From an uncultured Bacillota bacterium (lineage in GTDB: Bacteria; Bacillota_I; Bacilli_A; RFN20; CAG-826): a stretch of DNA of 64,000 bases. Positions 1-64,000 of the stretch are shown here, piece by piece. The position numbers were made by a program, and so were the translations under genes. Where the stretch lies: contig CASEFL010000004.1 in the NCBI GenBank assembly GCA_949287245.1, positions 41,499-105,498 of the forward strand, given 5' to 3'. Position 1 is the stretch's first letter. Every line of letters starts with the position of its first letter. Below the pieces are notes generated by a model. The model saw nothing but the letters and a program-made list of their open reading frames with translations. It made no database searches and was not told where the DNA came from.

Positions 1-419
1 TACTTCTTTGGTTCAGGACGCTTTGTTCCATATAAAGAACGTCCTTGACGACGGGCTTCAATACCGGCGCAGTCTAAACAACCGCGAATGATGTGATAAC
101 GAACACCAGGAAGGTCTTTCACACGTCCTCCACGAATAAGAACTGTACTATGTTCTTGGAGGTTATGTCCTTCACCCCCGATATAAGCAGTAACTTCGAA
201 TCCGTTGCTTAAGCGGACACGAGCGTACTTTCTCATCGCGGAGTTTGGCTTCTTTGGTGTCATGGTACCAACACGGGTACAGACGCCTCTTTTTTGCGAA
301 CTTGGTTGACTTGTTTCCCGTTTTGTAAGGCTATTCCATCTCTTGCCAAGGGCAGGAGCTTTACTCTTACTACGGGCAGCTCTACGACCGGTCTTAACGA
401 GTTGGTTAATCGTTGGCAT
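1..419 (-). CDS. rpsL: 30S ribosomal protein S12 (stop codon cut by window edge; absent from ORF track)
   Basis: Manual translation from ATG at 419: [13 protein letters not shown]...[29 protein letters not shown]...[15 protein letters not shown]...RPEPKK, then TA at the edge. Confidence 0.98.
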
Positions 420-516
420 ACCTTTCTCCTTTTTCCTTTCTTTTTGCACACATAACCGTGTGTGTCATCTCTTCGCTTTTTAAATGCCCATTTAGGGCAA
501 TAAGCGACCGCGAGAA

Positions 517-545
517 ACAATACACGTCTAAAAGGAAAGAAACAA
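517..545 (-). promoter_or_regulatory. Putative sigmaA promoter of rpsL
   Basis: TTGTTT-N17-TATTGT on the minus strand, about 100 nt upstream of the rpsL ATG. Confidence 0.45.
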
Positions 546-621
546 GTAAAACATTTTTAGTTAACCATTTTTTGTTAAACAAGAAACTCTACTTCCCTTT
601 ATAAAAGAAAAGAAAAGATTT

Positions 622-1236
622 TTATCCGACTTCAAAAGTGAAAATATCTCCTTCTCTACTTATGGGAAGAAAATCCAAAGAGTATTGAGATGGATTGTCC
701 CAAGGATTAAAGGAAAGAGGATTCGTTTCACTATTATGAAAAAGAGAAGAGGAAGCCAAAATAGGTCCTAAAAGGAAACAATAAACATCCATCTTTTTAA
801 AACCTTCTCCTTGATCAAGAAAAAGAGAGAAACCATCATTCCCCGTTCCATTTTCTTTTGTTAAGAGAGGGGAATTGGAAGGACCACGATTCCCAAGGAC
901 ATCTTGATAATAAAAATCTGTGCGGGAAACAATCTTATCTCCATCAAGATACCAAATCGTAATTTCCTCTTTTTTAGGCGGCTTTTGCAGGGAAAATACA
1001 GATAATTTCCCTTTGAAGTTTACTGACTCATAACGTTTTTCTTCCTCTTTATAAAGACGGATATTTGTTAAAGAATGTTCTCCATAAGGGAATGCTTGAA
1101 CTTGGGGAAGAAAAAGATGAAGAAATAAAAAGTAACCCCCAAATACAAGGCCTATAACGGTAAATAAGGTTATAAAAATTACCAAAAGAACTTTAATATT
1201 ACTTGTCATTTCCGTTTTTGTTATATAGGCTGGCAT
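622..1236 (-). CDS. Hypothetical protein with a single N-terminal membrane anchor
   Basis: 204-aa ORF; hydrophobic run VLLVIFITLFTVIGLVFGGYFLFLHLFL, then a soluble domain. Confidence 0.7.
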   Translation of the reverse strand: MPAYITKTEMTSNIKVLLVIFITLFTVIGLVFGGYFLFLHLFLPQVQAFPYGEHSLTNIRLYKEEEKRYESVNFKGKLSVFSLQKPPKKEEITIWYLDGDKIVSRTDFYYQDVLGNRGPSNSPLLTKENGTGNDGFSLFLDQGEGFKKMDVYCFLLGPILASSSLFHNSETNPLSFNPWDNPSQYSLDFLPISREGDIFTFEVG

Positions 1237-1266
1237 AAATTCTCAATCCTTAAAAGCTTATTGCCT

Positions 1267-1295
1267 ACTCTATTTCTATAAAAATAAGTATTCAA
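1267..1295 (-). promoter_or_regulatory. Putative sigmaA promoter of the 622..1236 gene
   Basis: TTGAAT-N17-TAGAGT about 30 nt upstream of the ATG. Confidence 0.35.
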
Positions 1296-1410
1296 GATTC
1301 TACCTAGTCCTTTTTATGAGGCTAAAGAAAAATATAAATTTCTCACTATTCTTAAATAAGTGCTTTTAGAAAAAAGTTTTTATTAACAATTCCTCTACTG
1401 ATCTCAAAAG

Positions 1411-2097
1411 TTAAAAAGCGTCACAGGAAAAAGGCCGGATATTTTGTTTTATTCCTTGGTAAATTGCCTGATAAATCACTTCCTCAACGACCTTCCGTTC
1501 CTCTTCTTCAATCGGAGGATAATCTTGGAAAGGATCTTCCCAAGGACAATAGCGAGTATTAAACCAAAGATAAGAATTCTTTCTACTGTAATAAGATAAA
1601 ACGTCTTCTTGATTCTCAATATCGCCTATAAATGGAGTGGGATTGTTATCCTCACGAAGAGAGAAATTAAAAGTAATGGTTCTTTGTTCTGGTGTTAATA
1701 TCCCAACCTCAAAAGAATCTGGAGATAATCTCATGCATTTATCTTCTTCCACGTGTTTAATCCATTCCGAAGTGCTTGGAAGCGTGCAGTCAAAAAAGCA
1801 AGGATCATAGGACCATACTCGCCAATCTAGTTGATATCCTCTAGGGAATATTGGTTTGGTAAAAGGGATGCTATAAAGAGTTCTTTGATAAACAACAATA
1901 TTCTCAAATTGATTATCAAAATTTTCCTTCACGAAAGGCCAAATATCTTCATAACTCATCGAACGCACGGTCATAAGATTAATGCCCACCGCTCCCCGGT
2001 CACAGACATTAGAAGAGGAAGAAATATCCACTTCACTACAACTAATAAGAGACACTAAGGGTAAAAAAGAAAGGAGAATTTTGACAAGTTTCTTCAT
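1411..2097 (-). CDS. Hypothetical lipoprotein
   Basis: MKKLVKILLSFLPLVSLISC: basic N-region, hydrophobic core, lipobox LISC. Confidence 0.75.
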   Translation of the reverse strand: MKKLVKILLSFLPLVSLISCSEVDISSSSNVCDRGAVGINLMTVRSMSYEDIWPFVKENFDNQFENIVVYQRTLYSIPFTKPIFPRGYQLDWRVWSYDPCFFDCTLPSTSEWIKHVEEDKCMRLSPDSFEVGILTPEQRTITFNFSLREDNNPTPFIGDIENQEDVLSYYSRKNSYLWFNTRYCPWEDPFQDYPPIEEEERKVVEEVIYQAIYQGIKQNIRPFSCDAF

Positions 2098-2128
2098 ACA
2101 GTTATTAATTTACAATTAAAAGAAAAAA

Positions 2129-2650
2129 CTAAATAGATTCCCTTAAAATTTCTTCAGGAATTGATTCTTCTTCATGAAATACGGGTTCGGCAAAATTCCC
2201 AATTTTTTGCGCAATAGCCACAATATCGAAAGCACCAAGTTCAATAGTCCCATCTTCTCTAGGAAGGAAAAAATAAGAATGATCAAAATTACCTTCAATA
2301 ACACCGCAATAACGATTGTGTTCTTCACAGTATGAATAACAATCAACAATGTAACGGCGCATCATTCCAAAAGAAGTAAAATCCGCCATCATGCAAATAT
2401 TATATTTCTCTGCTAAACGTTTCGATGATCTGTCTTGAATCACACTATAGTAATAATTTTCTCTTTCTTCGATATACGGCATAATACGAAGATAAGCTTT
2501 TTGGAAAGGCAAACCGCTTATTTCATATAATCCCAATCGGATGGGAGAAACCTCTTCCCTAAGTTTTAAAGGAGAATTACAAGAGGCAAATAAAATGGAG
2601 AAAACAGAGAAAATCGTAAAAATTATCCCTCTTTTACCATGATTTTTCAT
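2129..2650 (-). CDS. Hypothetical lipoprotein (preferred start 2650; ORF track starts at 2761)
   Basis: GGAGG about 10 nt before ATG 2650; MKNHGKRGIIFTIFSVFSILFASC with lipobox FASC. Confidence 0.65.
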   Translation of the reverse strand: MKNHGKRGIIFTIFSVFSILFASCNSPLKLREEVSPIRLGLYEISGLPFQKAYLRIMPYIEERENYYYSVIQDRSSKRLAEKYNICMMADFTSFGMMRRYIVDCYSYCEEHNRYCGVIEGNFDHSYFFLPREDGTIELGAFDIVAIAQKIGNFAEPVFHEEESIPEEILRESI

Positions 2651-3197
2651 AAACAATATAGCCTCCATCCATAGAGCCCCCTGGAGAATGATAAGAGCCA
2701 GAAGGATTACAAATACCGATGATGTAGGTGAAAGTAAAAAAAGTATAGTCATCAAATTCATCTGGTATCATGGGGTAAAATTCATCAATAAAATATAGTA
2801 ATGAGAGTTCCCCGTTATCTAATTCAACGTGAATAGAAGGCTCCTCCTCTTCATAAGAAAAATAACAATTTTGGTGAATTAAGTCCTCTCCTTCAAGCCA
2901 ATAAAAATTAAGAGAGTGATAACAAGATTCTTCAATTTGAGTTAAGCGAGAATCGTAGTAACAATTTTTATTGTTTAAAGATTGGAAAGTCTCTTCGCTT
3001 AACTCCTGGATCGTCATATAAGCGATAATAGGACAATCAGGATAAGCAATGCTTGCTTTTAGAGAATAAATTCCACTTGGAAGGATGGGGAGATTTGTCT
3101 TTAAAGGGGAGGAGGGAAAAAGAAAACTTAAATCATGACAGGAACTTAAAGTAAAAAGGGGAAGAAAGAGAATAGGAATTAAAGAGATTCTACGCAT
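2634..3197 (-). CDS. Hypothetical lipoprotein
   Basis: MRRISLIPILFLPLFTLSSC with lipobox LSSC; overlaps the next gene by 17 nt. Confidence 0.7.
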   Translation of the reverse strand: MRRISLIPILFLPLFTLSSCHDLSFLFPSSPLKTNLPILPSGIYSLKASIAYPDCPIIAYMTIQELSEETFQSLNNKNCYYDSRLTQIEESCYHSLNFYWLEGEDLIHQNCYFSYEEEEPSIHVELDNGELSLLYFIDEFYPMIPDEFDDYTFFTFTYIIGICNPSGSYHSPGGSMDGGYIVYEKSW

Positions 3198-3415
3198 AAA
3201 CTTTTTACCACCACTCTTACTTTATTCCGGCTCATATCTACCCCTAAGCCAGGCTCTGCTTCAAGTAATAAACGGAATCGCGCAGGTGCATGATTTTTGG
3301 ATAAAGTGCCTCTTTCATAGAAAGCATTGCCCGTTAACCTATTCGAATTGTCAACGTTGCCATTTAAACTAGAAAAACAAGACAAAACCGTAATCAGCAA
3401 AGAACTAATTTCCAT
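3179..3415 (-). CDS. Small hypothetical exported protein or remnant
   Basis: AAAGGAG 7 nt before the ATG; first gene after a predicted promoter; MEISSLLITVLSC resembles a weak lipoprotein signal. Confidence 0.45.
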   Translation of the reverse strand: MEISSLLITVLSCFSSLNGNVDNSNRLTGNAFYERGTLSKNHAPARFRLLLEAEPGLGVDMSRNKVRVVVKSLCVESL

Positions 3416-3442
3416 TAAGGACTCCTTTAAAACTCATGCCTA

Positions 3443-3471
3443 ATATTAAAAATTACTTCGGTATGAATCAA
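3443..3471 (-). promoter_or_regulatory. Putative sigmaA promoter of the lipoprotein cluster
   Basis: TTGATT-N17-TAATAT upstream of the RBS at about 3422-3428. Confidence 0.45.
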
Positions 3472-3588
3472 GCGATTCTAATCTACTCACCTATACGAAA
3501 AAGATACAAAAAATCGAGAAAACATCTTTCTTCTTTTCACAAAAAATAAGGAAAACTCTTACAAATAACTTCTTTTATTTTTAAAGAT

Positions 3589-4353
3589 TCACAAAATAGT
3601 TTTCTTCTCCTTCTTTTGAAAATGCATATAGAAAACAAGAAAAAGAATGGTCGTAATAGTAAGCACCACTTGAGGCACGAACATCCCCATATAAACCTCG
3701 CCCATATAGTGATAAGGATCATTAATGTATTCATAATAACCTACACACCACAAAGAAGAACCAATAAGAGAAAAGATGGATGCGATAATCGCATTTACAC
3801 TGCAAATGGAGAAGAACGTGTTCTTTTTAAAGGGAATAAAAAAGCCAACAAGTCCTTCGATAAGAAGAGAAATCACCAAGAGAAAAGCAATAAGATTTAG
3901 AAGTACGCCAAGAAAATAACAAGGATTAGAATGAAGCCACGCACTTCCTTGTAAGACGTTATAAAAATTTAACTCCTCTACCAAAGAAACTTGATAAGAA
4001 GGATTTGATATAGAAGCGACATTTTTCCCTATGGCAGGAAGTGTGTAAAGAGAAAGAACCGCAATCATCAAAAGAAAGAGAAAGAAATAACTATATCTTT
4101 TCTTTGGAAGAGAACGGAAATAATCGATAATCGTCTCGCCTTTTTCTTTCCTTCCATCGCTTTTCCCTAAAAGATAATCCGTACTCACTTCAAATAAGGA
4201 AGATAACTTCATTAAGGTAGAAATATCTGGTTCGGAAAGTCCCAGTTCATATTTTGAAAGAGCTTGCCGAGATAAACCAAGATATTCCGCTAAATCCTCC
4301 TGACTCATTCCCTTTTCTTTCCGTAAGGCAACTAGTCGATCTTTAAATTCCAT
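3589..4353 (-). CDS. XRE/Cro-C1 helix-turn-helix regulator fused to a multi-pass membrane domain
   Basis: LRKEKGMSQEDLAEYLGLSRQALSKYELGLSEPD...STDYLLG is a classic HTH_3; about 4 hydrophobic segments follow. Confidence 0.88.
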   Translation of the reverse strand: MEFKDRLVALRKEKGMSQEDLAEYLGLSRQALSKYELGLSEPDISTLMKLSSLFEVSTDYLLGKSDGRKEKGETIIDYFRSLPKKRYSYFFLFLLMIAVLSLYTLPAIGKNVASISNPSYQVSLVEELNFYNVLQGSAWLHSNPCYFLGVLLNLIAFLLVISLLIEGLVGFFIPFKKNTFFSICSVNAIIASIFSLIGSSLWCVGYYEYINDPYHYMGEVYMGMFVPQVVLTITTILFLVFYMHFQKKEKKTIL

Positions 4354-4452
4354 GCCCTTTCCTCCTTGAAGGTAAAGTATAGCAAAACTCTCTTTTAAGG
4401 TAGCAACCTTCTGTTGCAGGGCGCTCTTTTCTTTTGCACTCTTTTTTCTAAG

Positions 4453-4487
4453 AAAAAAGGCCTTAAAGGATTGCTCCTTTAAAGCCT
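4453..4487 (-). terminator. Intrinsic terminator after rpoC
   Basis: Minus strand GGCTTTAAAGGA-GCAA-TCCTTTAAGGCC followed by a T-run. Confidence 0.85.
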
Positions 4488-4504
4488 AATTTTCAAAAGA
4501 TTAC

Positions 4505-7500
4505 TTAGTCATTAACCCGTTCATGAAGAGCGTCATGATCTTCATAATATTGGTCTTTGACTTCTTTCATTTTTCCTAAGACAGAGAAGTTTGCAAGTCT
4601 TGCTTCTTCCTCTTCTTCGCTTAATAAGCCGGTACCAGCAGGGATTAATCGACCCGTAATGGCGTTTTCCTTTAAGCCGTGGAGAGGATCTTCTTTGCCT
4701 TTAATGGCCGCATCGGTTAAGACACGAGTCGTTTCTTGGAAGGAGGCTGCGCTTAAGAAGGAATCACTACGTAAAGCTGCTTTGGTAATTCCTAAAACGA
4801 TAGAACGACCAACAGCAGGGCGTTTCCCCGCTCGTAACGCTTTCCCGTTTTCCTCCGTGAAACGTTCCACATCCACTTGTGTGCCAGGAAGAAGTTCGGT
4901 CTCCCCTCCATCAATAATATATAACTTACGAAGCATTTGACGGATAATCACTTCTAAGTGTTTATCGGAAATATCAATTCCTTGTAAGGCATATACCTTG
5001 TGGATTTCTTTTAAGAGATAAACCTCCACCTTTTCTGGGCAGGTGTAGTCAATTAAGTCTTGAGGATTAATCGCGCCTTCTGTAATCTTTCCGCCTGCTT
5101 CCACGTGTTGTCCTTTCACCACACGTAAACGTTGACCGTAAGGAGTTGTTACTTCAAAGGTCTCAGGACCATCTTTTTGTTCTTCTGTAGATTCATAATC
5201 AGAAGTGACCACAATCTTAAAGCGGCCATCTCCTAAGTCATCAATAGAAGTAATGGTACCATCAAGTTTAGAAATAATGGCTTCACCTTTTGGATTTCTT
5301 GCTTCTACAAGTTCCTGAACACGAGGCAAACCTTGCGTAATATCACTTCCTGCCGTACCACCGGTATGGAAGACCCGCATCGTTAACTGCGTACCAGGTT
5401 CCCCAATGGACTGGGCAGCCATAATACCAACCGCGTCGCCAATAGCAACCAAACGTCCTGTTGCCATATTTCTTCCATAACAATGTTGACAGACACCATC
5501 TTTTGTTTGGCAAGTGAATAAAGAACGAATTTCCACTTCGGTAATGCCAGCACGAACAATGGCTTTCGCGCTTTCTTCGCTAATCATGGTATTTCCTTTT
5601 ACAAGGAGTTCCCCGCTTGGAGAATAAATATCATGCATGGCAAAGCGGCCAGAAAGACGATCTTCTAACTTCACGATAACCGTGTCTCTTGAAGTGTCGC
5701 GAATCTCACGGACTTTAAAGCCATGGTCACAATGACAATCTTCTTCCCGTACAACAACGTCTTGAGCAACATCGACTAACCGTCTTGTTAAATAACCAGA
5801 GTCCGCGGTTTTTAAAGCCGTATCCGCGCCACCCTTACGGGCACCATGTGTATTAATGAAGAATTCGGCAACCTTTAACCCTTCCCGATAAGAAGAAGTA
5901 ATTGGAAGTTCAATGGTTTCGTTTTTCGGGTTGGCAACGCAACCCTTAATCCCAATTAACTGGGCAAAGTTATCTAAGCTACCACGGGCACCAGAATCCG
6001 ACATAATAACCATGGGGTTTCTGGTATCTTTTGCAAGATAGTCTGCAACTTTCTTCTTTACAGCATCGGTTACATCACGCCACGTATCGGTAACTTTCTT
6101 ATGACGTTCTTCTTCCGAAAGGAAGCCTTTATGATACATACGCGTAATCTTATCGACTTGGGCATTCCCTCGTTCAATATCTTCGCGTTTGCTTTCAATG
6201 GTACGAATATCAGAAATTGCCACCGTAACCGCACTGACGGTGCTGTATTTAAATCCTTGATCTTTAATCTTATCTAAGATTGCGGAAGTTTTTGATGGAC
6301 GAACATCGGTTCCATAAGGAGAAGCCATATCGTATTTTTGGAAAATCATATTAATGATGGTTCCTAATTGCTTCTTCTTAATAGGAGCATGTAAAGTGCG
6401 AGTAGCAAGTTCTGCTTTAATATCGCTTCCTTTTGGTACAAACCACTTTTTCACTTCATCCCAAGAAGCGTTGGGGTTATCCCCGTTAATATAGATAAAG
6501 TCATCTGGGAAAATTTCATTAAAGATAATCTTGCCCACGGTGGTTAATAAATATTGGTCACGGACAGAAGAAGGTAAGGAGGCCTTCTCCGGATCATCAC
6601 CAAAAGTTTTATGTAAAGAAGTTGCACGAATCGCGATACGGTTATGAAGAGAAATTTCTTTGGTTTCATAAGCCTCAATTACCTCTTGTACCGAAGAGAA
6701 CACTTTTCCTTCTAAAGAGGCATAGCGTTCAAATTTCTCGATTTCATCGCTTTCTGCATCTTTTTCCATTTCATCATGGATATGAAGAGCACGCAAAGAT
6801 TCCGCACGCGATAAGAAGTCTTGACGAGATTCTTCTTGGGTAAGGTAGTAGTTACCAAGCACCATGTCCTGAGAGGGAACAACAATAGGTTTCCCATCTT
6901 TTGGCCCAAGAATGTTATTGGAAGCAAGCATTAAGTCTAAGGCTTCCTCTTGGGCTGCTTTTCCTAAAGGAAGATGGACAGCCATCTGGTCCCCGTCAAA
7001 GTCGGCGTTAAAGGCGTTACAAACAAGAGGATGCAAACGAATCGCATGTCCATCTACAAGTTTTGGTTGGAAAGCTTGGATGCCTAAACGGTGAAGAGTA
7101 GGTGCACGGTTGAGTAAGACGGGGTGCTTTTCAATTTCTTCTTCGACAATATCAAAGACGATAGGATCGCGACGATCAATAATCTTATCTGCGATTTTAT
7201 GAGCGCTGGCGTGTTCATCTTTTAATAAACGTGCCGCAATAAATGGACGCAAAAGTTGAATCGCCATTTCTCTTGGTAAACCGCATTGATACATCTTAAG
7301 TTCAGGACCAACGGCAATAACCGAACGTCCAGAATAGTCGACCCGTTTCCCCAGTAAATTTTGACGGAAACGTCCTTGTTTTCCTCTTAAACCACTGCTT
7401 AAGGATTTCAAAGGACGTCCAGAAGGTTCGGTAACAGGCTTATTTCTTCTCCCATTATCAATTAAAGCGTCGACGGATTCTTGAAGCATCCGTTTTTCGT

Positions 7501-8491
7501 TCATCAAGATAACGTGAGGAGCGTGCATATCAATAAGCTTCTTTAAACGAGTATTTCGCGAGATGACTCGACGATACAAATCATTTAAATCCGAAGCGGC
7601 AAAACGACCACCATCTAATTGAAGCATTGGGCGTAAATCAGGAGGTATAACAGGAATAACATCAAGCACCATCCATTCTGGCTTTTGATTCGAATCAATA
7701 AAGGCTTGCACTGCTTCTAAGCGTTTGGCTAATTTCACCCGTTTTTGATTTTTTTGTTCGCCGGAACATTTCGCCATTTCTTCTTTAATTTTGCTGGCTT
7801 CTTCTTTTAAATCGACTTCGGAAAGAAGTTTTTTAATTGCTTCAGCCCCTTCGCCAAAACTAGCCCCTGTTTGTTTGCTAATAAAGGCCGAGGTTGTTGC
7901 AAAATCAAAGGGTTGATTTTCTTGTTCTAAACGAGAAAGAAGGTCTTCCCCCATATGAAGAACATTATCTTCTGTTGCTTTGCTTAAAATATCGTTAATG
8001 GCGGCTTTGAAAGCATCGCGAGCATCCGTTTCGTTTAAAATTTGTTTCTTTCTTAAAAGGGAAGTTCCAGGATCTAAAACGATATGGGCCGCGTAATAAA
8101 CCACCTCTTCTAATTCCTTAGGAGAAACTTCTAAAAGCAAAGCCATCCGTGAAGGAATGCCTTTTAAATACCAAATGTGGGTACAAGGAGAGGTCAATTC
8201 AATATGACCAAAACGTTCTCTTCGCCACTCTTTGGAAATCACTTCTACGCCACATTTTTCACAAGTAATTCCTTGATAACGGACTTTTTTATAACGTCCA
8301 CAGTGGCATTCATAGTCTTTTGCTGGACCAAAGATTTTTTCACAAAATAAACCACCCATTTCCGGTTTTTGGCTCCGGTAATTAATGGTTTCTGGACGAG
8401 TTACTTCTCCGTGAGACCAACTACGGATCGTTTCGGGAGAAGCAAGGCCAACATCCATGGCTTTTAACGTAGTAACATCAAATATTGCCAT
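4505..8491 (-). CDS. rpoC: RNA polymerase beta' subunit
   Basis: NADFDGDQM catalytic motif, Zn finger CHCGRY...[16 protein letters not shown]. Confidence 0.99.
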
Positions 8492-8500
8492 ATTTTCTCC

Positions 8501-11500
8501 TTATTCCTCATCAAGTTTATCTTTCAAAGAAAGAGATTCTTCTTCTAAAGCATCCGCAATAGCTGCTTCTTGAATCGCAGCTAAGGCGTGCTCATCTTCT
8601 TGAGAACGAGGCCCAAAATTCCGCATAGAATTGTTGACCCGTCTTTCTTCAATCATCGCTTCCTTTGCTAAGGTGTCGGTATTAATTTCGCTTCTAGATT
8701 CATTTGCGCGGACATCATCATAAAGATGAACATCAAGTCCTAAACCTTTTAATTCTTTGACAAAAACTTTAAAGGCTTCCGGCATGCCAGCGCTTGGAAT
8801 CTCATTGCCTTTAATAATCGCTTCGTAAGCTTTTCTTCTTCCGATGCGATCATCGCTTTTAATCGTAAGCATTTCTTGGAGAGTATGAGCAGCGCCATAA
8901 GCTTCTAACGCCCAGACTTCCATTTCACCAAATCTTTGACCACCATTTTGTGCTTTCCCACCAAGTGGTTGTTGAGTGACTAGGCTATAAGGTCCTGTAG
9001 CCCGCGCGTGAAGTTTATCATCGACCATGTGTACAAGTTTTATCATGTACATGATGCCAACGGAAATTCGTTCATCGTAACGATCTCCGGTTCTTCCATC
9101 ATATAAAACCGCTTTACCATCGCTAGATAAGCCGGCTTTTTCCATGATTTCGAAAAGTTCTTCATTGCTTACCCCATCAAAGACAGGAGTGGCCACACGC
9201 ATGCCAAGTTTATGACAGGCAAGACCAAGGTGAACTTCTAAAATCTGTCCAATGTTCATACGCGAAGGAACACCCATAGGAGAAAGCATGACATCAATTG
9301 GGGTACCATCGGGTAAATATGGCATATCTTCTACAGGTAAGATACGAGAGATAACGCCTTTATTTCCGTGACGACCAGACATCTTATCGCCTTCAGAAAT
9401 CTTTCTTTTTTGGACAATATAAACGCGAACCTTCATCACCACTCCTGGAGGGAGAGGATCTTTATGTTCCCGGGTATAAACTTTAACTTTTAAGACAATT
9501 CCTGCACCTCCATGAGGAACGCGGAGAGAACTATCTTTCATATCGCGAGTTTTCTCATTAAAGATAGCCATTAAAAGCTTTTCTTCTGGAGAAGGATCAC
9601 TTTGTCCTTTAGGGGTAACTTTCCCCACTAAAATATCCCCTTCTTTCACTTCGGCACCAGGGATAATAATTCCTGATTCATCAAGATAAGTTTTGCTTTC
9701 TTCGCCTACATTAGGAATATCGCGGGTAATTTGTTCGGTACCAAGCTTGGTTTCCCGACAATCAATATCATGGGCTTCAATGTGAATGGAGGTATAAATA
9801 TCATCCTTCACCATCCGCTCCGACATAATGACCGCGTCTTCATAGTTATAGCCGTTCCATGTCATATAAGCGACTAAAACGTTTTGTCCTAAGGCAAGTT
9901 CGCCATTTTTCATGGCAGGACCATCAGCAATCACTTGGCCTTCTTTTACCACATCTCCCTCTTTCACGATAGGATTTTGGTTAATGCAGGTGCCATTATT
10001 CGAACGATCAAATTTTTGTAACTTATAAACTCGTTCATTCCCATCTTCTTCGCGAACAATAATTGTCGAAGAATCACGATAAATAACAACGCCACCCTTA
10101 TAAGCACAAACAGCAAGACCAGAGTCTTTGGCAATTACTCCTTCTAAACCAGTTCCTACATAAGAAAGAGCAGGGCGGAGCAAAGGAAGAGCTTGCCGCT
10201 GCATGTTTGCACCCATGAGTGCCCGGTGACAGTCATCGTTTTCTAAGAAAGGAATACATGCGGTAGCAATCGAAACAATTTGTTTTGGCGAAACGTCAAC
10301 ATACTCCACTAAGGAAGCAGGAATCACTACGTTATCTTCGTCATGACGAGCAACCACTTCATCAGAAATAATTTCTTTAACTTCTAAAGGTCCTTCCCCT
10401 TCAAAGTCAATCGTCACTGGAGCGCCTAAAGAAATATTGGCCTCGGCAATATAGTGTCCTCTTTCAGCATCCGCGGATAAGTAAGTTGCCTTATCCGAAA
10501 CATAATAATGTTCAACTCCGTTTTCATCTTTTTTGTGGAAGACGATACGGTAAGGAGTTTCAATAAAGCCATGCGCATTAATCTTGGCATAAGTGGCTAA
10601 ATTTGAAATTAAACCAATGTTTTGTCCTTCTGGAGTTTCAATTGGACAAATTCGGCCATAATGGGTGTAGTGAACGTCACGCACTTCCATGCTGGCGCGG
10701 TCTCTTGTTAATCCGCCAGGACCTAAAGCAGAAATTCTTCGCTTATTGGCAAGTTCGGCTAAAGGATTGGTTTGATCCATGAACTGCGAAAGTTGCGAAC
10801 TAGCAAAGAAATCACGAACGGCTTTCGTTAATTGACGGGTATTAATTAAAGCATTGGGCTTCACTTCGTGTAAGTCTGGCATAATGGACATTTTTTGTTG
10901 AACCGTTTTGCTCATTTTCGTAAGACCAATGCGGAATTGAGTTTGTAAAAGTTCACCAACACAGCGCACGCGACGATTGCCTAAATGGTCGATATCGTCT
11001 GTATCGCCAATGCCAAATTGCAAATTATTAAAGTAAGAAAAGCAAGCAACCATGTCCGAAATGGTGACCCGGGCCACAGGAATTTCGTTCGTATAAATTC
11101 CATTAAGATTAATATCGGTTCCAACAAGAGGAACAATGGCCCCATCCGCCTTATCGAAAGCATGAACGCGGACTAAGGTTACATCGCTATGGTTATCAAT
11201 TTCATTATCCGTCTCTAAATGAATCAGATGTGCGCCCTGCTCAAAGAATTGGGCATCACGAAGCTCATCAACATCGCTTTCGCTTAATTGATAGCCTTCA
11301 ACAAAGGGAACGCCTGCTTTCGAAACAAATACTTCTCCATCTTTGCTGACTAAGGGTTCAGCTAAAATACGGCCTTTTAACCGGGAATAAATTCCTAATT
11401 TTTGTGTGTATTTAAAACGGCCCGCTTTCCCTAAATCATAACGTTTATCATCAAAGAATTTTTGAATGATAAAGTTTCGGGAACCTGCAGAAGTAACAGG

Positions 11501-12271
11501 CTCTCCGGGTTTTAATTTTTGGAAAATAACCGCAAGTGCGTCTTGTTGACTCATCGCAGAATGGTTGCTTGTAGGAACCATCGTGTTATTTTTTCGAATC
11601 GTATCCGCTAAGGAATCCGATTCTCCAAATAAATTCATTAAATCCTCTTCTTTTGTTAATCCTAAAGCATTAAAGAGGATAACCGCAGGGAGTTTCTTTT
11701 GACGATCAATTCTTACCCACATTAAACCGTGGAGATCGCTTTCAAATTGGAGCCATGTACCCCGGGAAGGGATAATTTCTCCCGCATATAAATGAACTCC
11801 GCTCTTATCCAAATTATCTTGGAAATAGGCACCGGGAGAACGACCAATTTGGCTGACAATAACCCGTTCAGCACCATTGACAATAAAGGTTCCAGAATCC
11901 GTCATCATGGGGATATCTCCCATAAAGACTTCACTTTCAGTAATTTCTCCGGTTGCTTTAATATGTAACCCTAAACGGCATTTTAATTTTGCACTATAGG
12001 TTAAATCTCCTTCTTTGCATTCAAGAGGAGAATATTCAGGTTTTTCAAAACGGAATGATTCATAAATAATTTCTGCTGTATTGCTGTAGTTGGCAATCGG
12101 GAAACATTCGCGAAAAACCTCATCTAAACCTCGTTCTAAAAACTCACGAAAACTCTTTGTTTGAACTTCAACGAGGTTGGGTAAAGGAGTAGTTCCGCTA
12201 ATCTTCGAAAAGTCAACCCGACCATTTTGAAGAACACGGTAATTTTTATACGTAACTTCTTTTTGGCTCAT
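8501..12271 (-). CDS. rpoB: RNA polymerase beta subunit
   Basis: [38 protein letters not shown]. Confidence 0.99.
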
Positions 12272-12874
12272 TTAGGCTCCTTTAATAGCATCGATGATAC
12301 AGTATCCTTTTTTCTTCACCAAAATCGTCGCATCAGAATATATTGATTTTAAATAGGATAAGGCGCTAAAGGCACCTTGCTGCTTACGTATCACAAGATA
12401 AAGATGACCATGAGGAAGTAAATGCTCATAAGCCTCTTTATATATACGGTAAGTCACTTCTTTTCCTGCACGAATAGGTGGATTAGATACAATCGTATCA
12501 AAATGGGCGGTTATGGCGAGAAACGCATCACTTTCGACAATTCTTACGCGAGAAGCAATGTTAAGGGCTTCCGCATTTCTTTTCGCGCAAAGGAGGGCTC
12601 GCTTATTCACATCAGATAAGGTAACTTGATAAGAAGAGTCCTGGGCGGCAAGCAACAATCCAATCGTGCCTATGCCGCAACCAATGTCGAGAATCTTTTC
12701 TCCTAAAGATAAAGGGGCAAGCGTTTCAAGTAACAGCTTTGTCCCATAATCAAGGTTATTTTTTGAAAAGACTCCATTATCGCTATATAGGCGCCATTCG
12801 CGAGCAAATAAAGTGAATTCAACAACATAATCTTTATGCGCCAAATTCGGATCATTTTCGTAATAATGGCTCAT
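12272..12874 (-). CDS. Class I SAM-dependent methyltransferase, RsmC/YbxB family (preferred start 12874)
   Basis: ILDIGCGIG motif I, SNPPIRAGK; occupies the ybxB position between rplL and rpoB as in Bacillus. Confidence 0.9.
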   Translation of the reverse strand: MSHYYENDPNLAHKDYVVEFTLFAREWRLYSDNGVFSKNNLDYGTKLLLETLAPLSLGEKILDIGCGIGTIGLLLAAQDSSYQVTLSDVNKRALLCAKRNAEALNIASRVRIVESDAFLAITAHFDTIVSNPPIRAGKEVTYRIYKEAYEHLLPHGHLYLVIRKQQGAFSALSYLKSIYSDATILVKKKGYCIIDAIKGA

Positions 12875-12896
12875 TTTATTCCCCCATATAAGCGAC

Positions 12897-12936
12897 AAAA
12901 TCCCCGCTTTAGGAGGATGGTCGTCCTAAAACGGGG
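12897..12936 (-). terminator. Probable terminator after rplL
   Basis: Minus strand CCCCGTTTTAGGA...TCCTAAAGCGGGG, then ATTTT. Confidence 0.6.
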
Positions 12937-12955
12937 CATCAAAAACAAGAGAAAA

Positions 12956-13342
12956 CTACTTGATTTCGACTTCAGCACCAGTGTCGGTAAGAGTCTTCTT
13001 GTGAGCTTCTGCTTCCACAGGAGAAATCTTTTCCTTCACAGCAACTGGGGCGCCGTCAACAAGTTTCTTGGCGTCCATAAGTCCAAGACCAGTGATGGCT
13101 TGAACGGCTTTGATGACGGCCACTTTGGAGCCAGTCCCAATGCCTTTTAAGATTAAGCTGACCTCGGTTGGTCCCTTTTGTGCAGGGCCTTCTTCCTCAG
13201 CAGGAGCAGCAGCAGCGGCCACAGGAGCAGCAGCAGTGACTCCGAATTTCTCACAAACCGCATCCACTAAAGCCTTGAGTTCAAGGGCAGTCATTTGCGA
13301 GAGGGTATCAAGAATTTGTTCATTAGTAAGCTTTTCAGCCAT
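12956..13342 (-). CDS. rplL: 50S ribosomal protein L7/L12
   Basis: Ala-rich hinge; KVAVIKAV...GLGLMDAKKLVDGAP...GAEVEIK. Confidence 0.98.
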   Translation of the reverse strand: MAEKLTNEQILDTLSQMTALELKALVDAVCEKFGVTAAAPVAAAAAPAEEEGPAQKGPTEVSLILKGIGTGSKVAVIKAVQAITGLGLMDAKKLVDGAPVAVKEKISPVEAEAHKKTLTDTGAEVEIK

Positions 13343-13359
13343 TTTCGTTTTCCTCCTAA

Positions 13360-13860
13360 CTAGACAGCTGCGGGCTCATCTTTTGTAGCCACAGCATCAA
13401 GGGCACGGGCAAACCCGGCCATCGGTTCATTAAGAACCATGCAGAACATGGAGAGCAAGGCTTCTTTGGTGGGAAGTTTTGCTACAGCTTTTAATCCGTC
13501 CGCATCCACAACTTGTCCTTCCACAAGTCCACCTTTTAAGACAAGGTGTTCGTGAATACGACTGAATTTATAAAGGACAGACGCGCCCGCGGGAGCATCT
13601 TTGGCAAAGACAAAGGCATTAGGACCTTCTAAGACTTCCCCTAAATCAGCGAGGTTATCTTCTTTTAAGGCACGACGCACCATGGTGTTTTTATACACTT
13701 TCATGTGAGCGCCTTTGTCTGCTAATTTACGCCGTAATTCCATAAGCTCGGCAACGGTTAAGCCATGATAGCCAATAACAGCAAATCCGGCGGAATCTTT
13801 AATGCCAGTCTTAATTTCTTCTACAGCGTTTTTCTTAGCCGTAAGTACTTTCTCGTTCAT
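13360..13860 (-). CDS. rplJ: 50S ribosomal protein L10
   Basis: YHGLTVAELMELRRKL...VYKNTMVRRA; between rplA and rplL. Confidence 0.97.
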   Translation of the reverse strand: MNEKVLTAKKNAVEEIKTGIKDSAGFAVIGYHGLTVAELMELRRKLADKGAHMKVYKNTMVRRALKEDNLADLGEVLEGPNAFVFAKDAPAGASVLYKFSRIHEHLVLKGGLVEGQVVDADGLKAVAKLPTKEALLSMFCMVLNEPMAGFARALDAVATKDEPAAV

Positions 13861-13899
13861 GCTCTACCTCCTTTCTTTTTGTCGATATATTTGCGACGC

Positions 13900-13990
13900 T
13901 ACGACAACCAGATGGGAATGCGTATGCTCGTCCTCGACAAGGTGCAATTTTTAAGACACTTTCGTCCCTTGTTTTCTCAGGTCGCGCGGC
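13900..13990 (-). promoter_or_regulatory. L10 leader (autoregulatory mRNA element)
   Basis: Minus strand GAGAAAACAAGG-GACGAAAGTG-TCTTAA...CCTTGTCGAGG fits the L10-leader layout (paired CAAGG/CCTTG, GAAA loop, TTAA, CGAGG); lies between rplA and rplJ. Confidence 0.7.
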
Positions 13991-14019
13991 GGTTCGCTCA
14001 AGAAATGAAGTTCCCCTCT

Positions 14020-14709
14020 TTAATTACGAGAAGGGAAGGTGACCTTGAGTCCAGGACCCATGGTCGTATGAATCACCACATTGGTGATGAAGTTTCCTTT
14101 CACGGAAGATGGACGACTCTTGGCAATAGCCTCAGCAACAGCATTGAGGTTATCTAAGATATCGCTATCCGAGAAAGAACAACGAGCGACAGAAATATTT
14201 AAATTCCCATCACGGTCAACACGGTAGGAAATCTTACCGCGTTTAATTTCGCTAACCGCTTTTCCAATTTCCATGGTAACGGTTCCTGATCTGGGGTTTG
14301 GCATTAAGCCTTTTGGACCAAGTAAGCGGCCCATTTTTCCCAGTTCGCCCATCATATCAGGGGTAGCAACGATGACATCAAAGTCAAACCAGTTTTCGCG
14401 TTGAATCTTATCAAGCATTTCTTTGCCACCGACATATTCCGCGCCAGCTTCTTTTGCTTCCTCTTGTTTTGTATTGGTAACAACAAGAACGCGTTTCACT
14501 TTGCCGTTTCCGTGAGGAAGAACTAAGGTTCCCCGAATTAATTGATCCGCAAGCGTTGGATTAACATTTAAACGGAAACTGATGTCGATAGTAGAATCAA
14601 ACTTCGTCGTAGAAGTTTTCTTTAAAAGTGGGATTGCCTCTTCAAAGGTATAAACCTTCTTGGGATCAAAAACTGCTAAGGCAGCAACATATTTCTTACC
14701 GCGCTTCAT
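14020..14709 (-). CDS. rplA: 50S ribosomal protein L1 (preferred start 14709)
   Basis: MKRGKKY...KFDSTID...LPHGNGK...GLMPNP...TTMGPG. Confidence 0.98.
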   Translation of the reverse strand: MKRGKKYVAALAVFDPKKVYTFEEAIPLLKKTSTTKFDSTIDISFRLNVNPTLADQLIRGTLVLPHGNGKVKRVLVVTNTKQEEAKEAGAEYVGGKEMLDKIQRENWFDFDVIVATPDMMGELGKMGRLLGPKGLMPNPRSGTVTMEIGKAVSEIKRGKISYRVDRDGNLNISVARCSFSDSDILDNLNAVAEAIAKSRPSSVKGNFITNVVIHTTMGPGLKVTFPSRN

Positions 14710-14710
14710 A

Positions 14711-15121
14711 TTAACGATCCACCGCAATACCCATTTGGCGTGCGGAGCCCTCCACAATACGTTTGGCCGCTTCAATATCGGTCGTGTTGAGATCAGGAAG
14801 TTTATAAGAGGCGATTTCTTCTAATTGCTTCTCTGAAATATGTCCAACAATTTTCTTTGGATTACCAGAACCTTTCTTAATTCCAGCAGCCTTTAATAGA
14901 AGACCAGCAACAGGACTTGTTTTGATAACAAAGTCGAAGGACTTATCTTCATAAGCAGTGATGATGACAGGGACAATTTCCCCTTTACGGTCAGCAGTCT
15001 TGGCGTTGAAGTCCGTACAGAACTTATTCATGACAACACCAGCACTGGCAAGTTTTGGTCCAGGACGTGCTTCCCCTCCGGGAAGTTCCATCTTGACGAC
15101 CTTGGTGATTTTTTTAGCCAT
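14711..15121 (-). CDS. rplK: 50S ribosomal protein L11 (preferred start 15121)
   Basis: AAGGAGG RBS; FCTDFNAKT...YEDKSFDF...DLNTTDIEAA...GSARQMGI. Confidence 0.97.
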   Translation of the reverse strand: MAKKITKVVKMELPGGEARPGPKLASAGVVMNKFCTDFNAKTADRKGEIVPVIITAYEDKSFDFVIKTSPVAGLLLKAAGIKKGSGNPKKIVGHISEKQLEEIASYKLPDLNTTDIEAAKRIVEGSARQMGIAVDR

Positions 15122-15148
15122 AGGTTCCTCCTTTTGGAAATAAATGGT

Positions 15149-15185
15149 GGTGGTTAATAAGCCATATCGCCTTGGCTCGTCCACC
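15149..15185 (-). promoter_or_regulatory. Putative L1-binding leader of rplK-rplA
   Basis: GGTGG-ACG-AGCCA-loop-TGGCT-TATTAA-CCACC: two stems with an asymmetric internal loop just before the rplK RBS. Confidence 0.55.
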
Positions 15186-15212
15186 TTCGAAGTGCACTTG
15201 CGTGCGAGCGTA

Positions 15213-15240
15213 AATATACGCGCGTAAAAACAAAAAACAA
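15213..15240 (-). promoter_or_regulatory. Putative rplK promoter
   Basis: TTGTTT-N16-TATATT. Confidence 0.4.
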
Positions 15241-15306
15241 CTAGAAAATTTTCTTTGAATAAATATCCGAAAAAATAACTGATATTTGCATTTGATAGCC
15301 AAAGAA

Positions 15307-15362
15307 AAAATCCTCACAAAAAGGTGATGAAATATAAATATCAACAATTTTATGAGGGTTTT
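15307..15362 (-). terminator. Long imperfect hairpin after the P1B ATPase gene; probable terminator
   Basis: Minus strand AAAACCCTCATAAAA...TTTTGTGAGGATTTT, followed by further T residues. Confidence 0.4.
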
Positions 15363-15370
15363 GCAGAGTT

Positions 15371-17515
15371 TTAATTTTTATAAACTTTTTTTCCAAAAGT
15401 TAGAGGAATTAGAGAGAAAAGAATCGTGATAATCGTTAATCCAGTATCACCAAAGACTGCCGCCCATAAAGGGAAGGAAGGACCGATGATCAAAGAACTA
15501 ATAAGAATGACAATTTTTAAAAGAAGCGCAAATGCCAAAATAAAATAAGCAAGAGCTTTCGTCTTTTTTGCAATTTTAATCGCATCAACAATATAGGAAG
15601 GGTCGTCATTCATCAAAAGAACATCGGCAGAGTTCATGGCTAAACCTGATCCTAACGCCCCCATAGCAATCCCACAGTCTGCTAAAGCCAAAGAAGCAGC
15701 ATCATTAATTCCGTCTCCTACATAAACGATGCTCTTCCCTTTTCTTATTAAGCCTTTTTCTTCACGAATTTTTTCTGTTTTCTCTTCTGGTAATAAAGAA
15801 TAGTAAATTCGATCAATACCTAATTCTTGTTGAGCTTTTTTTGCGGAAACTTCGTTATCTCCAGTTAATAAACAAGTGGAAATATGTTCCCTTTTTAGAT
15901 AAGCAAATAACTCTTTGCTCCCCTTTTTATAAGAATCAGTTAATAAAACAAAGCCATAGTACTTCTTTTGATAAGCAACGTGAATGACCGTTCCTTTTAC
16001 CTCATGAATTTGTCTTATCCCTTCACTTTCTAAAAAAGACTTAGTGCCAATAAGTAGACTTTCATTTCGATAGATGGCCTTTATTCCTTTCCCAGGAATT
16101 TCTTCATAAGAAGAAAGATACTCTTCTTCTTCCGACATATAGTAAGGCTTAAAAGGATAGGCAATAGGATGGTTAGAACGAGATTCCCCAAGGGCAATTA
16201 ACGATAAGAATTCATTCGGAGTGAAGTAAATTGAAAAGACGTCCGCAATGGAAAACTTTCCTTCCGTTAAGGTTCCTGTTTTATCGGTGAGAAGACTTTC
16301 TACGGAAGATAATACATCAACATATTCCGTGCCCTTTAAAAGTAATCCGTGTCTCCCCATCGCCCCAATTCCTGAGAAATAACAAAGGGGGATGGAAAGA
16401 ACAATGGCACAAGGACAAGAAATAACAAGCATCGATAAAGCAACACTAATCCATTTAGTCCATACCTCTTGATCTTGATAACCCGTAATTAAGGGAGGAA
16501 GAATGGCAAAGACAATAGCAAGCCCCATAACAAGAGGCGTGTACCAACGAGCAAAACGGGAAATCATTTTTTCTGTTCTCCCCTTTTCCTTTGTCGCCCC
16601 TTCAACAAGAGATAAAAGTTGACTTGCTGTAGAATCTTGATAGTCCTTTGTGGCCTCAACAACTAAGTTTCCCGACTTTAAAACATTAGAAGAGAAAACT
16701 TCATCACCAACTTTAGCATACCTTGGGGCAAATTCCCCTGTTAAAGAACTACAATCAATCTCGCCTTCCCCTTCTATTATTTTTCCATCACTAGAAATGC
16801 TTTCCCCTAATTTAATAAGCAAAATGTCCCCTTTTTTTATTGAGGAAGCAGGAACATCTAAGATTTCATTTCCCGCTTTTTTATGGGCAATTTCCTTTTT
16901 CATAGACAAGGTGTCTAAAATAGCTTGATGGGATTTCCTTGTAGCAAAATCGGTAAAGATTTCTCCAACTTGATAAAAAACGACAACCAAAACCGCATCA
17001 AAACAGGAATCAAAGTTTTGATTAAAAATAGGTAATAGAAAAGCGCCTAAGGAAGCTATACTCATCAACAAGGATTCGCTAAAAATATCTTCCCTTGTCA
17101 CAATTCCTTTGATGGCATGATAAATAAGATCATAACCAGAAATAATCCAAGCAAAAATGGTTAAAGCAAGATATGGCCAGATTCCAAATTCTTCAACAGG
17201 AAATAGGAAAAGAGCAAGGAAAGCAGCAAGTAAAGAAATAAGAATACGCCCTATCTTAAAAATAAGTTTTTGATATTCATCATGTTTCTTTTCCTTATCC
17301 ACAAAAGAAGAAAGGGTAATTCCTTCTTCAATTTTATTCATTTCATCCTCAATTTCTTCTTTTGTTAAAGAAGTAATTACATACAACTTAGAAGCAAGAT
17401 AGTCGACATTCACAGATTCAATATCTTTGCATTTCTTCAGTTTTTCTTCTAGATTTAGAGCACATGAAGCGCAATCTAATCCTGAGATTTGATAAACTTT
17501 TTCACTATGTGCCAT
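15371..17515 (-). CDS. Heavy-metal P1B-type ATPase (CadA/ZntA-like Zn/Cd/Pb exporter)
   Basis: N-terminal HMA GLDCASC, TGE, SCPC, DKTGT, TGDN, GDGINDA. Confidence 0.95.
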   Translation of the reverse strand: MAHSEKVYQISGLDCASCALNLEEKLKKCKDIESVNVDYLASKLYVITSLTKEEIEDEMNKIEEGITLSSFVDKEKKHDEYQKLIFKIGRILISLLAAFLALFLFPVEEFGIWPYLALTIFAWIISGYDLIYHAIKGIVTREDIFSESLLMSIASLGAFLLPIFNQNFDSCFDAVLVVVFYQVGEIFTDFATRKSHQAILDTLSMKKEIAHKKAGNEILDVPASSIKKGDILLIKLGESISSDGKIIEGEGEIDCSSLTGEFAPRYAKVGDEVFSSNVLKSGNLVVEATKDYQDSTASQLLSLVEGATKEKGRTEKMISRFARWYTPLVMGLAIVFAILPPLITGYQDQEVWTKWISVALSMLVISCPCAIVLSIPLCYFSGIGAMGRHGLLLKGTEYVDVLSSVESLLTDKTGTLTEGKFSIADVFSIYFTPNEFLSLIALGESRSNHPIAYPFKPYYMSEEEEYLSSYEEIPGKGIKAIYRNESLLIGTKSFLESEGIRQIHEVKGTVIHVAYQKKYYGFVLLTDSYKKGSKELFAYLKREHISTCLLTGDNEVSAKKAQQELGIDRIYYSLLPEEKTEKIREEKGLIRKGKSIVYVGDGINDAASLALADCGIAMGALGSGLAMNSADVLLMNDDPSYIVDAIKIAKKTKALAYFILAFALLLKIVILISSLIIGPSFPLWAAVFGDTGLTIITILFSLIPLTFGKKVYKN

Positions 17516-17516
17516 A

Positions 17517-17810
17517 TTATTCCTTCACGTGGGCCTCTACTATTTTTAAAAGACTTGTAACGTGATCATCCGCTAGAAGATAAAAAACTTTTCTTCCCTC
17601 TCTCCTAACACGCACTAGTTTGGCCTTTTTTAAAACTTTTAATTGATGAGAGATTAAAGATTGGCTTGCCCCGATCTCCTTCACAATCTCTCCCACATTT
17701 TTTTCCTCGCCAGAAATGGCATAAAGAATTTTTAAGCGTGTGGAATCAGAAGCGATATTCAGAAGATGCTCCATGGAATCAATGATGTTATCGGCAGGAA
17801 TGTTTGACAT
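17517..17810 (-). CDS. ArsR/SmtB-family metal-sensing repressor, alpha5 (CzrA-like) type
   Basis: SQSLISHQLKVL HTH; C-terminal DDHVTSLLKIVEAHVKE matches DxH-x10-H-x2-E exactly. Confidence 0.92.
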   Translation of the reverse strand: MSNIPADNIIDSMEHLLNIASDSTRLKILYAISGEEKNVGEIVKEIGASQSLISHQLKVLKKAKLVRVRREGRKVFYLLADDHVTSLLKIVEAHVKE

Positions 17811-17831
17811 ATGAATCTCCTTTCATGCTTT

Positions 17832-17878
17832 ATCATATGAATGTGTATTCATTTGTCAAGTATGAATATGAATTCATA
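17832..17878 (-). promoter_or_regulatory. Promoter with two CzrA/SmtB-type operators
   Basis: TTGACA(17859-17854)-N16-TATGAT(17837-17832); inverted repeats ATGAA-N6-TTCAT (17837-17852) and TATGAA-N6-TTCATA (17861-17878). Confidence 0.8.
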
Positions 17879-17890
17879 TATGTTAAATAC

Positions 17891-17915
17891 AAAAAAGAGC
17901 TGGTTTCCCAGCCCT
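17891..17915 (-). terminator. Intrinsic terminator after nusG
   Basis: GGGCTGG-GAAA-CCAGCTC-TTTTTT. Confidence 0.85.
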
Positions 17916-17934
17916 AGTGTTTTTCCTTTAATGA

Positions 17935-18528
17935 TTAATCATTTAGGTCAATTTCTGAGAAATCAAGTTCAACAGGTGTTACCCGACCAAAGAATACCGT
18001 ATTGACCATAACGGTATGTTTTTCCTCATCAATGGCAGTAATTTCGCCAGATGTTCCCTCTAAGGGCCCAGAAATGACTTTTACATTCGCGCCAACTTTA
18101 TAACGGGCATACATTTCAGGATCGAAGATACCCATTCTCTTAAGGACAGGTTCCATTTGTTCTTTGGCAACAGGGGTAGGTAAGGTTCCCCCACCAGAAG
18201 AACCGGCAATACCCGTAACGCCCGGAGTATTTCGGACAACAAACCATGCTTCACGGGTCATCTTCATTTCAATGAATAAATAACCAGGGAATAAATTGAT
18301 TTTTTTGGTTTTCCCTGTCGCAATTCCGTCTTTTAAAACAGGCACTTCTTGTTCACAAATTAAGATCTGTTTAATTAAATCTTCCATGCCATAACTTTTT
18401 CTTCTTTTTACCAAGTTATCCATGGTTTTTGTTTCATGTTGTGCATAGGTGGTAACAATATACCAACCATATTCCATGCCTAATTTCTTCTCTTCTTCGC
18501 TAAGAGTATCGACATCATTTTCTGCCAT
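17935..18528 (-). CDS. nusG: Transcription factor NusG (preferred start 18528, TAATG overlap with secE)
   Basis: WYIVTTY...LFPGYLFIEM...VRNTPGVTG; KOW motif VKVISGPLEG...VFFGRVTPVELDF. Confidence 0.96.
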   Translation of the reverse strand: MAENDVDTLSEEEKKLGMEYGWYIVTTYAQHETKTMDNLVKRRKSYGMEDLIKQILICEQEVPVLKDGIATGKTKKINLFPGYLFIEMKMTREAWFVVRNTPGVTGIAGSSGGGTLPTPVAKEQMEPVLKRMGIFDPEMYARYKVGANVKVISGPLEGTSGEITAIDEEKHTVMVNTVFFGRVTPVELDFSEIDLND

Positions 18529-18728
18529 TACTGTAATCCTCCAAAGGCGTCCTTTAATTGTTGAATTAAGGAGGCTCCTGCTAAATCTTCTAAAGCTAAA
18601 CAAATTGCAACAAATAAGGCAATTACAATGACGACAAGAATCGTCGCCCAAAGCTTATCGCGGCTTGGCCAACGAATCCGCTTTCCTTCTTTAACAACTT
18701 CTTTTAAATATTTTACCGGTGGTGTCAT
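18528..18728 (-). CDS. secE: Preprotein translocase SecE
   Basis: YLKEVVKEGKRIRWPSR plus one TM segment; rpmG-secE-nusG synteny. Confidence 0.9.
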   Translation of the reverse strand: MTPPVKYLKEVVKEGKRIRWPSRDKLWATILVVIVIALFVAICLALEDLAGASLIQQLKDAFGGLQ

Positions 18729-18754
18729 ACGCTTTAGTATACTCCTCCTTTTTT

Positions 18755-18904
18755 CTATTTGCTCTCCTTATGGAGAGTATGTTTATTGCAACGAGGACAA
18801 AACTTTTTAATTTCGAGTCGTTCCGTCGCATCTTTCCTTCTGGTAACGGTATAGTTTCGTGATAGGCACTCTTCGCAAATTAAAAATCTTTTTTCTCTTA
18901 CCAT
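18755..18904 (-). CDS. rpmG: 50S ribosomal protein L33, Zn-ribbon (C+) type; absent from ORF track
   Basis: Manual translation: [49 protein letters not shown]. Confidence 0.96.
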
Positions 18905-18926
18905 GTTATCCTCATTTCGCGGCGCT

Positions 18927-18955
18927 ATTATCCTAAGATAAAGTCAAAAACTCAA
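18927..18955 (-). promoter_or_regulatory. Putative rpmG-secE-nusG promoter
   Basis: TTGAGT-N17-GATAAT. Confidence 0.45.
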
Positions 18956-18962
18956 TACTTTT

Positions 18963-20054
18963 TTATATGGCCTCATATTGAGCATATAAAGTTAAGTTAT
19001 CCATAACAGGAGTAAGGGAGGTAAAGTGGCCGGAATTGGGGGTTAGAATTTGATCGGTCCACCAACCTGCAAAAGTAAATCCCTCCTTTTTACAAAGAGG
19101 AAGGCTATAGGAAGGGATTGTGTGACCTTCTTCTACACGAATCGAGGTTGGATCCGAGGAATTCACAAATTCCCCACCATTTGCGTTAAATGTCACAATG
19201 TAAGTATTTGTAGGAGCAACAACCGAGTCCCCTTCTAAACGCATTTGTAATACCCAAGCACCCTCTTCTTTCACAAAAATTGTTCCTTCTGAGGTATTAA
19301 AATAAAAGTCTCCGTCATTTCCTTGATTGCCTCGAGGATCTCCATTTCCATAAAGCCATTTTGTTGCTTGAGGTTTAGGGAAAGAAACTTCATTCATAAA
19401 TCCTGAAGTGTACGTAATAACAAAACGGTAAGAATCTCCATCATCTTCAAGCGTAATAAAGGCAATTCCATCACCTCTTAAATCCGAAAGAGGAATTTGG
19501 ATAAGAGAAGGTTCCCTATCTGGATCATCATAAGTAATTTGTAAAACTAAATAGTCTTGATTGTCGTATTGAACCCTTTCAATCGAGGCAATACTTGTTC
19601 CTTTTTCACCTTTAGGAATCGAAATCCGAACAGGTTCACGGTCATCCGTAAAATGGAAAACAAGAATAGTCGCACCATCTTCGCCTGCTTCCACGCCAAT
19701 CGATTCAATTCCTACTCCATCAATTCCTTGAACAATAGGAACTTCCATAACATAGGGAGGACGATTATCTGTATAAGTAATGGTAATCGTTAGTTTTGAA
19801 GTTTCTTCATCAAAACTTGATTCGATATTGGCAATCCCAGTTCCATCTTCTCCTTCTGGCAAAGTAAAAGAAAAAGGCGGTTCATCTTCGGAATCAAAAG
19901 TAATGGTAATTACCGTCTCTCCTTCTTCGTTCACACTAGAAGTAATTCCTTCAATTAAGAACCCGCTATCTCCTGTGGCAAAAAAGGTTCCGCATGAACT
20001 TAAACCGAGTAAGCCAATAACGCTTAGTAAGAATGACGCCCACATTTTCTTCAT
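18963..20054 (-). CDS. Lipoprotein with five ~40-aa repeats and a C-terminal InlB B-repeat-like domain
   Basis: Lipobox LSSC; repeats containing GEDGTGI, GIDGVGI, GEKGTSI, RGDGI; C-terminal VTFNANGG...KEGFTFAGWW...LTLYAQY. Confidence 0.8.
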   Translation of the reverse strand: MKKMWASFLLSVIGLLGLSSCGTFFATGDSGFLIEGITSSVNEEGETVITITFDSEDEPPFSFTLPEGEDGTGIANIESSFDEETSKLTITITYTDNRPPYVMEVPIVQGIDGVGIESIGVEAGEDGATILVFHFTDDREPVRISIPKGEKGTSIASIERVQYDNQDYLVLQITYDDPDREPSLIQIPLSDLRGDGIAFITLEDDGDSYRFVITYTSGFMNEVSFPKPQATKWLYGNGDPRGNQGNDGDFYFNTSEGTIFVKEEGAWVLQMRLEGDSVVAPTNTYIVTFNANGGEFVNSSDPTSIRVEEGHTIPSYSLPLCKKEGFTFAGWWTDQILTPNSGHFTSLTPVMDNLTLYAQYEAI

Positions 20055-22450
20055 AAATTTCCTCCTCGAGAATATAAGATTGATACATCAGGACTTTGTC
20101 CAAATGTGGAAGGTACACCTTCTCCTCTTGTTGATAAATAGAAACGGAAGGGATGAAAGCCCGTGGCAAGAGGTACACAACGGGCCAAAATTTCTGCTAA
20201 TCCATTTTCAGTTGGCGTTAAACCATCTCCAGATAAACAAGCTTTTGCAAAATCGATTGAAATTTCTTCACCAATCGGTAACTCGTTTTCCTCATAAATT
20301 AATGAAGAAAGATTCAAACCGCCACCATAGAAACCAGCAATTGGACAAACGTAACTCTTAATTTCTTCCCCTTCACTTACATCATAAAGATAATCTTTAT
20401 TTTTTGCTTCCCGTAGTAATAAATTCTTTAAAGGGAAATAAGAATCAATCGGAAGACGCCCTTCAAAATAGCCGGATAAAAGTTCTCCCAAACGTTCTTC
20501 GACAAGGCAAGATACGTCAATAGAGTCTCCTGCTTTCCAGTCATAGAAGCGAATATCTCCTTTTAACGTTAACTCGTTAGGATAAGAAGTTCCGCCAATT
20601 TTATCCGGTAAAAAACTTGGGGCCTCGGGAAGCATAGACATAACTGTCTCCACAAAAGAAGGAAGTCCATTATATAAATAAGGCCCATTAAAGTATGATT
20701 CAAAGGCAATCGGTAAGATTCCAGAACGCCCAAAAAGAGTATCTTCCACGGTAAGTTGGTGGGGCTTGATGGTTGAAACATCAGCATCTAGCCCACTTTG
20801 CATAATGTTTAAAGCATCAAGTGCCCCTAAAGCATAATCACGATCGGTTAAGGCGCTTGTTAATAGGTAATCGGCATATCCATTTTCTTTATCCATAAAG
20901 GAAGAAATGGAACCATTAAATTTTTCTCCTCCATATTGGATAGATATCGTTTTGTTATCATTGGTCTCTAAATAGGAATCAGAACCAATCTTTAACAAAA
21001 ATTCCCTGCAATTCTCCACTAAAGAATTCGATAATTCAAATCCATCACCATCTTGAATGCGAACATTATTCCTTCCGTTTCGGATAAATGAATTCGAAAT
21101 TTTTACATTTTTCCCTTTAATGTCGACAACCGTTCCAACATACTCAAGATTATATAAATTGTTTGTGTCATCCACATTTTGTAAAGCAACATCGTCCAAA
21201 ACAAGATTATCTCCATCTAAATACAAGCCTACATTATCTTGGCCATAAGATTTCATAACGGGATAATCAATTAAGCCAATAGAAATAAAGGTTAAAGGTC
21301 CATGAAATAAATCTTCTTCACCAGGAGTTAATACGCCCGTGTAACTATTAATTTTCCCATGGTTTGGATAACAAAGTTCTTGCATGGAAATCCGAAAGCC
21401 ATTCCCGTAAAAATCTTTCTGTACATGAATGCCTGCATATAAACGCTTTCTTTCTTCAAGCTTTGAGGGGTCGTTATTTTCTTCATGAAGAACATACTCT
21501 TCAATGTATTTACTTTGATAAGTCGTTTGAAAGGAAAATACATCATCTTTAAATGAATTCATCTTTTGCAAAGCAAAATCATAATGACCAAATAAGCGTG
21601 TATTTGCGCTTAAAAATTCATTCGTATAAGCACCTGAACCATCTTTTTTATAAGTAGAAGAAAGGGATAAAAGGTTTCTTTGTAAACAAACAATTTCCCC
21701 ATTCTCACTATCATTTGTCGCAAGAAGTAAATCATCATAGTCGTAAACATTGACACCATTTTCAACAATTTCAAACGTATAACTTTGGGTGATAAACTCC
21801 ATTTCTTTTAAGGCAAAATCTAAGGTAGCGATTCCACTTCCTTTAATCGTTACTTCTCCATTTTTATAGGTAACATTAGAAGAAGTAGATATAAGAATTG
21901 CTTCATCTTTTGGAACATCAGAAAAACTTTCCACTTCTAAGGTAATTTTTGCTTCTTGTTTCGCCCCAACATCATCAAAGTCATATTCCCCATATTTTCT
22001 TAAGGAATAAAAACTTGTTCCCGAGGCAGGGGCATTTAAATCATTAATAATAATCGCTCCATTCTCGTAAATTTTCGCATTTAGACTTCGCGAAACTGTC
22101 CCTTTTTCATTTTGACAAGTTAAACGAACATCTCCTTCCTTTTTTGCCTCAAGATAAAATTCGTCGTTATCGTGAATAATTACGGCATAAGTTTCCTCGC
22201 TTTGATCAATATTGGAAACAGTCCAAATTAAATCATTTCCTGGAGAAAGTTCTAAATCAGAATTAATGATTGGCTCTGCTTCAAGTAAGTAGCCTTGTTC
22301 CCGCACTTTAAAAGCTTCTTGGTCACGATAATCCCAACGAATTCCAGCAATATCTACGGCAACAACATTTTCTAAAACAACAATGCCAGCAAAAACAAGC
22401 AGAGCAACCGCAAAGGGCGCAGCAAGTAAAACACCTAACGTTTTTTTCAT
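20051..22450 (-). CDS. Large membrane-anchored surface protein (Ig-like modules, possible beta-helix region)
   Basis: N-terminal hydrophobic anchor; beta-rich segments; N/D-rich parallel-strand pattern VVDIKGKNVKISNSFIRNGRNNVRIQDGDGFELSNSLVEN. Confidence 0.6.
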   Translation of the reverse strand: MKKTLGVLLAAPFAVALLVFAGIVVLENVVAVDIAGIRWDYRDQEAFKVREQGYLLEAEPIINSDLELSPGNDLIWTVSNIDQSEETYAVIIHDNDEFYLEAKKEGDVRLTCQNEKGTVSRSLNAKIYENGAIIINDLNAPASGTSFYSLRKYGEYDFDDVGAKQEAKITLEVESFSDVPKDEAILISTSSNVTYKNGEVTIKGSGIATLDFALKEMEFITQSYTFEIVENGVNVYDYDDLLLATNDSENGEIVCLQRNLLSLSSTYKKDGSGAYTNEFLSANTRLFGHYDFALQKMNSFKDDVFSFQTTYQSKYIEEYVLHEENNDPSKLEERKRLYAGIHVQKDFYGNGFRISMQELCYPNHGKINSYTGVLTPGEEDLFHGPLTFISIGLIDYPVMKSYGQDNVGLYLDGDNLVLDDVALQNVDDTNNLYNLEYVGTVVDIKGKNVKISNSFIRNGRNNVRIQDGDGFELSNSLVENCREFLLKIGSDSYLETNDNKTISIQYGGEKFNGSISSFMDKENGYADYLLTSALTDRDYALGALDALNIMQSGLDADVSTIKPHQLTVEDTLFGRSGILPIAFESYFNGPYLYNGLPSFVETVMSMLPEAPSFLPDKIGGTSYPNELTLKGDIRFYDWKAGDSIDVSCLVEERLGELLSGYFEGRLPIDSYFPLKNLLLREAKNKDYLYDVSEGEEIKSYVCPIAGFYGGGLNLSSLIYEENELPIGEEISIDFAKACLSGDGLTPTENGLAEILARCVPLATGFHPFRFYLSTRGEGVPSTFGQSPDVSILYSRGGNL

Positions 22451-24051
22451 ACGTAATCCACCCTCATTGTTTTAAAGTACTTTGGACATTTCTTAAAGAA
22501 AAGGAAGAAAAGAGTAAGAAAGAAAGCAAAATACAGGAAAAACATCATTAAATAAATCGCATATCCCGGAACCTTTAAAAAGACCATTCCAAAGTGGAAA
22601 AGTGCATAAAGAATCGGCATAAGAAGCGAATAAAGAGCAAGAAGAGATGTGCCTCCGTTTCTTTTTTCTGAAAGCCTACGGAAATCATCAAAAGCCCCAA
22701 GAATATTTAAAGAAAGAATAAATAAGGTACCTAAGGCTAAAATTTCAAAGAAAATGCCTACAGAAATTAAAGAAAAGGAAGCAAGGACAATATCCGTTAA
22801 TACCAAGGAAAGAAAAGAAACCGTAACCGAAACAAGAAGTTTTGCTTCCATCTGTTTAATTGGTGCTACAGGAATTTCTTTCATCACAATTCTTCCTACC
22901 CCTTCCCGCGTTAATCCATCGGCAGCGGACCCAGAAATTAAAGAAGCAAAAAGAAGAACTAAGACGATAGTTACTCCGTTAATAAGCTCAGGGAAATAAA
23001 CTAAAAACATTTCCATCTTGTCATAAAGAAGTTGATTTAAACTTTCAATAACGACATAACCTAAGAAGGGCTGCATGATGAGTAACGAAGTAAAACTAAA
23101 TAAATAAGAGGAATTGCGGAAAAGCAAAACAAATTCTTTCTTCACTAACGAGAAAAACACGGAATGGTGTTTCTCTCCCATAAAAGTAAGTCTTCCAGAA
23201 GGAGGAGTTTCTTTTCTTTTGTTTCTCCTTTTTAGTAAGAAAGAAAGAAGAAAGAACCCAACAACAAGCATCAAAAGAACTAAACCAGCATAAAGAAGAA
23301 GATTGGAAGCATAGTTCCCAACACCGCACATCATTCCTAATAAAGGATAAACAGGAACAAAATATGGTGCACTAGCAGCAAGACCTTTTAAGAAAGGTTC
23401 CGAAAAATAAGAATCGAGTTTTGCTCCATCAAGAATGCTTAAAAATAAAGAGAGAATTTGTTGATAGAAAAAACAAAGAGAAACAACCGCAATAGAGGCG
23501 ATAACAAATTGCAAAATCCGATAACGACGCATTATTTTCATAAAGAAAGAAAATGGTCCAAGAAGCAAAGAAAGAAGCCCAAGAGAAAATAATGAAATGA
23601 AAACTGGATACAAAAAGGTAAAAGTGTAATAAATCGCACTATAACCTCGAGCAATCCCAAAACTTAATAAAATAGGAAGAGATAAAACAAAAGAAGAAAC
23701 AACCAATTTCACGTAAAAATACAGGCCTTTTGCAAGGATTTTTTGATCATCCGAAATTGGTAAAGGAGAAAGAATCAAATGATCTTCTTTCCTTTCTAGT
23801 GCTTTTAAAGAAGAGGGAAGTGCACTAAGAGAAGAGATCATCATTGCAAGAAATAAATACAGAACTAAAAAGTCAAAAGTACCAAGAGTGCTTAACTCAC
23901 GAATCTTAATATCAATCTCCCAAAATAAGTATCCTAAAAGCGCCATAAAGATAAGCGAGGCAAAAATCTTTAAACTTATGGCCAATACTTGCCTTCTTCC
24001 CCGAAAGGATGAGGAAGATTGAAACTCCTGAATAAGCAAAGAAAGGATCAT
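22447..24051 (-). CDS. ABC exporter permease (multi-pass, ABC-2-like)
   Basis: About 12-14 hydrophobic segments in two halves; LVKKEFVLLFRN; 4-nt overlap with the ABC ATPase gene. Confidence 0.8.
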   Translation of the reverse strand: MILSLLIQEFQSSSSFRGRRQVLAISLKIFASLIFMALLGYLFWEIDIKIRELSTLGTFDFLVLYLFLAMMISSLSALPSSLKALERKEDHLILSPLPISDDQKILAKGLYFYVKLVVSSFVLSLPILLSFGIARGYSAIYYTFTFLYPVFISLFSLGLLSLLLGPFSFFMKIMRRYRILQFVIASIAVVSLCFFYQQILSLFLSILDGAKLDSYFSEPFLKGLAASAPYFVPVYPLLGMMCGVGNYASNLLLYAGLVLLMLVVGFFLLSFLLKRRNKRKETPPSGRLTFMGEKHHSVFFSLVKKEFVLLFRNSSYLFSFTSLLIMQPFLGYVVIESLNQLLYDKMEMFLVYFPELINGVTIVLVLLFASLISGSAADGLTREGVGRIVMKEIPVAPIKQMEAKLLVSVTVSFLSLVLTDIVLASFSLISVGIFFEILALGTLFILSLNILGAFDDFRRLSEKRNGGTSLLALYSLLMPILYALFHFGMVFLKVPGYAIYLMMFFLYFAFFLTLFFLFFKKCPKYFKTMRVDYV

Positions 24052-24860
24052 GCTTCTTCCTTTCCTTGAATATGAAGGAAGATTCTTCTTAATTCTTTTC
24101 TTTTAAATGGCTCTAAAGAAAAGTCAATTAAAGAGGCAATGGTTCCTTCTTTGATGATAGCGACGCGGTCACAAACCTCCGCGACGAGTTCAATACTATG
24201 AGAAGTTAAGAAAATTGTTTTTGATGATTTTGTATAAGCGTGCATCATTTCCACTAATGTTTGATAGGCCATAATATCTAAACCTACCGTTGGCTCGTCT
24301 AAAACCCATAACATTGGATTATGAATTAAAGAAGACATTAAGCGTAGTTTTTGTTTCATACCATGGGAGTAACTTCCTACGGGTTTTGCTAAATCTTCTT
24401 CCGTTAAATCAAATTTTGTTTTTAAAAAGGCAAAATTCTTTTGGAAAACTTCTAAATCCATATCGTAGGAAGAGGCAATAAATTCCATAAATTCATTCCC
24501 TGTCATTAAGTCATAGACTAAGGGCTCAGAAGGAACATAACCAATTTGAGATTTAATTTCTAAGGGATATTCTTTTTGCGATAAACCAAAAATTTTTAAA
24601 GTCCCTTGATCAAATTCTTTTAAACCAACAAGGCAATCAATAAACGTGGACTTTCCTGCTCCATTTTTTCCTAAAAAGCCAAAACATTCTCCCTTTTTCA
24701 CTTGGAAAGATAAGCCTTTTAAAACTTCATGATTCCCATAGGATTTATGAATATCCTCCGCGATGATGGTTTCTTCTGGCAAAGTACCCATTAAAACTTG
24801 TTCATCAAAATCAATGACATCCGTTTTCTTTTCTTTCTCTTTATGATTAAACCACTTCAT
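24048..24860 (-). CDS. ABC transporter ATP-binding protein (preferred start 24860)
   Basis: Walker A GKNGAGKS, signature YSHGMKQK, Walker B VLDEP, H-loop TSH. Confidence 0.95.
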   Translation of the reverse strand: MKWFNHKEKEKKTDVIDFDEQVLMGTLPEETIIAEDIHKSYGNHEVLKGLSFQVKKGECFGFLGKNGAGKSTFIDCLVGLKEFDQGTLKIFGLSQKEYPLEIKSQIGYVPSEPLVYDLMTGNEFMEFIASSYDMDLEVFQKNFAFLKTKFDLTEEDLAKPVGSYSHGMKQKLRLMSSLIHNPMLWVLDEPTVGLDIMAYQTLVEMMHAYTKSSKTIFLTSHSIELVAEVCDRVAIIKEGTIASLIDFSLEPFKRKELRRIFLHIQGKEEA

Positions 24861-24861
24861 A

Positions 24862-26139
24862 TTATCTCCCCCAGAATGATTTGACCCAAATTTCTCCCGC
24901 TTTCCCTTGGGCATTGCAGTAAACATAACGACTTTGACAGTGGCTACAAGAAGCCTCTTCCCCTTGCCTTAAAGGAGAAATGGAGGAACCACATACAGGA
25001 CAACGTGTAAGAGTCTCTTGATGAAACGGGATAAGTGTTGTCATCGAATTTAAGAAAGAAACAATTTGATCTTCCATACCTTCTTCATCTTTTAGGATAA
25101 AAGCATTTTCTTCTGAACCTTTTCCTTTCTCATATAAACAATAAGCACTAGGATAACGAGGATCTTCCTTTCCTTCTAAATTGATAGCGTGCATGGAAGT
25201 AAACCCTTTATAGGAACAAGAAAAGAGCAAAATTTCCTCTTCTTGACTCATATGAATTTGCACCCCATTTCGAGAAAAAGAGAAAGGAATAAGAATTGCC
25301 TTCCCTTCTTTAATGGTAACATTCATAGTTGCTTTAGAACGCATCTTGCTTTTTAAAACACGATCAAAGGCTAATAAGAAACGAATATCCCGAAGAAAAG
25401 GAGAAGATGTGTGTTGAGATTGATGATTCATCACATAAGTAAAAACTTCCCGATATAAAGGATGATGAAGAAGAATGTTTGTTGGAATAAAAGAAGTGGG
25501 AATCTTTTCTTTTTCTAAAAATTGATAAAAACGAGAATGTTTAATCGCTGATATTCTTCGTAACAAACGGCGAATTTCTTCTTCTTTTTTATTTGCTTGG
25601 TAACGTTCCACTAGGCCCCTTCCAAGTTTTGCAGAGTGTGTCGCTAAATCAAGAAAGAAAGAAGAAGAACCAAAAATAGCTTCTTCTCTTTGATAAGAGG
25701 ACTGGACAGAACTCACTTCTTTTTGTGCACCCTTTAAGGCACCTTTCGCTTCTTGTTGGAGTAAAGTTATTGCGCGAATAATGACAAGATTTTCATATAG
25801 ATTAATCGAATCTTCATAACGAATGGCATGAACATATTCTGGTGCCATCCCGTATCCCTCCTTTTCTTTCCATAAAGGAGTGTCTCTTAAGGTAAGCAAG
25901 AAAGCTTCTGGGGTTAATGCGCCTGAGGTTTCCGAACGAACTAAGGTATCTTCGGCTTGCGATTTCATTAAAGGCTTACGCACAATAGCCTCAATATGCA
26001 AAAGAATTTCTTTTCTATTTTCAATAAAAGAGGATAAAGAAAGCTCCGCGTTTTTCCGCGCTTCTTCTGTGCGATTCCGTAAAATACGGGCACTAAGAAT
26101 GTCACCTTCTTTTAAGGATGCTTTCTTTACCTCTTCCAT
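24862..26139 (-). CDS. DUF2357-like (McrC-position) protein with C-terminal Zn ribbon
   Basis: Follows the McrB-like gene; INLYENLVI and IPTNILLHHPLYREVF recall DUF2357 motifs; CPVCG...CSHC at the C-terminus. Confidence 0.6.
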   Translation of the reverse strand: MEEVKKASLKEGDILSARILRNRTEEARKNAELSLSSFIENRKEILLHIEAIVRKPLMKSQAEDTLVRSETSGALTPEAFLLTLRDTPLWKEKEGYGMAPEYVHAIRYEDSINLYENLVIIRAITLLQQEAKGALKGAQKEVSSVQSSYQREEAIFGSSSFFLDLATHSAKLGRGLVERYQANKKEEEIRRLLRRISAIKHSRFYQFLEKEKIPTSFIPTNILLHHPLYREVFTYVMNHQSQHTSSPFLRDIRFLLAFDRVLKSKMRSKATMNVTIKEGKAILIPFSFSRNGVQIHMSQEEEILLFSCSYKGFTSMHAINLEGKEDPRYPSAYCLYEKGKGSEENAFILKDEEGMEDQIVSFLNSMTTLIPFHQETLTRCPVCGSSISPLRQGEEASCSHCQSRYVYCNAQGKAGEIWVKSFWGR

Positions 26140-26142
26140 AAA

Positions 26143-27948
26143 TTAAGCAAATCTCCTGAGATAATGAGCGATTAACTCACGACAAAGTGGGAAGCCCTTC
26201 TTTCCATATTCAACATCGATTACTTTTAATAATGTACGTAAACCTTCACCCACATATTCTTCAAAACGCCCTTCTAGTTTACTAAGAACTTTTCTGGCAA
26301 ACATAAAGTCGATGGCATCATCCTTGTTTCCGCCTGCCGCAACAAAAACAGGAACAAAAAGTTCGATTTGATTCCGAATACGATTTCCGAAGGCTAATTC
26401 AAATTTTTCATAGCAGAACTCCGCTAAAATATTCAATTTCTTATTATCTTGAGCGTTCATTTGATAATCTTTTTCCCCTTCAGCTTCCGCAAATAAAGCA
26501 AGAAGTCCTTGGTAAGATAAAGCGATAGGAGAAGTTTCACCTTCCACCTCAAAAGGTTCATTTTGATCATTAAAAGATAACACAATCGCCCGGTCATACA
26601 CCTTATCGGTAATGGTATAAGTTGAGTCATCTTTATTCGCTGTACCAATAAACCAAGTCGTCGAAGGAATATGAAGTCTCCCTTCATCTAAATGCATAGG
26701 AGGTTCAAAACCATAAGGAAGTTGCATAATATCAAGTACCCAGTCTTCCATTGGATATTCCATGATGGATAAGAAATCCGCAAAATAATATTCAACACGC
26801 GAAATGTTCATTTCATCCAAAACCATGATGTTAATGGAACGTTCTCGAAAAGATGCGCGATAAAGTCTTTTTAAAAATGGAGTTTCCGAATACGAACGAG
26901 AAAAATCATTATAAAAACCTAAAAGAGAGGTTCGGTCACGCCATGTTGCTTGAACGGGAGCAAAGAAACTCTTCTCCCCAATAAAGGTACTGAAGTATCT
27001 TGCTAAGGACGATTTACCAGTACCAGATAAACCTTCTAAGATAATAAATCTAGAAGAGGCAAGACCGGCAAGAAAAGCGCGAATGGCTTGAATATCATAA
27101 TAAAGCTTTTCTTCTTTTGCTAAATACATGCGGAAACGCTCTGCTAAAGAAGTTAAAGTAATTTTCCCATCGTCTAAATATTCTTTTGCAAATTCATTTA
27201 GTTCTTGCGTCTCAATTTCCGTTAATCCTGGAAAAACTTGTGTTTTATTGCCTAATGGAGCAACTTTATTCGAAGATGCTCCGCTAGAAGAAGAAAGACT
27301 TCCATTTTCTGAGGAGGAAGTTCCTGCTCCAAATGTCGCGGCTAAAGAGCCTTGAAGTTTCGCTTTTGCTTCATTAATTAATGCACTATGTTCTTCACTT
27401 GTTAAAGAAGCATTATCTCCTTGATCAATTTCTAATGGTTGATTGAAACGTTTTATTGAAAGAATAAGAAGGACAAGGAAGAAAATTATAAGGAATAAAA
27501 CAAGGAAAATTAAAAACCCAATAAGGAAGGCTTCACCACAATAGATAAAGGAATTGCTGAGATATTGACCATTTTCAATGGGTGAATGAGCAGCAACACC
27601 AATACCAACAGCTAACCCATAACAGATAACAAAAGAAGCCACATAAATTAACCAATACTTTAAAGAATTGGGATTTTGATTTTTATTTTGTGCAATCCGA
27701 ATTTCAAAAATAATTGCCGCAGCAAAAAGCAAAGAATAAACCGCAAGCATAATTAATAAAATTGAGCTAGGCATTGAAGCATTGATGATAGGAAAGGCAA
27801 AAGCCTCTGCAATAGATTGAATCGGATTCCCTTGGGCAATAAGAGAAGAATCGCCGTCAAGAAAAAACCCTGTGATTAAGACGAATAGCATGTAGAAAAA
27901 TACTGACGCTATTGCAATCCCATCAATCCTTTTAAATTTTGCAACCAT
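26143..27948 (-). CDS. McrB-like AAA+ NTPase with N-terminal transmembrane domain
   Basis: Walker A GLSGTGKS, Walker B VLDEMNISRVEYYFADFLS, GTANKDD, YDRA; about 4 TM segments in residues ~10-165. Confidence 0.85.
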   Translation of the reverse strand: MVAKFKRIDGIAIASVFFYMLFVLITGFFLDGDSSLIAQGNPIQSIAEAFAFPIINASMPSSILLIMLAVYSLLFAAAIIFEIRIAQNKNQNPNSLKYWLIYVASFVICYGLAVGIGVAAHSPIENGQYLSNSFIYCGEAFLIGFLIFLVLFLIIFFLVLLILSIKRFNQPLEIDQGDNASLTSEEHSALINEAKAKLQGSLAATFGAGTSSSENGSLSSSSGASSNKVAPLGNKTQVFPGLTEIETQELNEFAKEYLDDGKITLTSLAERFRMYLAKEEKLYYDIQAIRAFLAGLASSRFIILEGLSGTGKSSLARYFSTFIGEKSFFAPVQATWRDRTSLLGFYNDFSRSYSETPFLKRLYRASFRERSINIMVLDEMNISRVEYYFADFLSIMEYPMEDWVLDIMQLPYGFEPPMHLDEGRLHIPSTTWFIGTANKDDSTYTITDKVYDRAIVLSFNDQNEPFEVEGETSPIALSYQGLLALFAEAEGEKDYQMNAQDNKKLNILAEFCYEKFELAFGNRIRNQIELFVPVFVAAGGNKDDAIDFMFARKVLSKLEGRFEEYVGEGLRTLLKVIDVEYGKKGFPLCRELIAHYLRRFA

Positions 27949-27980
27949 ATGAAATCCTCCTTAGGTTTCTCCCAATATTG

Positions 27981-36504: not shown

Positions 36505-37845
36505 TTAGAAGAGATTTTTCGCTAGTAGCAAGGACCGTAAGCGATCACTTTCTGCAAAATTTTTCTCGTTTCTAGCTCTATCATACTCCTCATAAAGCGC
36601 CTTGTCCTCAGCAGTTAATGTAGGAAGAGTAACTTTAATCCCTAAAAGATCTAAATCACCAAGAAAAATACCCAAAGCATCTTCTAAAGAAAGGTAACTT
36701 TTTCCTAAAATCGCTTGATTTAAAGTTTTTAATTCTTCGTATAAAGAAGTTAAGGCATTGGGAGTATTTAAATCGTCTTGTAAGGCGGATAGAACAGCAT
36801 CAGAAGGTGTTCGATTTAAGGAATCCAAAGAAATATTGCGTCTTTGCAGGGATATTGCTGCTTTTTTACTAGCATTAACAATTTGATTGTACTTTTTTAA
36901 AGCCTCTTTCATGGTATCTTCTGCAAATGTGGCAGGAGCACGGTAATGCGCTGCAAGAAGCATTAAACGGAAAGGCATTCCCCCATATTCTTTCACCACA
37001 TCTTTCATTAAAACAACATTGCCAAGAGACTTGCTCATCTTCTCCCCGCGAATGTCAATAAAACCGTTATGCATCCAATATCGAGCTAAAGTATTTCCAT
37101 TATGTGCTTTGGCTTGAGCCATTTCGTTTTCATGATGAGGAAATTTCAAATCAAAGCCACCCCCATGAATATCAATCAATCCATTTTCCTCTCGGAAGAT
37201 AGAATTAATCATGACGCAGCATTCTGTATGCCATCCTGGTCTTCCTTCTCCCCAAGGAGAATTCCAGCGAATTCCTACATTTGTTTTTTTCCATAAAGCA
37301 AAATCCAAAGGATCTTCTTTTTTCTCATCTACCGCGATTCTTGCTCCCGCTTCTAGTTCTTCAATTGAATTGCCAGATAATTCTCCATAATGCGGAATCT
37401 TTCTTACTCTTAAATAAACATCCCCATCGCTAGCATAAGCCGAACCATTTAAAACTAAATCTTCAACATAGCGAATAATATCGTCCATACATTCGGTTGG
37501 TCGTGGAGTGTATGTAGGTTGAAGCGCACCCACTTCATCCACTAAATGACGATATTCTTTGATAATAGAATCCGATAATTCTTTCTCTGTAATTCCTAAT
37601 TCTAAGGCTCTTTGAATAATCTTATCATCAACATCGGTGTAGTTACTTACCGCGGTAACTTGATACCCCAAAGCGAGCAAAAGACGTCTTAAAACGTCAA
37701 AAGTTATAACCGGACGAAAATTTCCGACATGGGGATCGTTATAAACAGTCGGACCACAAAAATATAAAGAAACAACTCCTGGCACTAAAGAATGAAAGTC
37801 TTCGACTTTTTTTGTTAATGAATTATAAATTCGTAGCATCAACAC
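36505..37845 (-). CDS. cysS: Cysteinyl-tRNA synthetase
   Basis: CGPTVY, HVGN, GRPGWHTEC, FPHHENE, KMSKS. Confidence 0.98.
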   Translation of the reverse strand: MLMLRIYNSLTKKVEDFHSLVPGVVSLYFCGPTVYNDPHVGNFRPVITFDVLRRLLLALGYQVTAVSNYTDVDDKIIQRALELGITEKELSDSIIKEYRHLVDEVGALQPTYTPRPTECMDDIIRYVEDLVLNGSAYASDGDVYLRVRKIPHYGELSGNSIEELEAGARIAVDEKKEDPLDFALWKKTNVGIRWNSPWGEGRPGWHTECCVMINSIFREENGLIDIHGGGFDLKFPHHENEMAQAKAHNGNTLARYWMHNGFIDIRGEKMSKSLGNVVLMKDVVKEYGGMPFRLMLLAAHYRAPATFAEDTMKEALKKYNQIVNASKKAAISLQRRNISLDSLNRTPSDAVLSALQDDLNTPNALTSLYEELKTLNQAILGKSYLSLEDALGIFLGDLDLLGIKVTLPTLTAEDKALYEEYDRARNEKNFAESDRLRSLLLAKNLF

Positions 37846-38743
37846 TCTCCTCGCTTTCTTTTAACGTTTCTCTTCCATATAAAACATCAATTCCTAAATA
37901 AAAGAAAGAACATGAACCTGAGAGAATTCCCCCAAATCCACAGGCAATCATCCAAAAGAAAATATGTAAGGAAGAACCACTAGACGAACTAAAACGTACA
38001 ACCCCTATCATTAAAACAACAAAACAATACGCAAGCTCCGCTCCTAAAGCGATAAGAGTAGCTTTTCCGCTTTTCTCCTCTTGCCCCTTTCCAAAAGCCA
38101 CATATAAACCAAAAAAGAAAAGAAGAAGAGACGCAATCATTCCCAGTAAAGTAAAAATTGTTTCTAAACCTTCGATGCCTTGAAGGGCGTAACAAACAGA
38201 AGTTCCCGCACCAAATAGAAAAACAAGAAGCAAAGAAAACAAACTAAAGAAAATTCCCCGTTCCTTCTTTTCTCCATAAAAAGGACGATTAAAAAGTTCC
38301 ATTAAGCGAAGAAAGAAAGGAGTAAGAGATAAAAGAATAACCGCACAGCCACTAAAGAAACGAGAAAGCATAACAAGCCCTTCTCCAGTTCCGTGCATTT
38401 GAAAATAAATAATTAAGGCGATCAAGGTAGAAACAATAAGAACAAAAGAAGGAAGTAAAGCAAAAATGGAAATAAACTTATTTTTCTTTGTCGGCAAATA
38501 ATCCATGACAAAATCAAGAAGCGCAAAGGGACAAATCGCTAAAGGCACCCACCAAGAAATAGTGAAATTTGTGATTGTTGAACCTTCATTTATTGTTTTC
38601 CAACCAGGCTCTGTAAGAACAATCGCGTATAAAATCGAAGCAAAAGCAAGAAGGATAGAAGCTAAAGAAGCATTTGAAAAAAGAAGTCTTCGCGAATTGG
38701 TATTTTCTTTTTCTTCTATCTTCTTCACGCTTTTAATACTCAT
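37823..38743 (-). CDS. Hypothetical polytopic membrane protein
   Basis: About 8-9 hydrophobic segments; overlaps both neighbours. Confidence 0.7.
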   Translation of the reverse strand: MSIKSVKKIEEKENTNSRRLLFSNASLASILLAFASILYAIVLTEPGWKTINEGSTITNFTISWWVPLAICPFALLDFVMDYLPTKKNKFISIFALLPSFVLIVSTLIALIIYFQMHGTGEGLVMLSRFFSGCAVILLSLTPFFLRLMELFNRPFYGEKKERGIFFSLFSLLLVFLFGAGTSVCYALQGIEGLETIFTLLGMIASLLLFFFGLYVAFGKGQEEKSGKATLIALGAELAYCFVVLMIGVVRFSSSSGSSLHIFFWMIACGFGGILSGSCSFFYLGIDVLYGRETLKESEESVDATNL

Positions 38744-39381
38744 AAAACACCTAGTAACTCATTAGGAGTCTTTATTATTTTACTTGCTCTAGCGCAAAGT
38801 GAGGAAGTATATTCTCCATATCCGTAAGAACATAAAATTAATGGCAGGTTTGCCCTTTCCGCGGTTTCTAAATCTGGTAAAGAATCCCCTACAAAAACCG
38901 CATCTTTTTTCTGAATTTTGTATTTTTTCACCAAAGAAGAGATGAACCAAGGATCCGGTTTTGGAGGATAGCCATCAACATATCCTTGTACATCAAGAAA
39001 AAGATTAGGAAGGTGACGCGCGATTAATTCTTTGGCAAAAGCATCAGGCTTATTGGTTACAACAAATAAAGAACATCCTTGATTTTTTAGCACTTCTAAT
39101 GTTTCCTTCATTCCTTTATAAGGGTAGGTATTCCTTCCTTGGTAAGAATGATAAAGAGGATAATATGCTTTTAAAAAGGAAGAGAAATATTGTTCATCAT
39201 ACTCTTTTAATGCTTTATGCGCGAGAACTTCTGCCCCTCTCCCAATAAAAGTTTTTACCTCATTCAGTTCATAACAAAGAGGAAGAGAAAGTTCTTTTAA
39301 GGCATCATTTACAGCATCTTTAATATCAGGAAGGGTGTCCATTAAGGTGCCGTCTAAATCAAAAAAGAAAGTTTTATTCAT
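38740..39381 (-). CDS. HAD-superfamily hydrolase (phosphoglycolate phosphatase-like)
   Basis: FDLDGTLMDT, VVTNK, KPDP, VGDS...D. Confidence 0.92.
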   Translation of the reverse strand: MNKTFFFDLDGTLMDTLPDIKDAVNDALKELSLPLCYELNEVKTFIGRGAEVLAHKALKEYDEQYFSSFLKAYYPLYHSYQGRNTYPYKGMKETLEVLKNQGCSLFVVTNKPDAFAKELIARHLPNLFLDVQGYVDGYPPKPDPWFISSLVKKYKIQKKDAVFVGDSLPDLETAERANLPLILCSYGYGEYTSSLCARASKIIKTPNELLGVL

Positions 39382-39417
39382 GGAAAAATCTTAAAAAGAA
39401 TTTAGAAAGAAAACAAT

Positions 39418-39440
39418 AAAAAACGGCAGGAAATCTGCCG
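39418..39440 (-). terminator. Intrinsic terminator after hydA
   Basis: CGGCAG-ATTTC-CTGCCG followed by six T. Confidence 0.8.
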
Positions 39441-39446
39441 CTTCTC

Positions 39447-41246
39447 TTATTCTTTAGAAGGATAACGATCTCGGTGATTGTTATAAGAGGTATGGAGCAA
39501 CTTCTCGGCCTTTTCTCCTCCTACCTCGCCAAGATAATTTTTATATAAAGCGATAACCTCAGGATTGTTATGGCTTTGACGGATAACCTTTTTCTCATCA
39601 ATAGAGTAAAGAATATTCGCCCGTTTTTCTAAATACGTATCAAGGATGTCCTTCCCTTCTTGAGGAAGTAAGGAGGGTTTTACAAATGGTTGACCTCCTC
39701 CATTTAAACAACCGCCAGGGCAACCCATAATCTCAATGAAAGCATAAGGACTTTTCCCAGCTTTAATTTCCTCAAGTAAAGGCTTTGCGTTAATCGCACC
39801 TGAAGCAACCGCCACTTTAATTACTTGATCACCAATTACAATTTCCGCTTCCTTAATGCCTTTAAACCCGCGAACTTCCGTAAAATCCACCTTTTTATAT
39901 TCTTCACCAGTTAAAGTGTGATAAGCCGTTCTTAAAGCCGCTTCCATTACACCACCAGTAACACCAAAAATCACTCCAGCACCTGAACTTTCTCCCATCA
40001 GAGAATCAAAAGATTCTTCTTTTAATTCGTCATAAAGAATACCAGAACGTTTAATAAGAAGAGCAAGTTCTCTTGTCGTTAAAACAGCATCAACATCATG
40101 ATAACTTGTGGCCCTATTTTCTTCCCGTTTTGCCTCATATTTTTTTGCTGTACAAGGCATAATGGAAACAACAAAAATATCTTTCGGATCAAGATTCTCC
40201 TTGGAAGCAAAATAACTTTTTGTTAAAGCCCCTTGCATCTCATGAGGAGATTTGCATGTAGATAAATGCGGAATGAGTTCAGGATAGAAATATTCTAAAT
40301 AGTTGACCCATCCGGGTGAACATGACGTAATTTGCGGCAAAACCCCGCTCTTTTTACGGATTCTTTCTAAAAGCTCATGACTTTCTTCTAAGATAGTAAC
40401 ATCAGCTCCAAAGTTGACATCAAAGACTTTCTTAAAACCTAAACGGTGAAGGGCGGCAACCATCTTTCCTTCTCCGTTTTCTTCCCCAATTTTATGGCCA
40501 AATTCTTCACTAATCGCGGCACGTACTGCGGGAGCAACTTGACAGACTACGTATTTTCCTTGAGCAAAAGCCTCATCAACAAGATCAATTTCGCGTTTCT
40601 CGCTTAAAGCACCAGTTGGGCAAACATTAACGCATTGTCCACACTGTAAACAAGGAACTTCACTAAAAGAACGATTGCCAATTGGGGCAACAATTGTTTT
40701 AAACCCTCGATTTTCAAACCCTAAAATGCCAATGCCGGTTGCTTCTTTGCAACGTTCAATACATCTACCACATAAGATGCATTTACTTGTGTCACGAATC
40801 AATCCTGGAGCAATTTCATCTAAAGTTGTAGAAGTCTTCTCTCCTAAATACTTTCCCGTTTCTGCGCCAGTTAAATTCGCAACATCAAGAAGTTCACACT
40901 TCCCGTTTTTCGCACACGTTTGACAGTCTTTCGAATGATTGGACAAAAGAAGTTCCACGGCAGTTTTTCTTGCGCGAGTTGCTAAAGGAGAAGAAATTAA
41001 AATTTCAAATCCTTTCGCGGCAGGAACTTCTTTAACAGGATAAACACAAGAAGCAAATAAACGTGAACCACGGGGATTTTTAATTTCTACAAGGCAAACT
41101 CGACAAGAAGCTAATGAATTATGACCATGATTCCAATAGCAAAGCGTAGGAATACGATAACCACATTCTCTTGCAGCTTCTAAGACGGTTAGGGAGTCAT
41201 CTACTTCGTAAAGATGACCTTCAATCTTAATTTCGATGTTTGGCAT
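39447..41246 (-). CDS. hydA: [FeFe]-hydrogenase catalytic subunit, group A3-type
   Basis: H-cluster motifs TSCSPGW, MPCTAKKYE, EIMGCPGGCLNGGGQP; N-terminal [2Fe-2S], His-ligated [4Fe-4S] (HSKDCQTC) and 2x[4Fe-4S]. Confidence 0.95.
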   Translation of the reverse strand: MPNIEIKIEGHLYEVDDSLTVLEAARECGYRIPTLCYWNHGHNSLASCRVCLVEIKNPRGSRLFASCVYPVKEVPAAKGFEILISSPLATRARKTAVELLLSNHSKDCQTCAKNGKCELLDVANLTGAETGKYLGEKTSTTLDEIAPGLIRDTSKCILCGRCIERCKEATGIGILGFENRGFKTIVAPIGNRSFSEVPCLQCGQCVNVCPTGALSEKREIDLVDEAFAQGKYVVCQVAPAVRAAISEEFGHKIGEENGEGKMVAALHRLGFKKVFDVNFGADVTILEESHELLERIRKKSGVLPQITSCSPGWVNYLEYFYPELIPHLSTCKSPHEMQGALTKSYFASKENLDPKDIFVVSIMPCTAKKYEAKREENRATSYHDVDAVLTTRELALLIKRSGILYDELKEESFDSLMGESSGAGVIFGVTGGVMEAALRTAYHTLTGEEYKKVDFTEVRGFKGIKEAEIVIGDQVIKVAVASGAINAKPLLEEIKAGKSPYAFIEIMGCPGGCLNGGGQPFVKPSLLPQEGKDILDTYLEKRANILYSIDEKKVIRQSHNNPEVIALYKNYLGEVGGEKAEKLLHTSYNNHRDRYPSKE

Positions 41247-41257
41247 AATTTGCTCCT

Positions 41258-43141
41258 TTATTCTTTTCGAATCGCCTTAAAGCGGCAAGAACTTAAACAG
41301 ACACCGCACTTAATGCACTTATTTTGATCAATATGGTAGGGTTCTTTGCCAGGAACACCCGTAATGGCCCCAACAGGACAATTTCGTGCACATAAAGAAC
41401 ACTTTTTACAAAGTTCAGGATTAATCACAATGTGAATTAACTTCTTACAGACGTGTGCAGGACATTCTTTCCTTACAACATGGGCCTCATATTCTTCTGG
41501 GAATTTCTCAATTGTAGAAAGAATAGGATTTGCGGCGGTTTGTCCAAGAGCACATAAGGAGCCTTGATGAATCACACCGGCAAGTTCTTTCATTTCTTTT
41601 AATGTTTCTAAACTTCCTTTTCCTTCTGTAATCGTGGTAAGCATTTCATATAAGCGCTTCGTTCCAATACGGCAAGGAGTGCATTTCCCACAAGATTCGG
41701 AACAAATAAAGTCCATATAAAATCTTGCTACATCCACCATACAGTTATCTTCATCCATGACGATTGCGCCACCACTCCCCATCATCGAACCTTTGGCGAC
41801 TAAAGTGTCATAATCAATTGGGGTATCTAAATCTTCTTCTGTTAAACAACCACCACTAGGACCGCCCGTTTGAATGGCTTTAAACTTTTTACCACCGGGA
41901 ATACCGCCACCAATATCATAAATAAGTTCGCGAAGGGTCGTGCCCATAGGAACTTCCACTAAACCAACGTTATTGACTTTGCCTCCTAAAGCAAAAACTT
42001 TTGTTCCTTTTGAACCTTCTGTTCCTACTTTTGCATACTCTTCTGCCCCAATACGAATAATGTATGGAACTTGCGCTAAAGTCTCAACATTATTGACGCA
42101 AGTTGGTTTTCCCCATAGACCTTTAATTGCAGGGAAGGGAGGACGAGGACGAGGCATACCCCGTTTTCCTTCGATACTATTAAGTAGAGCCGTTTCTTCT
42201 CCGCAGACAAAAGCACCAGCACCTTCACGAATATAGGCTCGAAAAGAGAAATCAGTTCCCAGAATATGATCTCCTAATAAACCAACTTTCTCCATATCAC
42301 GGATAGCGGTTTTTAAGCGTTCAACAGCAACAGGATATTCCGCACGGACATAAAAATAGCCTTCATGAGCACCAAAAGCATAACCAGCAATCATCATACC
42401 TTCGATAACTTCAAAAGGATTCCCTTCAAGAATAGACCGGTCCATGAAAGCACCAGGATCGCCTTCATCCCCATTACAAACAATGTATTTAGTATCGCTT
42501 TCTACATTTGCCGCGAATTGCCATTTTCTTCCTGTTGGGAAGCCTGCACCGCCTCTTCCTCGCAAACCAGAGGCTAATACCTCATCAATAACCTCTTGAG
42601 GAGTCATGGTAAGAAGCACTTTCTTTAATGCTTTAAAACCATCATAACCTAAAGCTTCTTCTAAAAAGTCCGGATTAATTAAAGAACAACCATGCAAAGA
42701 AATTCTTTTTTGGCGCTTATAAAAATTAATGTCATCTTGTCTTTGTACGCGTTCATGAGTAACTGGATCAACATAAAGCAAACGCTCAACAATAGAACCG
42801 CCAATTAAATCCTCTTCAACAATATCAATCACGTCTTTCGCTTTCACTTTGCAATATAAAGTGTCTTCAGGATAAATCTTAACAAAAGGACCTTGGGAGC
42901 AAAAACCAAAGCAACCAACATGATTGACTGTAATGGAATTTTGTAAACCTTTCTCTTCAATTAACCGTTCAAATTCTTTTAATATGGCATCAGAATCATT
43001 TGATAAACAGCCTGTTCCTCCACAAACAAGAACCGCTCTTTTCCCGCCTTTCCCGGCAATTTTTTCTTCAAGAGATGTGGTGCATGTCTTAATGGCGAAA
43101 TCAAGCTCATCAGGAGTACGAATAGGATTCATCTTAAGCAA
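41258..43141 (-). CDS. hydB: NuoF-like FMN/NAD-binding subunit of an electron-bifurcating hydrogenase
   Basis: GLRGRGGAGFPTG, NGDEGDPGAFMDR, CESCGKCTPC...CALG; N-terminal CGGTGC; C-terminal 2x[4Fe-4S]. Confidence 0.95.
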   Translation of the reverse strand: MLKMNPIRTPDELDFAIKTCTTSLEEKIAGKGGKRAVLVCGGTGCLSNDSDAILKEFERLIEEKGLQNSITVNHVGCFGFCSQGPFVKIYPEDTLYCKVKAKDVIDIVEEDLIGGSIVERLLYVDPVTHERVQRQDDINFYKRQKRISLHGCSLINPDFLEEALGYDGFKALKKVLLTMTPQEVIDEVLASGLRGRGGAGFPTGRKWQFAANVESDTKYIVCNGDEGDPGAFMDRSILEGNPFEVIEGMMIAGYAFGAHEGYFYVRAEYPVAVERLKTAIRDMEKVGLLGDHILGTDFSFRAYIREGAGAFVCGEETALLNSIEGKRGMPRPRPPFPAIKGLWGKPTCVNNVETLAQVPYIIRIGAEEYAKVGTEGSKGTKVFALGGKVNNVGLVEVPMGTTLRELIYDIGGGIPGGKKFKAIQTGGPSGGCLTEEDLDTPIDYDTLVAKGSMMGSGGAIVMDEDNCMVDVARFYMDFICSESCGKCTPCRIGTKRLYEMLTTITEGKGSLETLKEMKELAGVIHQGSLCALGQTAANPILSTIEKFPEEYEAHVVRKECPAHVCKKLIHIVINPELCKKCSLCARNCPVGAITGVPGKEPYHIDQNKCIKCGVCLSSCRFKAIRKE

Positions 43142-43619
43142 CCTCCTCTAATTTACGATATTCTGCAACAAGTGCAGGAACTTTATCTGGCATAACCATG
43201 GGATAAACTTTCCCATTAATCGAAACAGCAGGTGCTAAAGCACAAGCACCAATGCAACGAAGCGCTTCAATGGTAAATAAACCATCCGCACTAGTCTCCC
43301 CTGCCTTAATGCCTAGAACTTCCTCAAACTTATCAATGACCGCTTGGCTATTTTTTACATAACAAGCCGTTCCTAAGCAAACACCAATCACATATTTTCC
43401 TTTGGGATTTAAAGAGAAAAAGTTATAAAAAGTAACTACTCCATAAACATCACTAACGCAAATCCCTAACTCATTAGCGACTAACTCTTGCACATCAAAA
43501 GGGATATAACCAAACTCTCTTTGAATTTCTTCTAAAACAACCATCAATGGAGAAGGTTCCTTTTTATGAGCTTGACAGATAGCAAGGATCTTTTCCTTCG
43601 CTTCTTTACGAATCGGCAT
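43134..43619 (-). CDS. hydC: NuoE-like [2Fe-2S] subunit (preferred start 43619)
   Basis: VCLGTAC...CIGACALAP; GGAGG RBS before ATG 43619. Confidence 0.93.
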   Translation of the reverse strand: MPIRKEAKEKILAICQAHKKEPSPLMVVLEEIQREFGYIPFDVQELVANELGICVSDVYGVVTFYNFFSLNPKGKYVIGVCLGTACYVKNSQAVIDKFEEVLGIKAGETSADGLFTIEALRCIGACALAPAVSINGKVYPMVMPDKVPALVAEYRKLEEVA

Positions 43620-43860
43620 ATTCAATTCCTCCCAAGCTGGCGCATGGCCGTAACATTCCAATTTTATGCGCACACGCGCGTGATGCAATGAAAAGTAAGG
43701 AAAATTGGCAAAACAATACCGATATCCCGTTTTCATAAAATAACTTTCCCATCAAAATTTCGATAACAAAAAGAAAGAAATTTTATTTTATTGAACGGCT
43801 TTCAGTAGAAAAAGAAAGAAAATTAACCCTGTTTTGCGTCGATTTTTAAAATAATCAATT

Positions 43861-44249
43861 TTATTTTTCTTTTTTCCGCTCTTTTAATAAAAGAATCAAA
43901 TTTAAAAGCATTACAACAACAAGAAGACCGAGAAAGATATATCCAAAAACATTGTTAATTGTTTCTGTAGAACGAGCCCAGACAATACCGCTATAAGTAT
44001 CAAAAACAGTATCCCCTTCAATATTCCAAACACGAAAAATAGATAATTTGCTGAAAAAACCACTAAGGAAAAAAGTAACTCCGCCAAGAAACATGCCGAT
44101 GGAAATTGTTTTTTCTCGTATAGTGGAAATAAACCAAGAACGATTCTCAAAAGTTCTTTCCTTACAAGAAATAACAAAGGGAATTACAAGGAATAAACGA
44201 CAATCCAAATGTAATATAAATCCCTAAAATTCAATTTATGCTTTTCCAT
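43861..44249 (-). pseudogene. Small membrane protein gene apparently split by a 1-nt frameshift
   Basis: ATG 44249 gives MEKHKLNFRDLYYIWIVVYSL*; adding one T near 44195 gives ...IWIVVLFLVIPFVISCKE..., continuous with ORF 43861..44208. Confidence 0.5.
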
Positions 44250-44544
44250 AGCGAAAGTTATTACATCTTTTTTTCCTCAGGTATAGTTCGTTTCCTAATA
44301 ATTTTAGTCCAGCAATATTCCTTGATTTTTAATTGGTTTCAAATAACAACAAAATCCATTCTTCCTTTAGGAGGATTTATATTGGATGGATTTTTGAAAA
44401 GAAAAATAGAAACTCTAATATGCCTTTATTCGTTCAATTTAAGTGAGTATACATAATCACTTTTGCTTTTTCATTAACAGAAAAAATGGTAAATGATGAA
44501 AAACAACCTAAGAAACAAGTTCGCTGAAAAACGATTAATAAAAT

Positions 44545-46104
44545 TTACACGCTTACGACTTTTTCATAAACAAGACACAAACCTTCATAACTTAAGTCTT
44601 CTCGTAATTCAAAGTTTGCCTCTTTTAAAGCATTTATAAAAGGCTCTTGTTCATAAATAGGAGTTACCTCTGGGTGCTCATAAGGCGCGTCATTTACCAA
44701 AAGCCATGTTGCTTCTTCCTTCATATAAGAAGTTACAAGCTCCATCATCTCGGGTACAAATTCTACCGCGTGAATCGAGTGATATGCTGGATAAATAAAA
44801 TTAGGAGAAACATCAATATCAAAGTAAACTCCTGCTGGCATATCAATCGCTAAAACTGTTCCTTTTTCTTTCTCTTCTAAAGGAATAGAAGAGGAAATAT
44901 GAGAAAAAGCCTCATACACCCATACCCCACTTCGTGTTGGAGTTACATAAGAAAAGATAAGAAATCCTAAATAACAACAGAGTAAAAAAGGCGAAGTAAA
45001 AAGTGTAAAACCTTTTAAGGAAAGGCGAAGTAGTCTCTTCTCTTCCTTTAAAGAGGAAAGAGGATATACCGCAAGAAAAATATAAACAGGAAGGGCGAAA
45101 CGAAGATGACGCATAGAAACATAAGAAAGCAAACTGACTAAAGTTTGGAAAAATAAAAGAAATACGCCAATCCCTAATTGTTCCTTGCTAAAGTTCTTTC
45201 TCCGATAAAAAAGATAAATCGCAAAATAAAAGAATAAAGCAAGGGAAGTGATATAAACAAAAATGCGATCTAATTCCCAGTTATGCGTACCAAGATAAGA
45301 AAATTCTCGTAAGAAATTCCATTCGATTAACGAAGATAACTCCCCCATTCCTTGATAAATGAGAATAGGAGGCAAAACAAAAAAGAGAAGTCCAAGAAAG
45401 GCAAAACTTAAAAAAGCCATGCATTTCCCCGCTGTTTTATCGGAAATTGCATAGAAAAGGAGAAAACACAAAACCGCACCAGGAACAAAAAGAAGGTTCA
45501 CTTTTAAAAATAAGAAAAACCCAACCATCATCCCTTCCACGAATCCAACAAGGATATAACGTTTTAAGTTTCGTTTTTCTTTAAACCATAAAAACAGATA
45601 AAGACTCAGATTAGGAAGAAAAAGAAAAAGATCTTCAGGCACATTTCCTTCCATAAAGGCAAAGGCGAAAATCGCATAGATAGAAAGAAGTACCCATCGT
45701 TTTAAAATACATTCCGCAGGAACCATTTTCTCGATCACAAGATAAATGAAAAACAACCCTAAGCCGCTAAAAAGGCATTGAAAAATATACGCGCCATAAA
45801 AGGGCATAATATAAGCACATAAAGCTTCAAAGTAAAAAAGATAGGGTCCTTTAATATCATAAAAATCAACATAAGGAATCGCCCCATATTCCACCATTCT
45901 CTCCCCCATAAGAGCAAAATAAGGCCCATCATAAGAAGTTAAATTGACCTGTGGGTAAATAGGGGATAAAGCGTACGCGTTTAAGGTTACAAAAAGAAAA
46001 CCTAAAATAAGGAAAAAGAAGAAAAGAAAAAGAAGATGACCTTTGGAGTTTATAAAGGCATCTTTCACATATTTCTTAACATTATCAAGCCACATTTCTT
46101 TCAC
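44545..46104 (-). CDS. GT-C fold (ArnT/PMT-like) membrane glycosyltransferase
   Basis: YDGPYFALMG...PYVDFYDIKGP after TM1; 10 or more TM segments; C-terminal extracytoplasmic domain. Confidence 0.65.
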   Translation of the reverse strand: MKEMWLDNVKKYVKDAFINSKGHLLFLFFFFLILGFLFVTLNAYALSPIYPQVNLTSYDGPYFALMGERMVEYGAIPYVDFYDIKGPYLFYFEALCAYIMPFYGAYIFQCLFSGLGLFFIYLVIEKMVPAECILKRWVLLSIYAIFAFAFMEGNVPEDLFLFLPNLSLYLFLWFKEKRNLKRYILVGFVEGMMVGFFLFLKVNLLFVPGAVLCFLLFYAISDKTAGKCMAFLSFAFLGLLFFVLPPILIYQGMGELSSLIEWNFLREFSYLGTHNWELDRIFVYITSLALFFYFAIYLFYRRKNFSKEQLGIGVFLLFFQTLVSLLSYVSMRHLRFALPVYIFLAVYPLSSLKEEKRLLRLSLKGFTLFTSPFLLCCYLGFLIFSYVTPTRSGVWVYEAFSHISSSIPLEEKEKGTVLAIDMPAGVYFDIDVSPNFIYPAYHSIHAVEFVPEMMELVTSYMKEEATWLLVNDAPYEHPEVTPIYEQEPFINALKEANFELREDLSYEGLCLVYEKVVSV

Positions 46105-46270
46105 AATTTGGTATTAAAAAGCAGTTACTTCAAGAGTGCAATAATTATTATTTCAAGAGCAAGAAAACAAGAAACTACGATTACTTTGTATATTCCAAAA
46201 AGGCTTTCCTAAAAGGAAGAACATTCATTAACCATATAATTTTCGTTTTTAAAAAGAAGGCTTAAAAATG

Positions 46271-46300
46271 AAAAAACGCCAGCAGAACTGGCGTATTTTT
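46271..46300 (-). terminator. Intrinsic terminator after rplQ (bidirectional-looking)
   Basis: ACGCCAG-5nt-CTGGCGT flanked by A6 and a T-run. Confidence 0.85.
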
Positions 46301-46310
46301 TTAAATTTTG

Positions 46311-46712
46311 TTAGTCCACAAAACGAACTAAGACAATTTCAGCATTATCTCCGCGTCTTGGTCCAAGTTTGAAGGTTTGAGTGTAACCACCCTTTCTTTC
46401 CTTATAACGAGGTCCAAGTTCATCAAAGAGAATCTTTAAGGCACTGACTCCATCCTTATTCACGATGTTTTCACGAACAATTTTGGCCGCTTCACGCCGT
46501 GCACTAAGATCGCCCTTTTTCGCAAAAGTAATGCAACGTTCGGTTTCCGTCACAAGCTCTTTCACAACACCAGAAGGAACTTTGATCTCCCCATGAACAA
46601 TCAGTTCACTTACATGGTTACGAATCATGCTCCATTCTTTGCTTGCGGTCCAACCTGCTTTGAAACGAACACCAGCTTTACCGTGGACATTTTTTCTTCC
46701 TTGGGATGCCAT
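46311..46712 (-). CDS. rplQ: 50S ribosomal protein L17
   Basis: RYKERKGGYT...GPRRGDNAE. Confidence 0.96.
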   Translation of the reverse strand: MASQGRKNVHGKAGVRFKAGWTASKEWSMIRNHVSELIVHGEIKVPSGVVKELVTETERCITFAKKGDLSARREAAKIVRENIVNKDGVSALKILFDELGPRYKERKGGYTQTFKLGPRRGDNAEIVLVRFVD

Positions 46713-46713
46713 A

Positions 46714-47709
46714 TTAATCTCCTACGTAATCACGGAAGTGAAGACCAAGTTCTGCAAGCTTATCTTTCACTTCTTTTAATGATTTTTTGCCTAAATTACG
46801 AACTTTCATCATATCTTCTTCGCTCTTTTGTGTGAGTTCTAAGACCGTTGAAATGCCCGCTCTTTTAAGACAGTTATTGCTACGAACTGATAAATCAAGT
46901 TCTTCAATATACATATCTTGATATTTATTTTCTTCCACTTTTGTTTCAGGAACTTCGGTGATTAAGGCGCCAGCCTTCGCATCTAAGTCAATGAATTTTT
47001 GGAAGTGTTGAATCAAGATTTGTGCCGCCTCTGCCACAGCAGAAGCAGGGGAAATTGACCCATTTGTAGTCACTTCAAGTTCTAAAGAATCAAAACGAGA
47101 ATCATGACCAACACGGGTTGGTTCCACTTGATAACCTACCTTGCGAATTGGGGAGAAATTGCTATCCGTAGTAATCACTCCCACGTGATCCACTTTCCGT
47201 TCAAGTTTATTTTGCTCACTTGTGACATAGCCGCGTCCTGTACCAATATAAATGGTCATCCGCAAATGAGCGCCGGCCTTTAAATGAGCGATTTCTAAGT
47301 CTTTATTGACAACTTCCGTTAAAGCAGGGCAATGAAGATCTCCTGCTTTTAACGTACAAGGACCAGTAACGTCCACGTCAATCCGACGAGAATCGGTACC
47401 TTCATCCGTATAAGTAAGGACTAAATCCTTTAAATTAAGAACAATGGAGGTAACATCTTCTTCCACTCCGTCAATGGTACTAAATTCATGGCGTACACCA
47501 TCAATTTCGACTGCATAAACGGCAACTCCGGGTAAAGCGGATAGGAGCACTCGACGAAGAGCATTCCCAATCGTTTGACCAAATCCTCTTTCAAGAGGTG
47601 AAATGATGAAGCGAGTGAAATGATTATCCTCATTAAGAGAATCAATTTCGACTTCGAAATGTTGGAATGGTTTTGCAATTAATACTTCTTTTGTTTCCGT
47701 ATTCGCCAT
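46714..47709 (-). CDS. rpoA: RNA polymerase alpha subunit
   Basis: PLERGFGQTIGNALRRVLLS; CTD IEELDLSVRSNNCLKRAGI...NLGKKS. Confidence 0.99.
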   Translation of the reverse strand: MANTETKEVLIAKPFQHFEVEIDSLNEDNHFTRFIISPLERGFGQTIGNALRRVLLSALPGVAVYAVEIDGVRHEFSTIDGVEEDVTSIVLNLKDLVLTYTDEGTDSRRIDVDVTGPCTLKAGDLHCPALTEVVNKDLEIAHLKAGAHLRMTIYIGTGRGYVTSEQNKLERKVDHVGVITTDSNFSPIRKVGYQVEPTRVGHDSRFDSLELEVTTNGSISPASAVAEAAQILIQHFQKFIDLDAKAGALITEVPETKVEENKYQDMYIEELDLSVRSNNCLKRAGISTVLELTQKSEEDMMKVRNLGKKSLKEVKDKLAELGLHFRDYVGD

Positions 47710-47736
47710 TTTTCATGCTCCTCTCTATGAATTATT

Positions 47737-48150
47737 TTATCCACGACGTCTCTTTGGTGGACGACAGCCATTATGAGGAATCGGGGTAACATCTTCAATC
47801 GAGAGGATGTTGAGTTTTGCATTGATTAATCCACGCATCGCTCCTTCACGACCAGGACCGACACCGCGAACACGAACATCCACGTTACGAATTCCTTGTT
47901 CATAAGCCTTGCTTCCTGCACTTTCCGCAACTTGACTTGCGGCATATGGAGTTGATTTTTTCGCTCCCTTATATCCAAGTGCCCCTGCAGCCGACCAAGT
48001 AAGAACATTTCCTTGCTTGTCGGTTACCGTAACAATGGTGTTGTTAGAAGAAGAGGTAATAAAGGCTAAAGCGTCCGTAAAGTTGCGCTTTACTTTTTTC
48101 TTACGAGTGGTGGATTTCCCTTTACTCGCAGTTTTCTTTTTCTCTGCCAT
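47737..48150 (-). CDS. rpsK: 30S ribosomal protein S11
   Basis: KKSTPYAA...GPGRE...DVTPIPHNGCRPPKRRR. Confidence 0.98.
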   Translation of the reverse strand: MAEKKKTASKGKSTTRKKKVKRNFTDALAFITSSSNNTIVTVTDKQGNVLTWSAAGALGYKGAKKSTPYAASQVAESAGSKAYEQGIRNVDVRVRGVGPGREGAMRGLINAKLNILSIEDVTPIPHNGCRPPKRRRG

Positions 48151-48168
48151 AATTAAACTCTCCTTTCC

Positions 48169-48549
48169 TTAACGAGTCGCTTCTTTCTTATTGGCGATAG
48201 TCTTCCGTTTTCCTTTACGAGTACGGGCATTTGTTTTTGTCCGTTGTCCTCTTACAGGAAGGCCTTTCCGGTGACGAATCCCCCGATAACAACCAATATC
48301 CGTTAAGCGCTTGATGTTAAAGGCGATTTCTCTGCGGAGATCGCCTTCGGTTTTGTATTTTGCGACTTCTGCGCGAATCGCAACCATTTGTTCATCGCTT
48401 AAGTCTTTAACGCGAATGGTCTCGGAAACTTTCGCATCACGACAAATCTTATGTGCGGTCGCTCTTCCGATTCCATAAATATAGGTCAAGGATACCCAGA
48501 CCTGTTTTTCCGCAGGGATATCTACCCCTGCAATCCGTGTCATTGCCAT
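48169..48549 (-). CDS. rpsM: 30S ribosomal protein S13 (preferred start 48549)
   Basis: RIAGVDIP...LTYIYGIG...[18 protein letters not shown]. Confidence 0.98.
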
Positions 48550-48566
48550 AGAAAATACTCCTAATC

Positions 48567-48680
48567 TCAACCCTGACGTTGTTTGTGTTTAGGGTTGCTG
48601 CAGATGACCATAACGACACCGTGCCGACGAATCACTTTGCACTTGTCGCAGATGGGTTTGACCGATGGTCTTACTTTCAT
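48567..48680 (-). CDS. rpmJ: 50S ribosomal protein L36 (C+); absent from ORF track
   Basis: Manual translation: [37 protein letters not shown]. Confidence 0.98.
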
Positions 48681-48701
48681 TTGCTCACTCCTATCTTCAG
48701 A

Positions 48702-48923
48702 CTAGTTCCGTTGTCTGAAACTAATGCGCCCGTGTTCTAAATCATAAGGCGAGAATTGAACGGTGACCTTATCACCGGGGAGAATGCGGATGTAATGCAT
48801 CCGGATTTTTCCCGAGACGCAGGCGGTGATCACAACTCCGTTAGCCAGCTTTACGCGAAAATTCGCATTCGGTAAGCTTTCTAAGACGGTGGCGTCCATT
48901 TCGATGCAGTCTTTTTTACTCAT
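48702..48923 (-). CDS. infA: Translation initiation factor IF-1
   Basis: [12 protein letters not shown]...[17 protein letters not shown]...SPYDL. Confidence 0.98.
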
Positions 48924-49687
48924 GCACCCTTCTCTCCTTCTTCTAATGTGATGGCTTCCGCGCCATCTTTTGTCACGATAACCGTATTTTCATAATGGGC
49001 GGTCATCTTCCCATCGCGACTCACCGTAGTCCAACCATCTCCTAAGATTCTCACCTTCGGAGACCCTTCAAGCACCATGGGTTCAATCGCTAAGGCCATA
49101 CCTTCAAGAAGTAAGGGACCCGTTCCTCTCTTTCCTACATTAGGAATCGAAGGATCTTCGTGCATTTCTTTGCCAATCCCGTGTCCTGTAAATTCTCTTA
49201 CTAAGGAGTAGTGATGGCTTTCCACGTATTCTTGAATCGCCGCACTCACATCCCCTAAGTGATTCCCAGGTTTTACCTCTTTTAAACCTTCAAAGAAGGC
49301 ATTTTTGGTAACCTCAATTAGACGTTTTTTCTCTTCGCTTCCAATGCCAACAAGATAAGTTCGACAAGCATCTGCATGATAACCGTTTTTCTTTACCACG
49401 ATATCAAGAGAAATAATGTCTCCATCTTTTAAGATTTTCTTCGAAGAGGGAATTCCGTGAACAAGCACCTCATTCACAGAAGTACAAATGGCTTCTGGAA
49501 ATCCTCCATAGCCTTTTGACGCTGCAACCGCTCCCCGCTCTTCAATATATTTATCGGCAAGCTGGGAAAGGGTTAGGGTACTCACTCCTGGACGAATATC
49601 TTTCTCTAACAAAGAGAAGACTTCAGCAAGAAGAGATCCTGCCTCTTTCATGAGGAGAATCTCTCGCTTGCTTTTAATTTCAATCAA
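48920..49687 (-). CDS. map: Methionine aminopeptidase type I
   Basis: HGIP, GHGIG..MHEDP, AIEPM, AHYENT. Confidence 0.98.
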
Positions 49688-50337
49688 AGGAGTGACCTCA
49701 GGAAGGCAGTTAATTCTACCTTCACATTACTTAAGGGTAAGGTCCCGTCAAACTCATGCAAGATTCCTTCCTTCTTGTAGTAATCAAGAAGGGGGGCCGT
49801 ACTTGCATAATAGTTTTCTAGTCTTACCCGGAAGGAGGCTTCATTATCATCTTTCCGCTGAATTAAAGAGGAACCGCAATGATCGCAAATTCCCTCTTTC
49901 ACCGGCTTTAAGGTGATGATGTTATAAGAAGCACCGCACTTTGGGCACACACGACGTGTTGTAACCCGTGAAATGAGTACTTCATCAGGGCAAGAAAGAT
50001 TAATGGCAACACTTGGAGCGCGCCCAATCTCTTTTCCCATTTCTTTTAAGGCTTCCGCTTGAGCAAGAGTACGAGGGAAGCCATCTAAAAGATAGCCATT
50101 TTCACAATCTTTTCGCGAAAGTCTTTCTTTTACCAAGGCAACCGTTAATTCATCACTAACAAGTCCCCCGGCATCAACGATATCTTTAATTTGTTTTCCT
50201 AGTTCGCTACCAGAAGCCATTGCTTCGCGGAACATATCGCCAGTAGAGATGTGGGGAAGAGAGAAATCTTCCTTAATCCATGTTGCTGCTGTTCCTTTTC
50301 CTGCCCCTGGAGGGCCCATTAGAATGATATTTAACAT
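49684..50337 (-). CDS. adk: Adenylate kinase with Zn lid
   Basis: GPPGAGKGT, LDGFPR, CPKC...CDHC. Confidence 0.98.
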   Translation of the reverse strand: MLNIILMGPPGAGKGTAATWIKEDFSLPHISTGDMFREAMASGSELGKQIKDIVDAGGLVSDELTVALVKERLSRKDCENGYLLDGFPRTLAQAEALKEMGKEIGRAPSVAINLSCPDEVLISRVTTRRVCPKCGASYNIITLKPVKEGICDHCGSSLIQRKDDNEASFRVRLENYYASTAPLLDYYKKEGILHEFDGTLPLSNVKVELTAFLRSLL

Positions 50338-50339
50338 TT

Positions 50340-51698
50340 TTAAATTCCTTCCCGAGCCCGTTCGTGGCTCTTCCCAGCAATAAGGCCTTCGATTTGGTTA
50401 TTTAACTCAATGGCCACACCGACAATAATGATTAATCCAGTACCGCCAATGGCTAAGGAAGTATCACTTCCAAACACATTTGCCCAAGTAAGGATAATCG
50501 GTAAGGCACTAATCGCGGCAAGAGCAAGCGAACCCATAAAGGTTACACGGTTTAATACTTTTCCTACATAGCGCTCTGTCTCTTTCCCTGGACGAATACC
50601 CGGGATATAAGATCCATTCTTTTGGAAATTATCCGCTAGTTTTTCTGGATCAATCGACATTTGTGCGTAGAAGAAGCTAAAGGCGATGATAAGCGCAACA
50701 TAGATGAATAAGCCCCAGTTCATCTCCCAATGCGTTCCATCAAACCAAGGCATGGTGAAGGTCGCATTGTAATTAAAGATTTGGAGCCATTCTGCGCTTG
50801 CTGCTTCTGAAGAGATAAAGCCAGCAATAATGGCGGGAGCACTCATCAAGGAAGCCGCAAAGATAACAGGAATCACTCCTGCGGAATTTAACTTAATGGG
50901 TAAGAAGGAGGCACGTGCCATCGAAGAGGTTGAACCACCTTTTCCTGCATTTTGTACAGGAATCTTTCTTCTTGAAGTTTCAATAAAGACAACAAACCCA
51001 ATAATAAGTAAGAAGGCAAGAAGATAAATCGCAAATTGGAAGGCCCCTTGAACCATTTCGCTAGACCCATGGGCAACATTACCCGTAATCCACTTGTTCC
51101 AAGCGGTAGTAATTTGCGTGGGTAAAGATCGGACACAGCCGGCAAAGATAATCATCGAGATTCCATTTCCTAAGCCTTTTTCGGTGATTTGGTCACCAAG
51201 CCACATGGTTAACATGGCTCCTGCAAGAAGAATGGTAATGATATACGCATATGTCCAGAAATTATCTTCTAAGTTAAGCGTAATATAAGAACTATTAATC
51301 ATCGTGCGGATAATGCCATAAGCCTGAACCGCACCAAGAAGAAGAGTTAAATAACGCGTAGCCATTTCAATCTTCTTTCGTCCATATTCACCTTGCTTAC
51401 TTAATTCCGTAAGCGCAGGAAGAACATTTTTGGAAAGAAGTTGAATAATAATTTGCGAAGTAATGTAGGGAGATACCCCAAGCGCAAAAATGGAGAAATT
51501 ACTTAAGGCTCCGCCGCCAAGCAAATCCATAAGCGCTAGGGAATTTCCCGAATTCATAAGATCGGTGAGCTCTTGGGATACGCTAACTCCAGGAACAGTA
51601 ATTGCTGCTCCAATGCGGATAACAAAGAGCACCATGATCGTGAAGAAGATCCGGTTAACAATATCTTTGTTTTTAAAAATTGCGGCGAGTTTTTTCAT
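50340..51698 (-). CDS. secY: Preprotein translocase SecY
   Basis: SIFALGVSPYITSQII, GLGNGISMII, IPGIRPG. Confidence 0.98.
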   Translation of the reverse strand: MKKLAAIFKNKDIVNRIFFTIMVLFVIRIGAAITVPGVSVSQELTDLMNSGNSLALMDLLGGGALSNFSIFALGVSPYITSQIIIQLLSKNVLPALTELSKQGEYGRKKIEMATRYLTLLLGAVQAYGIIRTMINSSYITLNLEDNFWTYAYIITILLAGAMLTMWLGDQITEKGLGNGISMIIFAGCVRSLPTQITTAWNKWITGNVAHGSSEMVQGAFQFAIYLLAFLLIIGFVVFIETSRRKIPVQNAGKGGSTSSMARASFLPIKLNSAGVIPVIFAASLMSAPAIIAGFISSEAASAEWLQIFNYNATFTMPWFDGTHWEMNWGLFIYVALIIAFSFFYAQMSIDPEKLADNFQKNGSYIPGIRPGKETERYVGKVLNRVTFMGSLALAAISALPIILTWANVFGSDTSLAIGGTGLIIIVGVAIELNNQIEGLIAGKSHERAREGI

Positions 51699-52144
51699 TA
51701 CTTAATGACCTCAGGGGTTCCGCCTAAAGCGGTGATTGCCTTAAGTGCGGAAGAGGAGAAGGCGTGTGCTTTCACGACGAGCTTTCTCTCAAGTTGGCCC
51801 CTGCCAAGGATTTTAATCCCGTCTTTGCTATCTTTCACCACCCCAGTTTCAATAAGTAAGGCTGGAGTAACTTCCGTTCCGTCTTCAAAGCGATTTAATA
51901 CTTCAACATTGATGACACAATATTCTTTACGAGAATGGTTTTTAAAACCAAACTTAGGAATTCGACGGATAAGAGGCATTTGGCCACCTTCGAAGTCTCT
52001 TTTCTTTGTGTGGCTATGAGCACCTTGGCCCTTTTGTCCTTTACCAGCAGTTTTTCCATTACCAGTTCCCCGGCCTTGTCCTTTACGGAAATGCTTTGTA
52101 ATGGAACCTTCATGAACGGTAAGAGAATGGAGATTTTTAGCCAT
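51698..52144 (-). CDS. rplO: 50S ribosomal protein L15
   Basis: [17 protein letters not shown]...FEGGQMPL. Confidence 0.97.
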
Positions 52145-52841
52145 TTGCTTTTCCTCCTTCTTTTTGTGAATGGAAGTCTTCTTCTTTCTTTAAGCCCCGT
52201 AAAACCATCACTGTCTTATAGTCTTTTAATTGAAGAAGAGCATCGTGAGTCGCACGAACAACATTAATCGGTGTACGGCTCCCTAAGATCTTACAAACGG
52301 CATTTCTCACACCCGCTAATTCAAGAATAGCCCGTGTTGCCGCACCGCCAACAATACCCGTTCCTTCTGGAGCAGGACGTAAGATAACAGTTGTTGTTTC
52401 ATAATGTCCTACAACCCGGTGAGCAATGGTTCCCCGGCGGATTTTAATGGAATATAAACGCTTTTTCGCTTGTGTGACCGATTTTTTAATCGCATCAGGA
52501 ACTTCCCCTGATTTACGAAGGGCAAAACCATAATGACCGTTTTGATCGCCTACGACAACAAGAGTGTCAAAGCGCATATGTTTTCCCCCGCTTTCCGTAC
52601 GGGAAATGCGGTTGATATCAACAACACGGTCTTGATAGCTATCCTCTTCGCGACGGAATCCGCCACGACCACCCCGGCGTTCGCTTGGACGTCCACGACG
52701 ATCGCCATACTTGCGGTCTCCAGGACGAGCGGCTGCTCTTGATCCCCGTGGCTCATAGTTAGGATTGCCACTAGGACGAGGTTTGCTTGTTTCTTCCGCT
52801 TTTGGTGCGGGAGTTTCAGTTGTTACTTTTGTATCTTCCAT
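52137..52841 (-). CDS. rpsE: 30S ribosomal protein S5 with long N-terminal extension
   Basis: [10 protein letters not shown]...VVVGDQNG...[11 protein letters not shown]. Confidence 0.96.
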
Positions 52842-52852
52842 AATCTAACTCC

Positions 52853-53209
52853 TTAGAAGTGGAGACCTCCTTCACGAGCAGCATCCGCAAGCGCGGCGAC
52901 ACGACCATGATACATATATCCACCACGATCGAATTTTACGCTTTTAATTTTGAGGGCTTTCGCCTTTTTGGCAATATCCGCACCAACGGCTTTTGCGGCT
53001 TCAATATTTCCTCCATGCTCTAACTTCAAAGCTAAAGAGGAAGAGGAGGCAAGGGTTACTCCCCGCTCATCATCAATTAATTGACAACTGATGTGTTTAT
53101 TGGAGCGGAAGACACTAAGACGGGGGCAAGTCGCACTTCCTTGAATCTTTTCACGGATTCGAAGGTGACGGCGTTCCCGCATGACATTTTTTGATTCTTT
53201 TTTAATCAT
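52853..53209 (-). CDS. rplR: 50S ribosomal protein L18
   Basis: [11 protein letters not shown]...[24 protein letters not shown]. Confidence 0.98.
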
Positions 53210-53220
53210 AGGGAATCTCC

Positions 53221-53781
53221 TTACTTCTTACCGGCGGCAGCGCGTTTGCCAACCTTCTTAATTAAGTGTTGTCCCTTATAATGGACACCTTTTTGTCCAT
53301 AAGGGTCAGGACGACGAAGGTCATAAATTCTTGCGGCAGTTTCGCCTACTTCGAACTTATCGACCCCTTCCACCACAACATGCGTTTCATCAGGGCAAGT
53401 AATGGTGGTGTATTTACCAATTGGTTTGGCGTGCACTTCGTGAGAATAACCAAGGAACATGGTAAGTTCTCCATTTTTCATTGAGGCACGATAACCAGTA
53501 CCATTAATTTCTAATTCCTTCTTCCAACCTTCCGATACTCCTTTAATGGCGTTATGGAGTAAGGCAGCACTTGTTCCATGATTTGCTGCACTTTGAGGAT
53601 TGCTCTCCCAATCACTTGGAGGAACAACATGAAGGTTTCCGTCTTTCTCCTCGACGCTCACATCCCCAGGAAGGTGGACGTTTACTTCGCCTTTGGGTCC
53701 TTTGACGGAAAGAGTGCCATTTTCTAATTTATAGGTCACTCCGGCAGGGAGAGGAATGGGTTTAAATCCAATACGAGACAT
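53221..53781 (-). CDS. rplF: 50S ribosomal protein L6 (preferred start 53781)
   Basis: MSRIGFKPI...KGPKG...GTGYRA...PDPYGQKG. Confidence 0.97.
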
Positions 53782-53798
53782 CTCTCTTCTCCTTTCCT

Positions 53799-54194
53799 TT
53801 AATAGACGTAGCAAAGCACTTCGCCGCCAACGCCAGCCTTGCGGCATTCCGCGTCGGTTAAGATGCCCTTAGAAGTGGAAACAATGGCAATTCCATATCC
53901 AGGAACGCGTGGTAAATCTTCCACCCCACAAGTGACACGAAGTCCTGGCTTACTAATCCGTTTTAAATCGGTAATCACTCGTTCCCCATTGGGGCCATAT
54001 TTCAAGAGTAAAGTTAAGGTCTTTTTATTTCCTTTTTCTTCCTCTTCATGAACATCAAGAAGATAACCTTCTTTCTTCATGATTTTTGCAATTTGCACGA
54101 GCATTTTGCTGGAAGGAAGAGAGACACTTTCTCTTTTTAAAGCATTCGCATTGCGGATGCGAGTTAGCATATCGCTGATAGGATCAACAATCAT
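53799..54194 (-). CDS. rpsH: 30S ribosomal protein S8 (preferred start 54194)
   Basis: DPISDMLTRIRNA...RISKPGLR...STSKG...GGEVLCYV. Confidence 0.98.
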   Translation of the reverse strand: MIVDPISDMLTRIRNANALKRESVSLPSSKMLVQIAKIMKKEGYLLDVHEEEEKGNKKTLTLLLKYGPNGERVITDLKRISKPGLRVTCGVEDLPRVPGYGIAIVSTSKGILTDAECRKAGVGGEVLCYVY

Positions 54195-54208
54195 ATTCTC
54201 TCCTTTCC

Positions 54209-54394
54209 TTACCAACTAGATTTCTTTAAGCCAGGGATTTCCCCTTTATAGGCCATTTCACGTAAGCAGATACGGCAAAGGCCGAATTTACGAATCACAC
54301 CGTGTACTCTTCCACAACGTGTGCAGCGAGTATAAGCACGCACAGGGAATTTTTGTCTCCGTGCTTGTTTATTCATAAGACTTTTTTTCGCCAT
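54209..54394 (-). CDS. rpsN: 30S ribosomal protein S14, Zn (type Z)
   Basis: RCTRCGR...GLCRIC...IPGLKKSSW. Confidence 0.98.
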
Positions 54395-54403
54395 ATTTAC
54401 CTC

Positions 54404-55144
54404 CTACTTACGGAAGGGCAATCCCAGCCCTTCAAGGAGACTAAGAGCCTCTTCATCACTTTTCGCCGTAGTAACCATAACAATGTCCATACCGCGGAGC
54501 TTTCCTGTTTTATCGTATTCAATTTCTGGGAAGATTAATTGTTCTTTCACCCCTAAGGTATAGTTCCCATGCCCATCAAAGGCATTGCGGGAGATTCCCC
54601 GGAAATCGCGTACGCGGGGAAGAGAAATGCTGATGAGTTTATCAAGGAACTCATACATTCTTACTCCTCTTAAGGTGACTTTGCAGCCAATGGCGTATCC
54701 TTCCCGTAAATGGAAGGAAGCGATGGATTTCTTCGCCTTGGTAACCACAGGCTTTTGTCCAGAAATTCTTGTTAAATCATTCACGGAGTCATCTAAGGCC
54801 TTTGCATTGCTTACAGCATCACCAACACCGATATTAATAACAATTTTCTCTAAATGAGGAACGGCCATTGGTGTGGTGTATCCGTGCTTTTTCATTAAGG
54901 CAGGGATAACTTCTTCATGATATTTATGCGCTAAACGATTTTGCGATAACGCACTAGGAGGAAGTTCTTTTTTTGTGCTCTTCTTTGTAGAAGCTTTTTT
55001 TGGAGCTTCTTCCATTAAAGTTTCTTCCTTCTTAGTAGCCACCTTTTTCGATGCTACTTTCTTTGCTCCTGTCTTTTTTGGAGCGCTCTTTTTTGCGGAG
55101 GGGGTAACTTCTTCCACCGCATCAACTTTCTTTTTGGCAGGCAT
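54404..55144 (-). CDS. rplE: 50S ribosomal protein L5 with Lys-rich N-terminal extension
   Basis: KIVINIGVG...GQKPVVT...LPRVRDFRG...GNYTLG. Confidence 0.98.
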
Positions 55145-55158
55145 ACTTTCCCTCCTTA

Positions 55159-55470
55159 TTACTTATCGTCAAGAGAAGCACCAGAATCGGCTACGCGAAT
55201 TTTCTTCCCTTTAACAACTTTATGATGAACTCTTGTTGGACGTCCTGTTTTTGGATCAAGAAGAGCAACATTAGAGACATGAATTGGGACGTAGATATCT
55301 TTCAGAGAACCTTCCGGTACACTTTGAGATGGTTTTACGTGTTTTTTGTGAACGTTGACGCCCTCGACAACTACTTTCTCAAGTTTTGGGTGGACGAGTT
55401 GCACAACGCCTGTTTTCCCACGGTCGGCGCCACTAATGACGATGACCGTATCACCTTTTTTAATATTCAT
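55159..55470 (-). CDS. rplX: 50S ribosomal protein L24
   Basis: [19 protein letters not shown]...IHVSNV. Confidence 0.98.
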
Positions 55471-55482
55471 TAAGGCACCTCC

Positions 55483-55851
55483 TTATAAGACTTCAAGAGC
55501 TAAAGAGATAATTTTCATATAGCCCTTTTCCCGTAATTCTCTTGCTACTGGTCCAAAGACACGAGTTCCCAGTGGATTGCCATCATTATCAATGAGAACC
55601 ACTGCGTTATCATCGAATGAGATTGCACTTCCATCTTTTCTTTGAACCGCTTTTTTCGTACGGACGATAACCGCACGAACAACTTGGCCTTTTTTCACTT
55701 TGCCGCTAGGAATTGCATCCTTAACTGCGCATTGAATGACATCGCCAATCGAGGAGCGTTTTCTTCTTCCGCCGCCATAAAGTTGGAAGGCACGAACAAC
55801 ACGTGCTCCTGAGTTATCCGCGACGATGAGATTTGTTTCCTTTTGAATCAT
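55483..55851 (-). CDS. rplN: 50S ribosomal protein L14
   Basis: VADNSGAR...FDDNAVV...[12 protein letters not shown]. Confidence 0.98.
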
Positions 55852-55854
55852 CGC

Positions 55855-56208
55855 TTACTCCTCCTCTGGGGTTTCCTTACTAGAAGTAGAAACTACTTCA
55901 TCAACCCCTTCTTTGTTTTCAAGCGCGGCCTCGGTTTCCTCTAAACTTGTTCCTTCAACGGCTTTTTTATCGATAGAAACTAAGCGGAAACGTTTGGTAG
56001 CACTCATAGGACGGCAGGCCATAATGGTGACAGTGTCTCCTAAATGAGCAAGACCTTGTTCATCATGTGCCCGATATTTTTTTGAATAACTAACTCTTTT
56101 CCGATAAAGAGGATCGTTACGCTTTGTAGAAACGGTGACGGTAATGGTCTTTTCATTTTTCACCGAGGTAACAACCCCTTGGAAAGTGGTTCTTTTATTA
56201 CGTTCCAT
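55855..56208 (-). CDS. rpsQ: 30S ribosomal protein S17 with acidic C-terminal tail
   Basis: [14 protein letters not shown]...KYRAHDE...[11 protein letters not shown]. Confidence 0.97.
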
Positions 56209-56420
56209 TACTTATCCTCCTTAGCATGGATGCCAAGTTGGCGTTCACGGCGGACCGTTTCCCCTTTGGCAATATCTTTACGGATTTGACGAATTTCTTC
56301 GGGATGTTCGAGATTTCCAACCGCTTTTGCTCTGGTTAATTCGAACTTTCTTTGCCGGAGGTCATGAAGCTTATTGGTAAGCTCTTCATCCGTAAGAGCA
56401 CGGAATTCTTGAATACTCAT
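56208..56420 (-). CDS. rpmC: 50S ribosomal protein L29
   Basis: [17 protein letters not shown]; between rplP and rpsQ. Confidence 0.95.
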
Positions 56421-56977
56421 TACTTCTCCTCCTTATTCGCTACATCTTCAGTTACATCGTTTCCTGTATCTGAGATGGTGACGATATGATCTTCTTTTTC
56501 AATGGCTTCAAGGGTAGAAGCATGTGCTTCTTCCATCTTTTCTTTTTCTTCTTCACTTAAGGCTTTGCTTCTTTTGACAATTTTGGTGGCCACAGGAAGT
56601 TTATATCCCGCCTGGTGAAGAGCACGGCAGGCAAGTTCATCATTAATCCCGCCGATTTCAAAGAGAATTTTTCCCGCCTTAACTGCAGCTGCCCAACCTT
56701 CTGGTGATCCTTTTCCGGAACCCATACGAACTTCAGCAGGTTTTTTGGTTCTTCCTAAATGAGGGAAGATACGAATCCAAATTTTTCCTGCCCGGTCGGT
56801 ATAACGAGCTAAGACAATACGAGCAGATTCGATTTGATGATCAGTGATATAGGCTCCTTCAAGAGCTTGTAAACCCCATTCACCAAATTCAACCTTGTTG
56901 CCTTTCGTCGCCTTTCCTTCATAAGAAAGACGATGAGGGCGACGATACTTAACGCGCTTTGGTTGCAGCATGGGCAT
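56420..56977 (-). CDS. rplP: 50S ribosomal protein L16 with acidic C-terminal tail
   Basis: [11 protein letters not shown]...QIESAR...IFPH...[10 protein letters not shown]. Confidence 0.98.
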
Positions 56978-57707
56978 TTCCTCCTTCCGAAGTTGAAGTT
57001 TCCTCCGCCTTCTTATCGGTGCTGCGGCAAATCCAAACTTTTACCCCAATTCTTCCTGAAGTTGTATGGGCAGGAATGGCCGCAAAATCAATGTCGGCGC
57101 GAAGAGTTTCAAGAGGAACAACCCCTTCTTTATATCCTTCTCTACGAGCAATTTCTGCTCCGCCAAGCCGACCTTGGCATTGAGTACGACAACCAGCCGC
57201 ACCCGCTTTTCTCATCCGTTGGATGGCTTTCTTTTGCGTGCTGCGGAAGCTTTGACGATTTTCAAGTTCCGAAGCAATCCATTTAGCCATTAAGGTTGCA
57301 TCTAAATCAGGATTTTTGACTTCCGCAACTTCTAAACGGACTTCGCTATCATTAGCAACAAGTTTTGTTAAACCTGCGCTTAAATTTTTAATGGTATCGC
57401 CATTGGTGCCATAAATGACACCAGGACGAGAGGTGAAGATTTTCACGGTAACGCGAGTCTTCTTTTCTCCCTTATTCCGCGCAATATCAATGTGCGAGAG
57501 ATAGGTATCTTGATGGCCTTTGTCGCTAGAAGCGCCTTTTGCGCCTTTTTCACCAGACATATTCTTAAGTGCTTTTTCTAAATAAGCACGAATGGCCATA
57601 TCTTCTTTTAAATAACGGGCATACTCTTTTTTCGAAGCAAACCATGTGGAATTCCATCCACGATTTACCCCAATTCGAAGCCCGACAGCACTAACCTTTT
57701 GACCCAT
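56949..57707 (-). CDS. rpsC: 30S ribosomal protein S3
   Basis: [13 protein letters not shown]...SRPG...[10 protein letters not shown]...[10 protein letters not shown]. Confidence 0.98.
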
Positions 57708-57708
57708 C

Positions 57709-58224
57709 CTAGTTTCTCTCCTTCACAACAACGCGAATGTTGCTCGTTCTTTTAATTAAGCCTGAGCTACTTCCCTTAGCGCGGGGAAGATAACGCTTCA
57801 TCTTGATGCCATCGGAAGCTTGAATTTCACTTACATAGAGAAGTTCTTCATCAAGACCGAAGTTATTTGTGGCATTGCTTGCCGCACTTTCAATGAGTTT
57901 ATAAACAGGTAAGGCTGCTGCCTTATTGATGTGTTTGAGAAGGGCAAGAGCGTCTTTGACATTTTTTCCACGGACAACATCAAGGACAAGACGAACCTTT
58001 CGTGGAGTAACCCGCACACCAGTAACAAGCGCAGTGGCTTGATGAACAGCAGGACGGCTCTTCTTTTTTGCTTCTTTATGAGCAACTACCCATTCAGCAT
58101 GAATGTCTGCGTGGGTCTTTTTGCTTTCCTTTTTCCCTTTACGAGAGCGCTTCTTTGGCTCTACAGGAGTTTCTTCTACAACTTCTTCTTTGCTCGTTGC
58201 AGCTTTTTTCTTTCTTTCTGCCAT
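57709..58224 (-). CDS. rplV: 50S ribosomal protein L22 with N-terminal extension
   Basis: TPRKVRLVLDVVRGK...SAASNA...KRYLPRAKG...RTSNI. Confidence 0.97.
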   Translation of the reverse strand: MAERKKKAATSKEEVVEETPVEPKKRSRKGKKESKKTHADIHAEWVVAHKEAKKKSRPAVHQATALVTGVRVTPRKVRLVLDVVRGKNVKDALALLKHINKAAALPVYKLIESAASNATNNFGLDEELLYVSEIQASDGIKMKRYLPRAKGSSSGLIKRTSNIRVVVKERN

Positions 58225-58235
58225 ACGCCCTCCTT

Positions 58236-58523
58236 TTATTTCTTCGCGGCTTGATCGCCGGCATTATTTCCGTGGTGTCCAGAATAGGTACGGGTAGGAG
58301 CAAATTCTCCTAATTTATGACCGACCATATCTTCTGTGATATACACGGTGACGTGTTCCTTACCATTATGGACAGCAAAGGTATGCTCCACAAAGGCAGG
58401 ATAAATGGTGGAACGGCGGCTCCAAGTTTTAATAACTTCATGCTTGCCGCTTTTGTCCATAGCCTCCACCTTTTTGAGGAGGTAGCTATCGACGAACGGC
58501 CCCTTTTTGCTAGAACGTGACAT
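58236..58523 (-). CDS. rpsS: 30S ribosomal protein S19
   Basis: [11 protein letters not shown]...TWSRRSTI...[11 protein letters not shown]. Confidence 0.98.
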
Positions 58524-58535
58524 TTCTTATCCTCC

Positions 58536-59363
58536 TTATTTCCGACGTCTGACAATAAGACGTGTGGATTCTTTCTTCATTTTGCGGGTCTTCACACCCA
58601 TTGCTCTCTTACCCCAAGGAGTACGAGGAGCATCGCGGCCAACAGGGCACTTCCCTTCACCACCACCATGAGGGTGATCGTTGGGGTTCATAGCAGAACC
58701 ACGAACGGTTGGGCGCCAGCCCATGTGACGCATTTTTCCCGCAGTACCAACGTTAACAAGGCTATAGTCCTCGTTACCGACAATACCGATAGTGGCACGG
58801 CATGTGCCAAGAACTTTACGAACTTCACCAGAAGCCAAACGAAGCATGACATACTTCCCTTCGCTTCCTAGTACCTGTGCGGAAGTTCCCGCTGCCCGAC
58901 ACATTTGTCCGCCCTTACCAGGCTTTAATTCAATGTTGTGAACAAAGGTACCATCAGGGATGTTGCTTAAGTCACAGCAATTCCCTACTTTAATATCTGT
59001 TGCTTCTCCCGAGAGAATTTCATCTCCGACTTTTAAACCTTTGGGAAGAAGGATATAACGCTTTTCTCCGTCGACATAATTGACCAAGGAAATGAAGGCA
59101 CTACGGTTAGGATCATATTCAATGGTTGCAATCTTACCCGGAATTCCATCTTTTCTCCGTTTGAAGTCGATGATTCGATAACGGTTTTTATTTCCTCCGC
59201 CACGATGACGGCAGGTAATCACTCCTTGGTTATTGCGCCCGCCCGTATGTTTTTTGGGAGCGAGTAGCGATTTCTCAGGAGTGGCGGTTGTGACGTCTTG
59301 ATAGCTAAGCGTCGTCATCGCACGACGGCTTGGCGTATATGGACGATATGTCTTAATTGCCAT
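58536..59363 (-). CDS. rplB: 50S ribosomal protein L2
   Basis: GGRNNQG...IEYDPNRSA...[18 protein letters not shown]. Confidence 0.99.
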
Positions 59364-59442
59364 TTTTCTTTCTCCTATATGGGCACTTCCTCACTAGAAC
59401 CATATATAAGGATATAGGGGCCTAGCGGTGGGGGTTCCCTCC

Positions 59443-59766
59443 CTATTCTTTGAATAAGTCGACGGCATTCCCTTCTTTTAAGGTAATGATGGCTTTCTTA
59501 TAGCCAGAGACGTGGCCTTTATAACGACCACCACGAGACTTACTCTTGCTGATTTGATTCAGCACGTGGACATTTTCAACTTCCACTTGATAAAGACGTT
59601 GGAAGCTGTCCTTAATTTCAATCTTGTTCGCACTAGCAAGCACTTTAACGGTTACTTTGTTTGCGTTTTGAAGGAGTGCCATGCTTTTCTCGGTAATGAT
59701 AGGTTCTAAGATAACCTCATAATCATGTTGAACCGGAGTTGCGAAGACTTTCTTTTCTTCTGCCAT
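59443..59766 (-). CDS. rplW: 50S ribosomal protein L23
   Basis: PIITEKS...ANKIEIK...YKKAIITL. Confidence 0.96.
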   Translation of the reverse strand: MAEEKKVFATPVQHDYEVILEPIITEKSMALLQNANKVTVKVLASANKIEIKDSFQRLYQVEVENVHVLNQISKSKSRGGRYKGHVSGYKKAIITLKEGNAVDLFKE

Positions 59767-60407
59767 TACTTAAGTCCTCCTTCTAATGCGACAAGCGCTT
59801 CTTTACTAATCATGAAGTGGTTGGCATTTAATAAGTCATAAACACCGATGTTATCCACACTCACGCATTTGATGCTGGGAAGATTGGTACTTGAGAGTAC
59901 TAATTTTGGATCCTCCGTATCATCAACAAGGAGAGTTTTTCCTACACATCCTAAGGTTTTTAAGATGAGAGCAAATTTCTTTGTTGATACTTCTTCTAAG
60001 GCAAGAGAGTCAACAACAACGATTGTCTTCTCTTTAACCTTATCCGAGAGAACAGTTTTTAAGGCTAACTCATGAGCTTTCTTATTTTGTGAACGCTTAT
60101 AAGATTGATTCCCATCTGGTCCAAAGACGGTGCCACCGCCAACCCAAATTGGGCTTCTTGTGGATCCTGCTCTTGCTCGGCCGGTCCCTTTTTGGCGCCA
60201 TGGTTTCTTTCCACCGCCTGAGACCTCATGACGCTTCTTTGTTTTGGCTGTCGCTTGACGGGCATTTGCCATTTCCGTGACAACAGCATCATGGACGACT
60301 TGTTCGTTTTCTTCTTTAATTCCGAACACATCCGCGGAGACTTTGATTTCTCCGACTTTTTCCCCGCTAAGGTTGACCACGGGGAGGGTAATCTTTTTCT
60401 CGGCCAT
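59766..60407 (-). CDS. rplD: 50S ribosomal protein L4
   Basis: [15 protein letters not shown]...GGGTVFGP. Confidence 0.98.
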
Positions 60408-60409
60408 GG

Positions 60410-61117
60410 TTATTCTCCTTTCGTTTCAGTGGAGGTTTCCGCTTTAACTTCACGGTCCACTAAAGTTTTAATTGCAGGTTTTTTACGTGGGGCTTTCACT
60501 GCGCTACGAATCTTTAAGATTGAACGTTTTGGGCCAGGAAGTCCTCCTTTAATGAGGATATAGCCCTTTTCTGCATTGCTTTCGACTACCGTAACATTTA
60601 ATAAGGTCGTTTGTTCAGGGCCCCAATGTCCTGACATGGTCTTTCCTGGAATAACGCGGTTATTGCAACGGCCGTTATTGGCAAGAGAACCAATTTGACG
60701 GTGATAGCCAGAACCATGTCCTTTGGGACCAATATGATTTCCATATTTCTTAATGGTGCCGCTATAACCATGACCTTTTGTCATACCAATGATGTCAACA
60801 ACATCACCGGCGGCAAATAAAGAGGCATCTAAGGTTTGCCCAACCTCTTTACCATAAATTTCATCTCCTTTAAGTTCCATCACATGGGCCTTAGGAGACA
60901 CACCCGCTTTCTTGAAGTGGCCAAGCTCGCAATGATTCGCGCGGGATTCTCTTTTATCTTCATAACCAACTTGAAGGGCTTCATAGCCATCTTTTTCAAG
61001 GGTGCGCTTTGCGAGAATGACATTGGGCAGGACTTCAACAACGGTGACAGGATACATAGTGCCATCTTCTGCAAACACTTCTGTCATCCCAATTTTTCTT
61101 CCGATTAGGGATTTCAC
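60410..61117 (-). CDS. rplC: 50S ribosomal protein L3
   Basis: GRKIGMT...DGYEALQ...TKGHGYSG...MSGHWG...KGGLPGP. Confidence 0.98.
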   Translation of the reverse strand: MKSLIGRKIGMTEVFAEDGTMYPVTVVEVLPNVILAKRTLEKDGYEALQVGYEDKRESRANHCELGHFKKAGVSPKAHVMELKGDEIYGKEVGQTLDASLFAAGDVVDIIGMTKGHGYSGTIKKYGNHIGPKGHGSGYHRQIGSLANNGRCNNRVIPGKTMSGHWGPEQTTLLNVTVVESNAEKGYILIKGGLPGPKRSILKIRSAVKAPRKKPAIKTLVDREVKAETSTETKGE

Positions 61118-61130
61118 GATTCCTACCTCC

Positions 61131-61445
61131 TTACTTCGCTGTTAATTGGATTTCAACGCCACTTGGGACGTCAAGACGCTTAATTTCATCAACCGTTTCT
61201 TTCTTTGGGTTGACAATGTCAATTAGCCTCTTGTGGGTGCGGATTTCAAATTGTTCACGGGAATCCTTGTATTTGAAGGTTGCCCGGAGAATGGTGTACA
61301 CCTGCTTTTCGGTGGGGAGAGGAACGGGTCCAATCACACCGGCGCCGGTTTTCTTTGCTACCGTCAGAATTTTCTCAACAGCAGTGTCGAGAGTGGCATG
61401 TTCATAAGCCTGAAGTCTGATGCGGAGCACATGCTTCTTCGCCAT
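61131..61445 (-). CDS. rpsJ: 30S ribosomal protein S10
   Basis: RIRLQAYEH...GPVPLPT...[16 protein letters not shown]. Confidence 0.98.
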
Positions 61446-61487
61446 AGATTTTCCTCCTTGTGTCTCTTGGCTTGCCTTGCTTGCTCA

Positions 61488-61547
61488 ATGCGAGTTTCCT
61501 GACTAAGTCCATCGACAACATTGATGGGCGTGTCAGCAACATCGCAT
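61488..61547 (-). promoter_or_regulatory. Structured rpsJ (S10 operon) leader
   Basis: Nested stems ATGCGA/TCGCAT, CTGAC/GTCAG, CCATC/GATGG; contains GTTGCTGACAC...TCAGG as recalled for Bacillus rpsJ leaders. Confidence 0.65.
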
Positions 61548-61572
61548 ATCCCCGTAAGCGCTGGCAGTGCGA

Positions 61573-61601
61573 AATATACTCTTACGCACGCGAAGATACA
61601 A
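61573..61601 (-). promoter_or_regulatory. Putative S10 operon promoter
   Basis: TTGTAT-N17-TATATT directly upstream of the leader. Confidence 0.55.
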
Positions 61602-61641
61602 ACAAAAAATGCACAATTTCTTTGAAAATATCTCAACTTTT

Positions 61642-61670
61642 TAAAAAAACCGCACTTTGGCAGGTTTTTT
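61642..61670 (-). terminator. Possible terminator after queH
   Basis: AAAACC-T-GC-loop-GC-GGTTTT with a T-run. Confidence 0.4.
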
Positions 61671-61733
61671 AATGTTTGCAAGCGTTTTCACTTTACATTC
61701 TTTATGCACCATGCATAAGGAAAATACAAGAAA

Positions 61734-62363
61734 TTAATCATTTTTCTTGGAATTTAAACTATATTCACAACCACAATAATTTTGTCGATATAAACCTAAA
61801 TGAGAGGCGATGCGAATCCCTTCTTCCATACCGCCAAGTTTCTTCCAATCCGATAAAACAAAATGTGGACCATTTGGATCTTCTTTATCTAATAAAAGAC
61901 CAATTTCGTTAATCACTTGTGCACTTTTTTGGCGAGAAGAGGTTAAAGTTGTACACCAATTGGGAATCTTAAGATCTTTTGCTAATTTTCTAGCTTCCTC
62001 GAGGCGTTTTTTATAACAAAGATGGCAGCGTTCCCCTCCTTCTTTGCATGTTTTTAAAGGAAGCAATTCTTTCATGTAATTATCGTGATCATAATGGACC
62101 GGCAAAAGAGTAATTTGAATTCCATAAACAGAAGAGAATGCTTCAATTGCCTTTTCTAAAGTTTTCTTTCTTTTCTCCCATTCTTCGAAAGGATAAATAT
62201 TCGAATTGTTGTAACTTACATATAGATTGTAGGACGCCCCTAAAATAAGAAAAGGAAAACAAGAACAAGGGCCGCAACAAGAATGAAGAAGTAGTTTTTC
62301 TCTCTTTTTTAAAGAGGCGCGCTTTAGCTCTTCTTCTAAAGCATGCTTTGTATCAAAATTCAT
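61734..62363 (-). CDS. queH: Epoxyqueuosine reductase QueH (DUF208)
   Basis: LLHSCCGPCS, NSNIYP, ERCHLCY, LYRQNYCGC; downstream of queA and tgt. Confidence 0.92.
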   Translation of the reverse strand: MNFDTKHALEEELKRASLKKREKLLLHSCCGPCSCFPFLILGASYNLYVSYNNSNIYPFEEWEKRKKTLEKAIEAFSSVYGIQITLLPVHYDHDNYMKELLPLKTCKEGGERCHLCYKKRLEEARKLAKDLKIPNWCTTLTSSRQKSAQVINEIGLLLDKEDPNGPHFVLSDWKKLGGMEEGIRIASHLGLYRQNYCGCEYSLNSKKND

Positions 62364-63409
62364 TCGCCATCCCCTTGATAGGATCCATAAATAAACATCG
62401 CGTCGCCAAAAGAAAAGAAACGATATTGTTTCTCTACCGCATGTTTATAACATTCTAATGTAAACTTTCGTCCCATAAAGGCGGAAACAAGCATGATTAG
62501 GGTGCTTTTAGGAAGATGAAAATTGGTAATCAGAGCGTCCACCGCTTGGTAATGATAACCAGGTGAAATAAAAATGGAGGTAGAAGAAGAATCTTCCTCA
62601 AAACGCCCAAATTTTTGATACACCGACTCTAAAGTGCGCACTGATGTCGTACCGGTTGCAATAATCCTTCTTCCTTCCTTTTTTGCTAAATTTAAGATAT
62701 CCGCAACTTCTTTACTCATATGGTAAGTTTCTGCGTGCATAACATGATCTTTTGTATCTTCTACTTGGACAGGACGAAAGGTTCCTAAACCAATATCAAG
62801 AGTAATATCTACAATTTGAACGCCGATTTGCTTAATTTTTTCTAAAAGTTCTTCCGTAAAGTGAAAGCCTGCCGTAGGGGCAGCACTGCTCCCAGGAACG
62901 GATGCGTATACAGTTTGATAATCACTTTTTTTGCTCGTTCTTTCGTGAATATAAGGTGGAAGAGGCATCTCTCCTAACTCTTCTAGTCTCTCTAGAAAAA
63001 TCCCTTCATAATGAAATTTCATAAGACGAATGCCTTCAGGAAGAACCTTAATGCATTCCGCGCGAATCTTCCCTTCCCCAAAAGAAGAAAAAGATCCAAC
63101 TTTTACAGAATGCGCGTTACCAACTAAGCATTCCCAAACATCATCTCCATGATCTTTTAATAAAAGAAGTTCAATTTTTCCTTTTGTATCTTCTTTTATA
63201 CCGTGTAATCTTGCTGGGATAACTCTTGTGTTATTTCGCACTAAAACATCGCCTTTATGAAAATAGGAAATAATGTCGGAGAAAATTTTATCTTCATACG
63301 TTTTTTCTTCACGGTTTACAACAAGTAAACGGCATTTATCTCGCAAATCACTTGGTTTTTGCGCGATTAATTCCTCCGGTAAATCAAAATTAAATAATTC
63401 AATATTCAC
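62360..63409 (-). CDS. queA: S-adenosylmethionine:tRNA ribosyltransferase-isomerase
   Basis: LPEELIAQ, LPPYI, YQTVYA, AAPTAG, ITNFHLPKSTL, FFSFGDAM. Confidence 0.98.
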   Translation of the reverse strand: MNIELFNFDLPEELIAQKPSDLRDKCRLLVVNREEKTYEDKIFSDIISYFHKGDVLVRNNTRVIPARLHGIKEDTKGKIELLLLKDHGDDVWECLVGNAHSVKVGSFSSFGEGKIRAECIKVLPEGIRLMKFHYEGIFLERLEELGEMPLPPYIHERTSKKSDYQTVYASVPGSSAAPTAGFHFTEELLEKIKQIGVQIVDITLDIGLGTFRPVQVEDTKDHVMHAETYHMSKEVADILNLAKKEGRRIIATGTTSVRTLESVYQKFGRFEEDSSSTSIFISPGYHYQAVDALITNFHLPKSTLIMLVSAFMGRKFTLECYKHAVEKQYRFFSFGDAMFIYGSYQGDGE

Positions 63410-63410
63410 G

Positions 63411-64000
<590 letters not shown>

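What the first reader, a model, noticed from the sequence alone, without database searches (positions are those of the whole stretch)
26143..27948. McrB-family AAA+ NTPase whose DNA-reading domain is replaced by about four TM helices
Seen: hydrophobic helices over residues ~10-165, a Ser-rich linker (GTSSSENGSLSSSSGASS), then GLSGTGKS, DEMNISRVEYYFADFLS, GTANKDD and YDRA. Known: McrB proteins normally have a soluble N-terminal DNA-recognition domain and an NxxD-type GTPase motif. Inference: a membrane-tethered hexameric motor that either remodels or extrudes envelope substrates, or senses phage DNA entry at the membrane.
Basis: partly seen in the sequence, partly recalled or inferred. Interest (0 to 1): 0.78.

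Follow-up and report, generated by a model that had tools for sequence, protein, structure and literature searches.

The report
Membrane-anchored McrB-like GTPase with nuclease-less partner
This gene encodes a restriction-enzyme-type motor protein (McrB family) that has swapped its DNA-reading domain for a four-helix membrane anchor; it pairs with a nuclease-less McrC-like protein and sits in a conserved operon for secreted surface proteins, so it most likely acts on the cell envelope and does not cut DNA.

Summary
ORF 26143-27948 (-) encodes 601 aa: four TM helices (N-in/C-in), a disordered Ser-rich linker, and a McrB-type AAA+ domain. The family profile matches E. coli McrB (hhalign 91.6%) and not the MoxR protein RavA (11.8%). 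The signature is N-x-D-[D/E], not classic NxxD. That places it in the 'NxD' branch of McrB GTPases (CoCoNuT/CoCoPALM; Bell et al. 2024).

The next gene (24862-26139) is a fast-evolving McrC-like protein: DUF2357 plus a zinc ribbon, with no conserved nuclease motif.

This pair is the invariant core of a large unannotated family (696 clusters at 50% identity with E<=1e-30; about 30% of the top 150 have 4 TM). In the window and in 17 of 22 assessable related gut-Bacilli loci, the pair lies in a ~15-kb operon. The operon also encodes a SipW-type signal peptidase, three or four probable SipW substrates and an ABC transporter.

A sister clade with 1-2 TM segments shows the same SipW linkage and matches the published one-paragraph description of 'CoCoPALM'. 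The window gene is therefore a 4-TM variant of a named but uncharacterised kind.

The function, GTP-driven envelope or surface-protein assembly versus membrane-level defence, is inferred and not shown.

The parts
26143..27948 (-). 4-TM McrB-like (NxD-clade) AAA+ GTPase gene, 601 aa
   Evidence: ORF; hhalign to E. coli McrB 91.6%; AAA_5 hit in 46/46 family members; PADLOC PDC-M26A 4e-40, AAA domain only
27451..27930 (-). Membrane domain, residues ~7-166: four TM helices, N-in/C-in
   Evidence: Hydropathy and positive-inside rule; AF2 helices at pLDDT ~90; four TM segments retained in divergent homologues; only D31 is >=90% conserved
27244..27450 (-). Disordered Ser-rich linker with one helix (184-206), residues ~167-235
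   Evidence: AF2 pLDDT <50 at 171-183 and 204-230
26146..27243 (-). Cytoplasmic module, residues 236-601: FPxLxxID motif (239-246), AAA+ core, helical lid
   Evidence: AF2; Foldseek hits to McrB/MoxR/MCM AAA+ folds; conservation
27010..27033 (-). Walker A, GLSGTGKS (residues 306-313)
   Evidence: Identical in all 120 homologues
26806..26826 (-). Walker B region, MVLDEMN (residues 375-381)
   Evidence: aligns with E. coli McrB IIDEINR
26620..26646 (-). Signature motif GTANKDDST (residues 435-443): N438-x-D440-[D/E]441
   Evidence: Family variants GTAN[K/R/T]D[D/E]ST; aligns with E. coli McrB GLMNTADRS
24862..26139 (-). Partner gene, 425 aa: McrC-like (DUF2357 with long helical hairpin), a non-conserved middle domain, and a C-terminal CPxCG...CxxC zinc ribbon; no conserved PD-(D/E)xK motif
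   Evidence: Alignment A1 invariants Y115-E116-N117, T220-N221 and 4 Cys; DUF2357 in 10/20 homologues, best E 7.9e-10, above the Pfam cutoff in L013 and L017; full-length homologues beside every 4-TM McrB examined; start codon 3 nt after the AAA stop
30925..31977 (-). SipW-type (archaeal/ER-type) signal peptidase I, 350 aa
   Evidence: TIGR02228 65.9 bits against cutoff 51.85; syntenic in related loci
31980..34314 (-). Three paralogous ~245-280-aa secreted or anchored proteins whose N-terminal K/R + TM segment ends in a GF[SA]T[WY]I[IV]G-like motif; probable SipW substrates
   Evidence: Alignment A4; no Pfam or NCBIfam hit; the equivalent genes in sister-class loci carry a ..T[FY]AWFT.. N-terminal motif, which I recall as the classical SipW-cognate signature (not matched by any curated model)
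27981..30947 (-). 988-aa secreted protein with a similar N-terminal signal (GSSSFYIE); present in only some related loci
24048..24926 (-). ABC transporter ATPase (DrrA/ABC-2 type); the likely true start is the internal ATG at ~24860
   Evidence: ABC_tran 2.2e-23; TIGR01188 4e-51
22447..24051 (-). 534-aa polytopic membrane protein (~10-11 hydrophobic segments), presumed ABC permease
   Evidence: syntenic
20051..22450 (-). 799-aa signal-anchored extracytoplasmic protein, no family match
18963..20054 (-). 363-aa lipoprotein (LSSC lipobox) with a Listeria-Bacteroides repeat
   Evidence: Flg_new 5.5e-12
34313..34342 (-). Best sigma-70-like promoter match, at the head of the cluster (TTGACG-18-TATAGT)
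   Evidence: consensus match only

Best explanation
SHOWN
- The gene encodes a polytopic (4-TM, N-in/C-in) membrane protein whose cytoplasmic part is a McrB-type AAA+ NTPase of the 'NxD' clade.
- It is translationally coupled to, and always found with, a McrC-like partner. The partner has a DUF2357 domain with a long helical hairpin and a C-terminal zinc ribbon, and it has no conserved nuclease catalytic residues.
- In this genome and in related uncultured gut Bacilli, the pair sits inside a ~15-kb co-directional cluster of tightly spaced or overlapping genes. The cluster runs: three small secreted paralogues, a SipW-type signal peptidase, a 988-aa secreted protein, TM-McrB, the McrC-like partner, an ABC ATPase, a permease, a 799-aa exported protein and a lipoprotein.
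- A sister GTPase clade with 1-2 TM segments has the same SipW linkage and fits the published description of CoCoPALM.

INFERRED, by analogy with solved McrBC complexes
- Six subunits form a ring held at the inner face of the membrane by 24 TM helices.
- The partner's helical stalk inserts into the ring pore and stimulates GTP hydrolysis.

INFERRED from context
- The output is not DNA cleavage.
- The output is mechanical or regulatory work on a membrane process, most likely export, processing or polymerisation of the SipW-dependent surface proteins encoded alongside.
- In short, a restriction-type motor has been exapted for envelope or surface-structure biogenesis.
For: Architecture.

McrB and not MoxR:
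- hhalign 91.6% (E 8e-7, 164 columns, Walker A to the N-x-x-D region) against E. coli McrB, versus 11.8% (P-loop only) against RavA.
- tblastn links to DUF3578- and EVE-domain McrBs that have DUF2357 or nuclease-domain neighbours.

NxD clade:
- GTAN-x-D-[D/E]ST across the family.
- The nearest soluble relatives sit in loci with a UPF1-like helicase, a McrB-like protein and a DUF2357 protein.

Partner:
- DUF2357 in 10/20 homologues and above the Pfam cutoff in L013 and L017; precomputed PF09823 in L118 and L119.
- Full-length homologues with YEN and CPxCG..CxxC sit next to every 4-TM McrB examined.
- No conserved acidic or Lys catalytic residues.

Operon and synteny:
- SipW lies upstream in 17 of 22 assessable related genome loci.
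- Gene overlaps and RBS.
- The cluster lies between a sigH-like sigma factor/rlmB/cysS and nusG/rpoBC, which is a chromosomal core region.

Independent SipW link in the 1-2-TM clade.

Precedent: Bell et al. 2024, PMC11090510.

Strong constraint: the AAA half is >=50% identical across the subfamily, with long invariant blocks. It is 76% and 71% identical to its L001 and L002 orthologues, a range similar to the neighbouring housekeeping genes.

Nearly absent from phage genomes, and plasmid hits cover the AAA domain only.
Against: - There is no experimental data for any member.
- In more divergent 4-TM lineages the pair stands alone among housekeeping or EPS genes with no SipW (0 of 5 assessable loci). 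The SipW link is therefore not universal, and the module's basic activity must be independent of it.
- The small 'substrate' proteins match no TasA or other family.
- The known TasA/SipW fibres of Bacillus need no NTPase (background knowledge; see also PMC11580942).
- The family's roots are in defence systems, and the partner evolves fast and carries variable C-terminal fusions such as GNAT, which is typical of conflict systems.
- Hexamer formation, partner insertion and GTP use are extrapolated and were not tested.
- The partner model is of moderate quality only (pLDDT 69) and gave no significant fold match.
Confidence: 0.5

Rival explanations
1. It is a membrane-level anti-phage or anti-plasmid system derived from McrBC/CoCoNuT. 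The TM-McrB/McrC-like pair senses infection at the membrane, for example injected nucleic acid bound by the zinc ribbon or a perturbation of the surface structure that phages use as a receptor. It then responds by abortive infection, with the 4-TM domain acting as a membrane-disrupting effector, or by blocking entry.
For: - The clade is nested among defence-type NxD McrB GTPases.
- The PADLOC candidate model PDC-M26A matches at 4e-40.
- The partner is fast-evolving, at 21-27% identity where the GTPase keeps ~50%.
- The partner has variable C-terminal fusions (GNAT) and a neighbouring histidine kinase.
- The pair occurs as a portable two-gene module in varied contexts, once beside a rolling-circle Rep gene.
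- Bell et al. treat CoCoPALM as a CoCoNuT-like system.
Against: - No nuclease, HEPN, helicase or methyltransferase lies in the operon.
- The partner lacks PD-(D/E)xK catalytic residues.
- The PADLOC match covers the AAA domain only, and no partner protein hits any PADLOC model.
- The locus is a conserved chromosomal core region and not a defence island.
- The GTPase is highly conserved and apparently vertically inherited.
- The TM domain conserves only one polar residue.
Confidence: 0.3
2. The pair is a general membrane-associated GTPase switch or remodelling factor, acting for example in membrane-protein quality control or regulation of envelope polysaccharide or protein export. Its adjacency to the SipW cluster is lineage-specific and not mechanistic.
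For: Divergent 4-TM members have no SipW and sit beside housekeeping genes or capsule/EPS genes such as Wzz, glycosyltransferases and Acyl_transf_3.
Against: SipW linkage recurs in two separate GTPase clades. In the window the genes are tightly packed or overlapping in one co-directional cluster.
Confidence: 0.15
3. It is an ordinary MoxR-type AAA+ chaperone with a membrane anchor. This is the first reader's refutation case and also the only public annotation found ('MoxR-like ATPase', JGI).
For: Foldseek ranks the MoxR-family structures 2r44, NorQ and RavA alongside McrB. One JGI record carries the name.
Against: - hhalign probability to RavA is 11.8% over the P-loop only, against 91.6% to McrB.
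- The sensor-1 position carries the McrB-type N-x-D motif.
- The partner is a DUF2357 protein and not a VWA protein.
Confidence: 0.03

Closest known systems
[quoted passage not shown]
   Same: - NxD-type McrB GTPase fused to a membrane-spanning N-terminus.
- DUF2357/McrC-like partner encoded immediately downstream.
- Operon linkage to a SipW-type signal peptidase and small secreted proteins.
- I reconstructed this class from metagenomes (L048 and others). Its partner is homologous to ours (HMM E down to 3e-20).
   Different: - Here the anchor is a 4-helix polytopic domain. It is not a single FtsB/FtsL-like TM plus coiled coil, and no DivIC/FtsL-type hit was found in 46 members.
- The partner is short (425 aa) with a zinc ribbon, where CoCoPALM-type partners are ~770-990 aa with SMC-like coiled coils.
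- An ABC transporter and large exported proteins are added.
- The 4-TM GTPases form their own clade, though weakly supported (bootstrap 42%).
- I could not check whether Bell et al.'s tree includes this clade, because the figure supplement is not held.
CoCoNuT systems, especially the reduced Type II CnuB/CnuC (Bell et al. 2024)
   Same: - NxD GTPase signature.
- The CnuC-like partner layout: DUF2357 with a helical insertion, an inactivated or absent nuclease, and a CPxC zinc ribbon.
- The nearest soluble relatives have a helicase + McrB + DUF2357 layout.
   Different: - No CnuH helicase, HEPN, TerY-P or other nuclease genes.
- No long soluble coiled-coil N-terminus.
- Membrane-anchored.
- Sits in a housekeeping or secretion context.
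Canonical McrBC (E. coli K-12; structures 6HZ4, 6UT5)
   Same: - AAA+ core with Walker A, Walker B and an Asn-containing signature in place of sensor 1.
- Two-gene McrB-then-McrC order.
- The partner carries DUF2357.
   Different: - No DUF3578-type DNA reader.
- NxD, not NxxD.
- The partner has no PD-(D/E)xK motif.
- A single-sequence hhalign of the partner profile against E. coli McrC finds nothing.
sipW-tasA / sipW-bsaA biofilm-fibre operons of Bacillus and Clostridium
   Same: A SipW-type peptidase next to several paralogous small secreted proteins with SipW-type N-termini. Literature: PMC11580942, PMC9674648.
   Different: Those operons contain no AAA+ GTPase or ABC transporter. The small proteins here have no detectable TasA-family similarity.

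Membership tests
McrB-like GTPase (AAA_5, McrB clade) | [quoted passage not shown] | tested here: met
   GLSGTGKS and MVLDEMN; Walker A is identical in all 120 homologues
McrB-like GTPase (AAA_5, McrB clade) | Nx(x)D signature motif at the sensor-1 position | tested here: met
   GTAN-K-D-D; the family pattern is N-x-D-[D/E], and it aligns with the NTAD of E. coli McrB
McrB-like GTPase (AAA_5, McrB clade) | Profile similarity to McrB exceeding that to other AAA_5 subfamilies (MoxR) | tested here: met
   91.6% against 11.8% hhalign probability. The Pfam AAA_5 score of the window protein itself is below the gathering cutoff (18.3 < 22), but all 46 members hit AAA_5.
McrB-like GTPase (AAA_5, McrB clade) | Adjacent McrC (DUF2357) gene | tested here: met
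   The match is at family level; the window's own partner does not reach Pfam significance by itself.
McrB-like GTPase (AAA_5, McrB clade) | N-terminal nucleic-acid-recognition domain | tested here: not met
   Replaced by a 4-TM domain
McrB-like GTPase (AAA_5, McrB clade) | Hexamer formation and McrC-stimulated GTP hydrolysis | not testable with these tools
   No multimer modelling or biochemistry is available
McrC | N-terminal DUF2357 domain | tested here: met
   10/20 family members, best E 7.9e-10; L013 scores 24.6 bits and L017 29.5 bits against a cutoff of 23.3
McrC | C-terminal PD-(D/E)xK nuclease with catalytic D...(D/E)xK | tested here: not met
   No conserved acidic or Lys residues between N221 and C380 in alignment A1; no nuclease Pfam hit
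CoCoPALM (Bell et al. 2024) | NxD-type McrB GTPase | tested here: met
CoCoPALM (Bell et al. 2024) | Association with signal-peptidase-family genes | tested here: met
   A SipW-type gene lies in the same cluster, one gene upstream of the GTPase gene; SipW is present in 17 of 22 assessable related loci
CoCoPALM (Bell et al. 2024) | GTPase fused to an FtsB-like single TM plus coiled coil | tested here: not met
   Four TM helices; no DivIC/FtsB/FtsL hit in 46 members, whereas the sister-class L048 protein gives a weak FtsL hit
CoCoPALM (Bell et al. 2024) | [quoted passage not shown] | tested here: inconclusive
   The partner model has a ~45-residue helical hairpin, and the GTPase has only one short helix in the linker. 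No coiled-coil predictor was run.
CoCoNuT | Tandem nucleases or HEPN, CnuH helicase, extensive coiled coils | tested here: not met
   None of these is found in the cluster
MoxR AAA+ chaperones | MoxR-type AAA core and a VWA-domain partner | tested here: not met
PADLOC candidate PDC-M26 | Both the A and B components present | tested here: not met
   The A model matches the AAA domain only, and equally matches all NxD classes. No partner protein hits any PADLOC model.

The most novel reading that the evidence does not exclude
The McrBC restriction motor has been exapted into a new kind of membrane-embedded machine. It has lost both its DNA reader and its nuclease. A GTP-driven AAA+ ring tethered by 24 TM helices, gated by a zinc-ribbon McrC-like plug, powers or licenses the export and polymerisation of SipW-processed surface fibres in reduced-genome gut Bacilli. 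This would be a filament or secretion engine unrelated to the type IV pilus, sortase or chaperone-usher pathways.
Probability: 0.3. Interest if true: 0.85.

Novelty: new variant of a known kind. Interest (0 to 1): 0.62.

Why it matters
McrBC is the textbook GTP-dependent restriction enzyme. This family is large and conserved (hundreds of clusters at 50% identity, abundant in human and animal gut metagenomes). It keeps the motor and its activator but has lost both DNA recognition and the nuclease, and it is bolted to the membrane.

If the pair drives or controls assembly of SipW-dependent surface structures, it would be a clear case of a defence motor being repurposed. It would also add a new energy source for Gram-positive and wall-less surface-fibre biogenesis in uncultured gut lineages.

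If instead it is a defence system, it would be a McrBC derivative that acts at the membrane without a nuclease, which is equally unexplored.

Either way it makes the 'CoCoPALM' idea testable. That idea has so far appeared as a single paragraph in the literature, and the two-gene core defined here is compact.

Tried and rejected
- phmmer and profile searches of PDB sequences found nothing significant for the GTPase (E. coli McrB only at E 0.99) and only zinc-ribbon hits for the partner.
- Foldseek of the GTPase model could not separate McrB from MoxR or MCM. Foldseek of the partner model (pLDDT 69) found nothing significant.
- hhalign of the partner profile against the single E. coli McrC sequence found no signal.
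- Single-sequence and profile searches for partner homologues in the large database returned only 3 and 9 hits. Homologues had to be taken from syntenic loci instead.
- Pfam and NCBIfam found nothing for the three small secreted proteins or the 988-, 799- and 534-aa proteins. An HMM of the small proteins found nothing in sister-class loci. 'TasA-like' therefore remains unproven.
- The CoCoNuT paper's held supplements contain no CoCoPALM entries. No follow-up CoCoPALM paper and no 'PDC-M26' literature were found.
- The 'SipW + McrB' literature hit was only an E. coli strain genotype.
- The NJ tree was too weakly supported to decide whether membrane anchoring arose once or twice.
- The MoxR reading and membership of the PADLOC PDC-M26 system were considered and rejected.
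Full report
**1. Observation**

The ORF at 26143-27948 on the minus strand is intact: 601 aa, an ATG start and AAGGAGG 7 nt upstream. Exactly this protein is already in public metagenome assemblies.

A Kyte-Doolittle scan finds four hydrophobic segments: 7-32, 49-87, 96-124 and 132-172. Lys and Arg cluster at the N-terminus, in the second loop and after the fourth segment. The first and third loops carry only acidic charges. This predicts N-in/C-in topology with the C-terminal domain in the cytoplasm.

An AlphaFold2 model built on 46 homologues (mean pLDDT 80.9) shows:
- helices 7-30, 59-88, 96-119 and 127-166 at pLDDT ~90;
- a disordered stretch, 171-183 and 204-230, that contains the Ser-rich run;
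- an alpha/beta AAA+ core followed by a helical lid.

All quoted motifs are present at the stated places.

**2. Family assignment**

Pfam AAA_5 is just below threshold for this protein (18.3 bits against a cutoff of 22), but it is hit by all 46 aligned homologues.

Fold comparison puts the model in the MCM/MoxR/McrB/dynein group without separating these families.

A profile-sequence comparison does separate them. The family profile aligns to E. coli McrB with 91.6% probability (E 8e-7) over 164 columns, from Walker A through the signature Asn motif. It aligns to the MoxR protein RavA at only 11.8%, over the P-loop alone. tblastn against plasmids also reaches McrB proteins annotated with the classical DUF3578 and EVE reader domains.

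The one public name found, 'MoxR-like ATPase', is probably wrong at the subfamily level.

**3. The signature is NxD, not NxxD**

Across 120 close homologues and 150 cluster representatives the motif is GTAN-x-D-[D/E]ST. The third position is an invariant Asp, and the fourth is Asp or Glu.

Bell et al. (eLife 2024, PMC11090510) define a major McrB branch by exactly this pattern: NxD, 'usually followed by E or a second D'. That branch contains the CoCoNuT and CoCoPALM systems.

The best soluble relatives fit this branch. On Deinococcus and Polaromonas plasmids they lie in loci with a CoCoNuT-type layout; in the Deinococcus locus, which I scanned, this is a UPF1-like helicase, a hypothetical protein, a McrB-like protein and a DUF2357 protein.

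PADLOC's candidate model PDC-M26A matches only the AAA+ domain. It matches the 4-TM, 1-2-TM and soluble classes about equally, and no partner protein matches any PADLOC model. This is a domain-level relationship and not membership of that system.

**4.

The next gene (24862-26139) starts 3 nt after the GTPase stop codon. On its own it matches no family. It evolves fast, at 21-27% identity in loci where the GTPase keeps ~50%.

I aligned 20 syntenic homologues. The invariant positions are Y115-E116-N117, T220-N221, Y229 and four cysteines in a CPxCG...CxxC ribbon.

Evidence that it is McrC-like:
- Ten of the 20 homologues hit Pfam DUF2357, the McrC N-terminal domain, with a best E of 7.9e-10.
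- Two homologues pass the gathering cutoff.
- Precomputed annotations give PF09823 for distant partners.

No acidic or Lys catalytic triad is conserved in the region where McrC has its PD-(D/E)xK nuclease.

The AF2 model (pLDDT 69) shows a ~45-residue helical hairpin inside the DUF2357 region, a small beta-rich middle domain and the ribbon. Fold search found nothing significant.

This layout resembles the reduced Type II CnuC described by Bell et al.: DUF2357 with a helical insertion, an inactivated nuclease and a CPxC zinc ribbon.

Every 4-TM GTPase examined, including very divergent ones, is followed by a full-length homologue of this partner (E 1e-51 to 1e-64). All of them have the YEN motif and the ribbon. 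In some, extra C-terminal domains such as a GNAT acetyltransferase are added.

The two genes therefore form the invariant core.

**5. Size and structure of the family**

An exhaustive search of 1.84 billion cluster representatives gave 8,050 hits at E<=1e-3, 5,963 at E<=1e-10 and 696 at E<=1e-30.

By my hydropathy scan, the top 150 fall into three architectures:
- ~45 with four TM segments (532-841 aa);
- ~34 with one or two TM segments (mostly ~450-520 aa, range 399-682; GTANNDDST);
- ~71 soluble (most ~650-920 aa).

A bootstrapped NJ tree of the GTPase domain recovers the 4-TM proteins as one clade (bootstrap 42%) and the 1-2-TM proteins as another (57%). Both are separated from E. coli McrB at 100%. 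Deeper nodes are unresolved.

Within the 4-TM domain only Asp31, at the outer end of TM1, is >=90% conserved. A juxta-membrane FPxLxxID motif just before the AAA+ core is almost invariant, and a related RFxxLxxID motif is conserved in the 1-2-TM class. The membrane domain looks like a topologically conserved anchor or scaffold and not like a conserved channel.

**6. Genomic context**

In the window the pair lies in a run of eleven co-directional genes with tiny gaps or overlaps, from 34314 to 18963. In order these are:
- three paralogous ~245-280-aa proteins whose N-terminal K/R + TM segment ends in a GF[SA]T[WY]I[IV]G-like motif;
- a SipW-type signal peptidase (TIGR02228, 65.9 bits against a cutoff of 51.85);
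- a 988-aa protein with a similar N-terminus;
- the GTPase;
- the partner;
- an ABC ATPase;
- a ~10-11-segment membrane protein;
- a 799-aa signal-anchored protein;
- a lipoprotein.

The best promoter-like site sits at the head of the cluster. The cluster lies between a sigH-like sigma factor/rlmB/cysS on one side and nusG, ribosomal-protein genes and rpoBC on the other. This is a chromosomal core region.

Twenty-four related loci from GTDB genomes all come from gut or rumen MAGs of uncultured Bacilli or 'Mollicutes' (Ca. Onthovivens, Scatosoma, Caccosoma, Alloenteromonas). In 17 of the 22 loci with enough upstream sequence, a SipW gene lies upstream of the GTPase gene, and most keep the full gene order.

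**7. The sister class is the published CoCoPALM**

I aligned 1-2-TM representatives and scanned metagenomes, which gave 80 loci.

The ~510-aa GTPases in these loci are typically:
- preceded by a homologue of the window's SipW and by two to four 250-310-aa genes, whose N-termini carry the motif ...T[FY]AWFT...; from background knowledge this is the classical SipW-cognate signature, but no curated model matched these proteins;
- followed by a 770-990-aa gene that my partner HMM hits, with E down to 3e-20.

In the example locus L048:
- the peptidase scores 72.7 bits on TIGR02228;
- the GTPase gives weak McrB and FtsL-like (TM plus coiled coil) hits;
- the partner is full of SMC-like coiled coil.

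This matches, feature by feature, the single paragraph in which Bell et al. name 'CoCoPALM'. They describe GTPases fused to an FtsB-like TM/coiled-coil domain, an association with signal-peptidase-family 'pilus assembly' proteins, and coiled coils on both subunits. They defer analysis to a future paper. No such paper is in the library.

After dereplication at 80% identity, SipW lies within three genes in 14 of 38 GTPase clusters. The clusters without it include a distinct two-paralogue subclass that has no SipW.

**8. Limits of the SipW link**

Five more divergent 4-TM representatives with usable contigs all have the pair but no SipW. Their neighbours are:
- housekeeping genes (ymdB/spoVS; ligA/gatCAB; upp/rluD/lnt);
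- capsule or EPS genes (Wzz, glycosyltransferases);
- in one case a rolling-circle Rep gene.

The module's basic activity therefore does not require SipW. The association has been fixed in at least two lineages.

**9. Mechanism, best estimate**

Shown:
- a membrane-anchored, cytoplasm-facing McrB-type NTPase;
- an obligate McrC-type partner that lacks conserved nuclease catalytic residues;
- operon linkage to a secretion and processing gene set.

Inferred from McrBC structures: a hexameric ring is plugged and activated by the partner's helical stalk, and GTP is the fuel.

Inferred from context: the work is done on a membrane process, most plausibly export, processing or polymerisation of the SipW-dependent surface proteins, and not on DNA.

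I put this at ~0.5. The main rival is a membrane-level defence or abortive-infection system, at ~0.3. It is favoured by the clade's ancestry, the fast-evolving partner and its variable fusions. It is disfavoured by the lack of any nuclease, the conserved core-genome location, and the domain-only PADLOC match. A generic membrane GTPase switch with incidental SipW adjacency gets ~0.15, and a MoxR chaperone ~0.03.

**10. Novelty and verdict**

The kind of system, a TM-fused NxD McrB linked to signal peptidases, has been named but never analysed or tested.

The 4-TM architecture with a short zinc-ribbon partner and an ABC transporter is not described in the text I could read. It fails one defining CoCoPALM feature, the FtsB-like single TM plus coiled coil. 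I therefore rate it a new variant of a known kind.

It is real, abundant in gut metagenomes, essentially unannotated, and offers a compact two-gene handle for experiments. Interest: 0.62.

Noticed in passing
window 30925-31977 (-): The SipW-type signal peptidase is unusually long: 350 aa, against curated SipW-type models of 158-189 positions. It has three hydrophobic segments and an acidic C-terminal tail, yet it passes the TIGR02228 cutoff.
   Followed up: partly
window 24048-24926 (-): The ABC ATPase ORF overlaps the partner gene by 65 nt. The internal ATG near 24860, preceded by GGGGGAG, is the more likely start.
   Followed up: partly
L019 6702-15340 and L020 (rumen Bacilli MAGs): A variant system: a 798-aa 4-TM McrB-like protein, then a 1046-aa partner (DUF2357 + zinc ribbon + GNAT acetyltransferase), a 600-aa protein and a histidine kinase. 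No SipW is present.
   Followed up: partly
L031, L032, L037, L040, L041, L044, L046, L068, L069, L075: A metagenomic subclass with two short TM-McrB paralogues (~430 and ~460 aa) that usually flank a ~500-620-aa gene, which the partner HMM hits in several of these loci. No SipW gene is nearby.
   Followed up: no
L112 (Logan SRR27608057), 540-6745: A divergent 4-TM pair lies beside a Trp-repressor-like HTH gene and a REP_ORF2-G2P rolling-circle replication gene, so it may be on a small mobile element.
   Followed up: no
window 26143-27948, residues 31 and 239-246: Asp31, at the outer end of TM1, is the only residue of the membrane domain that is >=90% conserved across 41 4-TM representatives. 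The FPxLxxID motif before the AAA+ core is nearly invariant, and a related RFxxLxxID motif is conserved in the 1-2-TM class.
   Followed up: partly
window 17935-18651 and 34414-37845: The 15-kb cluster sits between nusG (with ribosomal-protein genes and rpoBC further on) and a sigH-like sigma factor/rlmB/MgtC/cysS. The same flanks occur in the closest MAGs (L001, L002, L004). The sigma factor is much less conserved (33-38% identity) than its neighbours.
   Followed up: partly
window 39447-43141 (-): Two adjacent ~600-aa ORFs (599 and 627 aa) were not examined.
   Followed up: no
P0087 (JGI): The only public name found for a family member is 'MoxR-like ATPase', which the profile comparison contradicts.
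   Followed up: yes
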